From: an uncultured Candidatus Saccharibacteria bacterium
GTDB taxonomy: Bacteria > Patescibacteriota > Saccharimonadia > CAZBQI01
Length of the DNA: 49,776 bases
Direction of reading: 5' to 3'
Assembly: GCA_964494105.1 (NCBI GenBank)
Contig: CAZBQI010000006.1
Coordinates: forward strand, 1-49,776
Part shown: positions 1 to 49,776 of the stretch, piece after piece
How positions within the stretch are numbered: the first letter of the stretch is position 1
How the letters are laid out: each line of letters starts with the position of its first letter
Made by a program: the position numbers and the translations under genes
Notes under the pieces: model-generated
Told to the model about the DNA's origin: nothing
Seen by the model: the letters and a program-made list of their open reading frames with translations, nothing else
Database searches by the model: none

Positions 1-114
1 GGGAGATGTGTTCAGTGCCACCAATATGCGGGTTGCCTGCAGTCATAGAAAACTCCTTAGAACAATACTGTACCAGTTATTTGACTTATTTGCAAGTACT
101 TTGCTGTGTTTGGT

Positions 115-1242
115 TTAGCTAAACATTTGTTCGAATAACGAACGTCGGCTACGAACAAACGCGCCAATAGCCCAGGCCATGCTTCCGCCGCCGAGTATAC
201 CGGCCGCAGCGCTTTCGACACCGGTGTTTACGAGAGTCTCGGGTGTCTCGGATGTAGAAGCAACAGGTGTAATTACTGGTGGCTGATTTTCGCTAACGGT
301 AATACGCACTTTGCAAGCTTCGGCTGGAGCGGTAGTCCCAGCGCTAGTTTTGATTAACACACTGGCTTCGTAAGTGCCGGGCTTTTGGTAGGTGTGGTTG
401 ACCATATTTACAGTAGATTCATTATCAGCGCTTCCGTCACCAAACTTAAATATGTATGACTGCACCGTTACACCTTGGCTTACTTCCGGTGTGGCTGTGA
501 ACTTGACTTGCAGGGACGAACCGCTGTTTTGGGCTTCGGCCTTTAGCTCTTTACAAACGTAAGTTGGCACTACCGGAGGCTTTTTTACCTTTACCTTAAT
601 AAATACCAGCGCTTGATACTGAAAACACCCTGGCACGACGCCATTTAGCTGGTCGTAGCCTATTGGCGCACCACTGGTAACAATACTGTCACTGATTTTA
701 ACGTTCATCGCACCGGTTGCTATTTGGGCTGAACCAGGTACATATTCCAAACTAAATGGACTGTCACTGGCAAAACTGGCTGTGTCGTAAACGCTTTGTG
801 GCACTGCATTATCGGCCGAGATATAGCCGGTTGCCTGATGGCTAGAAGCGGAGCTAGCCGGTAAGGCAATTCGCACCTTGGTATTTCGTGCTAGAGTTTG
901 GCCACCGGCATTTAATCCGTCGTTACCGTTGTTATGCACGTACATTCGTACTGTTATTTCGTCGCCGTCTTTGACGTTGTTTATGGGATCACGGAAAGCG
1001 CTGTCGCTTTCGGTAGTTATTTTACCGTCTAAGAATGCCCGTTCATCACCCCAGTAAGGCGTGTTGATGAATGAGTTAAATACAACATGATCAAAACCGG
1101 TGCGGTCGGCTGGCACATTCCAGTCTTTGATTGGTCGGCTAGGGCCGAATGCAGCGCTTACAGCCAGGGGTACTAGCAATGTTAATACTGCTACCAGCGA
1201 TATTAATGCTCTCTTGTTATTAAGTTTACTAAATAGTTTCAT
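115..1242 (-). CDS. Secreted/cell-surface protein with PKD domain and LPxTG-like C-terminal anchor (Saccharibacteria-type family)
   Basis: Signal peptide (ALISLVAVLTLLVPLAVSA); FGPSRP...FNSFINTPYWGDERAF N-terminal motif; PKD-like FKFGDGS...HTYQKPGTY; C-terminal LVNTG + hydrophobic stretch + RSRR. Confidence 0.75.
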   Translation of the reverse strand: MKLFSKLNNKRALISLVAVLTLLVPLAVSAAFGPSRPIKDWNVPADRTGFDHVVFNSFINTPYWGDERAFLDGKITTESDSAFRDPINNVKDGDEITVRMYVHNNGNDGLNAGGQTLARNTKVRIALPASSASSHQATGYISADNAVPQSVYDTASFASDSPFSLEYVPGSAQIATGAMNVKISDSIVTSGAPIGYDQLNGVVPGCFQYQALVFIKVKVKKPPVVPTYVCKELKAEAQNSGSSLQVKFTATPEVSQGVTVQSYIFKFGDGSADNESTVNMVNHTYQKPGTYEASVLIKTSAGTTAPAEACKVRITVSENQPPVITPVASTSETPETLVNTGVESAAAGILGGGSMAWAIGAFVRSRRSLFEQMFS

Positions 1243-1252
1243 AATTTATTCC

Positions 1253-2698
1253 TTATTCTCCCCACTTAAAAGTTTTATCACTTCCGTTTCGGCGTCTTAA
1301 TAGCGATCCAATGCCAAGTGGAAAACCAGCTACTGCCATTCCGGCTAATGGAATGCTCTCGGATGCTTCCTGTGCAACAGCTGCCGGTACGCTATTTGGC
1401 GTACTTTCTGCAGGTTGTGCAGGTGCTACAGGTGCGATTTCTACTACAACATCTTCGCCAATCGGCACAGTTGTGGTAGGCAATGGTTCGGGTTCTTTGT
1501 CTGTTGTAGTCGGAGCTTCTGATGTAGAGGTAGTGGTTGGTAGCGATGTGGGCACTTTGTCAGTGGTGGTAGTTGTAGGTGCCTCTGTTGTAGAAGTAGT
1601 TGAGCTAGATGTGGTACTAGAAGGTGCGGATGTCGAGGTAGTTGAGCTAGATGTAGTACTAGAAGTTGTTGAACTAGATGTAGTACTGCTAGATGTTGTG
1701 GAACTCGATGTAGTACTTGAGCTAGATGTTGTTGGAGCTTCGGTTGTCGTAGTTGGTGCCTCAGTAGTAGTTACAACGACTACAGGGGTATCCGGACTGC
1801 GCCTAACAACTGGTGCAACATCTTGTTCGTTGCCACATACGCCTTTTAGCTCTATTGTTCGTAGCTCACCATTTTCAGAGATTTCAAGTGGAATATTTGA
1901 TGCATCGACTATTACCCATTCCCTATCACCATCCACGCCAAATGACAACACTCTGTAAGTATTGCCAGATACGTGCTCCCACTCGCCATCCTCCCAGGCA
2001 AAGCCCATAAATTCGGTACCGGCAGGAATTACATTTACAGTGTGTCCAGCGATAATGCCGTTTTCGTCTTGGAAGCTGTTAAGCAATAGGTGGTCTTGCT
2101 CGCTACTATATAGGCTCATGTGGCGTATAAAGCGCAAAGCTGAGTTAGGGTTATTTGCGTTTATGCCAGGAAATATTGCGTCATAAAATTCTTGATTATC
2201 TATTAGTATGTTGTTCACGCGGTCAATTGCTAAATTCGGATTATCCACGAAATGCTGAACAACTTCTTGCTTAGTTACTACCGGTCGCTCAGGAAAATGC
2301 TCGGTGCTCCAGCTAGCTTGGGCAGCAGTTAATGGGGTTGCTCCGGCTGTGTTTAAATCACCATCACCGCTAATCAGTACGTTTGCTGGCAATTGCGCTC
2401 CGTTTATAGTTTCGGCAAACAGATCGGCTGTAGCTACATCACGACCAGCCAAAGGATTAGCTTCGGCAGAATTCATGTTGCCAACTCCACGATTAAAAAG
2501 CGTCAGCGTTGCAACAGATGCTACCGCCAACGGTGCTATAACTGCTCGTCCTAATGTTCCTTGTCTTTTGTTTAAGCCAAACTCACCCGTTTCGGCTAAG
2601 TGATCCAAATAGGTATCAAGCCCGCTGAAAGCGGCCGACATTGCTTCGCTAGTTTGAGGCGTCATCACCTCTGCTGGTAATCCCAATCGAATCTCCAT
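1253..2698 (-). CDS. Putative surface-anchored protein with Ser/Thr-rich mucin-like linker
   Basis: 481-aa ORF with hydrophobic segment near aa 50-68, long TTSSSTT region, C-terminal IPLAG + TM + RRR; own promoter upstream. Confidence 0.7.
   Translation of the reverse strand: MEIRLGLPAEVMTPQTSEAMSAAFSGLDTYLDHLAETGEFGLNKRQGTLGRAVIAPLAVASVATLTLFNRGVGNMNSAEANPLAGRDVATADLFAETINGAQLPANVLISGDGDLNTAGATPLTAAQASWSTEHFPERPVVTKQEVVQHFVDNPNLAIDRVNNILIDNQEFYDAIFPGINANNPNSALRFIRHMSLYSSEQDHLLLNSFQDENGIIAGHTVNVIPAGTEFMGFAWEDGEWEHVSGNTYRVLSFGVDGDREWVIVDASNIPLEISENGELRTIELKGVCGNEQDVAPVVRRSPDTPVVVVTTTEAPTTTTEAPTTSSSSTTSSSTTSSSTTSSSTTSSTTSSSTTSTSAPSSTTSSSTTSTTEAPTTTTTDKVPTSLPTTTSTSEAPTTTDKEPEPLPTTTVPIGEDVVVEIAPVAPAQPAESTPNSVPAAVAQEASESIPLAGMAVAGFPLGIGSLLRRRNGSDKTFKWGE
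1565..1775. repeat. Imperfect intragenic tandem repeats encoding the Ser/Thr tract
   Basis: Units like GA(G/A)CT(A/C)GATGT start at 1602, 1644, 1671, 1701 and 1719. Confidence 0.8.
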
Positions 2699-2720
2699 TC
2701 AACTTCTTTACTTAAGTATG

Positions 2721-2749
2721 AATCTACGGCATTTATTATGTAATGTCAA
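2721..2749 (-). promoter_or_regulatory. sigma70-type promoter for the 481-aa surface protein
   Basis: TTGACA (2749-2744), 17 bp, TAGATT (2726-2721). Confidence 0.7.
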
Positions 2750-2802
2750 TACTAGACCATATTATTTACTTTTTGCCAATACCGCTTATGCTTAATTTAT
2801 TA

Positions 2803-4104
2803 TTACATGTTTAGATTTTTAACAGCACGCTTGAATTGCTCGCCACGGTCTTGGAAATTCTTGAACATATCAAAACTAGAGGTTGCCGGTGCTAGCAAAA
2901 CAATATCACCTTTTTCGCTCAACCTTGAGGCTACTTTTACAACGGCTTTCATATCTGCAAAATTGCTTTGATAATTCGAAAATCCGATATTTTCAAATAA
3001 TCGTTGTAATCTTTCGGCAGTGGCGCCAATTAAGAGGACTTTTTTTACTCGACGCGATGTTTTTATGTATTGAGCTAGATCTGAATAATCAGCACCCTGC
3101 TTTTCATAACCACCGAGAATTAAGATAACAGGCTCCTTAAACGCCTCAATGGCTGCACGCGTTGCTTCTGGCACTGAACCATAAGAGTCATTTATATAGC
3201 GCACGCCATTGTACTCTCGCACAAATTCTAAGCGATGGGCTAAGCCTTTAAATTTCATTAATACATCTGCAACTACCTTCATGTCTTCGGTGTAATCTGC
3301 AGTCGCGTTAAGCGCGGCAGCAACATTTTGCAAGTTATGTGCCCCGAGTAAGCCTATTTCGCTTAACCTGCAAACTTTTTTATCTTTAAACCATAAGTCA
3401 TCGCCTTTTGTATGGGTCCAATCCTCTTCAAAAAACGGTCGCTTATGGCCCGGGCTTAGTTCTGCAATGGAAACGGTATCGTTGTTATCTCTGAAATAAA
3501 TGGCCGTATCATCGGCTTTTTGGTATTTAAATATGTGGCCTTTGGCTTCAATATACTTATGCATTGTGCCGTGGTACTGCAAATGATCGCTGGCTATCAT
3601 TAGCCCAACGGCAATATGCGGGCTTTGTTCTAGATCGTCCAGCTGGTAACTGGAAAGCTCTAGCACGGTAATGTCATCAGGCTTTACATCGGCAAGAAAA
3701 TCCAGAGCTGGAACACCAATGTTACCGCCCAAATGCACGGTTTTTCCAGTGGCTTTTAAAATGAGGGCGATCAAAGTGGAGGTCGTTCCCTTACCTTTTG
3801 TGCCTGTTACACCAATAATTAGGCTTGGACATCTACTGAAAAATTCTTTGGTTACAGATGTAACCTCGGCAGTCGTTTTGATTTTGCTCGGATTAACCCC
3901 CGGTGAGCGCACTACAATATCAAATTTTTCCAATCCTTCCAGATATGATTCGCCTGTAATTGCTGACACACCTTTGGGCAATTCAATAGACTCGTCCTCT
4001 TCCCTAATTTCCACTTGCGCGCCGTGTTTTTTAAAGTAATTTAGGGCAGATTTTCCTTCGCTACCAAAACCAATTATGGCGACTTTTTTACTTTTATAGT
4101 CCAT
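2803..4104 (-). CDS. murD: UDP-N-acetylmuramoyl-L-alanine--D-glutamate ligase
   Basis: GVTGTKGKGTT P-loop, GGNIG, VLELSSYQL, HRLEFV, YINDS, LLAPATSSFDMFKNFQDRG. Confidence 0.97.
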   Translation of the reverse strand: MDYKSKKVAIIGFGSEGKSALNYFKKHGAQVEIREEDESIELPKGVSAITGESYLEGLEKFDIVVRSPGVNPSKIKTTAEVTSVTKEFFSRCPSLIIGVTGTKGKGTTSTLIALILKATGKTVHLGGNIGVPALDFLADVKPDDITVLELSSYQLDDLEQSPHIAVGLMIASDHLQYHGTMHKYIEAKGHIFKYQKADDTAIYFRDNNDTVSIAELSPGHKRPFFEEDWTHTKGDDLWFKDKKVCRLSEIGLLGAHNLQNVAAALNATADYTEDMKVVADVLMKFKGLAHRLEFVREYNGVRYINDSYGSVPEATRAAIEAFKEPVILILGGYEKQGADYSDLAQYIKTSRRVKKVLLIGATAERLQRLFENIGFSNYQSNFADMKAVVKVASRLSEKGDIVLLAPATSSFDMFKNFQDRGEQFKRAVKNLNM

Positions 4105-4151
4105 GGTGCTTATTTTAACCTATATTTAAACCCCTTTCGTCACCAATTTCC

Positions 4152-4417
4152 TTAAATCTCCTTTGTAGCCAAAAGAGCAAAGCTTCCAGCTGGGACGAAA
4201 ACTTCTATTTAGATTATTCTCATTCGCTACAGGAATCTGCGGAACTCTGCGCCTAAGGCGCTATCAAACAGTCCTCGATTCTTGTTGTTCATTCAAATAA
4301 TCTAGATCGGTTTTCTTTATAGCTGGAGACGTTCATTAATTTATTCCCCGAATATAAAGGAGCTGCAAGTGACGTCCTATTCGGGTACTTTTGTTTCTTT
4401 TGGTTACAAAAGTAATT
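4152..4417 (+). repeat. Modular palindromic interspersed repeat (MITE/REPIN-like), copy 1
   Basis: Hairpin-shaped imperfect terminal inverted repeats; 4264-4329 is identical over 66 nt to 48900-48965; 4227-4247 is identical to 48865-48885; CCCGAATA...TATTCGGG module shared with the copy near 35.98 kb. Confidence 0.9.
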
Positions 4418-4482
4418 GAAAAGAAAGCTATCCAATCAAAAGATAGCGAATTATAAAATTTGGCTGACAAAATATTTAATAA

Positions 4483-5757
4483 TTAGCGCCAAATAGTCGC
4501 CAGGGTATCGTTTAGCTCATTCGCCTGCTTTTCATCGATATCTCCAACAAGGCTTAAGCCCCAACATGGCTTGGCAAAAATTCGCTTAATGGCCCGGGCT
4601 AAATCGCTGACTGTAATCTTTTCGATCATGGCAATTGATTCGTAGAAGTCATTTACTCTGCTCCTGGTAAGATAATCATATAAGTACCAGTTCACTAGGT
4701 TGCCAGGGGTTTTATGCTGACGCAATCTCCGTCCGATTAGTAAGTTTTTGGCCTCTTTGACTTCGGTTTCAGTAAACTCACCCTTTACCGCTAGTGCCAT
4801 TTTGTCGGCAATCAATTTAAACAAATCCGGCGTATTGCTTGGGGTGGCGTTATACATAACCGAAAACGAACTGTAGTGAATGCCCGTATCGGCACCCGAA
4901 TTCACAAAATACGCTAAACCACGATCACGAGCTTCACCCAAAATCCAAGACTTGTATCGGCCGGTTAGAATAATGCCTAGTATTTCTAGAGCGGGATCGT
5001 CTGACAGCGGTAAAGTTGGTCCGTACTGCGTAAATTGGTAGTAAAGCTGTGGAATGTCCTTATGAATAAGCAGTGGCTTAGACTGATGCTTGGGAGTTTC
5101 CTTGACTATGGGGATGTGGCGACCAGCTTTGAGCTTGCTTAGTTGATCGTTCAAAGTGTCGAAGTACTTGCGATTTTCTTTGATTGCACCGGCAAATATG
5201 AATTTTAGGTTTCTGGCCGTGTGTGTTTTGTGATAGTAATCTAAAATTTTATCGCGGGTAATCCCATCAAGTGAAGCCAAGCCATCATCGGTAGTATGTC
5301 TCCCAAGTGTTGCGCTGGCAATTTGATCGTAAGCCACTCGCGAATAATTAGTCAGATTTCGGTTTAGTTCTTCGCGCACGTTGCCCATTTCGGCGGTTAT
5401 TTCAATCGGCTTAAAGGCCGGTGTGGTTATCTCGGTTGTCAGTAGCTCCAAGATTCGATCGAACTCAAAGCTAGCACATTCCATTTCATACCCAAGGAAA
5501 AACTGAGACGTAAAGGCATTGTTGGCTGCCCCATTCTTTTCGATTTCAGCCTCGAAATCTTTCATTGTAGGAAATTTCGCATTAGCCCCCACCACCGTAT
5601 GTTCCATAAGGTGCGGAAGCTCACTAAGCCCAGGTTCGGCACACATATAGCCAGCGTTAAAACCCGCCACCAAATTTACAACTGTACTGCCGGGAACATC
5701 AAGCAGAAGTACTTTTGAGCCATTTACGAGCTCGATTTCCTCGTGACTATGCTTCAC
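4483..5757 (-). CDS. M16 family (pitrilysin-like) zinc metallopeptidase
   Basis: Inverted zincin HLMEH, NNAFTS motif, LILTG...R.RGLAYFV C-terminal half. Confidence 0.92.
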   Translation of the reverse strand: MKHSHEEIELVNGSKVLLLDVPGSTVVNLVAGFNAGYMCAEPGLSELPHLMEHTVVGANAKFPTMKDFEAEIEKNGAANNAFTSQFFLGYEMECASFEFDRILELLTTEITTPAFKPIEITAEMGNVREELNRNLTNYSRVAYDQIASATLGRHTTDDGLASLDGITRDKILDYYHKTHTARNLKFIFAGAIKENRKYFDTLNDQLSKLKAGRHIPIVKETPKHQSKPLLIHKDIPQLYYQFTQYGPTLPLSDDPALEILGIILTGRYKSWILGEARDRGLAYFVNSGADTGIHYSSFSVMYNATPSNTPDLFKLIADKMALAVKGEFTETEVKEAKNLLIGRRLRQHKTPGNLVNWYLYDYLTRSRVNDFYESIAMIEKITVSDLARAIKRIFAKPCWGLSLVGDIDEKQANELNDTLATIWR

Positions 5758-8410
5758 TAGGTTCGCCCAGTTTCTTTACGCGCTCTTGGTGTTCTTTGGA
5801 GTTGATTAAGCCACACTTTTTAAACTTACTACCGGAACCACAAGGACATGGGTCATTTCTACCAACTTTTATTTTTTTGTCTCTACCGTCAGATTTTACT
5901 GACTCACGACTTATGGTTATTCCCCCACTCTCAGAGGGCCCCTCGACGAGTGCGTTTTGGGCAGCAGTCGTTAGCTCGGTTGGAACTATGGCCGAATCAG
6001 GTAATTGCACCGGCGCCATACGCAGGATATTTGTGGCAACTTCATGATCTATCGATGCGTTTAATATATTAAATAAATTAAATGCTTCTTTTTTATATTC
6101 GACCAGTGGATCGCGCTGTCCAATCGCCCGCAAGCGAATTCCTTCGCGTAGGTGCTCCATGGTTTCAAGATGCTCCATCCAAAGCCTATCAACGCTTTGC
6201 AAATAAGCTACCCGCTCCATGTCACGAACCATCTCGGTGCCATAAGCCTTCTCTCGATCTCTATAGATTTGCTCGATTTCTTTATGTAGTAGCCCTGGGA
6301 TCTCCTCAACTTTCTTTTCTTTTAGCCCCTTTACGAGCTTGGCATTTAACGGCATGAAGGTGCCAATAATTTCAAACGCTTTATCGTAATCAAGTTCGTC
6401 GGTAGTCTGATTGATGTTGGCATCGATAATTCCATCTACCTCTCGCTTGATCATACTTTTTACTTCTTCGGCCAAATTTCCGCGCTTAAGCACCTTGCGT
6501 CGGCGAGAATAAATCGATTCTCGGTGTCGATTCATAACGTCGTCGTACTGCAGAACTTGTTTGCGGATATCGAAGTTGTGTGATTCGACTCGTTTCTGTG
6601 CGCTTTCTAGCGCTTTAGATACAAAGCGATTTTCGATTGGCGTATCTTCGTCTACTCTCAATGTATTCATTAAGCTGGCAATTTTATCGCCACCGAATAC
6701 CCGCATTAAATCGTCGTCTAAGCTCACATAGAATTGCGTACAACCCGGGTCTCCCTGACGCCCGGCACGCCCGCGTAGCTGATTGTCTATCCGGCGAGCC
6801 TCATGACGTTCCGAACCGATTACTTTGAGACCACCTACTTTGGTTACGTCTTTACCCAATACGATATCGGTTCCGCGACCAGCGATATTGGTTGCTAAAG
6901 TCACAGCCCCTTTTTGGCCTGCTCGAGCGATAATCGCAGCTTCTGATTCGTTGTTTTTGGCATTTAAAATTTCATGAGGCACTTTTAGTTTCTTTAAAAT
7001 ACCTGACAGCAACTCGTTTTTTTCAATCGATACCGTGCCAATAAGAACCGGCTGGCCTTTACTATGGCTTTCCTTAACATCTTCGGCGATTGCACGATAT
7101 TTCGCTTCGTTGGTTTTATAGATTCTGTCGGCGCGATCTTCACGAATCATTGGCTGATTAGTAGGTATTACTACCACCTCAAGGTCATAGACCGTGTCAA
7201 ACTCTTCACTTTCGGTTTCGGCTGTTCCGGTCATACCCGCTAGTTTGTCGTAAAGTCGAAAGTAGTTCTGGAAACTAATCGTCGCTAGTGTCTGAGACTC
7301 TTGCAACACCTCTACTTTTTCTTTGGCTTCAATTGCCTGATGAAGACCTTCGGAATAGCGACGCCCGGGCAGTAATCTGCCGGTAAACTCGTCAACTATA
7401 ATTACCTCGCCACCGCGCACAACGTAGTCTTTGTCTTTTTTGAATAACGCTTCTGCGCGTAAGGATTGCTCAATGTGGTAAATCATCTGTATATGGTCGC
7501 TGTCGTAGAGATTATCTACTCCAAGAATTTTTTCGATTTTTTCTACGCCCTTGTCGGTTAAGGTCGCGGCGTTTGCCTTTTTATCAACTGCGTAATCGTC
7601 TTCTTCCTTTAGTTGTTTCGCAACGGCAGAGTATTGATTATAGTTTGTAGCATTTTCACTAGCCGGAGCCGAAATAATCAGAGGCGTTCTAGCTTCATCA
7701 ATTAATATCGAATCAACTTCGTCAACAATAGCGAAGTTAAGTGGTCGCTGAACGTATTCCTCGAAACTAGGCGCCATATTGTCGCGAAGATAATCGAAGC
7801 CGAATTCATTGTTTGTCCCATAAGTAATGTCCGCCTGGTAGGCTTCGCGCTTGTCTACCGGCCGCAAATGCATCAAACGCTCATCATCGTGCTCCGGACT
7901 GGTATAGCTTGGGTCGTAGAGCAGAGCTCGATTACCACCAACTATTACTCCTACACTTAAGCCCAAGAAATGGTAAATCTGAGCCATCCAACCGGCGTCA
8001 CGTTGAGCTAAATAGTCGTTAACTGTAATAACATGCACCCCTTTGCCGGTTAGTCCGTTTAGGTATACCGGCAGAGTTGCCATTAATGTCTTACCCTCAC
8101 CGGTCTTGAGTTCGGCTATGTTACCTTCGTGCAAGACAATTCCTCCCAGAAGCTGAACATCAAAATGGCGTTGGTTTAGCACGCGCCTTCCGGCTTCGCG
8201 AGCCGTGGCGAAGGCCTCCGGTAAAATATCGTCGATTCTTTTGCCTTTTTCTAATTGTTTTTTCAGCTTTGTGGTTTGTTTTTTCAGGTCAGCATCGCTC
8301 AGCTTTTTTAAGCGTGATTCATGGGAATTAATACTCTCAATTGTGGGTTTTAGTTTCTTTACTTTCTTGACACTTGGATCGCCAAGTAGTTTTCCTAGAA
8401 GTTTTTTCAT
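5747..8410 (-). CDS. secA: Preprotein translocase ATPase SecA
   Basis: ELKTGEGKTL, VDEVDSILIDEARTPLIIS, GRGTDI, QLRGRAGRQGDPG, C-terminal GRNDPCPCGSG. Confidence 0.99.
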   Translation of the reverse strand: MKKLLGKLLGDPSVKKVKKLKPTIESINSHESRLKKLSDADLKKQTTKLKKQLEKGKRIDDILPEAFATAREAGRRVLNQRHFDVQLLGGIVLHEGNIAELKTGEGKTLMATLPVYLNGLTGKGVHVITVNDYLAQRDAGWMAQIYHFLGLSVGVIVGGNRALLYDPSYTSPEHDDERLMHLRPVDKREAYQADITYGTNNEFGFDYLRDNMAPSFEEYVQRPLNFAIVDEVDSILIDEARTPLIISAPASENATNYNQYSAVAKQLKEEDDYAVDKKANAATLTDKGVEKIEKILGVDNLYDSDHIQMIYHIEQSLRAEALFKKDKDYVVRGGEVIIVDEFTGRLLPGRRYSEGLHQAIEAKEKVEVLQESQTLATISFQNYFRLYDKLAGMTGTAETESEEFDTVYDLEVVVIPTNQPMIREDRADRIYKTNEAKYRAIAEDVKESHSKGQPVLIGTVSIEKNELLSGILKKLKVPHEILNAKNNESEAAIIARAGQKGAVTLATNIAGRGTDIVLGKDVTKVGGLKVIGSERHEARRIDNQLRGRAGRQGDPGCTQFYVSLDDDLMRVFGGDKIASLMNTLRVDEDTPIENRFVSKALESAQKRVESHNFDIRKQVLQYDDVMNRHRESIYSRRRKVLKRGNLAEEVKSMIKREVDGIIDANINQTTDELDYDKAFEIIGTFMPLNAKLVKGLKEKKVEEIPGLLHKEIEQIYRDREKAYGTEMVRDMERVAYLQSVDRLWMEHLETMEHLREGIRLRAIGQRDPLVEYKKEAFNLFNILNASIDHEVATNILRMAPVQLPDSAIVPTELTTAAQNALVEGPSESGGITISRESVKSDGRDKKIKVGRNDPCPCGSGSKFKKCGLINSKEHQERVKKLGEPSEA

Positions 8411-8414
8411 ATAC

Positions 8415-8792
8415 TTACTCTTCGCTTATATTTCTTCGTTTAATTCGGAGTTTCCTGAGCCAGCGTTCACGACGCGAGTGATGATCGGTTGTCTTTTCTT
8501 TATACTTTAGGCACTGCGCTTTAATTTTTGCTTCGACAATATCTATAGCTGCATACATATTAACCGTTGATTCTTTTGCGGTTAGGGTAACTTTGGGAAT
8601 TGGTATTATTGCCTCACATGTAAACCGATTCTTCGACTTGCCATTATCTTCTAACAAAATAACTTTTCCATGCATACCTTCGCGAGCATGACGCGGAACG
8701 TATTTATCGAGCCGGCCAAGCTTTTTGTTTATATATTTTTTTACGCGCTCATCGAGTTCAAAACGAACGCTTTTTACCTCTAGCTGAATCAT
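8415..8792 (-). CDS. hpf: Ribosome hibernation promoting factor (short HPF/RaiA)
   Basis: YINKKLGRLDKY, AKESTVNMYAAIDIVEAKIKAQCLKYKEK; usual position upstream of secA. Confidence 0.9.
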   Translation of the reverse strand: MIQLEVKSVRFELDERVKKYINKKLGRLDKYVPRHAREGMHGKVILLEDNGKSKNRFTCEAIIPIPKVTLTAKESTVNMYAAIDIVEAKIKAQCLKYKEKTTDHHSRRERWLRKLRIKRRNISEE

Positions 8793-10084
8793 AAATACTC
8801 CTCATTATTCATATACATCTTTAAGACTTCCGGAATTTTCACTTTGCCCTCTTTGGTTTGATAGTTCTCAATTATAGCAATCATAGTGCGTCCCATAGCA
8901 AATGCAGTCGCATCATTCATATGTACAAATTTATTGCCTTCTGCTGACTTATAGCGAATATTCATGCGCCTGGCCTGAAAATCTGTCACTAGATCTGACG
9001 TTTGAGTTTCTCGGTAATTATTTTGCCCCGGCATCCAGGTCTCGATATCGAACTGACGGTAGTCTGGCTTGCCCATATCGCCTGACGATATAGCCACTAC
9101 TTGATACGCTAGGCCTAGCGAACTCATTAAGTATTCCTGAATAGCCACAAAAAATTTTTGTTCTTCCTCGGCTGACTCGGAATTGGTAAAACTTTCCATC
9201 TCGAGCTTATCGAACTGGTGTTGGCGCAAGATTCCCTTTACGTCCTTGCCGTAGCTCCCGGCCTCGCGCCGGAAGTTTGTTGAATACCCGACATATCTTA
9301 AAGGGAAATCTTTAGTATCAAGTATTTCATTCATGTGCATTGGCCCAAGCGCATGTTCAGCGCTACCGGCTAGCACCAGACCATCTTCATCGAAAATATA
9401 CTTGTCATCTTGTGGATCAAGCCTGCCGGTGGTCGCGAAAACTTCTTTTCGCACTAAAACCGGGGTTAACACCGGCACGAATGATTTGGCTGAAACTTTT
9501 AGATTAGCTTTTTGCGCAATCTCTGCCAACTGATTTTCTTCAGTTAAAACAGACAACGCATGGTTTATCAGTGCAAATTGTAGCTTTACTATGTTGCCGC
9601 GCAAAAAGCTACTTCGGCTACCAGCTACTTTTGCCCCACGCTCTAAATCAATCATCTCTTTCACTGCTGTAACATCGAAATGTTCTTTGGGTTCAAAATC
9701 GAATTTCGGCTTTTTGCCAACTTGCCTTACTACCACGTTGGCAGTTTCGTCTTTACCTATCGGTGTACCGTCAGAGTAAACATTCGGAACCTTGTTCCAG
9801 ATTGCATCGCGCTCAGACTTTGCCGTGTGATAGTCTGTTTCTAATTTTTCTAATTGTTCGCGTAATTCTTTACCTTTTTTAATGTCAACCTCTGAAGGTC
9901 TTTGACCCTTGGTGGATGATGCCAGCTCGTTTCTTTGTTGGCGAACTTCCTCTACTTTGGGCTGAAGCTCACTAGTTTTTTTATCGAGTTCAATAAGCTT
10001 GTCGACATCTACATCGACATTCTTGTTTTTGGCCGTCTCTTTAACCAACTCTGTATTTTCGCGTATATACGCTATATCTAACAT
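8789..10084 (-). CDS. serS: Serine--tRNA ligase
   Basis: MLDIAYIREN start, FRREAGSYGKDVKGILRQHQFDKLE, HMNDATAFA; TGA stop overlaps the hpf ATG. Confidence 0.98.
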   Translation of the reverse strand: MLDIAYIRENTELVKETAKNKNVDVDVDKLIELDKKTSELQPKVEEVRQQRNELASSTKGQRPSEVDIKKGKELREQLEKLETDYHTAKSERDAIWNKVPNVYSDGTPIGKDETANVVVRQVGKKPKFDFEPKEHFDVTAVKEMIDLERGAKVAGSRSSFLRGNIVKLQFALINHALSVLTEENQLAEIAQKANLKVSAKSFVPVLTPVLVRKEVFATTGRLDPQDDKYIFDEDGLVLAGSAEHALGPMHMNEILDTKDFPLRYVGYSTNFRREAGSYGKDVKGILRQHQFDKLEMESFTNSESAEEEQKFFVAIQEYLMSSLGLAYQVVAISSGDMGKPDYRQFDIETWMPGQNNYRETQTSDLVTDFQARRMNIRYKSAEGNKFVHMNDATAFAMGRTMIAIIENYQTKEGKVKIPEVLKMYMNNEEYL

Positions 10085-10103
10085 ATCTCTTATTCTAACG
10101 TAT

Positions 10104-11645
10104 CTAGGCCGTGAGTTTAAGGCGATTTATAAGCCAATCGTGGTCGAGTGACGATAAAAACCACCCGGCCTTGGGCCCGGAGTCTTGATTTAGTATAACT
10201 TTATACAGAGTTTGAAAAGCTTCTTTAGGCTCTAGGCCAGCCGTTTCTTTGGCTTCATATATTAGTTCGTGCATCTTCTGGCCGTCTACGCTCTTGGCAG
10301 ACTCTAAACTATCTGCCAGTGCAGTTAGAAATTGAGTTTGCATATCTGTTAAATTAAGTTCTGGCAATGCTTTTTGAACTTCAAACTTTACCTCGTCTGG
10401 GGCATAATTATTTAGCCAATTTGCCACATATTTTAGCTCGTGCTCGACTGATTTTTCGTCCACTGTATACCCTGTGCGTTCAAGTGCAGTAATCGCCTCA
10501 GTGCTGTTGCCTAAGGCAGCCTGGTATACGCTCACCAGATGATTAAACGGAATTGTAGTGATAGAAGACACAGACTTGTCATTAGCAACTTGCGTGGCAA
10601 ACTGGTAGGCTTCTTTAAAATCCGTGTCTTCTTTGTTTTGAACAGCCGCTTTTACCTTGGCGTATTCATCGATTAAGTTCATTAGCCCCAGCCCCGGGTC
10701 AAAGTGAATTTTACGCTCTGGCTTTGAGCGTACAACAAAATAGCGCAGTACTTCAGCTGGCATAATCTCTAGCGCTTGCTCTGGCGTAATCAAGTTACCT
10801 AAAGACGAGCTCATTTTTTTAGTTTCGCCAATTAAGTGAATTGGTTCGTACTGCGCTACCGGCAGCGGCGGTTCTATTTTAAACACTTGTCGGGCGAATT
10901 GAACACCTGTTTGGTAGGCGCTACCGGCCGAGGCCAGCTCGCGTCCAAATGGTTCTACCTGCACACCCAGCACCTTCCAGCGTGCCGGCCAATCTAAGCG
11001 CCAGTTGAGCTTAGCGTGTCCATCTCCGTAGCTTTTACCCTCTATGGTCTTACTAGCCTCGTCCCAGGCTTTAGCAGATGCGTTAAAGTACTTACTATCA
11101 TCGCCCAGCACTTGAATTGGCGTCCAATCGGGTTCGAGCTCACGGTTTGATACTTCTTTAAAGATCTTCCGTATTTCTTCCAAGTTTTCTAACACATCCT
11201 CGAAGCGCTCGATCATTTTGCCAGGAGCGTACAAGTCCTCGTAACTTTTAATTATTGTCGGGTTAATTCCAAGTCTGTGAATGTAGGTTTCGAATTCGCT
11301 ATAGAAGTGATCGGCATAGGTTTTGTGGCAATCCCCTATTGGATCGGGAATTAAGCACACCGGTTGGCCAACGTACTTTTCAAAGCTTTCCGGCAAAAAG
11401 CTGTAGCGTTTACGAAGCGGGTCGAAGTTATCGACAATGTGCAGGTGCTCAGCCTCACGACCGATTTGTTTAAGACCCCATGTGAGCGCATCGACAGTTA
11501 AAATCTCTCGAAAATGACCAATATGGTAACTAGCCGAGGGCGAAATGCCGCTGGAAAGAATTATCTTCCCCTTTGGAATTTTAGCGGTAATCTCAGCTAC
11601 TGCTTGGTCGAGCCAGTATTTGCTAGCTTGTGATTCGTTTGCCAT
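10104..11645 (-). CDS. lysK: Lysine--tRNA ligase, class I
   Basis: SGISPSASYHIGHFRE (HIGH), KLNWRLDWPARW, EPFG, KKMSSS, GPKAGWF. Confidence 0.95.
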   Translation of the reverse strand: MANESQASKYWLDQAVAEITAKIPKGKIILSSGISPSASYHIGHFREILTVDALTWGLKQIGREAEHLHIVDNFDPLRKRYSFLPESFEKYVGQPVCLIPDPIGDCHKTYADHFYSEFETYIHRLGINPTIIKSYEDLYAPGKMIERFEDVLENLEEIRKIFKEVSNRELEPDWTPIQVLGDDSKYFNASAKAWDEASKTIEGKSYGDGHAKLNWRLDWPARWKVLGVQVEPFGRELASAGSAYQTGVQFARQVFKIEPPLPVAQYEPIHLIGETKKMSSSLGNLITPEQALEIMPAEVLRYFVVRSKPERKIHFDPGLGLMNLIDEYAKVKAAVQNKEDTDFKEAYQFATQVANDKSVSSITTIPFNHLVSVYQAALGNSTEAITALERTGYTVDEKSVEHELKYVANWLNNYAPDEVKFEVQKALPELNLTDMQTQFLTALADSLESAKSVDGQKMHELIYEAKETAGLEPKEAFQTLYKVILNQDSGPKAGWFLSSLDHDWLINRLKLTA

Positions 11646-11656
11646 ATCTTAATAGT

Positions 11657-12121
11657 TTACGTGATCTTGACGATTTTGTAGCGGGTAGTGCCTGCTGGAA
11701 CCACAATATCTACCATTTCGCCCACAGTTTTACCCAAAAGAGCTTTGCCAATTGGAGATTCGTCGGATATTTTACCATTTTGTGGGTCGGATTCTAATGA
11801 ACCAACAACGCTATATTCAGCCTTTTTACTACCTTGCTCTAGATATACAGTAGAGCCAAGACGAACTTTGTCGGTCTTTTTGCTATCGGTAATTATCTTC
11901 ACGTTCTGGATAATGTGTTCGATTTCGTTCACGCGACCTTCGACAAACTTAAATTCGTCTTGAGCATTGGCCCAATCAGAATTTTCGCTTAAATCGCCTT
12001 GGTCTTTTGCTTCCTTTAGCTTGTTCGCCACATCAATACGACGGATTTTCAGCTCCTCTAGCTCACTTTTGAGCTCGTCTAATCCTGTTTGTGTAAGATG
12101 GTAATCTTTGTTCATACCCAT
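11657..12121 (-). CDS. greA: Transcription elongation factor GreA
   Basis: GDLSENSDW, ISDESPIGKALLG; SD GAGGAG upstream. Confidence 0.97.
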   Translation of the reverse strand: MGMNKDYHLTQTGLDELKSELEELKIRRIDVANKLKEAKDQGDLSENSDWANAQDEFKFVEGRVNEIEHIIQNVKIITDSKKTDKVRLGSTVYLEQGSKKAEYSVVGSLESDPQNGKISDESPIGKALLGKTVGEMVDIVVPAGTTRYKIVKIT

Positions 12122-12238
12122 CGTAATGGCTCCTCGCTAGAAAACATTAATTATGTTTTCTTATTACTTTTTTATTCGGCTAATTAGTTACTAAGAGCTG
12201 CCTTATAATAAGCAGCTCAAACGACCTTAACCGCTGGT

Positions 12239-12267
12239 ATTCTACCAAGTTTATTTGAGCCTGACAA
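12239..12267 (-). promoter_or_regulatory. sigma70-type promoter for greA giving a ~110-nt structured leader
   Basis: TTGTCA (12267-12262), 17 bp, TAGAAT (12244-12239); leader hairpins at 12195-12218 and 12139-12161. Confidence 0.65.
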
Positions 12268-12279
12268 ATCTACTAATAA

Positions 12280-14229
12280 CTAACGCCCGGCACCTGAATG
12301 GAAATACCAGCTCATAGTTTTGGCGATAGCCGGTGCTGCGTACTGCGAGCCTCCCTCGCCTTCTTCGAGTAAAACGCAGAAAGTTATTTTCGGATCATCA
12401 AATGGCGCAAAGGCAGTGTACCAAGCATGGGGTTTCTTTTTAGCACCGGGGTCGGTTTCGGCCGTACCACTTTTCCCTGCTACCGGCACCGGGACACCTG
12501 CAAATGTCGATACCGGTGTCGTTCCACCGATTACTTGTTTCATGCCTTCTCGAGCTATCTGCATATTGTATGGATCGATTTTTAAAGTAGACAGCGTTTT
12601 TGGTTGCTGGCTTTCTGGGGCATCAGCCGCTTTTGCAAAAACGTGTGGCTGGAGTATTTTGCCGCCATTCAAAAGCGAGGCCGTACTAACCGTCATTTGG
12701 AGTGGAGATGTAAGTAAGTCGCCCTGACCAATAGAGATGTTATATGTGTCACCAGTGGTCCAGTCTCGATTGTGTGTTGCCTTAAGCCAATCAGGGCTAG
12801 GCACCCGGCCATTAGTTTCGCCCGGCAAATCAATGCCGGTTAATTTACCTAAGCCAAACTTTCGGTACCAATCTGTAAGCTTTGTAACGCCTAGACCCTT
12901 GAAGTTCTTGTAGCCACCGCCAACCGTATAAAAATATATATCCGAACTCATAGCGACGGCTCGCCGTGCATTCATTGGCCCAAGGCCGTTCGGGTTCCAA
13001 CCGTTAAAAACATACTGTATGGATGGATCATAAACGTTTGGCACTACTAACTTACCATTGTCGACAATGGTAGTGTTTTCGTTCACTACGCCCTCTTGTA
13101 GCGCGGCCGACACATGCATTGGCTTTATAATTGAGCCGCTCGGATAGCTACCGCTAATGGCTTTGTTTTCAAGAGGCGAGAGCTTATCGCTGACTAACGA
13201 GGCATACTCGGCTTCACTAATACCGCTATTAAAAAGATTGTTGTCGTAACTCGGCAAGCTTACCATGGCGAGCACTTCCCCGGTTCGCGGGTCCATGGCG
13301 ACTCCGGAAGCTTTTTTAGCACCGGCATTCTTCATTTGTTCTTTCATGGCTGCCTCGAATTGCTGTTGTAAGCCGTAATCTATATTGAGAACAATGTCGC
13401 GCCCGGCTTGGGTTGCCTGCTGATTTAGTGTGCGTATAGGCTTACCAGTCGCATCGACCTCGGTGCGAACCAAGCCGTTTCGGCCACGCAGAATTACGTC
13501 GTACTGAGCCTCTATGCCATCCTTCCCTACAAAATCTACCGGTAATAGCTCGGGGCGGTTTTTCAATTCCGCCTCTCCAACTCTACTTACATAACCAAGT
13601 ATTTGCGCTAGCCCAGGCTTGTATTGTCGCGTTGGCACTTCGTCAAGGCTAAACCCCCTTAGTTCGGGTATATCTTGCTCAATAATAAGTGCCGCTTGGT
13701 AGTCTAGATGATCTTTAATTAGCAACGGCTGAGTATAATCGGATCCTTTAACCTCGGCCTTTGCTTTTATATCCTCAATAGATGTGGACAACAATTTGCT
13801 TATTTGGGCATAGGCGTCATCGCGTTTCGTTTTGTCTTTTGGCAATAGGTATGGTGTAACAGAAAGTTGAAAAGTTGCCGTGTTAGTAGCCAATTCTACG
13901 CCGTGTCTATCTAGTATTCTACCCCGTTGCGCATAACTCACACGCTCACGAACTCGGTTTCCTTCTGCCAGTCCTTGGTATCGCGAACTATTTACGATTT
14001 GCAGATTAAACAACTGGTAGCTAACCATAAAGAAAAACAATGCGAACACCGCCACTACTATTCCAAGTGGTCGGTGATTTAGGTCTTCTTCTACTTTCGC
14101 TCCTCTATGCCCAGCCGGTAGGAGATTTTCGTTCCATGCTTTTCCAGAATCGCTCTTTCGTAGTATTCCCGCACTGCGACCTTTCGGTATTTCAACTGAT
14201 GATATGCTAAATTTGTTGCTTTTACTCAT
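12280..14229 (-). CDS. mrdA: Penicillin-binding protein 2 (class B transpeptidase)
   Basis: RGRILDRHG, SxxK (SIIK), SxD (SSD), KSG (AGKSGTAE), HAWYTAFAP; follows mreBCD. Confidence 0.95.
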   Translation of the reverse strand: MSKSNKFSISSVEIPKGRSAGILRKSDSGKAWNENLLPAGHRGAKVEEDLNHRPLGIVVAVFALFFFMVSYQLFNLQIVNSSRYQGLAEGNRVRERVSYAQRGRILDRHGVELATNTATFQLSVTPYLLPKDKTKRDDAYAQISKLLSTSIEDIKAKAEVKGSDYTQPLLIKDHLDYQAALIIEQDIPELRGFSLDEVPTRQYKPGLAQILGYVSRVGEAELKNRPELLPVDFVGKDGIEAQYDVILRGRNGLVRTEVDATGKPIRTLNQQATQAGRDIVLNIDYGLQQQFEAAMKEQMKNAGAKKASGVAMDPRTGEVLAMVSLPSYDNNLFNSGISEAEYASLVSDKLSPLENKAISGSYPSGSIIKPMHVSAALQEGVVNENTTIVDNGKLVVPNVYDPSIQYVFNGWNPNGLGPMNARRAVAMSSDIYFYTVGGGYKNFKGLGVTKLTDWYRKFGLGKLTGIDLPGETNGRVPSPDWLKATHNRDWTTGDTYNISIGQGDLLTSPLQMTVSTASLLNGGKILQPHVFAKAADAPESQQPKTLSTLKIDPYNMQIAREGMKQVIGGTTPVSTFAGVPVPVAGKSGTAETDPGAKKKPHAWYTAFAPFDDPKITFCVLLEEGEGGSQYAAPAIAKTMSWYFHSGAGR

Positions 14230-14729
14230 AGTTGCATTCCTAGGTTTTTTTGCGCACTGAATTTTCTACCTAAATATTCGTTTGCTAATAACATCACCAG
14301 CGACGTTATTATGGCTTGTGAACACCATATAAATAATATAGCGGACAAGCCACCCCATCCCACCACTCCTGGGTTAATCGTCAATAATTTGCTTGCACTA
14401 ATTAGAATGGTGCTTATTGCAGAAAAAGCAACTAGGCTTGGCCTAAAATTGAAATCAGCACCGGCAGATCGAACAAATACTATCGCTAACACGAGCAAGC
14501 TGTAGGTTATTATGTTTAGGCCAAAATGGCTGACACTAGCTAAGTCCAGCCATAATCCCGCCCAAATTGCCATAGCCAAAGCAAAGTGAGTACTTCGGTT
14601 TAGCGCAATTAGAATTACCAAGACCAACACCAAATTTGGTACTAAGAAATCCACCCCCATTGCACTTAAAAACCATGCCTGCCAAACCGCAACTAGCCAG
14701 ACCATAAATATTATTGGGCCTTTATTCAT
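14226..14729 (-). CDS. mreD: Rod shape-determining protein MreD
   Basis: Polytopic membrane protein with PNLVLVLV and GLWLD motifs, between mreC and mrdA. Confidence 0.8.
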   Translation of the reverse strand: MNKGPIIFMVWLVAVWQAWFLSAMGVDFLVPNLVLVLVILIALNRSTHFALAMAIWAGLWLDLASVSHFGLNIITYSLLVLAIVFVRSAGADFNFRPSLVAFSAISTILISASKLLTINPGVVGWGGLSAILFIWCSQAIITSLVMLLANEYLGRKFSAQKNLGMQL

Positions 14730-15538
14730 TAGTTTGAGGTTATTATTCTAACTAGTTTTAAGCTGGAAGGTTCATATGGCAATTTTAGCTGGGCAACATT
14801 AAATATACTTTCGCCGGGGCGTTTTACGCTACTGACCTCCCCTACAATTAATCCACTGGGAAATTCACCACCAAGCCCGCTGGTGATAATTATGTCGCCC
14901 TTGTTGACGGTTTTATCGCGTGGGATTCTTTCCATATTTACGCTACCGCCGATTTGGCCCGCAACGATGCCCGGAGCTCTGGTTTTTTGATCAATTACTA
15001 CCGCGCGAAAATTAGCGTCGTTCACCAAAAGCACACTTGCACTCCGCGCACTAACCCCGTATATTCTACCCACTAAATTGCCCTCATCAATTACAACCTG
15101 ACCTTTCTTTATTCCGTCATTAGCACCACGATTTATTTGAATAAGTTGTCTTACGCTATCTGGCTGATAGCCAATTACATCAGCTCCCACCAAGGTGCGC
15201 TGGTTTTTAGATGAATAATTGAGCTCTTTGCGCAATTCGGCATTTTCAGTCTTGAGCTCACGAAGCTCAGCTAGTTCTTTCATTAGCTGAGCATTTTGTT
15301 GTTCTAGATTTTGGTTGGCTTTATTTAATGTACCAAGAGACCCAATTTCGCTGAGAAACCCCCCGGCTCGCTGGCCTAATTTTGTTAGCGGACTGCTAAT
15401 CGGTCGAGCGATATCCCTACCGACATCCGCAACCGGCAACCAACCGAGCATATTTAAGGCAATTAAGAAAACAATGGCTCCCACCAAAATAGCAAAGGTC
15501 CGCTTAGAGTTGTTTTTAGTATGTTTAATTGTACTCAT
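14729..15538 (-). CDS. mreC: Rod shape-determining protein MreC
   Basis: TM + coiled coil (LKTENAELRKEL), INRGANDGI, ITSGLGGEFPSGLIVG. Confidence 0.95.
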   Translation of the reverse strand: MSTIKHTKNNSKRTFAILVGAIVFLIALNMLGWLPVADVGRDIARPISSPLTKLGQRAGGFLSEIGSLGTLNKANQNLEQQNAQLMKELAELRELKTENAELRKELNYSSKNQRTLVGADVIGYQPDSVRQLIQINRGANDGIKKGQVVIDEGNLVGRIYGVSARSASVLLVNDANFRAVVIDQKTRAPGIVAGQIGGSVNMERIPRDKTVNKGDIIITSGLGGEFPSGLIVGEVSSVKRPGESIFNVAQLKLPYEPSSLKLVRIITSN

Positions 15539-15555
15539 CTCACCCCAACCCTTAA

Positions 15556-16596
15556 CTATTCTCTTAACTGCGACGAAACTAAAATTGATTTATACTTTTC
15601 CATATCTTCCAGAATTAGCCCCGTCCCTTGTACGACACTTGAAAGCGGATCGTCAGCAACGTAAACGGGCATTTTAGTTTCGGTAGCAATTAGTCTATCT
15701 AGCTGATGTAGCAAGGCCCCGCCACCAGCCAGGATTATTCCGCGCTCCATGATGTCTCCCACTAGCTCGGGAGGTGTCTCTTCCAAGGTAACTTTAACGG
15801 CTTCAACAATAGTGCGAACGTTTTTGGCTAGCGCCATCCGTATTTGATCGGAAGTTACCTGGACTTCTTTTGGCAATCCAGTAACCAAATCGCGACCTCG
15901 CACCGGCATGCTTTTTACTTTTTTTGTCGGATAAGCACTGCCAATACTTATTTTTATATTCTCGGCGGTGCTTTCACCGATATGTAAATTAAACTCATCA
16001 CGCATGTATTGCATCACTACTTCAGATAACTCATCGCCCGCAATGCGCAAACTTTTCGACACCACAATACCACCCAGTGAAATAACCGCTACTTCGGCAG
16101 TTCCCCCACCAATATCAACTATCATGCTGCCTTTGGCCTCGGTAATTGGCAACCTACAGCCAACAGCCGCGGCCATCGGCTCCTCTACCAGGTAGGTACT
16201 TCGTGCCCCGGCGCTTTTGCTGGCATTTTCGACTGCGCGCTTTTCGACATCCGTAACACCCGAAGGAATACCTACCACCACTCGTGGCCTTTGCCAAAGT
16301 ACAAAATACTGCGAATGAATCTGCGCAATGAAATACCTAAGCATTTGTTCTGTAATTTCAAAATCACTTACTACCCCATCAACCAGCGGACGTGCTGCCA
16401 GTATTGAATTGGGTGTTTTACCAATCATCTCTTTTGCCTTATGGCCGATCTCGATAACTTGTTTTGTTTTCGTAATTATCGCTACCACGCTTGGCTCGTT
16501 AATCACTACCCCATGACCGCGCACATAAACCAGCGTGTTTGCCGTGCCAAGGTCAATACCAATATCGTGCGACCAATTGCGCCAGAATGCTTTCAT
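15556..16596 (-). CDS. mreB: Actin-like rod shape protein MreB
   Basis: IGIDLGTANTLVY, EEPMAAAVG, VDIGGGT, LAGGGALL. Confidence 0.99.
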   Translation of the reverse strand: MKAFWRNWSHDIGIDLGTANTLVYVRGHGVVINEPSVVAIITKTKQVIEIGHKAKEMIGKTPNSILAARPLVDGVVSDFEITEQMLRYFIAQIHSQYFVLWQRPRVVVGIPSGVTDVEKRAVENASKSAGARSTYLVEEPMAAAVGCRLPITEAKGSMIVDIGGGTAEVAVISLGGIVVSKSLRIAGDELSEVVMQYMRDEFNLHIGESTAENIKISIGSAYPTKKVKSMPVRGRDLVTGLPKEVQVTSDQIRMALAKNVRTIVEAVKVTLEETPPELVGDIMERGIILAGGGALLHQLDRLIATETKMPVYVADDPLSSVVQGTGLILEDMEKYKSILVSSQLRE

Positions 16597-16639
16597 AGTC
16601 TCTCTAGTTTATCAGCCCCTAGTAGCGACAACCAGGTGA

Positions 16640-16987
16640 TTAATCGGATTTATCAATAAACCGCACGTGCACTTCGTCAGCTTCGTTCCAGGTCGGGGTA
16701 GAAACCAGAGCCAATCGCATTTTGCCCAGGTAATAACACTTGGTATTTGGCTTTATGACAACCATGTCCCCGCGCGTTACCGACGTTGGTTTTCCGTCTA
16801 AATAGAATTCTCCGTAACCATCAATCACATAGTAAAGTAATGTGCTTTTTTTGTTATAAAACTCCTCGAAGTGACCCTTTTCTACCTCAATATATACAAG
16901 CTCTGCGCCAGCTGTTTTACTGTCATAAGCCCAGAGGTTTATACCGTGTTTACTTTTGGCAATTGCGTCGTCTTCAGGTATCTTCAT
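16640..16987 (-). CDS. Cupin domain protein
   Basis: HFEEFYN...LLYYVIDGYG...GDMVVIKPNTK cupin pattern; start placed at 16987 from the ATGA overlap with the upstream stop. Confidence 0.8.
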   Translation of the reverse strand: MKIPEDDAIAKSKHGINLWAYDSKTAGAELVYIEVEKGHFEEFYNKKSTLLYYVIDGYGEFYLDGKPTSVTRGDMVVIKPNTKCYYLGKMRLALVSTPTWNEADEVHVRFIDKSD

Positions 16988-17763
16988 AGTTTCTGAAGCC
17001 ATTTTACTATAATTTTTTTAACTTCTGCTAGGTGATGGGGCTGTATGTAGCTATGCCCGGATCCTTCAATTATATGAATCTCTTTAATTCTTGATGCACT
17101 AGCATCCATCAGCAACTTTTGGTGTTCAAATGGCGTGCCGTCATCTTTGCTCCCAACAATAAATAAGAGTGGCATGGTTAGTGTTTTAGCCTGTGTTAGA
17201 AGGTCGTATTTTAATCTGTCTTCTAGCTCGGCATAGTAAACTTTTTTAGTCCCTGGGGCAGTTTGTCTTTCTTCTTCAAAAAAGCCATCGCGTTTCCATT
17301 TTTCTAGATCGATGCCACGATTTACTTTGGATTGTTTTGATAGCTCACCAGATACCACAGTTGATAGAGGTGCTAAACCTTTTACTTTCTCAGGGTATTG
17401 CTCGGCGTACAAGCCGACACTTATACCACCCAAGCTGTGGCCGATTAATACGAACGGCTCTATGTACCAGCTTTGTGTCTTTGCCCAAGCTATTACATCC
17501 TCGAGATCCGCATAGTAGCTAGTTACAGATGCGTATTTAAGGTCGCCACCACTTTCACCAATTGTATTAGCCGCATCCCAACGCACTGCGGAGTACCCAG
17601 ACTCATTACAAGCCTGGGCGAACGTCTCCATCTGTGGCTGGTACTTGTCGCCGCTCAGTCCATGCGCAATAAAGGCAATTCCCGTGGCGTTTTCAACCAA
17701 GTCAAGCACGCCAACTAGCTCTACCCCATCACGATTTTTAATACGAAACTTCTTGGATTTCAT
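16984..17763 (-). CDS. Alpha/beta fold hydrolase
   Basis: AHGLSG oxyanion motif, GHSLGG nucleophile elbow, GSKDD acid, GSGHS His. Confidence 0.92.
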   Translation of the reverse strand: MKSKKFRIKNRDGVELVGVLDLVENATGIAFIAHGLSGDKYQPQMETFAQACNESGYSAVRWDAANTIGESGGDLKYASVTSYYADLEDVIAWAKTQSWYIEPFVLIGHSLGGISVGLYAEQYPEKVKGLAPLSTVVSGELSKQSKVNRGIDLEKWKRDGFFEEERQTAPGTKKVYYAELEDRLKYDLLTQAKTLTMPLLFIVGSKDDGTPFEHQKLLMDASASRIKEIHIIEGSGHSYIQPHHLAEVKKIIVKWLQKL

Positions 17764-17832
17764 AAATTGAGACTCCCACTACATTGTAAGCTATTTTTAG
17801 AATTGCGATGTTCGCATCAGCGCAACAAAACT

Positions 17833-20037
17833 TTATCCGAAACGCCGCTCAAGTTCTCTTATAGCTTTTTCAAAAAATGGTGGTATACGTATACCAGTTA
17901 ACTCGCTTCTCCTTAATTGCTCAGGGTAAGCTGCGCTCCAAATTTTATCAAGCGGAATACCTGCATCCTCCCAATACGCCAGTGGATCTTCTTTAAATTC
18001 TTTTATTTTTTTAAAAGCTTCGTCATAGTCTTTGAACCTGTGAACAGTGTTTTTCAACCAAGGCTGGCCAAGAATTCCTTTTTTACTTTTCACCACAGCA
18101 CCGTCAACAAAAATATCCGTCGTATCAGAAACGGTACGGGTAAATTCGCGCAAACCCTTAAAAACGTCTCGCTCATCAACAAAAATTAGCGGACCTGGCA
18201 ATCCGCTAAATAATTTTTGTGCAGTCTGTGACATTAGGTGTTCCATTCCTGTGCCAGTTCCGCCAACATTAAATATTCTAATAGTACTTAAATGCTCCAG
18301 AACTGATTGGCGATGAAACAGTGCCTCTAATTTGCTACCGACTACTGCATGCGGCCCTTCATATACTCCACCTTGCCCAAGTGCCTCCGCATCAATTGCA
18401 TGCCCTATACTAAATAAGCCTTTGGAGCGACCAATAACGTCTGTCTGATACATAATACCAGGCCCATTGCCATGTATTAGACCAACTTTTCCAGAGTCGT
18501 TAAAAAGCCCCCCGAGATTATCAAAAAATCTAACAAGCTGGGGAGCAAACGCTTCCCCTACCTCGGGCTCTGCGCCACCAAACATTGCTACAGTTAATGA
18601 TAAGTCTTCTAGTTCTCTTATTTTATTTGGCCATACCCAAAAGCCACTCCGGTGAAATTCACGAAAGCCACTTTCGCCTTCCCAACCTATATGCACGCCT
18701 GCTCTTGCTAAGCCAGTTAATATCGTGTGGTCTTCTTGAGTCATTGCTAAGGGTCCAAAATCTCGGACTATAAACATCCGCGCATCACTTCGCTCAAATA
18801 ATACCTGCATGTCTCTTGGGGTTAGCCGCTCAGCTATAACAGCTCTGCTCCTCTCACCAGCGTTTGTTAACCCACTAGTAAGCTCTCCTAATTGTTCAAA
18901 ACCGATGGCAATTCCTCTTTCGGCTGCTGCTCGGTCTAAAGCCACTGAAATATTAAAGACTTCGTGATCATGGACGCCAGTTTGGTCCACAGCGCTTATA
19001 CCTCGGTGACTTAGTGCTAACGCAGAGACGCGCTTTTCATCCATCGTCCCAAAGATCGCATCAAGCGAACCTTCCCCGCTAAATAGCTCAAGGGGATTAT
19101 TGCCGTATATATGATGGCGCTGCCTTTCCTCTGGTGTCAAACGGCTAAACTGCGCAAAAACTGGTTCAGCCTGGGGTCGGTTTAATCGATACAGCCTCAA
19201 AGCTACACGCACATCAGACAATGACAGGTTATCCTGTCTATTTACTATCTCGATTTGACGCAATCGGTCTCGAGGATCAATAAATGTACCAGTTCCAGTT
19301 AATCTGTATGGGTCAAAGACTCTGCCACTATTAATTTGCTCGGCATCAATTGGCTCGCCCTCGGCATCAAAAAGCTGGTTCTGCACTTCTACTAAATAAG
19401 GACCGACGGAAAACTGCGCACCAAATATTGAAAATTCGTCAAGCTGATGGTCGGCGCCCGTCTCTCTAGCGGCAGTGTATTTTCTCGCAGCTGACCGCCC
19501 GTGTTTAGCAACGCTCAAAAGAGCATCGGGGTGACCAACTAAGAAACTTTCGTTCAATACAAACTCATAGTCTGCCAAGGGAACCAGAACACTGCCGTCG
19601 TCTCGAATTGTATAAGAGTCTCCTGGAAAAAATAATTTTTTATCAATAGCCTTTTTCACTTCTACCTCATCAACAGGTGTAATTTCGGTTTTATCTAAAA
19701 TTCGGCCAAAGGGTAGCAGACTGCCTTCATGCAGCAACAAATCGTTTTTCCCTGTAGGCAACCCACTAACAACTTCAGTCAGTCGCTCACCCAGTGTTGA
19801 ATAGTGCTGAAGATTCACAGGAACATAGATACCGCCGTCTGCCTGCACTATATCTCTCTGATAATCTTGCTCAACTCCGCTCGCCAACTGCGCTAATGCG
19901 CTGCGTCCTATCAACTGCGCCTGATCACCTAACCTCGCTACCTGTTCGGCACCTAAGGCAGTATCGTCCCAGCGCAGAAAGTACTCAGTGGTAGCAGTAT
20001 CTCTCGCTAAATGGCCATCGGCCGACAACTCACTCAT
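17833..20037 (-). CDS. Large LOG/SLOG-family nucleotide phosphoribohydrolase-like protein with an unrecognised ~480-aa N-terminal region
   Basis: VAMFGG, HGNGPGIM, FHRQ, VGGTGTGME (variant of PGGxGTxxE) and PLIFVD in the C-terminal third. Confidence 0.65.
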   Translation of the reverse strand: MSELSADGHLARDTATTEYFLRWDDTALGAEQVARLGDQAQLIGRSALAQLASGVEQDYQRDIVQADGGIYVPVNLQHYSTLGERLTEVVSGLPTGKNDLLLHEGSLLPFGRILDKTEITPVDEVEVKKAIDKKLFFPGDSYTIRDDGSVLVPLADYEFVLNESFLVGHPDALLSVAKHGRSAARKYTAARETGADHQLDEFSIFGAQFSVGPYLVEVQNQLFDAEGEPIDAEQINSGRVFDPYRLTGTGTFIDPRDRLRQIEIVNRQDNLSLSDVRVALRLYRLNRPQAEPVFAQFSRLTPEERQRHHIYGNNPLELFSGEGSLDAIFGTMDEKRVSALALSHRGISAVDQTGVHDHEVFNISVALDRAAAERGIAIGFEQLGELTSGLTNAGERSRAVIAERLTPRDMQVLFERSDARMFIVRDFGPLAMTQEDHTILTGLARAGVHIGWEGESGFREFHRSGFWVWPNKIRELEDLSLTVAMFGGAEPEVGEAFAPQLVRFFDNLGGLFNDSGKVGLIHGNGPGIMYQTDVIGRSKGLFSIGHAIDAEALGQGGVYEGPHAVVGSKLEALFHRQSVLEHLSTIRIFNVGGTGTGMEHLMSQTAQKLFSGLPGPLIFVDERDVFKGLREFTRTVSDTTDIFVDGAVVKSKKGILGQPWLKNTVHRFKDYDEAFKKIKEFKEDPLAYWEDAGIPLDKIWSAAYPEQLRRSELTGIRIPPFFEKAIRELERRFG

Positions 20038-20107
20038 ATGAGGTACGGTAACACTTTATTGTATATTTAGCAATATTCTAGAATAACCACACTCAATTAC
20101 TTATTTC

Positions 20108-20134
20108 TTTTTCCAAGGCCGGGCCTTGGAAAAA
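20108..20134. repeat. Perfect 13-bp inverted repeat around one central base
   Basis: TTTTTCCAAGGCC-G-GGCCTTGGAAAAA. Confidence 0.9.
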
Positions 20135-20201
20135 GTTGAAGCTAATTACTTGCCTTTTAGCCAAAGAATTGGATCATTAGCTAGTAAACGTGCGATGGCG
20201 C

Positions 20202-20960
20202 TTACTCAGGTTTTTCTTCGTGGAACGCTTCTGCCGCTGTTTTGATTTCCTGCCATTCACGATAGGTGTATGTTGGTACATTATTAGGCTCAAAAGGCTC
20301 CCCGCTACTAACTGCTTCCTGTTTAAGTTGTTTCGCGTGCATATCGTTCGCCTGCGTCGCCCAACCGCGCTTGGATCGATTACTTGCCTGCTTTTTCTGA
20401 TGGAAATACTTTAGCTCTTCAGGCGTCATTGAGCCAACATTGTGCCAATCTTCCTCGCCCCAAACATCGGGGCGCTCTACGCGCCTATCAAATCCTTCTT
20501 CCAATGCAGACCATAGTAGCTCACTGGCAAAACGGTCAACTAGCAACTCGGCAACTTCATCGTGAGCGGTTACTGCGTTGCTAAACCTCAAGCTTAAATC
20601 GGCAAGTCGCTCCTGCAAGACACGATTTACATCAATATTATGGAAGCTATTTCTGAACACTTCAAGCACACTTCGCGCACTAACTTCAAGTTCAGGATCT
20701 TCTAGCTTTGTGTCTGAATTAGCCATTCTAATTGCAGCAGACAGAACGCCCATTTCATCAAGTAAATGCCCTGCTTCTGCGTCCCCTTCCCGAGATTCCT
20801 GCGCAACGGATGCCGCTATCTCTGCAATCGGTGTGCCGACAGGGAATTGCATTTGTGCCGTAGATAATCCAATCCTTGCAATATCGTCTACATCATAGGG
20901 AATAACAACCTCGCCAGAATCATTTCTAAGCGGTTCTCCTTGTTCTTGTCCAACACTCAT
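20202..20960 (-). CDS. Hypothetical acidic protein
   Basis: 252-aa ORF filling the gap, with its own consensus promoter; no family recognised. Confidence 0.75.
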   Translation of the reverse strand: MSVGQEQGEPLRNDSGEVVIPYDVDDIARIGLSTAQMQFPVGTPIAEIAASVAQESREGDAEAGHLLDEMGVLSAAIRMANSDTKLEDPELEVSARSVLEVFRNSFHNIDVNRVLQERLADLSLRFSNAVTAHDEVAELLVDRFASELLWSALEEGFDRRVERPDVWGEEDWHNVGSMTPEELKYFHQKKQASNRSKRGWATQANDMHAKQLKQEAVSSGEPFEPNNVPTYTYREWQEIKTAAEAFHEEKPE

Positions 20961-20987
20961 AAATACGTACCCAATTAATATTAACCT

Positions 20988-21016
20988 ATATTATAACTTT
21001 ATTTATTACTTGTCAA
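20988..21016 (-). promoter_or_regulatory. sigma70-type promoter for the 252-aa orphan
   Basis: TTGACA (21016-21011), 17 bp, TAATAT (20993-20988). Confidence 0.7.
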
Positions 21017-21089
21017 TTGTTTATTCTACGAAGTATTGTACAGTATGTTTTTGCGACAAACAATAAGGATATCGGTCGTAATCTATGCT

Positions 21090-21422
21090 TTAAAATAGCT
21101 TGCCCCCAAGTGGCACATCTTTTGTGGGTGCAACCAAAACTGCCTTGCCGTTTTCATCTGGAAAACCAAGCGTTAACACCTCACTGACTGCCGGGCCAAT
21201 CTGCCGAGGCGGAAAATTCACCACACAGGCAACTAATTTGTTCGCGAGCTCTTCTTTAGAATAATTTGGTGGAAACTGCCCAACCGATTTTTTGATACCA
21301 ATTTCGGTGCCAAAGTCTATCTTTAGCTTATAGCTCGGGTTCCTCGCCTCAGGGTAATCCTCTACCTCAATAATTTTACCAACACGTATATCGACTTTTT
21401 CAAAATTTTCGTAATCAATCAT
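21090..21422 (-). CDS. csaA: tRNA-binding/chaperone protein CsaA (Trbp111-like OB fold)
   Basis: FEKVDIRVGKI, IDFG, VVNFPPRQIG...SEVLTLG. Confidence 0.93.
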   Translation of the reverse strand: MIDYENFEKVDIRVGKIIEVEDYPEARNPSYKLKIDFGTEIGIKKSVGQFPPNYSKEELANKLVACVVNFPPRQIGPAVSEVLTLGFPDENGKAVLVAPTKDVPLGGKLF

Positions 21423-21427
21423 GGTTT

Positions 21428-22144
21428 TTATGATAGCATGTAGCCCCCGAAGTGCGTCATGTTTGCATGGTTAGTTACCAATGCAGCTACCCGAGGTGTA
21501 TCTTGCTCAAGAGGTACATCGAGCCCGTGGAAAGACTGCAGACCACATACGTCTGCTCCGTTTACTATCAGTCTATCGCCCTCTTGCAGGCGAATCAGTG
21601 TAGCCTGTGCTGGATCAGCCGTGCGTCCAACTAAAAAGTCGACCTCGCCCAAAATATTCCACACCTCAATTGAAGGTGCATTTGCATTGCCGTCGTAGTC
21701 TCGATGCATCCCCATCCCGGAGCCTCTAGGATATTCTTTGACGGAAATTCTCGGTGTAAGGTAGGCTCGGTCAAACAAATTACTCGCAAAACCCATAATC
21801 ACCTCCAGACGATTAGCTAGAAGTGAAGAAAAAATCGCTTCAACCTCACGAGATTGCCCTAAAAATGCATTCGGGCGCGCACTACTATAAAAGCCCTTGC
21901 GAGTTTCAAGTATTTCATCTTCCGTTTTAATTACTAATGCACCCACCAGCCACTGGCGAAAGACTTCTGGGATGCCTCCGGCCAAATGCAAATGCGTGTC
22001 TGATCCAAGCGCGGCATAAGTGCGCTGTAGATGCTCTATTGATTCTATCTCTGCCAATGCGCGTTTTGCAGCTTCATATCGCACTCCCTCGAGTGTTTCG
22101 GCTTTAAACTCACGTCCATCAGCAGTTGCCTCACTATGTATCAT
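21428..22144 (-). CDS. 2OG-Fe(II) dioxygenase superfamily protein (AlkB-like fold)
   Basis: YPRGSGMGMHRD (HxD), distal SFHG His, TPRVA Arg; SD AGAGGT. Confidence 0.7.
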   Translation of the reverse strand: MIHSEATADGREFKAETLEGVRYEAAKRALAEIESIEHLQRTYAALGSDTHLHLAGGIPEVFRQWLVGALVIKTEDEILETRKGFYSSARPNAFLGQSREVEAIFSSLLANRLEVIMGFASNLFDRAYLTPRISVKEYPRGSGMGMHRDYDGNANAPSIEVWNILGEVDFLVGRTADPAQATLIRLQEGDRLIVNGADVCGLQSFHGLDVPLEQDTPRVAALVTNHANMTHFGGYMLS

Positions 22145-22170
22145 AGCGTTACCTCTTTCGATTACTGTTT

Positions 22171-22204
22171 AAAAATAAAAAAGCCCCCGTGTGTTACGAG
22201 GGGC
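22171..22204 (-). terminator. Rho-independent terminator (candidate attenuator 3:4 stem)
   Basis: Minus strand GCCCCTCGT-AACAC-ACGGGGGC followed by TTTTTTATTTTT. Confidence 0.85.
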
Positions 22205-22228
22205 AATATAATTGACTAAATTAGAGAA

Positions 22229-22294
22229 TTAACTATTACGCCCCATGGTGGGCGGCTGCGGGATTTGGAAATTGTGATTGTTTGAATAAATCAT
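22229..22294 (-). CDS. Putative leader peptide MIYSNNHNFQIPQPPTMGRNS (21 aa)
   Basis: ATG 22294 to TAA 22229 translated by hand; AGGT SD-like motif upstream; its 3' part overlaps alternative hairpins 5' of the terminator. Confidence 0.5.
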   Translation of the reverse strand: MIYSNNHNFQIPQPPTMGRNS

Positions 22295-22321
22295 ACTAAT
22301 ACCTACAGTAACATATTTATA

Positions 22322-23563
22322 CTATTGTGCAACTTTTAGAGTCTTCGTCAAATCTGCTAGCTTAACCAGCTCTGTCTTATCGCTGTCGCGCTTTTTTACT
22401 TCAGCACTAACCTTTTCTAGCGTTTTAGGGCTAACGACTACACGTTTTGGTATGCCAATTAAATCAGCATTTGCAAATTTGCTGCCAGCGCTTTCGTCAC
22501 GATCGTCATACACAGTCTTTACGCCGGCTGCCTGTAGCTTCTCGTACAAATTGTCTGCCTCCTTTTTTGACTCGCCAAGTGATATTAAATGCACTTGAGC
22601 TGGGGCAACCGACTCGGGCCAAAGAATACCCTTCTCGTCATTGAATTTTTCAACAATTACACCCATTACACGGCTTATACCTATGCCATAGCAACCCATA
22701 ATTGGCAGTTGTTGCTTGTTGTCTTTGTCGGTATAAGAAAATTTAAAGTCTTTTGAGTATTTTTGACCTAGATCAAACACATTCCCTACTTCAGCTGCTT
22801 TGGCTTCCTCTAAATCACCATTGCCACAGCTTGGGCATCTACTCCCAGGCTTTAGTTTGGCAATTTCATCTTCAACACAAAAATCGCATTTTTCGCAGTA
22901 ATATACATTGTCCTCACCTGCATCTGTCAAAACTTCAAACTCATAAGAAATTTTCTCGGAAAAATCACCGCCTGACGCTTCTGTAACTTTGGCTGTCAGA
23001 CCCATGCGTTTGTATATCTTTATATAGGCTTTTTTTACCTTCTCATAGAACCGATCGAAGTCTTCTTGATTCTCGTGAAAACTGTACATGTCTTTCATAA
23101 AGAATTCACGTCCACGCATTATGCCACTTTTGGCTCGCAGTTCGTCGCGATATTTCCACTGAATGTGGTATACGCTAAGCGGCAAATCTTTGTAAGATTT
23201 TACCTGTTTCTGCACTAATGGCGTCACTACCTCCTCCTGGCTTTGTCCAAGGGCGTATTCGTTATCGGTGCGGCTTTTGAGCTTAAATAACACATCAATA
23301 TTGTCCCAACCGCCGGTTGTCTTCCAGATACTGCTGGGATGGAGCTGGGCCATTAGAATTTCCTGCCCGCCAATGGCGTTCATTTCTTCGCGAACAATCT
23401 GCTCGATATTGCGCAATACCCTTAACCCTAGTGGCAAATATGAATATACGCCAGCCATTAACTGATCTACAAAGCCAGCTGCAGTTAATAGCTCGTGATT
23501 AACACTCTGGGCATTTTTTATGCTCGGTGTGCGGGTTTTTACAAAGTTTTGTGAAAGTCTCAT
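22322..23563 (-). CDS. proS: Proline--tRNA ligase (short form without the editing insertion)
   Basis: MAGVYSYLPLG, KYRDELRAKSGIMRGREFFMKDMYSF, MGCYGIGISR, ADLIGIP; start placed at MRLSQ. Confidence 0.97.
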   Translation of the reverse strand: MRLSQNFVKTRTPSIKNAQSVNHELLTAAGFVDQLMAGVYSYLPLGLRVLRNIEQIVREEMNAIGGQEILMAQLHPSSIWKTTGGWDNIDVLFKLKSRTDNEYALGQSQEEVVTPLVQKQVKSYKDLPLSVYHIQWKYRDELRAKSGIMRGREFFMKDMYSFHENQEDFDRFYEKVKKAYIKIYKRMGLTAKVTEASGGDFSEKISYEFEVLTDAGEDNVYYCEKCDFCVEDEIAKLKPGSRCPSCGNGDLEEAKAAEVGNVFDLGQKYSKDFKFSYTDKDNKQQLPIMGCYGIGISRVMGVIVEKFNDEKGILWPESVAPAQVHLISLGESKKEADNLYEKLQAAGVKTVYDDRDESAGSKFANADLIGIPKRVVVSPKTLEKVSAEVKKRDSDKTELVKLADLTKTLKVAQ

Positions 23564-23573
23564 ACTTAACAAC

Positions 23574-24341
23574 TCATATTTTTAGGTAGATTAATAAGAA
23601 CGCAATTAGGTTCTTTAAGCTATGTAGAATTATAGCAGGCCATAGGCTATTCGTGCTTTTGTACATCCACGCAAGGAGTAAGCCTAAAACAAAAGTCACT
23701 ATCGCCACGTTAAGTTGGCCATGTACCGCCCCAAACATAATTGAGGTTATGATGGCTGCACCAACAAAACCAATCTTTTTTGCAAAAGCCGGCAATAGCA
23801 AGCCACGGAATATTGACTCTTCAGCTACCGGCGCTATTATAACCAGTGCAACGAAAGCCATAAGTATTTGCGGTACATTAACGGCGTTCTTAAACACAAT
23901 ATCTTGGCTTTGTTCAAGATCAATATTGGGATACAAAATTGCCACGATAACCATCACAACTATTGTCCCGATAACCATTAAGGCCAACGATGCCAGCAGT
24001 GTTAGCAGTGCCTTTTTAAGTGAAAACTTTCGGAATCCAAACTCCTTTAAGCTGACTTTTCTACGGCGCAATAAAATGTAGATTAGGCCGAGCGCAATCA
24101 GTCTTGAAATACTGTAGAAAATGAAATTGGCGGTAATTGAACCGGACTCAAGCAGTTTTATAATCGAAGAAATATCAAACGGCGTATTTTTTAGCACCGC
24201 TCCCATTCCACCGATAAGCAATCCTAATAGCGCGCCTACCCCAACCATAGCTAGAATTGCTACACACAGTGCCTCAAACCAATTCCAGGGCGGATAAGCT
24301 TTCTTTGTATTGGTAGTTGCTTTAGAAGAAGCGCCGGACAT
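23574..24341 (-). CDS. CPBP (CAAX/Abi) family intramembrane glutamic endopeptidase
   Basis: EESIFRG, FGAVH, IILHSLKN motifs; multiple TM segments. Confidence 0.93.
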   Translation of the reverse strand: MSGASSKATTNTKKAYPPWNWFEALCVAILAMVGVGALLGLLIGGMGAVLKNTPFDISSIIKLLESGSITANFIFYSISRLIALGLIYILLRRRKVSLKEFGFRKFSLKKALLTLLASLALMVIGTIVVMVIVAILYPNIDLEQSQDIVFKNAVNVPQILMAFVALVIIAPVAEESIFRGLLLPAFAKKIGFVGAAIITSIMFGAVHGQLNVAIVTFVLGLLLAWMYKSTNSLWPAIILHSLKNLIAFLLIYLKI

Positions 24342-25410
24342 CAGCGTAGCTTATCAGAATTATTAAACCGATTAATACGATAAAACCGATACTATGTACT
24401 GCATTCTCAAACTGAGGCGATAGCTTTTTCTTGAGTCCCCTGGCACCAATAATCAAAGCCAGACGCCCACCATCTAGGGCCGGAATCGGCAATGCGTTCA
24501 CCACCGCTAGCGACGCTGAAATTGAAGCTATCAGCACCAAGAGATATTCGATGCCGAAACTGCCAAGGTTCTTCATGAGAAAAAACACACCGACCGGACC
24601 TGTCACAGCCTCGGTTGCGGCACTAGTGTCTGATCTCGAAAATATACCAACTACAAACCCCACTAAAGTCGTAACGATTCCGCTTAGCGTTAGCCACATC
24701 ATTTGTAGCGTGGTACCGGCTGCTACCAATGGTGCCGACCAAGTATATCGGCTCGACGATGCGTCTAGAGGCACAACGCCCAACCTTCCCTCGCCGTTGT
24801 CATTCGCTAGTTTGGTAGTGGCTACTTTTTTTTCGTCTTTGTGATTGTAAACAACCTCTACCGATTTGTCGGGTCGAGCTGAAGTTGTTTTCTGTAAATC
24901 TTCGGTTGATGCGATTGAAACACCATCTACACTCACAACCTCATCCCCGATGACCATACCAATTCCAGCCGCTGGGCTATCTTTAGACACGTCGGTAACT
25001 AACACCTGAGTTTGGAGATCCTTTTCGTTGGAAGCAATACTAAATTGATTGGGCAAAACCTTTGGCAAGCTAAAAACGGCAAGTACCAACAGAATCACGT
25101 ACACGGCCACTACATTCATAGCTACTCCGGCCAAAAGAATCTTCGTTTTCTTACCCAAAGAGACGGCACCGAAACTGTTTTTACTCTTGTCGCTATCAGT
25201 TTCGCCTTTGAGTCGAACAAAACCACCGAGCGGAATCAAATTAAACGAATAAAGGGTGCGGTGCTTACCCATTTTTTTGCCGAATAGCTTTGGCGGAAAG
25301 CCTATACCGAATTCCTCAACATCAACGCCACTTCGGCGGGCTGCGATAAAGTGTCCAAATTCGTGCACAACTACCAGCAAAGCAAATAGTAGTATTCCGA
25401 TTATTATCAT
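24322..25410 (-). CDS. rseP: Site-2 protease RseP (M50, PDZ)
   Basis: HEFGH, PLGGFV, PDZ (DSPAAGIG), NALPIPALDGG. Confidence 0.96.
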   Translation of the reverse strand: MIIIGILLFALLVVVHEFGHFIAARRSGVDVEEFGIGFPPKLFGKKMGKHRTLYSFNLIPLGGFVRLKGETDSDKSKNSFGAVSLGKKTKILLAGVAMNVVAVYVILLVLAVFSLPKVLPNQFSIASNEKDLQTQVLVTDVSKDSPAAGIGMVIGDEVVSVDGVSIASTEDLQKTTSARPDKSVEVVYNHKDEKKVATTKLANDNGEGRLGVVPLDASSSRYTWSAPLVAAGTTLQMMWLTLSGIVTTLVGFVVGIFSRSDTSAATEAVTGPVGVFFLMKNLGSFGIEYLLVLIASISASLAVVNALPIPALDGGRLALIIGARGLKKKLSPQFENAVHSIGFIVLIGLIILISYADVRRFF

Positions 25411-26111
25411 TTCTTGTCACCTCCATGACGACGTTCACGTTTCGCATACTCACGCAATACTAATGATACATCTGATTCGCCGAAATCCGGCCAGTTTTTT
25501 TTAATTGATATAAACTCGGAATAAGTAGTGCGCCAAATCATGAAATTACTTAAGCGGAGTTCGCCAGAAGTCCTCACAACAACATCTACGGGCGGAAGCT
25601 CCGGATGATATAAATAAGCGTCAAGATCGCTAGGCTCAAGCGTATCGACGTCAATTCGAGCCTTAATTAAGCGCTTAAATGCATCTATCACTTCGTAAGT
25701 TCCCCCGTAGTTCAAACAAAAAGCTACTGTACCCTCTTGGTTGTTTGCGGTCTTTTGTTCGGCAACTTCAATCGCATCAACCAACTTCTGATTCAGCTTG
25801 TCTCTACGCCCAAGAAATACCGTGCGGATACCGCGCTTATGAAGGTCATCTATTTTTGTTTCTGCCATCGTTAGAAAAAGCCGCATTAAATATTTAACTT
25901 CTTGAGGTGTCCGTTTCCAATTTTCGGTAGAAAAAATAAAAACACTAATGTAGCGCACACCGGCATCAAAAAACAGTGGTGCGCATTTTAAAAACGCATC
26001 TACCCCCCGATTATGACCTTCGAATGTCGGCAGGTCGTGCGCCTGTGCCCAACGCCGGTTGCCATCTAGAATTAAGCCGACATGCGATGGTATTGAATTC
26101 GTTTTCCCCAC
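25407..26111 (-). CDS. uppS: Undecaprenyl diphosphate synthase
   Basis: LILDGNRRWA, FSTENWKR, VRTSGELRLSNF. Confidence 0.97.
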   Translation of the reverse strand: MGKTNSIPSHVGLILDGNRRWAQAHDLPTFEGHNRGVDAFLKCAPLFFDAGVRYISVFIFSTENWKRTPQEVKYLMRLFLTMAETKIDDLHKRGIRTVFLGRRDKLNQKLVDAIEVAEQKTANNQEGTVAFCLNYGGTYEVIDAFKRLIKARIDVDTLEPSDLDAYLYHPELPPVDVVVRTSGELRLSNFMIWRTTYSEFISIKKNWPDFGESDVSLVLREYAKRERRHGGDKK

Positions 26112-26122
26112 TAAATCTTAAC

Positions 26123-26686
26123 CTAGACCTGCATTATTTCTGTACGTTTATCGGCGGCCGCCGTCTCGCACATTTTTTTAAAATCGTCTATATATTTGTC
26201 TAATTCCTTCTGGACCCAGCGTAAGTCGTCTTCGCTAATGCTACCGGCTTCTTTAGCTTTTTTCGCATCGTTTAGGGTTTCGTGACGAGCATTACGCATA
26301 CTAATGCTTGACTGTTCTACTTTTTCACCAATTTGCTTACTTAGTTGCTCGCGTCGCTCACCGGTTAAGGGCGGGACGTTAATATGAATTGTTTTGCCAT
26401 CACTTTGCGGGTTTAGCCCAGATGCCTGGTCTTCGCGAATCGCTTTTTCAATACCAGCTACATTACTTTGATCCCACGGTGTAATGCTAATGCTTTTACC
26501 GTCTGGGGTTGATATTTGGGCTATTGCCTTCAATGGCATCTCTTGCCCATATACATCTACCTTGACATCCTCAACCAGCGCTGTAGATGCCCGCCCGCTA
26601 CGAATATGCTTGAATTCTTCAATTAAATAATCGTAAGCTGCCTGCATTTTCGGCTTAGCTTTTGTGACATAGCTTTGAGCATTCAT
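26123..26686 (-). CDS. frr: Ribosome recycling factor
   Basis: IRSGRAST, PPLTGERRE, ISMRNAR; start placed at MNAQSY just after the tsf stop. Confidence 0.96.
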   Translation of the reverse strand: MNAQSYVTKAKPKMQAAYDYLIEEFKHIRSGRASTALVEDVKVDVYGQEMPLKAIAQISTPDGKSISITPWDQSNVAGIEKAIREDQASGLNPQSDGKTIHINVPPLTGERREQLSKQIGEKVEQSSISMRNARHETLNDAKKAKEAGSISEDDLRWVQKELDKYIDDFKKMCETAAADKRTEIMQV

Positions 26687-26690
26687 TTTT

Positions 26691-27281
26691 TTAGCACCCC
26701 AACTCGAATCGCGAAAATCGACGGACAACTATATTTTCACCTAATTTGGCGATAGCCGCTGTTATAACGGCTTCTACGTCAACTTCCGGATCTTTGATGA
26801 ATGCTTGTTTTAGTAAGCAAACTTCTTGATAGTATTTTTCTAGTTTGCCGTCTGCGATTTTTTCGAGGATAGATTCGGGTTTGCCTTGATCTTTGGCTTC
26901 GGCCATAAAAATCTCACGCTCTTTGATTAAGCGCTCTGGTGGCACTTCACTCGGGTTTAGATAAAGTGGGTTACTAGCAGCTATTTGCATCGCTAAGTCA
27001 TGAGCTAGAGTCTTAAAGTCATCCGTGCGCGCCACAAAATCAGTCTCACACGCAAGCTCTACCATAGAACCAACGCGACCCATGTGATTATAGCTTTCGA
27101 CTAAACCGGCTGTTGTTTCCCGGTTAACCTTTTTACCAGCCTTGGCTATACCTTTTTTACGTAGGATTTCTAGAGCCTTGTCGGCATCACCATTAGCCTC
27201 TTCGAGTGCCGCCTTAGCATCCATCATGCCCGCTCCGGTGCTGTCTCGTAGTGCTTTTACTGCCTGTACATCTATAGCCAT
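26691..27281 (-). CDS. tsf: Elongation factor Ts (short form)
   Basis: LRDSTGAGMMDAKAAL, ELACETDFVART. Confidence 0.98.
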   Translation of the reverse strand: MAIDVQAVKALRDSTGAGMMDAKAALEEANGDADKALEILRKKGIAKAGKKVNRETTAGLVESYNHMGRVGSMVELACETDFVARTDDFKTLAHDLAMQIAASNPLYLNPSEVPPERLIKEREIFMAEAKDQGKPESILEKIADGKLEKYYQEVCLLKQAFIKDPEVDVEAVITAAIAKLGENIVVRRFSRFELGC

Positions 27282-27285
27282 ATTT

Positions 27286-28068
27286 CTACCCCTTGGTCTT
27301 CTTATCTTTTTGAATGGTTGATTTCTTAGTTACGCTCTTAGTGGCATCCTCTGTCGGCGCTGATTTCTGCTTAGCCCTACCTTCGTTGACGGCTTGAGTC
27401 ACCAAATTTGATATCAAACTTATTGTGCTAACTGCGTCGTCATTAGCAGGTACCACATAATCAATGCCCTCAGGACTTGCATTAGTATCAACAATCGCTA
27501 CAACCGGAATGCCAAGGCGAATTGCCTCGCGCACTGCAGTTCGATCGCTCAGCGCATCGGCAATAAAAACCGCCCCCGGAACACTATTCATTTCTTTAAT
27601 ACCCAAGAAATTTACATTTAATTTGGCTATTTCCTCTCGAATTACACCAATCTCACGTTTGTTGTAGTTTTCCTTTAGCTCACCGGTACTATCCTGCTCT
27701 TCAAGTTTCTTTAAATGCTTAACACGGCCAGAAATAGTGTTGAAGTTGGTTAGTGTACCACCGAGCCAACGTTCGGTTATATAGGGGCTCTCGGCCGCTT
27801 CCGCGCTACCGCGCACTACTTCGCGTATATGTCGTTTTGTACCAACAAACAGCACTTGTTTACCACTAGCCGCTGTCTTTTCGATAAAACGCAACGCCTC
27901 GGTAAGGCGCTCAGCCGTTTGAATCAGATCGATAATATATATTCCCCCGCGCTTGCCATAAATATATGGCTCCATCATCGGGTTCCAATGAGCCGTTTTG
28001 TGGCCAAAGTGCGCCCCGGCTTTTAATAGTTCTCGAACGTCTACTTTCGGTGCAGTTGCTACCGCCAT
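27286..28068 (-). CDS. rpsB: 30S ribosomal protein S2
   Basis: AGAHFGH, RWLGGTLTNF, DTNASP, PANDDA; start placed at MAVATAPK. Confidence 0.98.
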   Translation of the reverse strand: MAVATAPKVDVRELLKAGAHFGHKTAHWNPMMEPYIYGKRGGIYIIDLIQTAERLTEALRFIEKTAASGKQVLFVGTKRHIREVVRGSAEAAESPYITERWLGGTLTNFNTISGRVKHLKKLEEQDSTGELKENYNKREIGVIREEIAKLNVNFLGIKEMNSVPGAVFIADALSDRTAVREAIRLGIPVVAIVDTNASPEGIDYVVPANDDAVSTISLISNLVTQAVNEGRAKQKSAPTEDATKSVTKKSTIQKDKKTKG

Positions 28069-28181
28069 TATGTAATCCTTTCGGCTTGGGTGACAAGCTT
28101 GCTTCACTTACTTGCATCTAAATAAATAGACAGAATCACTAAGTAAGCTGTTTAATTGTTGCTTGGTGATATTTTAACAGA

Positions 28182-28298
28182 TCACAACAGCGCCAACAAG
28201 CCCACGCCGATTAAAGCTACCTTACCAAGATGCTTAGCAACACGCTTACTTTTTTCGCCAAAAGTCTCTGGCTTAGGAGCATTTTCACCGATGCTCAT
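28182..28298 (-). CDS. Putative small membrane-anchored protein (38 aa)
   Basis: Hand-translated MSIGENAPKPETFGEKSKRVAKHLGKVALIGVGLLALL; below the ORF-track size cut-off. Confidence 0.4.
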   Translation of the reverse strand: MSIGENAPKPETFGEKSKRVAKHLGKVALIGVGLLALL

Positions 28299-28301
28299 CG
28301 G

Positions 28302-28361
28302 TTACGCCCTATCCGCATACGGTTCGACATCTATACTGGCCATAAGTTGTTGTATGTTCAT
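28302..28361 (-). CDS. Putative small ORF (19 aa)
   Basis: Hand-translated MNIQQLMASIDVEPYADRA; extended -10 TGaTACAAT at 28379-28371 ends 9 nt before the ATG. Confidence 0.3.
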   Translation of the reverse strand: MNIQQLMASIDVEPYADRA

Positions 28362-28431
28362 TCTTTGTATATTGTATCAACTTAGCAACTTCTCCGGTTT
28401 TCGCTATCACTAAAGAATATCCCCTCATATA

Positions 28432-28460
28432 TTGACCAATTAACAGATATGCGTTAAAGT
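28432..28460 (+). promoter_or_regulatory. sigma70-type promoter for rpmE-prfA (near-leaderless)
   Basis: TTGACC, 17 bp, TAAAGT; ATG 9 nt after the -10. Confidence 0.65.
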
Positions 28461-28469
28461 TATATTCTT

Positions 28470-28820
28470 ATGAAGAAAGAGCTTCACCCTGAATATATGA
28501 AAACTGTTGTTAAGTGCAACGGCTGCAACAACACTTTTGAAACCGGCTCGACTGTACCCGAAATTACGGTAGAGATTTGCTCTAATTGTCACCCGTTTTA
28601 CACCGGTAAACAAAAACTTGTCGATGTGGCAGGACGTGTAGACCGCTTTAAGGCCCAGCAAGCAGCTGCTACCAAAAAACAAGCTGCCAAAAAAGCTGTT
28701 AAGAAACCGGTTGAAGCAGAGGCCAAAGCCGAGGAGCCAAAAGACCCAACGGCAGATCTTAAAGACTTAAAGAAACAACTAGAACAGCAAAAAAGTACTA
28801 CAGCCCAACCAAAGCAATAA
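28470..28820 (+). CDS. rpmE: 50S ribosomal protein L31 (Zn-binding form, long Ala/Lys tail)
   Basis: [30 protein letters not shown]. Confidence 0.98.
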
Positions 28821-28889
28821 CTAAGAAACACTAATAGACCCCCTCTTTTGATTTACAAGGGGTTTATTCTATGATGAGAACAACAACTT

Positions 28890-29951
28890 ATGGATAAAAA
28901 AGAACAAAACCTACGTACAGAATTCGAAACGCTGGACAACAAACTAACTGATCCTAAGATCTTCTCCACTCCAGATGGGCAAAAAGTCGCCAAGCGACAT
29001 GCTGAACTAAAGGAACTATTGGAGCTGTTTGATGCTTACAATAAAGTAAAGCGCGATCGAGATGAAGCACTTACACTCTCTAGTGAGCAGTCCGAGCTGG
29101 CTGAGCTGGCAGCAGATGAATTACCGGGTCTAGAAACTAAGTTACGCATCCTGGATGAGAAGCTACAGGCTACACTAATTCCAAAAGACCCAAACCTAAG
29201 TAAAAACGCCATTGTGGAAATTCGGGCTGGCGCTGGCGGAGACGAGGCTTCCTTGTTTGCTGGAGAACTCTACCGTATGTATGTGTTGTTTAGCGAAACC
29301 AACAAATGGCGCATCGAACTAATTAGCGAGAGCCCCTCGGACGTGGGCGGATTTAAAGAAATCGTATTCAATGTTGACGGTAGCGGAGCTTATGGCAAAC
29401 TACGGTTTGAGAGCGGCGTGCATCGGGTACAGCGCATACCCGCTACAGAAAGCCAGGGGCGAATTCACACCTCTACTGCCACTGTTGCAGTTCTACCCGA
29501 AGCCGAAGAAGCCGATGTAGAAATAAACCCTACCGATATCCGCATAGACGTGTTCCGTTCTAGCGGGCCGGGCGGTCAAAGCGTAAACACCACCGACTCG
29601 GCAGTACGCATTACTCACCTACCAACCGGTATAATTGTCACCTGCCAGGACGAAAAATCCCAGCATAAAAACAAAGCCAAGGCCCTGAGCGTACTGCGTT
29701 CACGCTTACTAGCTAATAAGATTGAGGAGGAGCAAAAAAAACAATCCGAACAACGCAGAAGTCAAATCGGTAGTGGTGATCGTAGCGAAAAGATCCGAAC
29801 GTATAACTTCCCCCAGGACCGCGTGACTGATCACCGAATAAAAGTATCTATGAGTAATCTGCCAAACTTTATGAATGGTCAAATTGGCGAAATGATCGAA
29901 AAACTCGCAGAAGCTGAGCGCGAATTGCAAAAAAGCACTCCGGAAAATTAA
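28890..29951 (+). CDS. prfA: Peptide chain release factor 1
   Basis: EIRAGAGGDEA, PAT tripeptide (RIPATESQGRIHTS), GGQ, RTYNFPQDRVTDHR. Confidence 0.98.
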   Translation: MDKKEQNLRTEFETLDNKLTDPKIFSTPDGQKVAKRHAELKELLELFDAYNKVKRDRDEALTLSSEQSELAELAADELPGLETKLRILDEKLQATLIPKDPNLSKNAIVEIRAGAGGDEASLFAGELYRMYVLFSETNKWRIELISESPSDVGGFKEIVFNVDGSGAYGKLRFESGVHRVQRIPATESQGRIHTSTATVAVLPEAEEADVEINPTDIRIDVFRSSGPGGQSVNTTDSAVRITHLPTGIIVTCQDEKSQHKNKAKALSVLRSRLLANKIEEEQKKQSEQRRSQIGSGDRSEKIRTYNFPQDRVTDHRIKVSMSNLPNFMNGQIGEMIEKLAEAERELQKSTPEN

Positions 29952-30499
29952 ATGTCAGTTTTTTTGTAACTGGATTTCCCGGCAGTGGCAAATCAAGTAT
30001 TTCAGCCGAACTACGGCGCCGCGGACATACTAGTTACGACACTGATAACACACCAGGCTGGGCACATTTGCTTGATCGCCACACCCATAAACCGGTGGCA
30101 AAAAAGCCACGTATTATACCGCCACATTACTACGATTCTGTTGCTGAATGGGACTGGGATAGAGCCAAGCTTGAGCATCTTATCGAAAATGCCACTGGCG
30201 ATATTTTTATTTGTGCAGTGATGTCAAATCAAGCCAGCTTTTACCGTTACTTTGACGAAATCTTTGTTCTTCAAGCTAGTAGCAAAGTCCTAAAGCAACG
30301 TTTGCTTGCTCGATCTAAAAGAAACTTTACTAATCAGCCAAATGAATTGTATGATGTGTTAAAAAAGCATAAAAATTTTGAACAAGAATTAATAAATCAC
30401 GGAGCTTTAGCCATAAATGCCGAGAAACCACTGACAGATGTAGTAGCTAGTATTCTAAAGCAAGTACATTCCGCTAAAAAGTCAGCCGACTTAAAATGA
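29952..30499 (+). pseudogene. P-loop nucleoside-monophosphate-kinase-like gene with a -1 frame break at its 5th codon (frameshifted, phase-variable, or recoded)
   Basis: ATG TCA GTT TTT TTG TAA at 29952-29969; the -1 frame reads VTGFPGSGKSSISAELRRRG and continues into ORF 30068-30499; one extra T gives MSVFFVTGFPGSGKS. Confidence 0.8.
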
Positions 30500-31293
30500 T
30501 TGCATTGGAATGGATACGCCAAGCTAGTGCCAGTTTGCGAGGTTCAGGTATTGATACAGCTAGGCTTGATGCCATGATTCTGCTTGGCTATATCACCAAA
30601 ACACCACGAGAGGATTTGTTGGCGCACATGGACCGCTCAATAAAATGGCGTAGTTACCGCAAGCTACAAAAAGCATTAAAAAAACGCGAACACCGCTACC
30701 CGGTTGCATATATTACAAGCTATAAAGAATTCTATGGTTTAAACTTTCGCGTTACGCCGGACGTGCTTATCCCGCGTCCGGAATCAGAAACGCTGGTAGA
30801 ACTAGCCATCAAGCACGCACCAAAAAACACCAAGCTTATAGATATTGGCACGGGCAGTGGCTGTATCGCTTCGGCGATTGCAAAACATCGTCCCGACTTA
30901 GACGTAACAGCTAGTGACATTTCGGCCAAAGCCCTATTGGTAGCCAAACGAAATGCCTCAACACTAGGCACCAGGATTAATCTAATTAAAAGTGACTTAT
31001 TTAAAAATCTCGAGGGACAATACGATTGTGTAGTTGCCAATCTACCCTATGTGCCCGATACCGCAAAAACCTCGCCCGAAACAGCTTTTGAGCCATTTTA
31101 CGCGCTTTATGGCGGTAAAGATGGGTTAGATATCTACCGAGCTTTCTTTGCTCAGGTTCGCTCTCACCTATCAACCAGCGGGTTGGTAATTGTCGAAGCC
31201 GAGCCAAACCAGCATAACGAACTAAAGCGCATCGCCCAGAAAAACGGGTTCAAACACTTCGCCAGACGTCATTATGCCCTTGCATGCCATTAA
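30496..31293 (+). CDS. prmC: Release factor glutamine methyltransferase
   Basis: YPVAYITSYKEFYG, VLIPRPESE, IDIGTGSGCI, NLPY, GGKDGL. Confidence 0.96.
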   Translation: MIALEWIRQASASLRGSGIDTARLDAMILLGYITKTPREDLLAHMDRSIKWRSYRKLQKALKKREHRYPVAYITSYKEFYGLNFRVTPDVLIPRPESETLVELAIKHAPKNTKLIDIGTGSGCIASAIAKHRPDLDVTASDISAKALLVAKRNASTLGTRINLIKSDLFKNLEGQYDCVVANLPYVPDTAKTSPETAFEPFYALYGGKDGLDIYRAFFAQVRSHLSTSGLVIVEAEPNQHNELKRIAQKNGFKHFARRHYALACH

Positions 31294-31401
31294 CCCCCTC
31301 TTGTTTATTCGCACCTAGAGAATCAACAATTGCTTTAAACCCGAAAGCCTCTTCAGGCATCTGCCGAATATTATCAGCAATGATCAATCAAACCCGGGGA
31401 A

Positions 31402-31656
31402 TTAATCGGACGAACCGGCGGAAGAATCGCTATTGTCTGCTGGCGCATCTTGGTGTTCCGCAGGATTCCGATACACCTGTAAACCCTCTGGAGTAACTGC
31501 GTATCTCGAATCATTACCAGGAACAAAATTTCTGCCTTCCATAAAGTAACTTGGTGTAGTGCGTGCAACGTCTGGCGATGCAACTCTCTCTAAGTCTGGA
31601 CTACCCGTGACGCCACCTTCAACATGATCTATATCTGGGTTTCCTGCTCTATCCAT
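31402..31656 (-). CDS. Small acidic hypothetical protein (84 aa)
   Basis: Strong SD AAAGGAGG before ATG 31656 (MDRAGNP); the ORF-track start at 31734 lies in the -35 box. Confidence 0.7.
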   Translation of the reverse strand: MDRAGNPDIDHVEGGVTGSPDLERVASPDVARTTPSYFMEGRNFVPGNDSRYAVTPEGLQVYRNPAEHQDAPADNSDSSAGSSD

Positions 31657-31705
31657 TATGGTGCCTCCTTTAGTTTTTTTATTTTGCGTGTATTTATACT
31701 TGCTT

Positions 31706-31734
31706 AGTATAGCACCATTCTGCATGTCTGTCAA
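31706..31734 (-). promoter_or_regulatory. Near-consensus sigma70 promoter with extended -10
   Basis: TTGACA (31734-31729), 17 bp, TGc-TATACT (31711-31706). Confidence 0.8.
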
Positions 31735-31755
31735 TTCCGAGCTTGGCTGAACCGT

Positions 31756-32892
31756 TTAGGGCAACTGAGTAAGCTTAGCGCTAAGAGTGATAGTTTTATT
31801 GTTACGAATAACTGTTAACTTCACTTCATTACCAACTTTTTGTTTGCCAATAAGCGTCACTAAACTCCGGTTATCACTAATCTCCTCATTATTGACCTTG
31901 ATAATAATGTCATTTTCTTTTAATCCGGCTTTGGCGGCTGGACCGTCTGGAACAATCCCCGGACTGGTGCTATCACCTTTTACCCATGCTCCGGTATTAC
32001 TGCTTAAATTATTGGCTTCGGCGATTTCTTTATTAAGCGAAATGTAGCGTACTCCCAAATAGGGTTTAGACAGCTTACCGGTGTCCTCGATACTCGTTAT
32101 GCCAGCTTTAGCCTGGTTTATCGGTATTGCAAAACCAATGTTTTCAGCGGCCTCGGCAATTGCAGTATTAACCCCTACTACCTGTCCCTCAATATTTACT
32201 AGCGGACCGCCGGAATTACCGGGGTTAATAGCAGCATCGGTTTGCAGTAAGTCTTGAAGTTGTTCGACCTCACTCGAACCACCACCGGTAGAAATCGGGC
32301 GACCAAGCCCAGAAATTATGCCGGCAGTTACAGTGTTTTCAAACTCACCCAGCGCATTCCCAATGGCAATTACTTTTTGGCCAACTACCACTTGATCTGA
32401 ATCTCCAAGTTCCGCCGCAACCAAACCTCTAGCCTTTACTTTCACAAAAGCTAGGTCAAGCTGAGGGTCGCGCGCCACTACCTGGGCATTGTCGAAGCGC
32501 TTACCGTCATTTAGAGTTACGGTGATATTGCCAGAGCCTTCAGGCACCACATGCTTATTGGTTAGTATCAAGCCATCGTCACGGATAATAATACCTGTCC
32601 CGGCGCCTTCGGTAGATTCATCTTGGCCAAAAAGATTAACTCGCCTATCTTCGGTAGCAATGCTAACAACACTCGGTTCTAGCTTTTTAGCAACATCCAC
32701 AATTGCTGAGTTTTCTTCTAGCACAACGCGTTGTGATCGATTCTTAGTCAGTGAGAAATAATTGTTTACAAAAAATATCCCAAACATACCACCAATTATC
32801 CCGCTGACAAAACTCACCAAAATAAATGAGCCGACCAGTACTTTACGATGATTAGCCGGTGCTTGATGTGACTGTGTTTTATTATTGCTCAT
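31756..32892 (-). CDS. htrA: HtrA/DegP-family serine protease with PDZ domain
   Basis: LTNKHV, DLAFVK, QTDAAINPGNSGGPL, PDZ; start MSNNK from the TAATG overlap. Confidence 0.96.
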   Translation of the reverse strand: MSNNKTQSHQAPANHRKVLVGSFILVSFVSGIIGGMFGIFFVNNYFSLTKNRSQRVVLEENSAIVDVAKKLEPSVVSIATEDRRVNLFGQDESTEGAGTGIIIRDDGLILTNKHVVPEGSGNITVTLNDGKRFDNAQVVARDPQLDLAFVKVKARGLVAAELGDSDQVVVGQKVIAIGNALGEFENTVTAGIISGLGRPISTGGGSSEVEQLQDLLQTDAAINPGNSGGPLVNIEGQVVGVNTAIAEAAENIGFAIPINQAKAGITSIEDTGKLSKPYLGVRYISLNKEIAEANNLSSNTGAWVKGDSTSPGIVPDGPAAKAGLKENDIIIKVNNEEISDNRSLVTLIGKQKVGNEVKLTVIRNNKTITLSAKLTQLP

Positions 32893-33641
32893 TAGATGCG
32901 TGCGTTCCAATTAGTACCAATCACAATTATTGCGAGTAAAGCGAAACTTATCAATAAATACTCAGCCAAACGACGCTTGCGTAATCTTTTTGCCGCATGA
33001 TCCAAATACATGGCACCAAATCCATAACCCAAAACAGTAATTACTAGCGCCGCCTGTGGCACTAACACTCTGGCATCAAACAGAGAATAAAGTACCAACC
33101 AGCGCCATAGAATCCATGAAAGCTCTGCCACGATTAGCCCCCATACAGCTGTAATCAGGCCGGAGCTCGGGTCTTTGTGGGGATTTAAAAGGTGATCTGC
33201 CGAAATCATCGCCACAAGCCAAGCCGCAAAAACAACGGCTATCTCTGAACCAACAAAGCTCCGGCCAAGTAGGTAAACAACAGACAAGCCAACCAACTGG
33301 CAGACTCCGGCCTGCAAGGCTACCCATGCGGTGCCTTTTTGTGGCTTAAGTACAACAAGCCATAATGCGTAAAAAACCGCAATAACAACCTGAATAGTTG
33401 GATCATTATCAAAAAGTATTAAACCAATGATGGTGCTTAGAGCGACCACCAAATCGCAAGCGTTATCACGGATGCTACGGAGCCAAATCTTATGACCCCC
33501 TAGCAGTATTTGCCACTTACTCAAAACCAGCAAAGCGAACGCTAGCGGAGCCAAACCAGATCTGATTAACAAAACCAGAGCAATTACCAAACCAATGTTT
33601 GGCAAAAATGTAAAGGCAAAATAGTGAAGCGATTTTCCCAC
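32892..33641 (-). CDS. Polytopic membrane protein of unknown function
   Basis: 249-aa hydrophobic ORF coupled between the LCP gene and htrA. Confidence 0.8.
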   Translation of the reverse strand: MGKSLHYFAFTFLPNIGLVIALVLLIRSGLAPLAFALLVLSKWQILLGGHKIWLRSIRDNACDLVVALSTIIGLILFDNDPTIQVVIAVFYALWLVVLKPQKGTAWVALQAGVCQLVGLSVVYLLGRSFVGSEIAVVFAAWLVAMISADHLLNPHKDPSSGLITAVWGLIVAELSWILWRWLVLYSLFDARVLVPQAALVITVLGYGFGAMYLDHAAKRLRKRRLAEYLLISFALLAIIVIGTNWNARI

Positions 33642-33646
33642 GTTAA

Positions 33647-35122
33647 TTATTCCGTTAACTTGTAGTCGCTGCCAAGCGTTAGCTGAATATCGGGATGTGG
33701 CTGATTGGCGGGAGCCTGTTTACGTACGGCCTTAACGCCAAATCGTTTCTCTAGGTACTTAACAGTGTAGGGTTTTGCGCCATTGGTATAGTCAGTAATT
33801 ACAGATTTCTGAACGTTCTTGACCTCTTCATCCGTAATAGCTTGGATTTTATAGCCATACGATTTAAGCAAATCAGCTGTCGCGGTTGCTATGCCTACTT
33901 TGCTGGTGCCGTTCGAAACATTTACGCTGGCTGCTTCTTTTTTAATGTAACCATCGGGCATAAGGCTTCGAACATATTTTTTAATTTCACTAAAATCCCC
34001 AGCTTTTGGCACCATAACGGCCGCTCCGCCAATATTAGATCCGGTTAAATAGTTGTCGGCGCTATCGTCCAGCCCTGCGCGGATTATTTTTTGGTCAGTG
34101 ACGTCCTTACTAATCTTAGCCAGCTTAACGAGTTCATTTACGTTAAAATCGGTTTTTATGTCGTTTCCAATCCCGTTAAGTAGGCTATTTATTTTAACCG
34201 GGTTGGTTAGCGTACCAAGTGACAAAGCTTTATTTTTGAGGGCTATCATTATTTTTTGCTGTCTCTTTGAGCGATCAAAATCGCTAGTTGTATAACGCGA
34301 ACGAGCAAATTTAAGTGCGGTATCTCCATCTAAAGAACGCTGGCCAGCCTCTATGTGAAAAGAACTATAACTATTAGTTGACTCGTCGGGGTACGAATAA
34401 TCGTTAATCGTTTCATCAACAACTACCTCAACTCCGCCAACCGCTTCAACGGCATCACGGAATCCGCTAAAATCTAGTCGCGTGAAATAGTGGATTGGGA
34501 TTCCCAGGTTTTGCGAAACAGTTTGCTTTAAAAGTTCCGGCCCCCCACCTTTGACATTATCACGCTCACCATAAACATGGGCGGCATTGATACGATCGTA
34601 ACCGTAGCCTGGAATTCTGATGTAAAGGTCTCGCGGTACGCTAAATAGCGTTACATCCTTCGACAGCGGATCGAGACTTGCAATTTGGATAGTGTCGGCT
34701 AAATCTGCCGCTTGATGAGAAGCGTCACCCACTCCAATCAACAGCACATTTACGCGACCATCACCTTCGCCTTTGAGCTTTGTCGGGTCAATCTCATCTT
34801 GTAGTGCAACTGCACTATTACCTTTGCCACAAGCAAGAACTTTGCAAGAAGTTAGCGCCAAACGCGCCACAATTGCACCACCAACCAGCAAAACAGCACA
34901 ACCGGTATATACTGCCAGTTGTTTCTTATTGGACGGGAGCAGTTTTTTTAATTTAGCAAACCGTTTTTTGACAGGTTTCGGGTGTTTGTCACTTAATGCA
35001 GAACTAATTACCGGTGGTTGAACATATTTGCTCGCAGATAGACCGGGTCTAGAAATTCGAGGCTTCTTCGCTCTCGCCACCCCATCAAGCATCCTTGGCT
35101 TCGAATAAAAATCTTGCTTCAT
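33647..35122 (-). CDS. LCP (LytR-CpsA-Psr) family glycopolymer transferase with LytR C-terminal domain
   Basis: NVLLIG, ADTIQI, SVPRDLY, RINAAH, FARSR, DFDRSKRQQ, VSNGT; start placed at MKQDF. Confidence 0.94.
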   Translation of the reverse strand: MKQDFYSKPRMLDGVARAKKPRISRPGLSASKYVQPPVISSALSDKHPKPVKKRFAKLKKLLPSNKKQLAVYTGCAVLLVGGAIVARLALTSCKVLACGKGNSAVALQDEIDPTKLKGEGDGRVNVLLIGVGDASHQAADLADTIQIASLDPLSKDVTLFSVPRDLYIRIPGYGYDRINAAHVYGERDNVKGGGPELLKQTVSQNLGIPIHYFTRLDFSGFRDAVEAVGGVEVVVDETINDYSYPDESTNSYSSFHIEAGQRSLDGDTALKFARSRYTTSDFDRSKRQQKIMIALKNKALSLGTLTNPVKINSLLNGIGNDIKTDFNVNELVKLAKISKDVTDQKIIRAGLDDSADNYLTGSNIGGAAVMVPKAGDFSEIKKYVRSLMPDGYIKKEAASVNVSNGTSKVGIATATADLLKSYGYKIQAITDEEVKNVQKSVITDYTNGAKPYTVKYLEKRFGVKAVRKQAPANQPHPDIQLTLGSDYKLTE

Positions 35123-35243
35123 TTTGTCTATACAGTATAGCCAAATTAGAGACAAGAGGCCATAGATTTTAGCCTAAATTTCCGCCTGATACCAAAACAA
35201 CTTGCAATAATACGGACCAGCTGGGGTTTGCAGATATAAATGC

Positions 35244-35252
35244 TGATATACT
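35244..35252 (+). promoter_or_regulatory. Extended -10 promoter for lepB (leaderless-type)
   Basis: TGaTATACT ends 6 nt before the ATG at 35259. Confidence 0.6.
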
Positions 35253-35258
35253 AGCATT

Positions 35259-35897
35259 ATGAATAACAACCCTCATCAGTATCAGCCACCCACAGTGCCC
35301 TCTTCACCACCAAAACCGAGCCCGGTAAAACCTCCAAAAAAGCGTGATTGGGGCACCCTAGGATTCATCGCTAGCCTAATTGCAGCAGTAACTTTTGTAC
35401 TGTTTTTTATTAATCCCTATATCATGCAAACCTACCAAGTATTTGGTCAAAGCATGGAACCGACTTTGCACGAGAGCGATTATTTAATCATATCCAAGGT
35501 TGGTGCCAGCCTAGCCAAACTAGAAAACAAAGACTACTTGCCCCATCGGGGCGAAATTATTGTTATCGACAGCTCGCTAAACGGTAACCGACTAATAAAG
35601 CGCGTCATCGGCCTGCCGGGCGAGCGCGTAGTAGTAGATAGCGGCAAGGTAACGGTCTATCCGCGAGGTAGCGATGTTGGTTTCGATCCATACCAGCAAC
35701 TCGGCATGCAACAAAGATTTGCCAGCGGTAGCGTTTCGACCGAAGTGCCAGAGGGCCATGTATTTGTAATTGGCGATAATCGCGAGGCTGGTGGTAGCTT
35801 AGACTCGCGCAACGAACTCGGCCCTGTGCCTACCGATAAAATAGTGGGCAGGTTGCTATTGCGCTTGTGGCCTTTCAGCCAACCGATTCATAATTGA
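35259..35897 (+). CDS. lepB: Signal peptidase I
   Basis: GQSMEPTL catalytic Ser, LIKRVIGLPG catalytic Lys, GDNR...DSR. Confidence 0.97.
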   Translation: MNNNPHQYQPPTVPSSPPKPSPVKPPKKRDWGTLGFIASLIAAVTFVLFFINPYIMQTYQVFGQSMEPTLHESDYLIISKVGASLAKLENKDYLPHRGEIIVIDSSLNGNRLIKRVIGLPGERVVVDSGKVTVYPRGSDVGFDPYQQLGMQQRFASGSVSTEVPEGHVFVIGDNREAGGSLDSRNELGPVPTDKIVGRLLLRLWPFSQPIHN

Positions 35898-35924
35898 AAT
35901 AGATAATTCTCACAAAGTTTCTTG

Positions 35925-36060
35925 TTAGACCTCCTTTGTTGCCGAAGGAGCAAAACTCTCGAAGAGAATTTAATTTATTTCCCCGAATATTAAGGAGCGA
36001 TTAAGCGACGTCCAATTCGGGAGCTTTTGTTACTTTTGGCTACAAAAGTAATTTAATAAA
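35925..36060 (+). repeat. Modular palindromic interspersed repeat, copy 2 (minimal form)
   Basis: Same left hairpin family (CTCCTTTG-TTGC-CGAAGGAG), CCCGAAT...ATTCGGG module, and a right end matching copy 3 at all but one base over ~38 nt. Confidence 0.88.
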
Positions 36061-36064
36061 AATA

Positions 36065-36940
36065 CTATTTAAAATATCTAGTAATTCTATCTAAGTCTTT
36101 ATCGTCTTTATAGCGGATTACCAGACGGCCACCCTTAGATCGTGGCTCTATCATGACATCAGTTTTAAGTTTTTTACTCAGACTCTTTGTCGTATCATTC
36201 ATAACTGCCGATGAACGCTTAGTTGGCTCGGCTGCGGTTTTACCGCGTTTGGCCTCGAGTACAAAATGCTCTGCTTGGCGCACAGTCCAGCCACGTTCAA
36301 TTATTAACCTCAAGAGCTGTTGTTGTTTTGCCGGATCCTTGATGGCTAAAATCTGCCGAGCATGACCCTCGCCAATTTTCCCGGCTGCAATTGCCCGTTT
36401 GGCTTCAATGGGCAGGTTAAGCAGTCGAATTGTATTGCGAACGGTAAATTCAACTTTGCCTACAGCTGCACCAATAGATTTGGGTGTTTCGTTAAATTCA
36501 TCAATTAACTTTTGGTAGGCTGTGGCTGTTTCTACTGCGTTAAGATCATCCCGCTGAAGGTTTTCTACCAGGGCAACCTCCATTTGTTGCTGCTCGCTGG
36601 CGCTACGAATAACCGCCGGCACAGTTGCTTGCTTGGCCAGCTTGGCTGCGCGTAGGCGTCGTTCACCCGCTATCAGCTGGTATCGCCCGGCTACAGCGCT
36701 CACCACCAGCGGCTGCACAATGCCATAGCGCTTTATCGATGCTGCGAGCGATTCCAGACTATCCGGCGCAAAATTAACCCTAGGCTGGTTCGGGTTAGGG
36801 TCGATTAAATCAATCTGCACCTCGTTTACATAAGCGCTCTCGTCTTTGCTTTTAGCTGTTGGGTCAAACTCTGCTTCTACCAGTTTTCTTGGTATTAAAG
36901 CGTCAAATCCTTTGCCTAGTCCTCTATTTTTAGCCGACAC
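36065..36940 (-). CDS. parB: Chromosome partitioning protein ParB
   Basis: GLGKGFDALI, PNPNQPR, LIAGERRLRA, ALVENLQRDDLN, GHARQIL. Confidence 0.97.
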   Translation of the reverse strand: MSAKNRGLGKGFDALIPRKLVEAEFDPTAKSKDESAYVNEVQIDLIDPNPNQPRVNFAPDSLESLAASIKRYGIVQPLVVSAVAGRYQLIAGERRLRAAKLAKQATVPAVIRSASEQQQMEVALVENLQRDDLNAVETATAYQKLIDEFNETPKSIGAAVGKVEFTVRNTIRLLNLPIEAKRAIAAGKIGEGHARQILAIKDPAKQQQLLRLIIERGWTVRQAEHFVLEAKRGKTAAEPTKRSSAVMNDTTKSLSKKLKTDVMIEPRSKGGRLVIRYKDDKDLDRITRYFK

Positions 36941-37697
36941 GTGCCACCACCTCCTTAGTTAGCTCTTTGTAACTGCGCGAGCCTTTACTCCACTTATCAT
37001 ACCGCGAAATTGGCTGTCCGTAACTAGGTGCTTCGGCCAAACGCACGTTTCGCGGAATTACTGTCTTAAACACCAGCCCCGGGAAGTGCTTTTGCACTTC
37101 TGCCCGAACTTGCGCCGACAGCGTCGTGCGCTTACTGTGCATCGTTACCACTACCCCTGTTAACTCGAGATTCGGGTTTAAGCCTTTTTTAACGAGTTCT
37201 ACGGTTTGGAGCAACTGGCCCAGGCCCTCCATGGCGTAATATTCTGCCTGTACCGGTATTAGTAAATGGGTTGCCGCCGTTAGCCCATTCAGAGTTAGAA
37301 TCCCCAAGCTTGGCGGGCAGTCGATAATTACATAATCATAAGCGAATTGCGCAAGTACTTTGTTCAATCGGAACTCACGGTGCTCTTCACCAACGAGCTC
37401 CACTTCGGCGGCGGCGAGTATAGGGTTAGCTGGCAGTAAATCGACATCAAACTCTGTCTGCACAATCGCCTCTTTGGCTAGTTCTGGCTTATGTAAGGCT
37501 TGGTAAATGCTGTATTTTAGCTCTGTTTTATCAACTCCAAGCCCACTCGTAGTGTTTGCCTGTGGGTCTAGGTCTACAACCAGTACTTTTTTGCCTTTAG
37601 CACCTATATTTGCGGCCACATTAATAGCCGTCGTCGTTTTACCCACGCCACCTTTTTGATTCGCAATTGCAATTATTTTTTGTTTTGCCAAAGCCAC
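36930..37697 (-). CDS. parA: Chromosome partitioning ATPase ParA/Soj
   Basis: NQKGGVGKTTT, DLDPQANTTSGLG, IDCPPSLG, IPVQAEYYAMEG, NVRLAEAPSYG. Confidence 0.98.
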   Translation of the reverse strand: MALAKQKIIAIANQKGGVGKTTTAINVAANIGAKGKKVLVVDLDPQANTTSGLGVDKTELKYSIYQALHKPELAKEAIVQTEFDVDLLPANPILAAAEVELVGEEHREFRLNKVLAQFAYDYVIIDCPPSLGILTLNGLTAATHLLIPVQAEYYAMEGLGQLLQTVELVKKGLNPNLELTGVVVTMHSKRTTLSAQVRAEVQKHFPGLVFKTVIPRNVRLAEAPSYGQPISRYDKWSKGSRSYKELTKEVVARVG

Positions 37698-37730
37698 ATT
37701 ACCTCAGTTTTTACTGAGGTAATTCTAGCA
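37698..37730 (-). promoter_or_regulatory. parA promoter (extended -10) overlapped by a perfect 11-bp inverted repeat containing the SD
   Basis: TGcTAGAAT at 37730-37722; ATTACCTCAGT-TTTT-ACTGAGGTAAT at 37698-37723 abuts the GTG start. Confidence 0.75.
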
Positions 37731-37760
37731 GTTATTTAGCTATGGCTCAATGGCGCCTAG

Positions 37761-39062
37761 TTAGCGCCGACGCATTTGTACGCGTTTGTAAGCTGCACGA
37801 CTTGTTGTCTTAGACCCTGGACCACGACCACTATTACCGCCGTGCGAGCGTCCAGTTTTTCCGCGTCCACCATATACATCACTTGGGCTTTTACTGTTGC
37901 TGTGTTCGCGTGGTTGAATACGGTGATGTGCGGGAGCTCGTGGATCTACCTGACTCCGGCGTGGCTTGTCCTTGGCTTGACGCCTAAAGGCACGGTTGGG
38001 TGCTGGCATACCAGGCTGTTCTTCAGGTTTATAGCCAGGGGCCAAGTGTGCCATAACTGCTGTCTCGCCTACTCCTTTTGGAATATTTCCAAATGGTTTG
38101 TGCCCTCGGATTTCGACAGTTGCTCCACGCTGTCTTCCTAGTGCTAAGTCTAAAATTTCTGCCACCCTAGGCGGTACATCACCAATTTTTCCGGTAGTAA
38201 TGCCATTATAGCGATCAATCATGTCCTTAACGCTCTCGTAATTGAACTTGGTCGGACCGGCCAATTCTGTTAATTCGGCTATTTCTGTATCACTTAAAAT
38301 ACCCTCATGAGCGCCGAGTCTAACCTTATTACTTATATCTACACCATAACGTTCCCTAACTTGATAAATTAGAGCTCCGGCGGCCAGGAAGCCACGCTGA
38401 CCGGCCAAATATTCATTCTTTTTATCGGGTTTGCCCAAGTTTTGGCCAAGCGCTTCGTCAGAGGCTAAGCCGGTAATAACAATGTCGCCGTCGATTAGTT
38501 CTGGGTGCTTTAATACCTCTTCATGCTCGGTTACAAAGTCGGTTATTTGCGGGTCGTCATCTAGAACATCTTGTTGCTGGTTAGCCATAAAGTCGCGCTG
38601 ATAGCGCTCGAGAAAAGTATCGTGAATCTCAAACTCTACCCCATCCGGGTTAGAGGGTGCCGGTATTTGATCACCAGTTTTGGTATTGTGCGTAAATCCT
38701 ACAGTATGTTCCATTACGCCTGGTGCTGATAAATATTCTGGGGCAATAGCAGCCGAAGCTGGTCCGTTTACGCCAAGTGCGGTAGCCGATGCTGCGCCTG
38801 AAATTTTTCGAGTTCTAGGGCTACCGTACTTTCTAGAGCTAGAGAGTTTTAGCATTAAGCGGGTAAGGCCTTTCGGCTCACCTTCTGCGCGTGCAAAATC
38901 TTCCCGGTTGGGGAATTCTTCCGGACGCAATGGTGATTCAGACGAACGCAGTCTAGTTTCTGGCATACCTTCTGGTAATACCAGTTTGTAGTTTACCGGC
39001 GCGGGAGCGTCTGGTTTTACTTCTACCGGTGCTGGGGCTTCAGGAGTCATTGTTTCTGCCAT
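37761..39062 (-). CDS. Hypothetical protein with a possible divergent OmpA/MotB-like domain and a basic Arg/Gly-rich tail
   Basis: IVITGLASDE...NEYLAGQRG and RGATVEIRG resemble OmpA_C motifs; weak hydrophobic segment near aa 85-105. Confidence 0.5.
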   Translation of the reverse strand: MAETMTPEAPAPVEVKPDAPAPVNYKLVLPEGMPETRLRSSESPLRPEEFPNREDFARAEGEPKGLTRLMLKLSSSRKYGSPRTRKISGAASATALGVNGPASAAIAPEYLSAPGVMEHTVGFTHNTKTGDQIPAPSNPDGVEFEIHDTFLERYQRDFMANQQQDVLDDDPQITDFVTEHEEVLKHPELIDGDIVITGLASDEALGQNLGKPDKKNEYLAGQRGFLAAGALIYQVRERYGVDISNKVRLGAHEGILSDTEIAELTELAGPTKFNYESVKDMIDRYNGITTGKIGDVPPRVAEILDLALGRQRGATVEIRGHKPFGNIPKGVGETAVMAHLAPGYKPEEQPGMPAPNRAFRRQAKDKPRRSQVDPRAPAHHRIQPREHSNSKSPSDVYGGRGKTGRSHGGNSGRGPGSKTTSRAAYKRVQMRRR

Positions 39063-39181
39063 TTTTGTTCCTTTTTGTTTTTTAGTACATATTATTTTAT
39101 GATACTACTACTCTAGCATACTTTTGCTTATTTTGCAATTTTATACTTATGCTGGCTCTCTTAATTCTTGAGAAGTATGGT

Positions 39182-42100
39182 TTAAGTCGATTTTAGCGAT
39201 TCAAATACCTGTTCCCAATATTTCTCGTAAGCATTTCGAGTCCTGAACCTATTTTCACCTACAGTTGCCAATACATCGGCAGTATTCAACGCCCTCAAGA
39301 TTCGCAGGACTCTGGCATTATTTCCTAATCGAGAAGCTAATTCGCTAGGTTGCAAATCCTGGTTTGCACCGCCTTTTCCTCTTGTAATATCTGATACTAT
39401 GCCATCGTGTAAAATGGCTGCGGTAACTACCTGGATGTCTTCTTCGCTGAATCCCCATTCAGTCATTCGTTGGCGCGCAATATCAGCACTTGGCACATCG
39501 TGTGAACGATCTCTAGGGACTTTTTCATCTTGACGCCCAGTAGGTTTCCCAAAATCGTGGAAGAAAGTTGCTAATACTGCTAGCCGTCTGTCTGGCTTGT
39601 CTAGTGCTTCGTACTCTGGCAAAGATTTTAATATTTGTACTGCCTCTTTTATATGATTACCAAGTAAAACTCCATTGTGCTGATATCCTTCCTCGCTCGT
39701 TAGATTTTTCCAACCAGGAACTATATCTTTCAGCTCATCTGCATCTGCTCCTTCTTCAATCAATGTAACTGCCTGTCTACCTCTATCTGTAAGCTCCCCT
39801 GTATTTGAAGTTAATTCTGGATTAGATGAATTTGTTTCGGGCGCACTTGATACTACTGCTTCGAGCTCGCCAGTTAATTTAGTTGACGTTGATTCACTAA
39901 AGCCAGCCGCCCAATCAATTATGTAGTCACGTCTAGCTTTTAGTATTCGTTTCAGCAAGGCTCTATCGGCTAGTGGCAGGCGTACACTATCAACCTTTTC
40001 ATCTATTACATCGTCAGTTAGTTTTTCCTTCATTATTTTTGCTTGCGCTTTTATATCAGCCTCAGTTAGACCAGGGTACATCTGTCTCATGCCAAGACCC
40101 AAGCGCTTTTTATCAACGCCAAATTGCACTTCACCGACTACCTCGCTAAATAGTTCTTTACGCCCACCTTGAGCTCGATATAGCAAACCTCCTCCAGCAT
40201 CAACTCGCACTGTTTTACCGTCCACAACCATGGTATTTGCTTCGTTATATACGGCGTCCCAGTTAGCCAACAATGCGTCCATTAAAAAGCCGTCTTTGAT
40301 GTCTGGGGCCGCGCCCGGTACAGCTTCTTCAATAATTTCTGACGCATGCCCATACGAACCATCCACCCACACAACCTGAGTCTTAGGGACGGCCAGCCCT
40401 CCTGCTTCATATAAAAGGTTACCTAGGTGCTCATTCCATATCTGATCTGTAGAATCCAGCCGTTCAAATTTTACGTAATATTTTACCGGCCCATCAACAG
40501 TCGGCACGGTAAACGTACCCCCTTCGTTACTACCCGCCTTCTCGCCTGTTTTTAAGGAATAGTCCCAAACAGCTACCGAGACAGATAAGTTAAGGTCGGC
40601 GCGTGCAGCATCGTACTCTTCGGGCGTAAATATTAGTTCGCCCTGAATGTCATATATTGGTATATAAATTCCATTTTCTAGCACTACTTCTTTGGCCTGA
40701 GCCAAAGTAACATCCTTATCGCGCAATACTATGCCACTTATTTCAGTAGCTGGCATACCACCAAACATTAGGCTGTGGTGGGTAGACCTACCCTTTACAT
40801 GGTTCTGATCTGGCTGCCAGCTTGATTGTTCTCGGTCATACAGTAAATATATTCCAGAACCTTCTGTGACACCTCGACCCGTATAACCACCCGAAAGACT
40901 ACCATCTAATTGTTCTTGTACGGTTTGCCCCTTGGCTAAGAAGTCCGATTCTAGCAAGGTGAAGTCCACGTGGAAAGGATAGCTGTCGTTACTCGCAGAT
41001 TCACCCAATGCTTCACCCGGCAAATTACCGTTAAGGAGAACTAGTTCTAGGAAATCATTACTTGAACCGTGTACCCATTGTCCCGGCCTTAACTCTAGCT
41101 TATCCCGCACTAGAGCACGATTACGCTCGTCGGCGGCAGATTTACTGGTTTCATCACGACTTGTTTCGATGGTTTCTGCTAACCAGTACGCGAATAACAG
41201 TTTTTTCTGCATGCCGTTTAGCTGAGTTAGGGGCAGTTCTGTGAGGCTTTCAACTTCTGCGTCGCTCATGTCCTCTAGGTTGGCAACTCGACGTTTTTCA
41301 TCTACCGAGAGACTCGTAAAGGGAACTGTAGCAAACTCAAAATCATCAGCAAAGTTTTCGACGTTGTTGCCCTCGGGGGTTTGGATTCTTACAATTTCCG
41401 TTACCCGATAGTCACTTTGGGCTTGGGCTAACTGTGAACCCAGCCTGGTTTCTGCAAATAAAAATCTCTGCTTCCAGCTCGGCACAGCCTTTGTGAAAAT
41501 GGCTGTGATTTCGGCAATTCTAGCTTCTACATTGCCGTTGCCGAATATATCTGCAATAATTTTCTCTCTATTTGAGAATAAAGGCGCACCCGGCTCTAAT
41601 AGACCAAGAAAGTCTTCGTTGGCAAAAATCCTTTTAAAGCTTTCGATTTCTGATGGCCTCAGTACTATGCGCTCTAAAATTTGCGTGCTAATATTCGATC
41701 TTCTAAAAGCAGCCCCAAAGCCGTTCTTGGAGTTTTTACCTAATAACTCATTGACTTCTACTATGGCTGCCGCCGATGCTTCGATTTGTTCCGCATTAAC
41801 CTCTGCCCCAAGATTTAATCTAACTATGTGGGCAACGGCAGCAGCATATCTAGGGACAACAGATGGCTTGGTATCTAATAATTTTCCTAGGGATTCCTGC
41901 CATGATGCCCTGTGCATACTAGCCCAAACCAGCATTGGCTCATAAATATATTGTCCGCTCGTTTCTTCTCTGAAAGGAAGATAGTTAATGTAACCATTCT
42001 CTTCTAGTATTGTCTCCAGTTCAGAGAGTATTCGTTCTCGATCACCTTCCATCTCATAAAGCTGCTCTAGCGCCTTGGGGTCAAAAGAGAAATTATATTG

Positions 42101-44965
42101 TCTAAGCTCTTGTACAAACTGCACAACTTCCGGACGCTGGCTGAGCACTCGCATGACATCAATGTCTTCAACTTTAAACCCATAAAAACCCTCACTGACC
42201 TTAATAACAGCATCGATAATGTCTGGATTATCAGCTAACGCTTTAAGCAAGTCGAAGTTGCCACCGGCATCTCCACCAAATCGTTCGAACATTCGTGATT
42301 TGCTTTCTACAAACTGCTGGTACACCGAATACATAGCCTTAAGGTCGTATTTATTATCAACAATTTTACTAAGCGCATTTAGTGATTCTTCAAATTGCTC
42401 ATTATCCTGATTAAGGTTTGAAAAGAATTTATATGCATCTGCCCGAATTTTTTCTTGCACTTTTTCTGGTAAATACCCGAAGTTATCAATCAAGCCTATT
42501 AGAAGTTCTTGGTTACCATAGTATGAATCGACATGGGCCATTCCCAATAATTCACTTGCGTATTCCACGTTGCTAACTGCAACGTTCATCATTTCGCTTC
42601 GGATGTCATCGATACCAAAGAGCTCAGCTAGTTTTAAGGCATCTGGTAGGTGGCCTATATCGAGTGCAGCCTCAACCGCTAATAGCTGAGTGTAGTTATC
42701 TACCTTGAATTCCCCGTTGCGCAGAATCTCATTAAGCGTATCTTCGAAGCGTGGGCTACTACTAGCTAGTTCCTTTAGACTTTCAATGGTGAACTGTCGT
42801 GCTAAAGCCTCATTGAGCTCGGCCTCTGTTAGACCAAGGGTTCTTATTATATTCTCAGGATCACCCGCTTGTGCGTTTTTTAGTTCAATTACGTGCGACG
42901 CCATAATCGCCCGATATAGAGACTCGTCAACTGGTAAAAGTTCGGCAAAAGCCAGCGCTTCTTCAGAACTTCTGCGACTTAGTAATTCACGTACACCGGC
43001 AGCATATATGCGTCTGCATTGCTCTAATGCGTCCTCATGACTATCAGCATTTTCAACAATCCGAAAAGACGCAACTATTAAGGAATTTACCTGGTGTTCA
43101 TGCTCACCGTACCGAAGTGTTCTGCTTGGTAGAATTGACTCCATGAGCGAGAGTAATTTCACCGTATCCTCTGCTTCAAGCAGCTGTCTGGCTACAACCT
43201 CTAGCTCAATTCGGTAATGATAATCGCTAAAGAATGTCTCTACCTTGCGCTGGCCCAAAGCAATAGCGATATTTACAAGTAACTGATCAGCCTGATCAAT
43301 CTCTTTAATTTCGCTAGCAACGTATGCTCCTTTTAGTTGATCTAGAATAGCTTCACTAAGATCATCGTAGCCGAGCTCATGTGCCAGCACCAAAGATCTT
43401 GACGCTTCGGCAATTCTTCTTGCCGGGTATGAGCCTTGTCTCTCTAGAATAGAATGTGTTCCAGATAATATGATACTGCCCACATCAACATCGAATTCTT
43501 GAAGTTGCTTGGCTACTCGATTCAATACCGTCTCGCTAGTATATGTATCCACATTAATGAGCGCATCAATTAGTAGCTCAATGTCTTTCAGATCTGGCGT
43601 TTTATTACCTGCCTTTGCCTGCTCAATGGCTTCATTGGTCCTTTTGCGCAAAACATCTTCCATTACTGCCTTAATTTCATAAGAGTCAATTTCTGACTGC
43701 GTAAGCGTTTCTATAGCACCATGCAAATTCCCTTCACCTATTTGATGATCCGCAATTTTTTTAACTAATCTTGCACGCGCATACTGGCTGTCAGCCGATG
43801 AACGACCAAGCATTCCTATGGCTTTTTCCGTTTGACCTAGCTCAAACATATCGACGCCAAAGTCCGAGCTATCATATGTGGATTCTCCAAATTCAGCCCC
43901 AACCTGTTCTTCTAATTTCTCAATGACAATATCTAACCCAGAACGATCGCCAAGGTCTTTTAAGTGATGTGCGATTTGTTTTAGCTCAAAAATTCTCCAT
44001 CTACCCTCAATTAGTAGCGCTGCATCCATGGCCTCATGCAATGAAGATATGGCTTTATCTTTATCATTTAACTCATCGAATTTACGCGAGGCTGATCGCA
44101 ATACATCACATTGAGCGTCAGCAACACCATGCTCCTTAATAAATGCAACAGCCGTTTCCGTAAGTAATCTTGCCTTATCAGCATTACCTTTTTCTATCTC
44201 GAAATCAGCTATGTCAATCAAATTGCGAGCATAAAGCGAGCTTAAGATGTCGCGCTCCTGTGCTGTTAATTCTGTGCTTAATTGCGTGCCAACAGAGTCT
44301 TCAACATCCTGAAGCAACTCTTGTTCGTCCATATTTCCAGCAATTACACTTAAGTCAACATATAATTGTGACCTAGGATTTTCCTCTGACTCCTCTACTA
44401 AATGATCGTCTAGTGCTTTTAACATGCTCCTAACCGTCGCTGGCTGGAGGTCAACTTGATACATTATAATTTCTTTGGTTGTAGGGTCGGCAGTTTGCAA
44501 TAAGGCTGCTGCTTTTTTGCTTGCCTCGATTGCTTTTCCTTGCTCTGCCAGACCGTTTATTTCAGCTGCTTTCTCAACTACTTCATCTAGTATTCTTTGC
44601 TTTTCTTGTCGCTTTGCAATTACTGTTGCTTTAGCTTCACTAATTTCTTCTTTACTAAATCTATCGCCCCACCCAAGTTCTTTTCTTACATCAGGGTCGT
44701 CATCGGCAAGGTCATCAATAGGTGCAACTATTGATTCATCGCTATCAGCGCCACTTACAGCACCTCCAACAGCGACATCTCCAACCCCAACTTCTACTTC
44801 ACTAAGCAAAGCAGTATCATCGCGATCTATGACATCACCAGTTATTCCCTCAACTGCTCCTGTCGGGGGAATATCGGCTACTGATCCATCAATTTTGGCT
44901 GGATCACTTGCAGCTACGTCTGCGTCGCCGTAAGTTACATCTTCGTCTATTGGTGAAAAGGGCAT
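39182..44965 (-). CDS. 1927-aa multidomain protein: acidic N-terminus, TPR-like helices, ART-like domain, HipA/CtkA/PI3K-like kinase, HD domain
   Basis: WVHGSS...LVLLNGNLP; GSNEGG...YYVK...NE...DALLANWD...N...RVDAGG; HNG...NH...HDFGKP...H...H; uninterrupted ORF. Confidence 0.7.
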   Translation of the reverse strand: MPFSPIDEDVTYGDADVAASDPAKIDGSVADIPPTGAVEGITGDVIDRDDTALLSEVEVGVGDVAVGGAVSGADSDESIVAPIDDLADDDPDVRKELGWGDRFSKEEISEAKATVIAKRQEKQRILDEVVEKAAEINGLAEQGKAIEASKKAAALLQTADPTTKEIIMYQVDLQPATVRSMLKALDDHLVEESEENPRSQLYVDLSVIAGNMDEQELLQDVEDSVGTQLSTELTAQERDILSSLYARNLIDIADFEIEKGNADKARLLTETAVAFIKEHGVADAQCDVLRSASRKFDELNDKDKAISSLHEAMDAALLIEGRWRIFELKQIAHHLKDLGDRSGLDIVIEKLEEQVGAEFGESTYDSSDFGVDMFELGQTEKAIGMLGRSSADSQYARARLVKKIADHQIGEGNLHGAIETLTQSEIDSYEIKAVMEDVLRKRTNEAIEQAKAGNKTPDLKDIELLIDALINVDTYTSETVLNRVAKQLQEFDVDVGSIILSGTHSILERQGSYPARRIAEASRSLVLAHELGYDDLSEAILDQLKGAYVASEIKEIDQADQLLVNIAIALGQRKVETFFSDYHYRIELEVVARQLLEAEDTVKLLSLMESILPSRTLRYGEHEHQVNSLIVASFRIVENADSHEDALEQCRRIYAAGVRELLSRRSSEEALAFAELLPVDESLYRAIMASHVIELKNAQAGDPENIIRTLGLTEAELNEALARQFTIESLKELASSSPRFEDTLNEILRNGEFKVDNYTQLLAVEAALDIGHLPDALKLAELFGIDDIRSEMMNVAVSNVEYASELLGMAHVDSYYGNQELLIGLIDNFGYLPEKVQEKIRADAYKFFSNLNQDNEQFEESLNALSKIVDNKYDLKAMYSVYQQFVESKSRMFERFGGDAGGNFDLLKALADNPDIIDAVIKVSEGFYGFKVEDIDVMRVLSQRPEVVQFVQELRQYNFSFDPKALEQLYEMEGDRERILSELETILEENGYINYLPFREETSGQYIYEPMLVWASMHRASWQESLGKLLDTKPSVVPRYAAAVAHIVRLNLGAEVNAEQIEASAAAIVEVNELLGKNSKNGFGAAFRRSNISTQILERIVLRPSEIESFKRIFANEDFLGLLEPGAPLFSNREKIIADIFGNGNVEARIAEITAIFTKAVPSWKQRFLFAETRLGSQLAQAQSDYRVTEIVRIQTPEGNNVENFADDFEFATVPFTSLSVDEKRRVANLEDMSDAEVESLTELPLTQLNGMQKKLLFAYWLAETIETSRDETSKSAADERNRALVRDKLELRPGQWVHGSSNDFLELVLLNGNLPGEALGESASNDSYPFHVDFTLLESDFLAKGQTVQEQLDGSLSGGYTGRGVTEGSGIYLLYDREQSSWQPDQNHVKGRSTHHSLMFGGMPATEISGIVLRDKDVTLAQAKEVVLENGIYIPIYDIQGELIFTPEEYDAARADLNLSVSVAVWDYSLKTGEKAGSNEGGTFTVPTVDGPVKYYVKFERLDSTDQIWNEHLGNLLYEAGGLAVPKTQVVWVDGSYGHASEIIEEAVPGAAPDIKDGFLMDALLANWDAVYNEANTMVVDGKTVRVDAGGGLLYRAQGGRKELFSEVVGEVQFGVDKKRLGLGMRQMYPGLTEADIKAQAKIMKEKLTDDVIDEKVDSVRLPLADRALLKRILKARRDYIIDWAAGFSESTSTKLTGELEAVVSSAPETNSSNPELTSNTGELTDRGRQAVTLIEEGADADELKDIVPGWKNLTSEEGYQHNGVLLGNHIKEAVQILKSLPEYEALDKPDRRLAVLATFFHDFGKPTGRQDEKVPRDRSHDVPSADIARQRMTEWGFSEEDIQVVTAAILHDGIVSDITRGKGGANQDLQPSELASRLGNNARVLRILRALNTADVLATVGENRFRTRNAYEKYWEQVFESLKST

Positions 44966-45056
44966 TTTTTGTTTCTCTTATGTTTACTCTTATAAATTTA
45001 GCGCTTTACCTCTAAAAACACAAACAGATTTGGTAGAAATAGTTATACTATTTAAA

Positions 45057-46367
45057 GTGGATGAATTAACACAAAAAGCAGTGTCTGTTTTAAAAGCGAA
45101 TGATCGTGGGAGTTACACTGTGCCCTCACCAAAACTCTACCCACACCAATGGCTGTGGGATTCGTGCTTTATCGCTATTGGTCTGCGTCATCTTGACGCA
45201 CGTCGGGCTGCTACAGAGATTGAATCGCTGTTCCGTGGCCAGTGGCAAAACGGCATGCTCCCACACATTACCCTCCGTGAGGATTCCAGTTACTGGGCCG
45301 GGGCTGGCTTTTGGCAGTCCGATGTCTCGCCAGTAGCACCTAAAGACGTTGCTACCTCCGGCATCACCCAGCCACCGGTGGTTGCAATTGCTGCGGAAAA
45401 AGTTGCCCAAAAGCTGCCAGAGGCCGAGGCCCACGTGTTTTTAAAACAGCTTTTCCCTAAACTTCTTGCCTACCATAACTGGCTGTACCGCGACCGAGAT
45501 CCTGAAAGTAGCGGTCTGATTGTGCTAGTTAATGCCTGGGAATGCGGTTTTGATAACACCCCGCCGTGGATGCGTACTATTCGTTGGATGTCGCCCTTAT
45601 GGATATCAACTCTACTAAAAATGCGCCTGGATGGTATTCTTACTAAGCGAAGGCAAGATACTAAAACCGTTCCACCGGAACAACGCATTACCAATATTGA
45701 AGCACTGAAACTAGCCCACCTCGCCTACCTCCACCGCCAGAACGGTTACGACTCACGAAGAACCATTGCGACCAGCCGCTATTGCGTTGAGGATGTTGGG
45801 TTCAATTCAATCCTGATTGCCGCCAATAAAGCGCTCGTGCGCATTGCCAATGAGATTTCCGAAGACATTCCTAGCGATCTGAGCTATCGTTTTACCCAAA
45901 CCGAGAAAGCCTTGGAGCAGCTATGGGATGAAAATAGCAGCATGTATTGTTCACGTAATTTCAGCAGCAAGAAGCTTCTACGCCAGCCAACTATATCGGG
46001 GTTACTCCCGCTTTTTAGTGGTGCCATTTCAAAAGAACGAGCTGATAAGCTCGTTCTTACTCTTTCCAATAAAGAACAGTTTGGTGCCAACTTCCCCATT
46101 CCAACTGTACCTACATCTTCACGATATTTTAAAGAGAAATGCTACTGGCAAGGACCCGCCTGGATAAATGCCAATTGGATGATCACACAAGGCCTGAAAG
46201 AGTACGGACATATTGAAAAAACCAATGAAATTAGGCAAAAGAGCCTTCAGCTAGTGAACAACAACGGCTGTTATGAGTACTTTTCCGCACTTAGCGGTAA
46301 GCCACTTGGCGCTAGCGACTTTAGCTGGACTGCAGCACTTATAATTGACTTAATGAAGTCCGACTAG
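45057..46367 (+). CDS. GH63-type glycoside hydrolase (glucosylglycerate/mannosylglycerate hydrolase-like)
   Basis: YPHQWLWDSCF, QWQNGMLPH, WECGFDNTP, YWQGPAWINANW, FSWTAAL; start placed at GTG 45057, 7 nt after TATACT. Confidence 0.88.
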   Translation: MDELTQKAVSVLKANDRGSYTVPSPKLYPHQWLWDSCFIAIGLRHLDARRAATEIESLFRGQWQNGMLPHITLREDSSYWAGAGFWQSDVSPVAPKDVATSGITQPPVVAIAAEKVAQKLPEAEAHVFLKQLFPKLLAYHNWLYRDRDPESSGLIVLVNAWECGFDNTPPWMRTIRWMSPLWISTLLKMRLDGILTKRRQDTKTVPPEQRITNIEALKLAHLAYLHRQNGYDSRRTIATSRYCVEDVGFNSILIAANKALVRIANEISEDIPSDLSYRFTQTEKALEQLWDENSSMYCSRNFSSKKLLRQPTISGLLPLFSGAISKERADKLVLTLSNKEQFGANFPIPTVPTSSRYFKEKCYWQGPAWINANWMITQGLKEYGHIEKTNEIRQKSLQLVNNNGCYEYFSALSGKPLGASDFSWTAALIIDLMKSD

Positions 46368-46385
46368 TTTAATTATTATGCAAAA

Positions 46386-46946
46386 TTAAGCAACGGTAGC
46401 ATTTGCCGGCTCGAAACTATCATTTTGAACAACAAGCAGATCCAAATCACTAGTAGTAGGGTGTATTTTGGCAACAACGCTGTGATTGCCAATAAGCTCA
46501 AATATTATAGCCGTTTCACCGAGTTCAATTTGCCCATCACTATTAAGCAAGTCTGCGTTTATGTCACCTTCACCAAGCGCACTGTATAAATGCTTAAGAA
46601 ATCGATGAGTATCCTCGTTTCTTGCTAATTGACCTTCTTTTATTCCGTCGTCGCTTGGAAAATGCACAACGCCAATGCCAGTTTGACCATTGAATTCGCC
46701 TGTGCCAACATGCTCAACTACTTGCCGTACCATACTTAATGCATATTCGGGCTCATGATAATACGCTCGGGCAAGAGCGCCCGATACGACATCAATTAGA
46801 CGTACTAAACCATCCCGAACCTCATCAGATTCAGTACTCAACAAGAACTCATCGAGCTCTACGTGCATCGAATCACCAATAACACTGGCATTCCACTCAA
46901 CAAAATGCTCATGATAATTTATAGCTGGCTGCAGATTTTCTGGCAT
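46386..46946 (-). CDS. Hypothetical acidic protein
   Basis: 186-aa ORF with SD AGAGGA and a consensus promoter; no family recognised. Confidence 0.75.
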   Translation of the reverse strand: MPENLQPAINYHEHFVEWNASVIGDSMHVELDEFLLSTESDEVRDGLVRLIDVVSGALARAYYHEPEYALSMVRQVVEHVGTGEFNGQTGIGVVHFPSDDGIKEGQLARNEDTHRFLKHLYSALGEGDINADLLNSDGQIELGETAIIFELIGNHSVVAKIHPTTSDLDLLVVQNDSFEPANATVA

Positions 46947-46977
46947 TTATTCCTCTGTGATCACTTAATATAACGAT

Positions 46978-47006
46978 ATTATAACAGCTATTTGTAGTTG
47001 TTGCAA
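46978..47006 (-). promoter_or_regulatory. sigma70-type promoter for the 186-aa orphan
   Basis: TTGCAA (47006-47001), 17 bp, TATAAT (46983-46978). Confidence 0.75.
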
Positions 47007-47040
47007 TATTGTATTTTATTAGAATCTATATAATGTAGGT

Positions 47041-48276
47041 TTAACTTAGTGATCGTATAAATTTCAAATCATCACAAATCAGCCTAGGCATTAAAAAGTG
47101 CTCCTTCACATAGTCATGACCATATTTACCCATTGCTTTGGCTTTGGCCGGGTTGTTTACAAGCTCTACCATGTATTTAGCGGTTTCTTCGACATTTTTA
47201 ACCAAATAGCCACTTTTTCCGTGCTTAATTTGTTCGGGAATTCCACCAATATTACTGCCAACCACCGGGGTACCAGCCCATAACGCTTCCGTTACAGTTA
47301 ATCCGAAACCCTCACGCAGGGATTTTTGGATAACAACGTTCGCCTGTGTCTGAAAAGCGTGTACTTCGTGGGCATAGGCCCGACCGGCAATAATAAAAAC
47401 ATCCTTGTGCCCAGCTGTTGCTTCATTAATTGCCTGTAACATATGGGCAGCGTCTCTAGGCGTATCAGCCGGTAACGCTCCAACTAGCGCCAACTGCAGA
47501 TTAGGAATTTCTTGCTGGGCCAGCTTCCACGCCATTATTACACCCAGTGGATCTTTCCACTGATCAAAGCGTGATATCTGCACGGCCAAGGGCTTTGAGG
47601 TATCTATACCAAAGCTCGCTACAATCTGTTGGCATACCTTAGCCGAAAGTTTTTGGTTCTTCGAGCTGAGCGGATCAATTGCCACCGGTATTATAGCGGT
47701 ATTTTTGTGTTCCAAGCCGGGAATAGCGTATTTTTTTAACGTATATATTAGCCCGTCATACGGCCTAAGCAGTTCACTAAATTTTGCCGTTAAATCACGA
47801 GTTGCATGCTTACTATCGATATGACAACGCCAAATCCATTTTGACTTTTGATTCTCACTCAAAAAAGATAACGCAGCGGCAGGCTGAGGATCGTGGATAA
47901 AGATATAATCGTAGGGTGCATCAGCTAAATCTTTGGCTATCTGCCGATTAACACTTAGGTATAAACTCCACTGCGATTCAGATATTTTGCTCTCGTCTCC
48001 CTGTAATCCATCGTGTATTCGCTTTGTAGTCGCAAAGAATTCCGGACTGGCATTTAATACTTTCCAGTCCGCTTTTAATCCCAAATCGCGAAGAAGAGCT
48101 ACCTCGGAGCGTAGGATTTCATCAACCCCTCCGCCGTGCGCAATAGAATTAATATGTAAAATTCGTTTGCCCTTAAGTTGCTTGGCTAGCTCTTTTACCT
48201 CTGTATATAGTTTTGCACCTATAATTTCCTGATAGTTATCGAAGCGTTTTGGTTTTAGCGTAACTGTTTTAAGCAT
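47041..48276 (-). CDS. treT: Trehalose synthase TreT-like glycosyltransferase (GT4)
   Basis: HINSIAHGGGVDEIL, IHDPQP, WRCHID, SRFDQWKD, QKSLREGFGLTVTEALW. Confidence 0.88.
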   Translation of the reverse strand: MLKTVTLKPKRFDNYQEIIGAKLYTEVKELAKQLKGKRILHINSIAHGGGVDEILRSEVALLRDLGLKADWKVLNASPEFFATTKRIHDGLQGDESKISESQWSLYLSVNRQIAKDLADAPYDYIFIHDPQPAAALSFLSENQKSKWIWRCHIDSKHATRDLTAKFSELLRPYDGLIYTLKKYAIPGLEHKNTAIIPVAIDPLSSKNQKLSAKVCQQIVASFGIDTSKPLAVQISRFDQWKDPLGVIMAWKLAQQEIPNLQLALVGALPADTPRDAAHMLQAINEATAGHKDVFIIAGRAYAHEVHAFQTQANVVIQKSLREGFGLTVTEALWAGTPVVGSNIGGIPEQIKHGKSGYLVKNVEETAKYMVELVNNPAKAKAMGKYGHDYVKEHFLMPRLICDDLKFIRSLS

Positions 48277-48284
48277 ACACTTCA

Positions 48285-48312
48285 GTATCAAGTATTATGT
48301 ATCACGTATCAA
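48285..48312. repeat. Four tandem heptads upstream of treT
   Basis: GTATCAA GTATTAT GTATCAC GTATCAA. Confidence 0.7.
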
Positions 48313-48363
48313 GCATTCTGAATTCGGGTTCACTACTTTCCGCTTACTACTTAGCTACTAAAA

Positions 48364-48681
48364 TTACGAGATATTCGTAATTTTGATGCGGGTGTATTTT
48401 TGGCGGTGGCCGGTTTTTACATTTACACGCTTTTTCGCTTTGTAGCGAAGAACGTGGATTTTATCGCCCTTAACGGATGGCTCAACAACTTCAGCCTTAA
48501 CAGAAACGCCTTTGACTGTGGGCTGACCAACTTCTACTTTTTTATCATCAAAAGCCAGCAGTGGCTCAAAGTTTAATGAATCTTTTCCGGCAGCTGCCGG
48601 ATCAAGAAGTTCAACATCTAGCTCTTGGCCAGACTCAACCAAATATTGCTTTCCACCGGTTTCGATTACTGCATATTTCAT
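48364..48681 (-). CDS. rplU: 50S ribosomal protein L21
   Basis: MKYAVIETGGKQYLV, GHRQKYTRIKI. Confidence 0.98.
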   Translation of the reverse strand: MKYAVIETGGKQYLVESGQELDVELLDPAAAGKDSLNFEPLLAFDDKKVEVGQPTVKGVSVKAEVVEPSVKGDKIHVLRYKAKKRVNVKTGHRQKYTRIKITNIS

Positions 48682-48689
48682 AGTGTTTT

Positions 48690-48698
48690 ATTGTAACA
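48690..48698 (-). promoter_or_regulatory. Extended -10 promoter for rplU (leaderless-type)
   Basis: TGtTACAAT ends 8 nt before the ATG. Confidence 0.6.
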
Positions 48699-48788
48699 CA
48701 TCAGAGGTTATCGGCAACTTTTAATGGCAAGAAATTTCTATTTCTTCTCTGCCCTTACTTCTGTAGGCAAAAGTATCAATGATTTTTA

Positions 48789-49158
48789 TTAAATCTACTT
48801 TATAACCAAAGTAGCCAAAGTTTCCAGCTAGGACGAAAACTCTATCTACATTAGCAATCATTCACTACAGGAATCTGCGGAACTCCTCACATGCGCTCGT
48901 CAAACAGTCCTCGATTCTTGTTGTTCATTCAAATAATCTAGATCGGTTTTCTTTATAGCTGGAGAATAATTAGTTAAATCCGAGTATTGGAGAATGCAGA
49001 GGGAAGAGGGTTTAATTTTAGCGAATGAAGCTGAGGACTGTGTGATGCGCCTTAGGCGCAGAGTTCCGCAAGCTCGTTAAAATTAAACCATTGACCATCT
49101 GTAATTCGACCTACTCGGTCGCTTTTGTTACTTTTGGCGACAAAAGTAATTTAATAAA
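48789..49158 (+). repeat. Modular palindromic interspersed repeat, copy 3 (longest, two REP-like cores in opposite orientation)
   Basis: Module 48823-48963 matches copy 1; an inverted core near 49033-49070 lies inside a 16-bp stem (49009-49024/49075-49090); shared right-end hairpin. Confidence 0.9.
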
Positions 49159-49194
49159 GAGAATTTGCTGACAAAAGTAGTTTTAGAAAAGAAA

Positions 49195-49767
49195 CTACTG
49201 TTTTACTGATACTGTTTTGGTATTGTGTTGGGTTGCCAGTGCATACAGCCCAAAGAAAGCACCCGTATAAAATAAGTCGCCAAGTAGCGTCCAGCGGAAG
49301 AATGGCAACGCCATTATGTAACTTTGGGCCAGCCCGGCTAAATTTGGCGCATACATTCCGGCAGCCCAGACGCCAAAGTTGGTGATTATAAAGAACTGAA
49401 TTGAGGCAAAAATCGCAGCAGCAGCTGTATTCCCTAAATTCTGATGTCGCTTGAGCCACCAGCCAATGACGGCCGAAAGCACAAAACTACCCCACACGTA
49501 GATGGTTGTTGAATGAGCCAACTGCAAGGGTGAGTAGAATTGATCAAACGTAAATAACTGGGAACTAAAGGGACGCACATATAGCAGTAGATAATCTGAC
49601 ACCACCATCACCAGCAGTGGTATAGCTATGGCCCAACGCTTGCTTAAATACACGCCGGCGAAAAGGGCCGTTGCTGTAATTGGCGCAAAATTTGGCACGT
49701 GCGGGACCAACCGCAGTAGTATACCGCCGATTATGATCGCCCAAATTAACGTTTTGTTCTCTCTCAT
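49195..49767 (-). CDS. DUF6580-family putative ECF-type transporter S component
   Basis: LRLVPHVPNFAPITATALFAG, FFIITNFGVW, ALPFFRWTLLGDLFY. Confidence 0.85.
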   Translation of the reverse strand: MRENKTLIWAIIIGGILLRLVPHVPNFAPITATALFAGVYLSKRWAIAIPLLVMVVSDYLLLYVRPFSSQLFTFDQFYSPLQLAHSTTIYVWGSFVLSAVIGWWLKRHQNLGNTAAAAIFASIQFFIITNFGVWAAGMYAPNLAGLAQSYIMALPFFRWTLLGDLFYTGAFFGLYALATQHNTKTVSVKQ

Positions 49768-49776
49768 TGCTTTCCC

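Follow-up and report, generated by a model that had tools for sequence, protein, structure and literature searches.

The window, a 49,776-nt stretch of DNA from an uncultured Candidatus Saccharibacteria bacterium, carries three related palindromic elements, at 4152-4417, 35925-36060 and 48789-49158, each of which is a head-to-head doublet of one modular unit with its terminal hairpins facing outward. We are confident that these elements belong to a mobile, structured, non-autonomous repeat family, and on balance, if not strongly, we favour a reading in which the doublets come from a large interspersed structured family that is mobilised in trans as a folded single strand. More tentative is the proposal, suggested by analogy, that an HUH-type enzyme acts on the mobile form as a hairpin of single-stranded DNA.

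Three palindromic elements lie between genes

The elements had been picked out in a first-pass annotation made from the letters of the window, and their existence, their positions and much of their internal likeness were borne out. A repeat finder grouped the right ends as a single three-copy family (D1, 60 nt, 70-85% identity), recovered the left and right hairpins as inverted copies of each other (I1 and I3, 29 nt, 79-83% complementary), and found 66 identical nucleotides (D3) in module A, the block that had been assigned to copies 1 and 3. The loop of module B in copy 3 does hold the copy 1 core in inverted orientation, since 4238-4261 and 49047-49070 match perfectly over 24 nt (I2). The right-end motif TTTTGTTNCTTTTGGNNACAAAAGTAA occurs three times in the window, as compared to zero times in each of 100 dinucleotide-preserving shuffles. 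Fold z-scores of -5.3, -3.4 and -5.9 were obtained for copies 1, 2 and 3, with no shuffle equally stable, and in folds of the window the left end pairs with the right end in every copy.

None of the copies lies within a gene. Copy 1 is flanked by an M16 peptidase gene and murD, copy 2 by a signal peptidase gene and parB, and copy 3 by a DUF6580 gene and rplU. The distance from a stop codon to the start of each copy is 2-70 nt. With lengths of 135-370 nt, the copies are AT-rich and code for no protein. Pfam scans of 40 open reading frames returned housekeeping domains or none, in agreement with the earlier statement that the window holds no transposase, and the likeness to REP, BIME and MITE repeats that had been pointed out holds insofar as these are interspersed, palindromic, non-coding repeats. 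The inserted blocks extend somewhat beyond the coordinates above, with extra degenerate hairpins beside copy 3 (48755-48775 and 49164-49180) and copy 1 (4459-4474).

Each copy is a head-to-head pair of modular units

Read 5' to 3' on the folding strand, a unit is 40-200 nt long and starts with an A/G-rich lead-in and a closing stem that varies in length and drifts in sequence but stays paired. An optional conserved core, ACTG-YYTGA-GCG..GATGA..GCG-AGTTT, has a tandem G-A, k-turn-like junction. Downstream of core or stem come 2-4 nt and TTTTG(G/T)TAC, then an invariant 9-bp hairpin, TACTTTTGG-NNN-CAAAAGTA (also written TTTTGG-NNN-CAAAAGTA), and finally a purine-rich tail of ~8 nt, often GGAG. 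The long stem always stops 2-4 nt upstream of the 27-nt end motif. In the feature list below, R1 denotes a covariance model for which all units were taken from other lineages.

Copy 1
4152..4329, minus: left unit, long form (sequence, fold, model R1)
4185-4191 / 4322-4328, minus: outer stem TCCAGCT/AGCTGGA of the left unit, then inner stems and core
4158-4177, minus: terminal hairpin of the left unit, in CTTTGCTCTTTTGGCTACAAAGGAG; TTAA at 4152-4155
4238..4277, minus: core, CGAGGACTGTTTGATA-GCGCC TTA GGCGC-AGAGTTCCGCA (I2; family alignment A4)
4346..4420, plus: right unit, short form (nhmmer E 6e-6; R1 E 6e-6)
4346-4354 / 4378-4385, plus: stem of the right unit, CCCCGAATA pairing with TATTCGGG
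4389-4415, plus: terminal motif TTTTGTTTCTTTTGGTTACAAAAGTAA of the right unit, preceded by TAC; TGAA at 4417-4420
4427..4474, unstranded: outer layer, M16 side (sequence comparison with L172 and window copy 3)
4427-4447, minus: terminator-like hairpin GCTATC...GATAGC with T-run, in the outer layer
4459-4474: degenerate unit hairpin TTTGGCTGACAAAATA, in the outer layer

Copy 2
35925..35967, minus: left unit, minimal form (sequence, fold)
35957-35967, minus: tiny stem TCTC/GAGA of the left unit
35931-35950, minus: terminal hairpin CTCCTTTGTTGCCGAAGGAG of the left unit; TTAG at 35925-35928
35981..36056, plus: right unit, short form (nhmmer E 2e-10; R1 E 3e-7)
35982-35988 / 36015-36021, plus: stem CCCGAAT/ATTCGGG of the right unit
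36025-36051, plus: terminal motif of the right unit; TTAA at 36053-36056

Copy 3
48789..48965, minus: left unit, long form (D3, D8, D12; fold)
48823-48829 / 48957-48963, minus: outer stem TCCAGCT/AGCTGGA of the left unit; core at 48876-48913
48795-48814, minus: terminal hairpin CTACTTTATAACCAAAGTAG of the left unit; TTAA at 48789-48792
48980..49154, plus: right unit, long form (I2, fold, nhmmer E 2e-9)
48980-48986 / 49112-49118, plus: stem CCGAGTA/TACTCGG of the right unit
49033-49070, plus: core of the right unit, sense orientation
49123-49149, plus: terminal motif of the right unit; TTAA at 49151-49154
48726..48775, unstranded: outer layer, rplU side, without counterpart at the L167 empty site
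48726-48753: hairpin GGCAAGAAAT...ATTTCTTCTCTGCC, in the outer layer on the rplU side
48755-48775: degenerate unit hairpin TTACTTCTGTAGGCAAAAGTA, in the outer layer on the rplU side
49164..49180, unstranded: outer layer, DUF6580 side, degenerate hairpin TTTGCTGACAAAAGTAG

The hairpins, module A and core of the earlier module order were all recovered, and the order itself is better parsed as paired units. Module A together with the left hairpin is an inverted left unit, because R1 matches it on the minus strand (4158-4294, E 0.013) in an alignment that covers ACTGTTTGA, AGTTT and the terminal hairpin; what had been called module A is the insert of that unit. The copy 1 core is the counterpart of the family core ACTG-YYTGA...GAGTTT, including the tandem G-A (k-turn-like) junction. 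R1 also matches the left side of copy 2 (35931-35996, minus strand, E 0.095). The right-unit stem of copy 3 differs from that of copies 1 and 2 by a compensatory change, CCGAATA/TATTCGG to CCGAGTA/TACTCGG.

The three lengths had been ascribed to palindromes inserted into hairpin loops. No such insertion is needed, as long (core-bearing) and short units both recur in other genomes and pairs of units with variable stems suffice. True nesting seems to exist one level further out, where whole elements lie between older degenerate hairpins. R1 matches 48755-48803 in the outer layer of copy 3 (minus strand, E 0.0016), and the hairpin at 48755-48775 has its inverted partner at 49164-49180, a distance of 15 nt away from the DUF6580 stop codon; the same arrangement follows the M16 stop codon in L172 and the ParB stop codon in L168.

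The family extends across phyla

The elements had been taken for a local family of three copies, and here the account has to be widened: the hairpin and the architecture also occur across Patescibacteria and in Bacteroidota. The matches listed for the 27-nt end motif come from 43 reference-genome stretches and more than 120 metagenome contigs, and among its hosts are Gracilibacteria, Peribacteria, other Patescibacteria, Flavobacterium longum and gut Alistipes. The element is present in the complete genomes CP060226.1 and CP042461.1, in complete genomes of Alistipes and in Flavobacterium longum CIP111716T. Many of the copies lie at the ends of contigs. The variant of the window lineage (...GTAATT) had no match in JGI metagenomes. 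A phage origin was rejected (the end motif gave zero and then two IMG/VR matches, both resembling host-type units), as was a plasmid origin, with no match in PLSDB.

Far more than three copies thus exist, and neither Rfam nor the literature yielded a match to a described element. At gathering thresholds, Rfam 15 returned only tRNAs and an L10 leader from the window and 18 loci, and permissive searches (copy 3 with E up to 10, 18 further loci with E up to 1) returned nothing credible. Literature searches, the hairpin sequence among their targets, and a paper reporting the complete genome of a member of the Gracilibacteria yielded no account of it; the searches did not extend to subscription journals, ISfinder or Dfam. 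This hairpin-ended repeat family is apparently undescribed.

The window sites are empty in a close relative

Comparing empty sites in relatives had been proposed as a check, and a relative with a 93% identical ParB proved empty at all three window sites, with the gene order unchanged. The gaps there are 14, ~47 and 29 nt as compared to 167, 513 and 378 nt in the window (the ~47 nt run from the stop codon to the rplU ATG; 86 nt separate the called genes). A unit-end profile found no unit in 42 kb of this relative, and L169 is also empty at the parB site. Related sequence also appears at other positions: over 158 nt, window 49033-49188 shares 91% identity with an element that occupies another locus in L172, flanked there by M16 and murD genes that match those of the window at 75% and 72% identity, and units in L028 and L029 are 93-96% identical and their flanking genes 78%. 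Some copies are orthologous between species.

The junctions share a short motif. Each of the three empty sites has one TTAA at the junction, and the filled sites have TTAA or a variant matching it at three of four positions on both sides, 3-4 nt outside the hairpin; being palindromic, this tetramer could form part of the inverted repeat itself. At each filled site, one tetramer of the pair is imperfect. Judged from these empty and filled sequences, the elements may target TTAA. Among neighbouring units in other genomes, 13 pairs are head-to-head, 10 tandem and none tail-to-tail, and outside the window lineage most units are solo, with an upstream partner hairpin (at most one mismatch) in 7 of 105. 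No flanking direct repeat or target duplication was seen in solo units elsewhere.

These junctions bear on a reading that we regard as rather unlikely, in which the window elements are classic MITEs with terminal inverted repeats, deletion derivatives of an IS630/Tc1, IS5/IS701 or IS1380-type insertion sequence moved by cut-and-paste under a DDE transposase, with TA or TTAA duplicated at the target. Like bacterial MITEs that duplicate TA (the IS630-related Correia/NEMIS, RUP and Nezha), the window elements have inverted ends of ~30 nt and TTAA, which includes TA, at both junctions, and the single TTAA at empty sites and the lack of tail-to-tail neighbours are as this reading expects. However, both TTAA and TA read the same on either strand, so a duplicated target is indistinguishable here from an extension of the inverted repeat, and the imperfect tetramer at every site counts against this reading. 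Most members elsewhere are solo and asymmetric, with one terminal hairpin, the rarity of good upstream partners and the lack of flanking repeats again being unlike MITEs; no transposase frame lies between or beside the ends in 1.1 Mb, and no parent insertion sequence was found in 163 loci. Moreover, units have a strand-specific G-U structure and a non-helical core that MITEs lack, and a DDE mechanism needs neither strand asymmetry nor a covarying internal stem. The modular build recalls ERIC and BOX repeats, and module length varies as in BOX.

One strand of the unit is conserved as a fold

Across 20 diverse units, pairing is kept in 96% of cells, as compared to 44-62% in slid controls. Double-sided changes affect 55 cells against 16.2 +/- 3.6 in shuffles, and the covariation score is 0.35 against 0.145, with none of 500 shuffles as high. 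The two parts of the fold differ in how they are kept: eight of the nine pairs of the terminal hairpin are invariant, and 10 of the 16 pairs of the closing stem covary. The folded strand is stabler than its complement in 103 of 133 units and has more G-U pairs (541 vs 396), and alignment A4 contains ~31 G-U cells vs ~6 A-C cells. This strand is oriented non-randomly with respect to local GC skew (52 vs 26 loci, p 0.004), lying on the C-rich strand and more often antisense to the G-rich, gene-rich strand. With respect to flanking genes its orientation is about even (21 same, 22 opposite), and units are found between convergent, divergent and tandem genes.

Some units lie in frame within genes, namely nth (L118), a glycosyltransferase gene (L020) and dnaX (L141 and L162). 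The insert in nth adds ~47 amino acids that are missing in six homologues, and that in the glycosyltransferase is missing in the L038 homologue. All coding insertions are in the sense direction and in one frame, reading FGTFGxKST, and they sit in genomes with code 25, where they rely on TGA being read as Gly.

Two readings place the function in RNA. Firstly, the unit could be a selfish RNA- or RNP-level module that has spread across phyla without a linked transposase, its k-turn or k-loop core, reminiscent of boxes C/D, and its invariant 3' hairpin being propagated by, for example, a conserved host factor or an RNA-intermediate or RNA-guided mechanism. This would explain a 20-nt hairpin in both Patescibacteria and Bacteroidota, a single structured strand and the lack of an adjacent transposase, yet we hold it to be unlikely. 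Secondly, the unit could be primarily a functional structured RNA whose spread in genomes is secondary, and might be a k-turn protein-binding module, a small RNA, or an element acting in the processing or stability of mRNA. Several features speak for this: the core, ACUG-YYUGA-GCG-GAUGA...GCG-AGUUU as RNA, is conserved, non-helical and invariant across phyla while the stem around it covaries; its strings resemble boxes C/D, and class II units carry GAUGA-N12-CUGA; G-U pairs single out the folded strand; coding insertions keep one sense and one frame; and a purine-rich tail, often GGAG, follows the hairpin. Nevertheless, we judge it improbable given the even orientation to flanking genes in all three settings, the antisense bias of the folded strand, the lack of room for a promoter in the window doublets, the lack of an Rfam match even at permissive thresholds and the lack of a conserved neighbouring gene.

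Promoter-type functions were considered separately. A 5'-UTR regulator or mobile promoter was set aside on the even orientation to the downstream gene, and a Bacteroidetes promoter on the -33 TTTG, which is missing in about half of the aligned units. A sigma-70 scan found nothing inside the elements.

No mobilising gene is linked to the units

Clustering of open reading frames from 163 loci (1.1 Mb around ~190 unit ends) revealed no transposase-like or multi-copy family. The clusters near units are housekeeping genes (nth, glycosyltransferases, HflX, ABC transporters, MnmA and GlyRS), the largest cluster was rejected because it arose from GC-rich Alistipes DNA translated in the wrong frame, and no conserved gene neighbours the units. 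Six-frame translations of the same 1.1 Mb were also searched by phmmer and jackhmmer with E. coli RayT and the Y1 protein of L088, a CPR-like contig that encodes a Y1 transposase with REP-like hairpins flanking it. The search turned up a sole Y1 (HUH) gene, which is 13 kb away from a unit and has another hairpin, GTCCACCCTTGGGGTGGA, on its flanks; no TnpA or TnpB gene was found near copies. The suggested link to a RAYT or IS200/605 transposase thus finds no counterpart among these ~190 unit ends.

The units nonetheless share much with known systems. As in REP, BIME and REPIN repeats, a short hairpin with a conserved stem is the building block, inverted doublets fold into long hairpins, and mosaic, non-coding intergenic clusters lie near gene ends, some at positions kept across species. 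Unlike REP sequences of ~20-35 nt, units span 40-200 nt and have a stem that covaries and a conserved internal core; the GTAG-type 5' tetranucleotide is missing, TTTTG(G/T)TAC sitting 5' of the hairpin instead; different phyla share one hairpin; some copies lie in frame within genes; and no Y1 gene in the 1.1 Mb is flanked by the unit hairpin. Rickettsia palindromic elements, which are not known to have a transposase, are likewise palindromic repeats of ~100-150 bp that lie between genes and in frame in housekeeping genes, where they add a peptide segment. The likeness is one of behaviour, and the hosts here are Patescibacteria and Bacteroidota, the in-frame copies need code 25 (TGA = Gly), and hairpin and core are kept across phyla. 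With IS200/IS605 elements and PATEs the units share hairpins close to the ends, recognised there as structure plus sequence, no clear target duplication, insertion by a short motif (TTAC or TTGAT there, TTAA here) and an orientation biased with respect to replication or GC skew, but the window ends are mutually inverted, no TnpA/TnpB gene is nearby, and the orientation bias runs counter to the IS608 model, should the folded strand be the active one.

The model of the first-pass annotation, in which REP/REPIN elements are moved by a RAYT (Y1 HUH) and owe their sizes to palindromes inserted into loops, is very doubtful on this evidence. It accounts for clustered, intergenic inverted doublets of hairpin units beside stop codons and for whole elements between older degenerate hairpins, and L088 demonstrates that CPR-like contigs do encode Y1 transposases with REP-like hairpins. 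However, more than 160 loci chosen only for holding the unit hairpin include no Y1 gene flanked by it, where several would be expected if such a RAYT existed, and the sole RAYT-like gene uses another hairpin; in addition, long and short units are conserved subfamilies common to several genomes, the core-bearing long form is the general architecture of the family, and units also occur inside genes. Least credible of all is a signal in DNA or RNA that serves the host (such as a terminator working in both directions or a site bound by a chromosomal protein), maintained by selection and multiplied by recombination instead of transposition, since the start of every window copy 2-70 nt after a stop codon, the T-rich tract after the closing stem, the fit of 49107-49121 plus CTTTTGTTAC to the terminator consensus, the hairpin invariant across phyla and the orthologous copies are set against a close relative that has the same gene order and none of the three copies, one variant at different loci in different genomes, units between divergent genes and inside reading frames, and a separate ordinary terminator beside copy 1. 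The intrinsic-terminator scan fits one of the six window units and none in copy 2, and on this and the units between divergent genes the terminator class was rejected.

A family mobilised in trans would account for the copies

We therefore return to head-to-head doublets mobilised in trans as folded single strands. The elements have no coding content and are most probably non-autonomous mobile DNA. In the window lineage, a Saccharimonadia-like CPR lineage, they are recent insertions that landed just downstream of stop codons, apparently at TTAA sites, after the split from the relative with 93% identical ParB, and they accumulate beside or within older copies, hence their nested look. A protein encoded elsewhere would recognise the invariant terminal hairpin by sequence, with the rest of the element acting as a folded single strand. 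At the ends of REP/RAYT systems and IS200/IS605 elements, a protein recognises a hairpin and the DNA folds as a single strand; we infer that a hairpin-specific enzyme acts in trans here.

Several points weigh against this reading. A REP sequence is normally confined to one lineage and evolves together with its RAYT, unlike this one hairpin shared across phyla. The 1.1 Mb contain no mobilising gene and a sole Y1 gene with another hairpin. The folded strand lies on the C-rich strand, the opposite of the IS608 prediction if that strand is active. The two-sided TTAA/TA may have arisen by duplication of the target site, in which case a DDE enzyme would be indicated, and the k-turn-like core with its GATGA and CTGA strings is of an RNA type.

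Consequences for CPR genomes

CPR genomes of ~1 Mb are thought to carry little mobile DNA. With three elements in 50 kb and none in 42 kb of the relative, this family reshapes intergenic regions in at least one CPR lineage, and in code-25 lineages it also reshapes proteins. The translated segments that it adds will be misread by annotation pipelines, and its repeats break metagenome assemblies, which matters for binning and finishing CPR genomes. The occurrence of hairpin and core from Gracilibacteria to gut Alistipes and a cultured Flavobacterium is a breadth unusual for REP-like repeats and points to horizontal spread, a widely shared recognition protein, or both. Since cultured hosts carry the element, its mobilising activity and any role as RNA are directly testable.

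Three palindromic elements belong to a widespread family

The three related palindromic stretches reported by the first-pass annotation (copies 1, 2 and 3) read as described there, and a repeat finder run on the window recovered their main features: firstly, the three right ends group as one family (D1, 60 nt, 70–85% identity); secondly, module A (TCCAGCT...AGCTGGA) is common to copies 1 and 3, in which 66 nt are identical (D3); thirdly, the left ends repeat the right ends in inverted orientation (I1 and I3, 29 nt, 79–83% complementary); and lastly, copy 3 carries in its module B loop a core that matches the copy 1 core perfectly, in inverted orientation, over 24 nt (I2). In the window the right-end motif is present three times, while 100 shuffles never produced it. 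All three copies fold far more stably than shuffled sequence (z-scores of −5.3, −3.4 and −5.9), and in every predicted fold the two ends of the copy are paired with each other. Every copy lies between genes and none is coding. The window's ORFs are unbroken under code 11, and the closest named homologues of its ParB and MurD are from Candidatus Saccharimonadales (~50–55% identity); on these grounds the host was taken to be a CPR bacterium resembling Saccharimonadia. Its proteins are housekeeping or unannotated only, with no transposase domain among them, in line with the first-pass annotation.

Scanning a reference set of one genome per species revealed the right-end motif in 43 stretches; the unit is present in many other genomes, and is thus not local to the window. 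Nearly all hosts are Gracilibacteria, Peribacteria or other Patescibacteria, the remainder being one Magasanikiibacteriota, one MAG labelled Gammaproteobacteria and the cultured Flavobacterium longum. When the motif was relaxed slightly, it occurred in at least 120 metagenome contigs; among the matches listed, contig GC content ranges from 23% to 65% and many motifs sit at contig ends, the usual mark of assembly-breaking repeats. The GC-rich human-gut contigs were assigned to Alistipes because their MnmA is 85–98% identical to named Alistipes proteins. Rfam 15 holds no family matching the unit, and a literature search that included the hairpin sequence found no description of it, though other sources may hold one.

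The architecture is identical in all lineages: a long stem closes 2–4 nt before TTTTG(G/T)TAC, which is followed by the terminal hairpin TTTTGG-NNN-CAAAAGTA and, 3' of it, a purine-rich tail of ~8 nt (positions +2 to +8 are 73–95% A or G). In most units there is also a conserved core, ACTG-YYTGA-GCG...GATGA...GCG-AGTTT. Neighbouring units form 13 head-to-head and 10 tandem pairs, with none tail-to-tail; head-to-head doublets also occur at loci L010, L011, L026 and L031 and in Alistipes.

Several further features accompany the units. Alistipes arrays, tandem or inverted, have a period of ~450–550 nt (L070 3300–4700; also L089, L121, L125, L132, L137, L144 and L152) with further conserved GC-rich segments in each period, and one array copy ends 13 nt before an ATG. 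One subclass (L085, L090, L094, L145, L156, L176; L072, L080, L093, L154) has a conserved GC-rich module, GCCCCGC(C/G)GGCAGGCG, directly 3' of the terminal hairpin; the family thus joins different 3' modules in different lineages. Gracilibacteria hold a second REP-like hairpin family unrelated to the unit, CTGGATTCCTGC...GCAGGAATGAC (L006 310–345 and 1000–1030; L020 4464–5879), often ~10 nt downstream of a unit (just 3' of it in L037, L016 and L027) and also in frame within the L020 glycosyltransferase gene (GIPSNDWIASQARNDR).

The window copies read as head-to-head unit pairs

Read against the family architecture, each window copy is a head-to-head pair, with module B plus the right hairpin as the right unit and module A plus the left hairpin as the left unit (minus strand). 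The module A core, GGACTGTTTGATA-hairpin-AGAGTTCC on the minus strand, is the family core, oriented as expected relative to its own terminal hairpin, and the second core of copy 3 is simply that of a long right unit. A covariance model trained solely on units from other lineages gave the window matches listed below.

Covariance-model matches and features beside the copies
Three right ends: match, E 3e-7 to 6e-6
Degenerate hairpin beside copy 3: match, E 0.0016
4158–4294, minus strand: module A and left hairpin of copy 1, match, E 0.013
Left unit of copy 2: weak match, E 0.095
48755–48775 and 49164–49180: degenerate inverted hairpins enclosing copy 3
4459–4474: similar hairpin remnant at copy 1
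4427–4447, minus strand: canonical terminator after the M16 gene, just outside copy 1
48690–48717, minus strand: extended −10 promoter-like site upstream of rplU, just outside copy 3 (TTGCCG-16-TACAAT, TG before it)

Long, core-bearing units and short units (CCCGAATA...TATTCGGG) are both found again in relatives, and so are propagating subfamilies rather than single insertions into loops. The nesting of the earlier picture survives for whole elements only, copy 3 lying between degenerate hairpins; in relatives the same outer hairpin comes immediately after the M16 (L172) and ParB (L168) stop codons. The promoter-like site and the terminator appear to have been spared by the insertions.

Elsewhere in the window, a weak unit-like hairpin, TTACTTTTTTCGCCAAAAGT (28246–28265; nhmmer E 0.13), lies within a possible minus-strand ORF of ~40 aa (MSIGENAPKPETFGEKSK...); the surrounding 360 nt (28108–28470) stand in place of a 306-aa gene between the L31 and S2 genes of the relative L167 (18290–19210). 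Four imperfect 42-nt repeats (1589–1729) fall in a 481-aa ORF without a Pfam match (1253–2698, minus strand), which may encode a repeat-bearing surface protein. A 1927-aa ORF (39182–44965, minus strand) has a C-terminal HD domain as its sole Pfam match; at its position L167 has ORFs of 1258 and 395 aa, so this gene is fast-evolving or rearranged.

The family moves between loci and genomes

Comparison with relatives revealed that all three sites are empty on a 122,574-nt contig (ParB 93% identical, MurD 70%) that keeps the gene order around each.

Gaps between flanking genes
parB to signal peptidase: relative 14 nt, window 167 nt
DUF6580 to rplU: relative ~47 nt (stop codon to ATG; 86 nt between called genes), window 513 nt
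M16 to murD: relative 29 nt, window 378 nt

Across the 42 kb of this contig that were read, a unit-end profile found no copy, and a second relative, more distant (ParB 74%), is likewise empty at the parB site. At these sites other relatives do carry units, differently arranged: L168 has a long unit 2 nt past the parB stop codon, between M16 and murD L172 and L173 carry a doublet in the opposite orientation to that of the window, and the L174 contig starts within the hairpin. The clearest case of movement joins two loci: window 49033–49188, by DUF6580, is 91% identical over 158 nt to the L172 element by M16, and between these genomes identity is only 75% for M16 and 72% for murD. Between Gracilibacteria L028 and L029, units are 93–96% identical and flanking genes 78%; some copies are orthologous between species (L034/L037, L002/L027). 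Together, insertion versus absence and spread across loci and genomes demonstrate that the family moves.

In genomes using code 25, genes also contain in-frame units. These are invariably sense-oriented and share a single frame (...ETFGTFGxKSTE...) in which the conserved TGA triplets encode Gly.

Units in frame within genes
nth, L118: ~47-aa insert, absent from six homologues
Glycosyltransferase, L020: compared with L038
dnaX, L141 and L162

A unit also lies within 25 nt of nth (endonuclease III) in four lineages (L030; L058/L098/L133/L155; L091; L118), the L118 gene additionally holding its in-frame unit; chance, common ancestry or a preference for this site might account for the association.

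In the window lineage, TTAA or a three-of-four variant lies 3–4 nt outside every hairpin end, and at each of the three empty sites flank homology resumes precisely at a single TTAA (for example, empty, ...TTACT-TTAA-ATATAGG; filled, ...TTAT-TAAA-[element]-TTAA-ATATAGG). This pattern suggests that TTAA is the insertion target. Since both TTAA and TA are palindromes, the second copy may be either a target duplication or part of the inverted repeat. A DDE-mobilised TIR-MITE duplicating TA or TTAA would account for such junctions; in other lineages, solo units have no visible flanking direct repeat and a good upstream partner hairpin is present for just 7 of 105, and we consider this explanation unlikely. 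Unit orientation relative to flanking genes is about even. A promoter or 5'-UTR role was rejected on two grounds: orientation is at odds with it, and conservation of the would-be −33 TTTG is poor.

The conserved fold belongs to one strand

We aligned 20 diverse units and examined them with RNAalifold and pair counts. The alignment has 25 pairs with 96% of cells paired (44–62% when partners were slid) and compensatory changes in 11 pairs; both sides of the pair changed in 55 cells (16.2 ± 3.6 in shuffles), and the covariation score of 0.35, against 0.145, was matched by none of 500 shuffles. Ten of the 16 closing-stem pairs covary, while eight of nine terminal-hairpin pairs never vary, indicating that the stem is constrained as structure and the hairpin as sequence. 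The window behaves likewise: copies 1 and 2 have CCGAATA/TATTCGG as their right-unit stem where copy 3 has CCGAGTA/TACTCGG, and the apical GCGCC/GGCGC hairpin of the window corresponds to CCGCC/GGCGG in L172.

Folding is a property of one strand, which is more stable than its complement in 103 of 133 units and has 541 G-U pairs against 396; the family alignment (A4) has ~31 G-U cells against ~6 A-C cells. The folded strand lies on the C-rich strand (local GC skew) in 52 of 78 de-duplicated loci (p 0.004), in 31 of 42 with strong skew and for all three window right units.

One can draw the core as a putative k-turn- or k-loop-like junction with tandem G-A (AAAC-UGUUU-GA-GC opposite GC-GA-GUUU), and the strings AAUGAUGA, GAUGA and CUGA recur in units. 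With this core and the G-U excess on its side, a primarily RNA-level module with a k-turn core is conceivable; set beside the bias towards the C-rich strand, we regard it as improbable, and grade a selfish RNA- or RNP-level module spreading without a linked transposase about as low.

Box C/D-like strings recur in units of L005, L058, L074, L124, L141, L162 and others: AATGATGA ~10–15 nt upstream of the closing stem, YTGA-GCGG-GATGA within the core, and GATGA-N12-CTGA in class II units.

Mobilisation probably occurs in trans

ORFs in 1.1 Mb around ~190 unit ends clustered into housekeeping families only. Y1 enzymes were sought with an E. coli RayT query and an iterated search with its sole match. 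The lone Y1_Tnp gene in the searched loci (IS200-like/RAYT-like; L088 ~13071–13725, Pfam E 8e-7) sits on a metagenome contig of 39% GC, 13 kb away from a unit, and a different hairpin, GTCCACCCTTGGGGTGGA, stands on both its sides: a textbook RAYT/REP arrangement of another repeat family, which undercuts the proposed RAYT link. Since loci were picked solely for holding the hairpin, a transposase bracketed by it was expected several times; finding none argues against a cis-linked RAYT or parent insertion sequence, leaving room for an unlinked gene. The RAYT and nested-palindrome model, which had the REP-like look of the copies in its favour, is thus very doubtful. A host signal such as a terminator is scarcely credible for a family that moves.

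Most likely, then, the unit is non-autonomous mobile DNA that is moved in trans. A protein would recognise the invariant terminal hairpin, and the body of the unit would act as a folded single strand by analogy with REP/RAYT and IS200/IS605 ends. The data show the family, its structure and strand specificity, its insertion and absence, its spread and the lack of a linked transposase, whereas the single-stranded DNA route and the class of enzyme are inferred.

In behaviour the family falls between REP/BIME/REPIN elements, Rickettsia palindromic elements (RPE) and TA-duplicating bacterial MITEs. In the 1.1 Mb around its units it lacks the RAYT link that defines a REPIN and the parent insertion sequence of a MITE, and it shares in-frame coding insertions with the RPE. 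Unlike all of these, it has a conserved non-helical core, a closing stem that covaries and a terminal hairpin unchanged across Patescibacteria and Bacteroidota.

Follow-up and report, generated by a model that had tools for sequence, protein, structure and literature searches.

How are two genes reached by RNA polymerase when the path towards them leads through a strong intrinsic terminator, and could a ribosome on the leader decide the outcome? The question is raised by a 177-nt spacer in the window (the whole 49,776-nt stretch of DNA analysed here), between the stop codon of proS (TAG, 22324-22322) and the ATG (22144) of a gene for a 238-residue 2OG-like protein, which is followed by csaA. 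The sequence-only reading of this region had proposed a hidden leader-peptide attenuator: a short ORF with Pro codons in the first of several RNA segments that could pair alternatively as 1:2, 2:3 or 3:4, the last of these being a terminator. The ORF, its AGGT, the CGCCC/GGGCG and GGGGC/GCCCC pairings and the strong terminator all lie where that reading had placed them.

Layout of the leader and the genes behind it

The leader and its surroundings comprise the following elements, all of which are given in minus-strand orientation.

22324..22351, minus strand: promoter-like site TTGACG-16 nt-CACAAT in the 3' end of proS (consensus scan, 9/12 matches)
22326-22321, minus strand: alternative -10 element AATAGT, which aligns with TATAGT of the second locus described below
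22301..22304, minus strand: SD-like AGGT, 6 nt 5' of the leader ATG (sequence reading)
22294 (ATG) to 22229 (TAA), minus strand: leader ORF of 21 codons plus TAA, MIYSNNHNFQIPQPPTMGRNS (ORF reading)
22250..22264, minus strand: candidate control codons ATC CCG CAG CCG CCC, I-P-Q-P-P (ribosome-mask partition functions)
22250..22254, minus strand: segment 1, CGCCC, predicted anti-antiterminator arm within the CCG CCC codons (1:2 hairpin in the minimum free energy, MFE, structure)
22239..22244, minus strand: segment 2, GGGGCG, predicted partner of either segment 1 or the terminator 5' arm (folding)
22209..22231, minus strand: AT-rich hairpin in the spacer that separates segment 2 from segment 3, stacked within the 2:3 structure (folding)
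22183..22204, minus strand: intrinsic terminator (3:4), GCCCC(U)CG-UAACA-CGGGGGC, an 8-bp stem (one bulge) closed by a 5-nt loop, -12.0 kcal/mol
22172..22182, minus strand: U tract TTTTTTATTTT, given 3' of the terminator as UUUUUUAUUUUU (sequence reading)
21428..22144, minus strand: 2OG-like gene, 238 aa, with SD GAGGT at 22155-22151 (sub-threshold PF13532)
21090..21422, minus strand: csaA/Trbp-type tRNA-binding gene, 110 aa, starting 5 nt after the 2OG-like gene (PF01588, NF007495, TIGR02222)
21423..22335 (approximate), minus strand: lineage-specific insertion made up of the leader and the 2OG-like gene (comparison with three related loci)

Among the intergenic same-strand terminators of the 50-kb window, this one alone is both strong and canonical. 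It is separated from the proS stop by 117 nt, and the end of its U tract from the ATG of the 2OG-like gene by 27 nt. This places it, as had been claimed, in the 5' leader of that gene. A promoter would not fit into these 27 nt, so polymerase has to pass the hairpin to transcribe the 2OG-like gene and csaA. Upstream of the leader lie tsf, frr, uppS, rseP, a CAAX protease gene and proS. The promoter-like site in the 3' end of proS has a weak basis, since the number of such sites in the window equals the shuffle expectation; the promoter calls are at background level both here and at the second locus. The AGGT ahead of the leader ORF, described originally as SD-like, is present but weak: SD usage in this genome is generally weak, and the motif is not discriminating, because fewer than half of the window genes have AGGT or another 4-nt SD core in front of them. 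Pro accounts for 3 of the 21 leader codons. These codons are not rare in usage (CCG 29%, CCC 16%), and their presence follows in part from the C-richness that segment 1 requires, as one frame in three then reads Pro. No tRNA genes were found in the 50-kb window.

The identity of the csaA product is clear from its scores (NF007495, 150.1 bits against a cut-off of 117; TIGR02222, 139.8 bits against 119.65; PF01588 also matches), and proteins of the CsaA/Trbp type bind tRNA and have an OB fold (PMC11286949). The label of 2OG-Fe(II) oxygenase given to the 238-residue protein holds in part. Its HxD...H motif is conserved, with H147-x-D149, H206 and R218 invariant between this protein and its single homolog (P0122, see below), but the matches to the AlkB-like family PF13532 stay below the cut-off (scores of 22.0 and 16.7 bits, cut-off 31.2; E 2e-4). 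A weak match to PDB entry 5xeg (E 0.19) was also seen, and an AlphaFold2 model built from the two-sequence alignment was unusable (pLDDT 33). On the strength of the conserved residues and the Pfam similarity, the orphan is probably a divergent AlkB-like 2OG/Fe(II) oxygenase. The earlier statement that the downstream genes are not amino-acid biosynthetic is borne out: neither the 2OG-like gene nor csaA belongs to proline biosynthesis.

An insertion between proS and csaA, and a second locus

The closest ProS relatives in public data, found at three loci (L083, L084 and L085) and 90, 84 and 80% identical to the window protein, share the same upstream operon. In all three, proS and csaA overlap by 4 nt as ATGA, and neither the spacer nor the terminator nor the 238-aa gene is found between them. 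A tree built from ProS pairwise identities, ((window,L083),L084,L085), makes the window sister to L083; together with the overlap in the three relatives, this makes a gain in the window lineage the most parsimonious history. Sequence comparison indicates that the spacer and the 238-aa gene together are an insertion of ~0.9 kb specific to the window lineage, and that the leader arrived with the gene. Neither flanking repeats around the insertion nor other copies of the GC patch were found. Species-representative genomes reached through ProS were uninformative on the leader (the best are at most 68% identical and carry unrelated genes, such as mreB, or other terminators after proS). The strain of the window is itself present in the samples SRR8893623 and SRR30350710.

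These comparisons bear on two points of the original proposal. The position directly after proS is correct but incidental, as the leader travels with the inserted cassette. The scenario in which the hairpin merely ends the rpsB-proS operon, as its ancestral terminator, is contradicted, given that proS of the closest relatives overlaps csaA with no terminator in between.

An exhaustive HMMER search of 1.84 billion representatives returned one homolog of the 238-aa protein, P0122 (37% identity, E 7.5e-32). A word-based search yielded no word-sharing relatives among 5.8 billion clusters, a profile search with the family found nothing beyond P0122, and a protein-pattern scan of metagenomes gave no further member, so that the family counts two members in about 15 billion proteins. 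The gene for P0122 lies on a JGI metagenome contig (L087) immediately 5' of a csaA with 70% identity to that of the window, while the genes upstream of its leader are unrelated to those of the window. The likely true start of the homolog is M15 of the called protein, as judged by N-terminal alignment. Its upstream spacer measures 252 nt, with a hairpin 229 nt from the upstream stop, and contains the following elements.

Promoter-like site TTGCTA-16-TATAGT, at a position equivalent to the window site (consensus scan)
Leader ORF of 18 codons with an ATG start, MINLFIRYITSLVVPTPS and stop, ending in VPTPS (sequence reading)
Predicted 1:2 hairpin, in which GACUCC (within CCG ACU CCA) pairs with GGGGUU (folding)
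Segment 2, CCGGGG(U), the complement of CCCCGG in the terminator, with an AT-rich spacer 3' of it
Terminator GCCCC-GGUGAA-GGGGC-UUUUUU, -10.2 kcal/mol, with 43 nt between it and the likely start

Overall, a leader ORF and alternative pairing recur in the same architecture at the sole homolog, in a different upstream context. The codons of segment 1 read in frame as GTT CCG ACT CCA (V-P-T-P) in the second locus and as IPQP(P) in the window, giving in both a hydrophobic-Pro-x-Pro motif; Pro makes up 2 of the 18 codons in the second ORF. This ORF has no SD and its ATG lies at or beside the predicted transcription start, so it may need a leaderless start or coupling to another ORF. With two sequences, which are too few for covariation statistics, the claim of conservation is a claim about two loci.

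The two leaders were also aligned with each other. Their local alignment scores 45, whereas none of 472 natural terminator regions exceeds 38 with the window leader, and 1 in 1000 shuffles reaches 45; global identity is only 53% in AT-rich sequence, much of the score comes from generic features, and the ATGs of the two leader ORFs are not aligned with each other. We take this score cautiously because metagenome matches pre-selected by a DNA pattern (ATAGTATA...GGGG...GGGGCTTTTTT) score similarly. The pattern returned at least 120 matches, which were rejected as further leaders: they are chance matches with no 2OG-like or csaA gene nearby. An nhmmer search with a two-leader profile detected no further copies in the window and 84 loci.

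Alternative pairing, ribosome position and chance

Energies were calculated with ViennaRNA. In the window the 1:2 hairpin reaches -9.4 kcal/mol and the composite 2:3 structure, which also contains a UAAUAG/UAUAUU helix and the inner AT-rich hairpin, -10.3 kcal/mol, next to the -12.0 kcal/mol of the terminator. The full spacer is predicted to fold as 1:2 plus 3:4 (MFE), while the 2:3 pairing is the MFE of transcripts that end before the 3' arm of the terminator; the 2:3 and 1:2 pairings found by in silico folding are mutually exclusive. The 1:2/2:3/3:4 geometry with a leader ORF is thus real by folding and energies. The stability of the whole spacer is no better than that of shuffles (z = -0.54), and the leader of the second locus is likewise at shuffle level.

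To the folded leaders we applied a mask model, in which a ribosome covering the nucleotides from -12 to +11, +13 or +16 relative to the P-site nucleotide was placed at each codon and partition functions were computed (an equilibrium calculation of a kinetic process, which indicates feasibility and not function). In the window, the probability of the terminator is 0.81 with no ribosome, falls to 0.60, 0.33 and 0.31 with the A site on P12, Q13 and P14, returns to 0.78 with the A site on P15 and stays at 0.86 for codon 16 through the stop codon. In this model, the antiterminator is favoured when the A site of a stalled ribosome holds one of codons 11-14 (I11-P14). Segment 2 is occluded with the A site on P15 at every 3' reach tested, and already with the A site on P14 depending on the reach assumed. 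The proposal that stalling in the Q-I-P-Q-P-P stretch would favour read-through survives, in the model, for I11-P14, but its EF-P variant is not the best fit. A ribosome halted on the two adjacent prolines, with P14 in its P site and P15 in its A site, is disfavoured as a trigger, as it would bury segment 2, give no antitermination and restore the terminator; the effective positions lie 1-3 codons earlier. The window switch is modest: the modelled antiterminator is never strongly dominant, the effect shrinks with other 5' ends, and it vanishes when 80 nt of proS RNA are included, in which case the terminator dominates at every ribosome position.

At the second locus, with the 5' end at the modelled start site, the probability of the terminator is 0.94 with no ribosome (0.17-0.22 with longer 5' ends) and drops to 0.00-0.23 with the A site on V14, P15, T16 or P17, the low value for P17 requiring a footprint that extends to +11 or +13. 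It is restored to 0.99 with the A site on S18 (+13 reach) and to 0.99-1.0 at the stop codon. In the model, this locus is a cleaner switch than the window, and the geometry fits classical attenuation.

How often would such an arrangement arise by chance? When the 117 nt 5' of the window hairpin were dinucleotide-shuffled 20,000 times, a 5-nt partner for the 5' arm appeared in 7%, this together with a 1:2 partner in 0.4%, and both together with an ATG ORF over segment 1 in 0.1%; a 21-codon ATG ORF alone was present in 7.6%. As a natural control we used 480 terminator-like hairpins from 0.78 Mb of sequence (the window with related Patescibacteria and other loci). An antiterminator in the truncated MFE was found for 87% of these hairpins and an anti-antiterminator in addition for 27%. 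The full thermodynamic pattern of antiterminator, anti-antiterminator and ORF, the last with a stop codon at which the ribosome would cover segment 2 and leave segment 3 free, was found for 2.3% (0.8% with an ATG start); simple 5-mer matching on the same natural hairpins gave 4.8% for the full pattern and 1.5% with ATG. The window pattern is uncommon, but after the look-elsewhere effect it is not compelling alone, and its weight comes from the comparative evidence. Both the window and its homolog pass one thermodynamic pipeline, including the ORF over segment 1 and the placement of the stop. A same-strand terminator-like hairpin stands 8-75 nt upstream of 3.3% of the 610 genes in the comparison set, which, multiplied by the 0.8-2.3% for the full geometry, puts chance replication at the second locus at ~1e-3 or less, a figure to be discounted perhaps tenfold because the pipeline was fixed after that locus had been seen and the p-values are optimistic.

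Proposed conditional termination, competing explanations and known systems

From the sequence comparison and the modelling we put the probability that this leader, at its two loci, is a ribosome-mediated transcription attenuator of the 2OG-like/csaA unit at about one half. The 177-nt spacer would be the 5' leader of a two-gene unit, with the 2OG-like gene followed by csaA. Polymerase, starting from the weak promoter in the 3' end of proS or arriving by read-through from proS, would transcribe the 21-codon ORF. Smooth translation to the TAA would leave the ribosome over segment 2, so that 3:4 could form and transcription would stop 27 nt before the 2OG-like gene; with no ribosome, segment 1 would sequester segment 2 and the terminator would also form. 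A ribosome stalled in I-P-Q-P would hide segment 1, freeing segment 2 to pair with the 5' arm of the terminator and permitting read-through into the 2OG-like gene and csaA. We infer from this arrangement that the ORF is translated, that its Pro (or Gln) codons act as the sensor and that termination is conditional.

The most serious competitor, although we consider it improbable, is a plain, constitutively leaky terminator that came with the cassette and ends upstream transcription (of the proS operon here, of a 190-aa gene at the second locus) with a fixed low read-through, the ORF and the 5-bp pairings being coincidental. Several findings are compatible with it: alternative pairings are common (87% and 27% of natural hairpins), a 21-codon ORF turns up in 7.6% of shuffles, the overall fold is unremarkable (z = -0.54), the SD is weak in the window and absent from its counterpart, and with proS read-through RNA the window terminator dominates everywhere. 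Yet in the relatives proS and csaA do without an intervening terminator, and at both loci the hairpin is much nearer to the following start codon than to the preceding stop, which is 117 and 229 nt away. The joint chance of finding the hairpin and its geometry at the sole homolog, ~1e-3 or less, also speaks against coincidence, as does the sharp dependence on ribosome position that the mask model gives at the second locus. More doubtful still is a conditional terminator governed by another sensor, such as autoregulation by CsaA, an uncharged or damaged tRNA, or a small ligand that stabilises 2:3 or 1:2, with the ORF incidental. The retention of a terminator in the 5' leader at both loci, an operon that encodes an RNA-binding protein and the poor translation signals of both ORFs would suit such a sensor, but no structured aptamer-like element is evident in leaders that are short, AT-rich and fold at shuffle level, no T-box or other Rfam match emerges even at E up to 10, and a ribosome terminating at the stop of either ORF would mask segment 2. 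Taken together, the two explanations in which termination is conditional make terminator-based control in this leader likely.

Two further explanations carry little weight. A promoter overlapping the hairpin or just 5' of it, from which transcripts starting within the 5' arm would escape while the hairpin only insulates the cassette, is very improbable. An AT-rich TATATT at 22212-22207, just 5' of the terminator 5' arm, speaks for it, but was rejected for want of a properly spaced -35: none is acceptable at 16-18 nt (TTAATT stands at 14 nt), the promoter scan gave no site here, and at the second locus the nearest -10-like run would initiate upstream of the whole hairpin. Least credible is a functional micropeptide with no regulatory role, to which the presence of an ATG ORF in both loci might point; the similarity of the two peptides is confined to an MI start and the hydrophobic-P-x-P motif, their lengths and start positions differ between the loci, and they have no homologs.

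What the ribosome-mediated attenuator would serve is a matter for cautious speculation. The leader might be a sensor of translation status, in which Pro-tRNA(Pro), EF-P or damaged or hypomodified tRNA acts through P-x-P pausing, and might switch a mobile, stress-inducible tRNA-maintenance cassette, with an AlkB-like oxygenase and CsaA repairing or modifying tRNA in host-dependent Patescibacteria auxotrophic for amino acids; as a complete scenario this strikes us as a long shot. Patescibacteria (CPR) have tiny genomes, depend on hosts and are almost unexplored in their gene regulation. The top-ranked literature matches contain no mention of Patescibacteria together with attenuation or leader peptides and, as far as these searches show, the present case, if true, would be the first leader-peptide attenuator described in this group. 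If real, it would mean that leader-peptide attenuation operates in the CPR and that an attenuator switch can move with its gene as a cassette. It also offers a functional lead for a two-member orphan family, in that both genes stand in an operon with a tRNA-binding protein under seemingly translation-dependent control, though with two known instances the practical reach is limited.

The leader described here matches no catalogued family. Rfam, with families such as Phe_leader, L10_leader, Mg_sensor and T-box, gave no match in the window at gathering thresholds, and at E up to 10 the best scores on the spacer were 14-16 bits against thresholds of 33-80, chance-level and driven by the terminator (Phe_leader, for instance, scored 14.6 bits against a gathering score of 55 bits, reflecting the terminator only). 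In layout, the closest likeness is to trpL, hisL, pheL, thrL and leuL, with which it would share the 1:2/2:3/3:4 arrangement, control codons in segment 1, a terminating ribosome that covers segment 2 at the stop and a terminator just before the first structural gene. It departs from them in that the downstream genes are not biosynthetic for the amino acid that would be sensed, in its much shorter helices (5-6 bp cores) and in having no run of cognate codons, the defining feature of amino-acid operon attenuators, among its 21 codons, 3 of them Pro. The leaders of msrD (MsrDL, PMC10314930) and of Listeria hflXr (PMC6310831), which sense antibiotics or translation stress, offer a different parallel: there, a ribosome stalled on a short ORF remodels a terminator/antiterminator, and the induced genes act on the translation apparatus, as a tRNA-binding protein and a possible RNA oxygenase would. 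Unlike them, the window leader has no known stalling motif or homology, and its putative link to translation is suggested by the CsaA domain and a weak AlkB-like similarity.

As a sensor, the leader would stand closest to mgtL (Salmonella/E. coli) and mgtP of Salmonella, leader ORFs established as sensors through their Pro codons, which answer to Pro-tRNA(Pro) and EF-P and govern genes outside biosynthesis (PMC6460261). It differs from both in having no sequence or Rfam relationship to them, fewer Pro codons (3/21 and 2/18), a leader of just ~110-140 nt that carries a canonical intrinsic terminator but no riboswitch, a host among the Patescibacteria and, as regulated genes, an orphan oxygenase-like gene and csaA. 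The resemblance lies in the proposed logic, by which a ribosome slowed at Pro codons, as Pro-tRNA(Pro) or EF-P runs short, switches the stem-loops of the leader (that of mgtA for mgtL, that of mgtCBR for mgtP) and more transcription enters non-biosynthetic genes. Of the two, mgtP has three consecutive Pro codons and mgtL has them interspersed, at positions 3, 5, 7 and 9 (PMC6460261), and it is this interspersed arrangement that the P-x-P of the window leader recalls.

A lineage-specific insertion between proS and csaA

In the three closest relatives by ProS (L083, L084 and L085), proS and csaA overlap as ATGA, and it is between these two genes that the window carries an insertion of ~0.9 kb (21423-22335, minus strand), which comprises the spacer and the gene for the 238-residue putative 2OG-Fe(II) oxygenase-like protein and is specific to the lineage of the window. 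Neither flanking repeats nor mobility genes were seen. An independent Logan assembly (L081, from SRR8893623) matches the window at 100% identity, and its contig begins at window position 22205, 1 nt upstream of the 5' arm of the terminator. Strain variation at the cassette or leader could have made the assembly graph branch at this point, or the position of the contig start may be a coincidence.

The 2OG-like protein and its neighbours

Among ~15 billion public proteins, the 2OG-like family has only two members, the second being encoded on a metagenome contig (L087), and in both loci (2/2) a 110-aa CsaA-type tRNA-binding gene lies immediately downstream. H147-x-D149, H206 and R218 are invariant between the two proteins. 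A protein of 6016 aa (P0123) has seven separate stretches that match residues 141-180 of the 2OG-like protein (the HRDY...EVWN region; E 1.5e-5).

Window 21428-22144, minus strand: 2OG-like gene
L087 1793-2503: second 2OG-like gene
Window 20202-20960: 252-aa ORF downstream of csaA
Window 17833-20037: 734-aa ORF downstream of csaA
Window 39182-44965: 1927-aa ORF, further along

In L081-L083 the 252-aa gene is conserved in its place after csaA; neither this ORF nor the 734-aa ORF has a family match in Pfam or NCBIfam.

Small ORFs and terminators

Upstream of the leader ORF lies a three-codon mini-ORF (ATG TTA CTG TAG, window 22303-22314), whose stop codon overlaps the AGGT and whose ATG aligns with the point at which the leader ORF of L087 begins. 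L087 has an 8-codon ORF (1642-1668) that overlaps the beginning of its 18-codon ORF.

A scan of the whole window showed that intergenic terminators of the canonical type (GC-hairpin and U-tract) are very rare in this genome: the leader hairpin is the sole strong same-strand example, and convergent gene ends throughout the window have zero by the criteria applied.

Window 28833-28868: second hairpin, CCCCTT...AAGAGGGGG, between two plus-strand genes

The region downstream of proS in other Patescibacteria

What lies downstream of proS varies greatly across Patescibacteria, and in many genomes the next gene is mreB. In a more distant relative (L086, ProS 72% identical), proS is followed not by csaA but by a convergent gene (5772-6809) with an AA_kinase and a PUA domain, the combination seen in glutamate 5-kinase/ProB.

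Follow-up and report, generated by a model that had tools for sequence, protein, structure and literature searches.

A giant Saccharibacteria protein with ADP-ribosyltransferase-fold, HipA/CtkA-like kinase and HD domains: a possible multi-enzyme effector

What might a Saccharibacteria cell do with a single protein of 1927 residues in which three enzyme-like domains follow one another? Members of the Patescibacteria, Saccharibacteria among them, grow attached to other bacteria as their hosts and, to our knowledge, almost nothing is known of the proteins that they use on those hosts. To address this question we analysed the gene for this protein within a stretch of 49,776 nucleotides (hereafter the window) from an uncultured Candidatus Saccharibacteria bacterium, contig CAZBQI010000006.1. 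Its features, with the basis of each assignment, are these:

39182..44965, minus strand: the whole gene; ATG start, 1927 codons plus stop, 1927 aa
44666..44965, minus strand: aa 1–100, acidic G/P/S-rich N-terminal tail (composition)
41789..44665, minus strand: aa 101–1059, lineage-specific region with no database match (phmmer and database searches)
41129..41788, minus strand: D0, aa ~1060–1279, upstream of D1 (family alignment)
40583..41128, minus strand: D1, aa 1280–1461, predicted ADP-ribosyltransferase (ART)-fold domain (AlphaFold model, Foldseek, conservation)
39896..40582, minus strand: D2, aa 1462–1690, predicted HipA/CtkA-like kinase domain (model, Foldseek, conservation)
39761..39895, minus strand: aa 1691–1735, variable acidic G/P/S-rich linker from D2 to HD (composition, alignment)
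39185..39760, minus strand: putative HD phosphohydrolase domain, aa ~1736–1927 (Pfam, conservation)

Could the motifs that first suggested three enzymes have arisen by chance? Those quoted in the preliminary description of the locus were all found where it had placed them: WVHGSS in D1 (aa 1297–1302); GSNEGG (1478–1483), YYVK (1496–1499), NE (1511–1512), DALLANWD...N (1563–1577) and RVDAGG (1587–1592) in D2; and H1763, H1771, H1803-D1804, H1822 and D1854 in the C-terminal domain. Since the motif columns of all three domains are kept in 85–100% of 33–140 homologues, chance is not the explanation. Moreover, because the putative catalytic residues of D1, D2 and HD are conserved across the family, all three domains are probably active as enzymes.

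The open reading frame at 39182..44965 is the sole match to D1, D2 or HD within the window. Its GC content is 43.6% (GC3 35.6%), similar to that of the neighbouring genes, and on this native base composition a horizontal-transfer island was rejected. Neither Rfam models nor a tRNA search gave a match in the window. A promoter and terminator scan gave counts equal to the shuffled background and so was uninformative.

What kind of domain is D1? The AlphaFold model (pLDDT 83.5, pTM 0.83) was compared with the PDB by Foldseek, and the top 50 or so matches are all ARTs or ART-fold proteins. Three have E < 1e-3 (7yw4, 4.7e-4; 7omv, 5.4e-4; 7yk3, 8.5e-4). Tpt1 (4.7e-4) and DarT (5.4e-4) lead, followed by Scabin, cholera toxin and CC0527, and pertussis toxin is also among the matches. 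A search of BFVD with the same model likewise returned ART-type matches. The PDB scores are modest (E about 5e-4, TM 0.4–0.56). We conclude from the predicted model that D1 has the split beta-sheet ART fold. In that model the putative NAD+-binding histidine, H1299 (111 of 114 D1 sequences), lies at the end of strand 1 (model strand 18–23) and the candidate catalytic glutamate, E1408, directly before strand 5 (model strand 130–135). Position 1408 is Glu in 97 of the 114 sequences, Ala in seven and Asp in four. D1 also has invariant residues of its own: N1282, G1313, D1334, R1378 (102/114) and H1397 (105/114).

Does D1 belong to a known ART family? No Pfam or NCBIfam ART family matched it at E ≤ 1, nor did any PADLOC or PHROG model, and a profile run against PDB sequences gave no match either. 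Its best structural matches, the RNA 2'-phosphotransferase Tpt1/KptA and the ssDNA ADP-ribosyltransferase DarT, are of the H-Y-E / H-H-h ART clade and, as in KptA, a helix and then a G-N-L turn come after the D1 histidine at the end of strand 1 (compare HGT...GL). However, D1 has no significant sequence similarity to either. Against E. coli KptA, hhalign aligned only the HGT segment, pairing WVHGSS...LLNGNL with HGT...GL at a non-significant 1.9% probability. The N-terminal RNA lobe of Tpt1/KptA bears an Arg-His-Arg-Arg tetrad; D1 has no RNA-binding lobe, and D0, upstream of it, has no detectable relative in the PDB or Pfam. Membership of Tpt1/KptA was rejected on the last point and on the hhalign result. 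DarT/DarG membership was rejected too: there is no Pfam match, the neighbours are orf433, ParA and an MGH1-like GH, and D1 has no DarG partner here and no conserved partner at 16 related loci. D1 was found solely in Patescibacteria-type proteins, joined there to D0 and D2; it was absent from all 80 viral loci fetched, and a viral scan with a single D1 sequence gave no relative. It appears to be an ART-fold family that is in no catalogue (Pfam, NCBIfam, PADLOC or PHROGs) and so far confined to those proteins.

If D1 resembles an ART, is D2 a kinase? Foldseek placed CtkA chains at ranks 1–7 (E 4e-7 to 8e-6, TMq 0.59–0.67) for the D2 model (pLDDT 88.4, pTM 0.87), the best being 3akl (E = 4e-7, TMq 0.65–0.67), and HipA at ranks 8, 11, 25 and 31 (3dnt/3tpt/3dnu; TMq up to 0.58). 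As modelled, D2 is a kinase fold nearest to CtkA and then to HipA. The D2 of the giant protein has no HipA_C or HipA_2 Pfam match of its own at E ≤ 1 and matches no Pfam, NCBIfam, PADLOC or PHROG model. Among its homologues, P0111 scores 67.5 bits on HipA_C (cut-off 30.5) and also matches HipA_2 and APH, all within D2 copies, and P0120, P0122 and P0134 have weak HipA-type matches in theirs; the HipA and APH matches cover the N-lobe only. Searches of PDB sequences, by sequence or profile, with D0, D1, D2 and HD gave nothing meaningful, the L14 and GST matches being noise.

The motifs of D2 are a Gly-rich loop (G1478-S-N-x-G), K1499, E1512, D1563, N1568-W-D1570, N1577 and R1587-x-D1589-x-G. Their putative roles are ATP binding (K1499; 139/140 D2 sequences), helix C (E1512; 139/140), the catalytic loop (D1563, 140/140; D1570, 139/140; N1577, 135/140) and metal binding (D1589; 140/140). 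An alignment by hhalign to E. coli HipA, not significant at 5% probability, paired the expected segments: K1499 with the IIKLP segment of HipA (~178–182), which we take to hold the ATP-binding lysine, K181, and the helix of E1512 with the equivalent HipA helix. D2 thus has in common with CtkA of H. pylori (3AKL/3AKK/3AKJ) and HipA of E. coli (3DNT, 3TPT) a compact kinase fold, the Gly-rich loop, the ATP-binding Lys, the helix-C Glu, an Asp...Asn loop and a DxG metal-binding motif. On the other hand, its catalytic loop reads N-W-D-x6-N where that of HipA reads D-x-H-x-K-N. It is also a module inside proteins of 1000–4600 aa and not a toxin that stands alone. A HipBA toxin–antitoxin organisation was rejected, as D2 lacks the HipA N-terminal domain and no HipB-like antitoxin gene was found nearby.

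The C-terminal domain can be assigned from Pfam: PF01966 (HD) matches with a score of 29.7 bits, above its cut-off of 22 (E = 8.3e-7), and there are weak matches to HDIG, to the GlnD-type HD (NF001265, E = 0.0056) and to Cas3-HD (PADLOC, E = 2.5e-5). The metal-ligand pattern H...HD...D is present, and H1763, H1771, H1803, D1804, H1822, D1859 and D1897 are found in 33 of 33 HD sequences. By these similarities the domain is a member of the HD phosphohydrolase superfamily. The linker that precedes it, whose composition was taken over aa 1691–1760, shows no conservation in the family alignment, whereas D1 and D2 abut without a linker and their junction is conserved in the family (112 representatives). 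The C-terminal third is a rigid D1–D2 pair followed by HD on a flexible linker. The preliminary description had called these three domains ART-like, HipA/CtkA-like and HD. All three calls are borne out: the first by Foldseek, which returned ARTs alone, headed by Tpt1 and DarT; the second by CtkA and then HipA as structural matches, together with HipA_C matches of D2 homologues; the third by PF01966 above its gathering threshold and the weak GlnD-type match.

What lies upstream of this pair? The first 100 residues carry 26% D+E, a net charge of −22 and 26% G+P+S, confirming the acidic N-terminus described earlier, and have a homologue in none of 159 retrieved relatives. No phmmer match was found among these 159 for windows up to aa 800, and just 5–6 for windows over aa 801–1100; aa 101–1059 match nothing in Pfam, NCBIfam, PADLOC, PHROGs or PDB sequences. 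The partly TPR-like scaffold proposed for this region found no support: no TPR Pfam family matched at E ≤ 1, BLASTP detected no internal repeat, and a TPR model (TPR_19) matched one of 29 family members. The expectation of no signal peptide or transmembrane segment agrees with a hydropathy profile in which no 19-residue window exceeds 1.33 on the Kyte–Doolittle scale; no transmembrane segment is therefore predicted, and the giant protein is a soluble multi-enzyme protein. D0, by contrast with the rest of the N-terminal region, is conserved in about 100 of the retrieved relatives. Its invariant residues are W1164 and S1269-R1270, and an unbroken run leads from it into the invariant N1282 of D1. 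It matches nothing in the PDB or Pfam.

How widespread is the architecture? A word-indexed search with the whole protein gave one weak relative, so the C-terminal 648 aa were used as the query instead and gave 3228 matches at E ≤ 1e-3. At least 112 representative clusters carry D1 and D2, with D0-D1-D2 as conserved core, and 27 of 112 add HD. The C-terminal module is 40–56% identical across Patescibacteria classes, and the named genomes with close relatives are all Patescibacteria (MAGs); for SecA of the window itself, the nearest named protein is from Ca. Saccharimonadales. One Peribacteria MAG contains tandem paralogues. We conclude from these comparisons that the giant protein belongs to a large Patescibacteria family of composition D0-D1-D2, with or without HD. 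The three-domain layout that the preliminary description did not recognise is real, but it is no singular case, and its HD is optional. Literature searches combining HipA-like, ART and phage, CtkA and HipA, or Saccharibacteria and ART effectors found no description of the family. Fusion of D2 to HD was also seen outside Patescibacteria.

Do the neighbouring genes suggest a function? Annotated neighbours in the window are housekeeping genes (SecA, PBP2, LysRS, ParAB, L21), and the adjoining genes are orf433, which has no known domain, ParA and an MGH1-like GH. Neither orf433, ParAB, the MGH1-like GH nor TreT lies beside homologues at 16 related loci, and three further contigs with homologues have unrelated neighbours. 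For want of shared neighbours at these loci we reject orf433 as an operon partner, antitoxin or immunity gene; the earlier remark that no antitoxin neighbour was visible agrees with the lack of a conserved partner gene at these loci. No secretion-system genes were found among the annotatable ORFs of the window.

D2 has a second home. It occurs in at least 558 IMG/VR stretches, in ORFs of median length 1502 aa, and in cultured phages, including Dolphis gp117. Outside Patescibacteria, the D2 relatives retrieved are giants with many domains, encoded by phages, in prophage-like loci or by other bacteria. The 23 D2-only proteins have as fusion partners the head-protein domain MuF (three), NUDIX (two) and an ART family (about 11). 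The phage and prophage ARTs fused to D2 are of families unrelated to D1, among them ART-PolyVal, and domain order and spacing vary among the phage proteins; P0134 and P0127 have an ART immediately before D2, on its N-terminal side, which is the order of D1–D2. As D2 occurs with ARTs in about half of these phage and prophage giants, sometimes side by side, the ART–kinase pair is a recurrent conflict module.

Is the giant protein then itself one of the polyvalent proteins of phages and conjugative elements, for which a role as injected effectors has been proposed (Iyer et al. 2017, PMC5512222)? Like these it combines at least two effector-type enzyme domains (here three) in one giant chain, and D2 homologues are fused to MuF, NUDIX, ART-PolyVal and other ART domains. 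Unlike them, its gene is chromosomal, lies among housekeeping genes and encodes no anchor of mobile elements such as MuF, a primase or a ParB-type domain. That a phage, prophage or conjugative element encodes the gene was rejected on those neighbours, the native composition, the lack of MuF and the absence of D1 from the viral loci fetched. Nor is D2 the kinase reported from polyvalent proteins of Verrucomicrobia and Bacteroidetes (PMC5512222), which is a truncated Ser/Thr/Tyr-type with an H...D motif and no C-lobe, where D2 has N-W-D. The polymorphic-toxin class was also rejected: a variable N-terminus with a conserved C-terminus is the reverse of its pattern, and there is no conserved neighbour.

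What, then, might the protein do? The preliminary description proposed two writers and one eraser, in a host-directed effector or an anti-phage enzyme. These roles are still inferred, and the one new line of evidence that bears on them is the occurrence of D2 relatives, some fused to MuF, alongside ARTs in giant phage and prophage proteins. The reading that we favour, tentatively and at somewhat less than an even chance, is that of a multi-enzyme effector that acts on a bacterial cell other than its own. D1 would ADP-ribosylate a target with NAD+. This target is as likely to be RNA or DNA as protein, given that Tpt1 and DarT, the nearest to D1 in fold, both work on nucleic acids. The substrates of HipA are aminoacyl-tRNA synthetases, and CtkA is a kinase that is secreted; D2 may likewise phosphorylate Ser/Thr of a target protein with ATP. 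HD would hydrolyse a phosphoester, and its substrate might be a nucleic acid, a nucleotide or a modification of the phospho- or nucleotidyl- type. Phages may inject the ART–kinase pair as a weapon that strikes at bacterial physiology, and a Saccharibacteria-like episymbiont may have taken it over, in which case the pair would most likely manipulate or disable the bacterial host cell, the variable N-terminal region supplying delivery or target specificity. The tandem paralogues of the Peribacteria MAG are more what one would expect of an effector or conflict gene than of a housekeeping one. A candidate export route is the conjugation-derived T4SS, which is widespread in Patescibacteria (PMC12102498). 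Several observations weigh against an effector. The protein has no signal peptide, transmembrane segment or recognisable secretion or trafficking domain, and the annotatable ORFs of the window include no secretion-system genes; the gene has native composition and beside it no immunity or antitoxin gene is conserved, which is unusual where the producer must survive its own toxin; the conserved C-terminus and variable N-terminus reverse the polymorphic-toxin pattern; and D1 combines its modest Foldseek scores with alanine at E1408 in seven of 114 sequences.

Might the protein instead protect its own cell? Large defence proteins usually join a variable sensor to a conserved effector, and this layout is matched here. 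The N-terminal region, long and fast-evolving, would sense infection and release the ART, kinase and HD effectors in abortive infection: a DarT-like ART would modify nucleic acid, a HipA-like kinase would stop translation and HD would serve as nuclease or phosphohydrolase. An autoinhibited enzyme needs no immunity gene, in agreement with the absent conserved partner; the protein looks cytoplasmic and unsecreted; DarT, a known defence toxin, is among the nearest folds of D1; HD has its weak Cas3-HD matches in PADLOC (E = 2.5e-5); and tandem paralogues occur. Yet PADLOC has no model for D1, D2 or the N-terminus, the housekeeping neighbours differ between genomes and form no defence island, and other homes of D2 include MuF-fused phage proteins, on the attacker's side. 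Single-protein anti-phage defence seems to us rather unlikely.

We regard as unlikely, too, an endogenous regulator, in which ART and kinase would write marks on the cell's own proteins and HD erase them, after the model of the uridylyl-removing HD domain of GlnD, while the N-terminus docked to lineage-specific partners. The chromosomal housekeeping setting, the native composition, the lack of an immunity gene, the 40–56% identity of the C-terminal module across classes and the weak similarity of HD to the GlnD HD region (NF001265) all accord with it. But no more than 27 of the 112 representatives have an HD domain, which makes an obligatory writer–eraser cycle unlikely. An N-terminus that differs among all the retrieved relatives, and the tandem paralogues of some genomes, are moreover atypical of a core regulator, and the D2 relatives beyond Patescibacteria are giant phage, prophage-like and other bacterial multidomain proteins.

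Could D1 and D2 act in succession on one substrate, with HD processing the product? Tpt1, the best fold match of D1, transfers ADP-ribose onto a phosphate, and D1 might in the same way cap a phosphate placed by D2; alternatively D2 might phosphorylate the ADP-ribose mark against macrodomain-type erasers. Effectors of the SidE family of Legionella carry a mono-ART and a phosphodiesterase in one chain, a precedent for sequential chemistry, by whose logic HD might trim the product to phosphoribosyl or another end state. SidE resembles the giant protein, by analogy only, in joining ART and phosphoesterase in a large multi-domain effector; its ART is of the R-S-E type, its PDE fold is different, it has no kinase, and the two are not known to be related in sequence or fold. 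The linker-less D1–D2 with its conserved junction in all 112 representatives, the unrelated ARTs repeatedly found beside D2 in phage and prophage giants, and the D2–HD fusions outside Patescibacteria are as such coupling would have them. However, ARTs are the commonest modifying domain of polyvalent proteins (PMC9503650), so that their co-occurrence with D2 may be chance packing; among the phage proteins neither the order of domains nor their spacing is constant, and the hhalign comparison of D1 with KptA is non-significant. We consider this two-step machine improbable. If true, it would explain both the conserved D1–D2 pair and the repeated ART fusions of phage D2 proteins, and would constitute a new compound modification common to phages and episymbiotic bacteria.

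As a multi-enzyme effector, the reading to which we return, the giant protein would stand for a large, conserved and apparently catalytically intact family of effector candidates with three assayable activities. D2 represents a HipA/CtkA-like kinase family that counts members in the thousands, occurs frequently in giant phage proteins and is in no catalogue (Pfam, NCBIfam, PADLOC or PHROGs). Its pairing with ARTs in phages and Patescibacteria alike raises the question of whether ADP-ribosylation and phosphorylation are coupled.

How is the giant protein built, and which of its parts recur in other proteins? Its gene is an uninterrupted open reading frame with an ATG start, and its GC and GC3 resemble those of the neighbouring genes. 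An exhaustive phmmer search with aa 1280–1927 as query retrieved 3228 proteins at E ≤ 1e-3, of which 131 reached E ≤ 1e-30, and the module boundaries were set by mapping sub-regions onto the best 159 relatives. All the motifs quoted in the preliminary description were found where it had placed them.

The giant gene, with the modules and motifs of its product
39182–44965, minus strand: giant gene, 1927 aa
aa ~1060–1279: D0, a further conserved region immediately N-terminal to D1
aa 1280–1461: D1
aa 1297–1302: WVHGSS motif
aa 1462–1690: D2
aa 1478–1483: GSNEGG motif
aa 1496–1499: YYVK motif
aa 1511–1512: NE motif
aa 1563–1577: DALLANWD...N motif
aa 1587–1592: RVDAGG motif
aa ~1736–1927: HD
aa 1763–1897: H...HD...H...D set

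Residues 1–100 are, as had been described, strongly acidic (D+E 26%, net charge −22). The claim that there is no transmembrane segment also holds: no 19-residue window is hydrophobic enough, the Kyte–Doolittle maximum of 1.33 lying below membrane-helix level. On the other hand, no TPR model matched the protein and BLASTP detected no internal repeats; the proposed TPR-like scaffold is therefore unsupported. Residues 1–1760 find no match in Pfam, NCBIfam, PADLOC or PHROGs, even at E ≤ 1, a PDB sequence search returned none, and D0 has no relative in Pfam or PDB. Among the 159 best relatives none matches aa 1–800 and only 5–6 match aa 801–1100. The 112 representatives that have both D1 and D2 have a median length of 1297 aa; HD is present in 27 of them, and in two it is placed N-terminally. 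D1 runs into D2 with no linker and the junction is conserved; the linker from D2 to HD is variable, acidic and G/P/S-rich. D1–D2 is a rigid unit. The putative active sites of all three domains are strongly conserved.

What is D1? Its AlphaFold model, built from 15 sequences (pLDDT 83.5, pTM 0.83), matched only ADP-ribosyltransferases (ARTs) in the PDB, with moderate Foldseek scores, bearing out the suggestion of an ART-like module. The best matches were yeast Tpt1 (E = 4.7e-4) and the DarT proteins of Thermus (5.4e-4) and M. tuberculosis (8.5e-4); after these came further Tpt1/KptA proteins, Scabin, CC0527 and the cholera and pertussis toxins; phage Tpt1- and DarT-like proteins in a viral structure library scored similarly. 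H1299, at the end of strand 1, is kept in 111 of 114 sequences, while E1408, immediately before strand 5, is Glu in 97 and Ala in 7. N1282, G1313, E1318, D1327, D1334, R1378 and H1397 are near-invariant and specific to the family. The likening of WVHGSS...LLNG to the HGT...GL of known ARTs stands in part: hhalign against E. coli KptA paired these same segments (WVHGSS...LLNGNL with HGT...GL), but at 1.9% the alignment is not significant. Membership of the Tpt1 or DarT family was rejected. From the exclusively ART fold matches, the family-specific residues and the non-significant KptA alignment we conclude that D1 is a predicted new family of the ART superfamily, nearest to its Tpt1/DarT side.

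For D2 (model pLDDT 88.4, pTM 0.87) Foldseek ranks 1–7 were all H. pylori CtkA chains (E 4e-7 to 8e-6, TMq 0.59–0.67). HipA came next (E 4e-4 to 2e-3, TMq up to 0.58), then the bacterial Ser/Thr kinase 7vkc/7wcf, then poorly superposed eukaryotic-type kinases. Across 140 sequences the catalytic set K1499, E1512, D1563, N1568-W-D1570, N1577 and R1587-x-D1589-x-G is near-invariant. No HipA Pfam model matched the giant protein's own D2, and hhalign against E. coli HipA was not significant (5%); it did pair the helix-C segments, and K1499 with IIKLP (HipA ~178–182), which we take to contain the ATP-binding lysine (K181). The homologues P0120, P0122 and P0134 have weak Pfam HipA-type matches within D2, and the D2 copies of P0111 match HipA_C (67.5 bits), HipA_2 and APH. 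P0111 is a metagenomic representative of 3416 aa with five D2 copies and one ADPrib_exo_Tox ART. The fold matches and catalytic residues agree with the kinase assignment made earlier, and D2 is predicted to be a HipA/CtkA-like kinase.

The C-terminal domain is the sole part recognised by curated libraries. Pfam HD (PF01966) covers aa 1770–1853 at 29.7 bits against a cut-off of 22 (E = 8.3e-7), confirming the HD hydrolase, and there are weak matches to HDIG, GlnD-type HD and Cas3-HD.

Which organisms carry the family? When one genome per species was scanned, D2 relatives at 40–52% identity all had the D1–D2 architecture. Their sources are Patescibacteria MAGs (Saccharibacteria, Saccharimonadales, Uhrbacteria, Peribacteria) and bins labelled otherwise, which are probably mis-assigned; one family member in nr is named Ca. 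Levybacteria. Six loci (L082, L085, L086, L089, L090, L092) hold clear Patescibacteria-type D0–D1–D2 genes under the labels archaeon, Planctomycetia, Gammaproteobacteria or delta proteobacterium; errors in the binning or labelling of these MAGs are the probable cause. A Peribacteria MAG locus (L095) has two D0–D1–D2 genes head to tail, 2680–6879 (1400 aa) and 6905–10735 (1277 aa), indicating local paralogue expansion.

The window is a chromosomal stretch, with genes for SecA (60–63% identical to its nearest named proteins, from Ca. Saccharimonadales), PBP2, class-I LysRS, ParA, ParB, L21, a LytR-family protein, signal peptidase, TreT and an MGH1-like glycosidase. No neighbour is conserved beside homologues of the giant gene in the related loci examined, and family genes were found to have neither an antitoxin gene beside them, as had been noted for the giant gene, nor an immunity gene or other conserved partner. 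On the same strand, 119 nt downstream, lies a 433-aa ORF (37761–39062, minus strand) whose N-terminus is Pro-rich and whose C-terminal tail is rich in R/K/G/S and extremely basic; it stands as a singleton among the 15 billion proteins of the collection searched, has no match in Pfam, PADLOC or PHROG, and was not found beside homologues of the giant gene. The MGH1-like glycoside hydrolase (45030–46367, plus strand), an unannotated 186-aa ORF (46386–46946, minus strand) and the TreT trehalose synthase (47041–48291, minus strand) may form a small compatible-solute or sugar module adjoining the giant gene. The lysyl-tRNA synthetase (10104–11645, minus strand) has 1irx as top PDB match; class II is the usual type in most bacteria. 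For a 734-aa ORF (17833–20037, minus strand) the PDB yielded no sequence match at E ≤ 1e-3.

Without D1, D2 is widespread at 30–39% identity. IMG/VR viral contigs contain at least 558 stretches with D2, in ORFs of median 1502 and maximum 4640 aa; cultured examples are Pseudomonas phage Dolphis gp117 (1222 aa, annotated ADP-ribosyltransferase) and Gordonia phages. D1 was absent from 80 fetched viral loci and from the viral scan. Cellular carriers include Streptomyces, Dehalococcoidia, Endozoicomonas and Gastranaerophilales. About half of 23 D2-only proteins contain an ART (ADPrib_exo_Tox 6, DRAT 4, PF01129 2, ART-PolyVal 1); Phage_Mu_F matched in 3 and NUDIX in 2. P0134 and P0127 have an R-S-E-type ART immediately before D2 on its N-terminal side, the order seen in D1–D2. 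D2 is akin to kinases inside ART-rich phage multi-enzyme proteins. Multi-domain proteins fused to the phage head-protein domain MuF are termed polyvalent proteins, and it has been proposed that virions package and inject them (PMC5512222, PMC9503650). The kinase that these two papers describe belongs to a different family from D2. Outside Patescibacteria, D2 and HD are fused without D1 in ORFs of 1024–3152 aa (L133, L143, L144, L151, L160, L161) from Gastranaerophilales/Vampirovibrio-like genomes, where they span 2300–3150 aa, and gut MAGs; the rest of these ORFs has almost no Pfam match. In a Dehalococcoidia MAG (L154:2-20566) a stop-free frame of at least 6855 aa crosses the entire fetched locus, with two adjacent D2 copies. 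In Endozoicomonas atrinae at least four contigs carry D2 homologues (Endozoicomonas loci L145, L146, L147, L155, L156, L157), which suggests that these symbionts of animals have several copies of D2-bearing proteins or elements.

What might such a protein do? D1 would transfer ADP-ribose from NAD+ onto nucleic acid or protein, D2 would phosphorylate a protein and HD would hydrolyse a phosphoester. We tentatively read the giant protein as a multi-enzyme effector against another bacterial cell, most plausibly the episymbiont's host, because elsewhere the pairing of ART and kinase serves attackers of bacteria. Its variable N-terminus would supply delivery or specificity. No secretion signal was seen in the protein and no secretion gene nearby; a candidate export route is the conjugation-derived T4SS, widespread in Patescibacteria (PMC12102498). 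A self-contained abortive-infection protein, its variable region the sensor and its conserved domains the effectors, is a somewhat unlikely alternative, and an endogenous writer/eraser regulator is unlikely. That ART and kinase perform coupled two-step chemistry on one substrate we consider very doubtful.

The superfamilies of D1, D2 and HD are already known; the D1 and D2 families themselves are absent from Pfam, NCBIfam, PADLOC and PHROGs, and the literature searched holds no description of the D0–D1–D2(–HD) architecture or its restriction to Patescibacteria. D1–D2 defines a large family of Patescibacteria, and we place the giant protein among the multi-enzyme conflict proteins.
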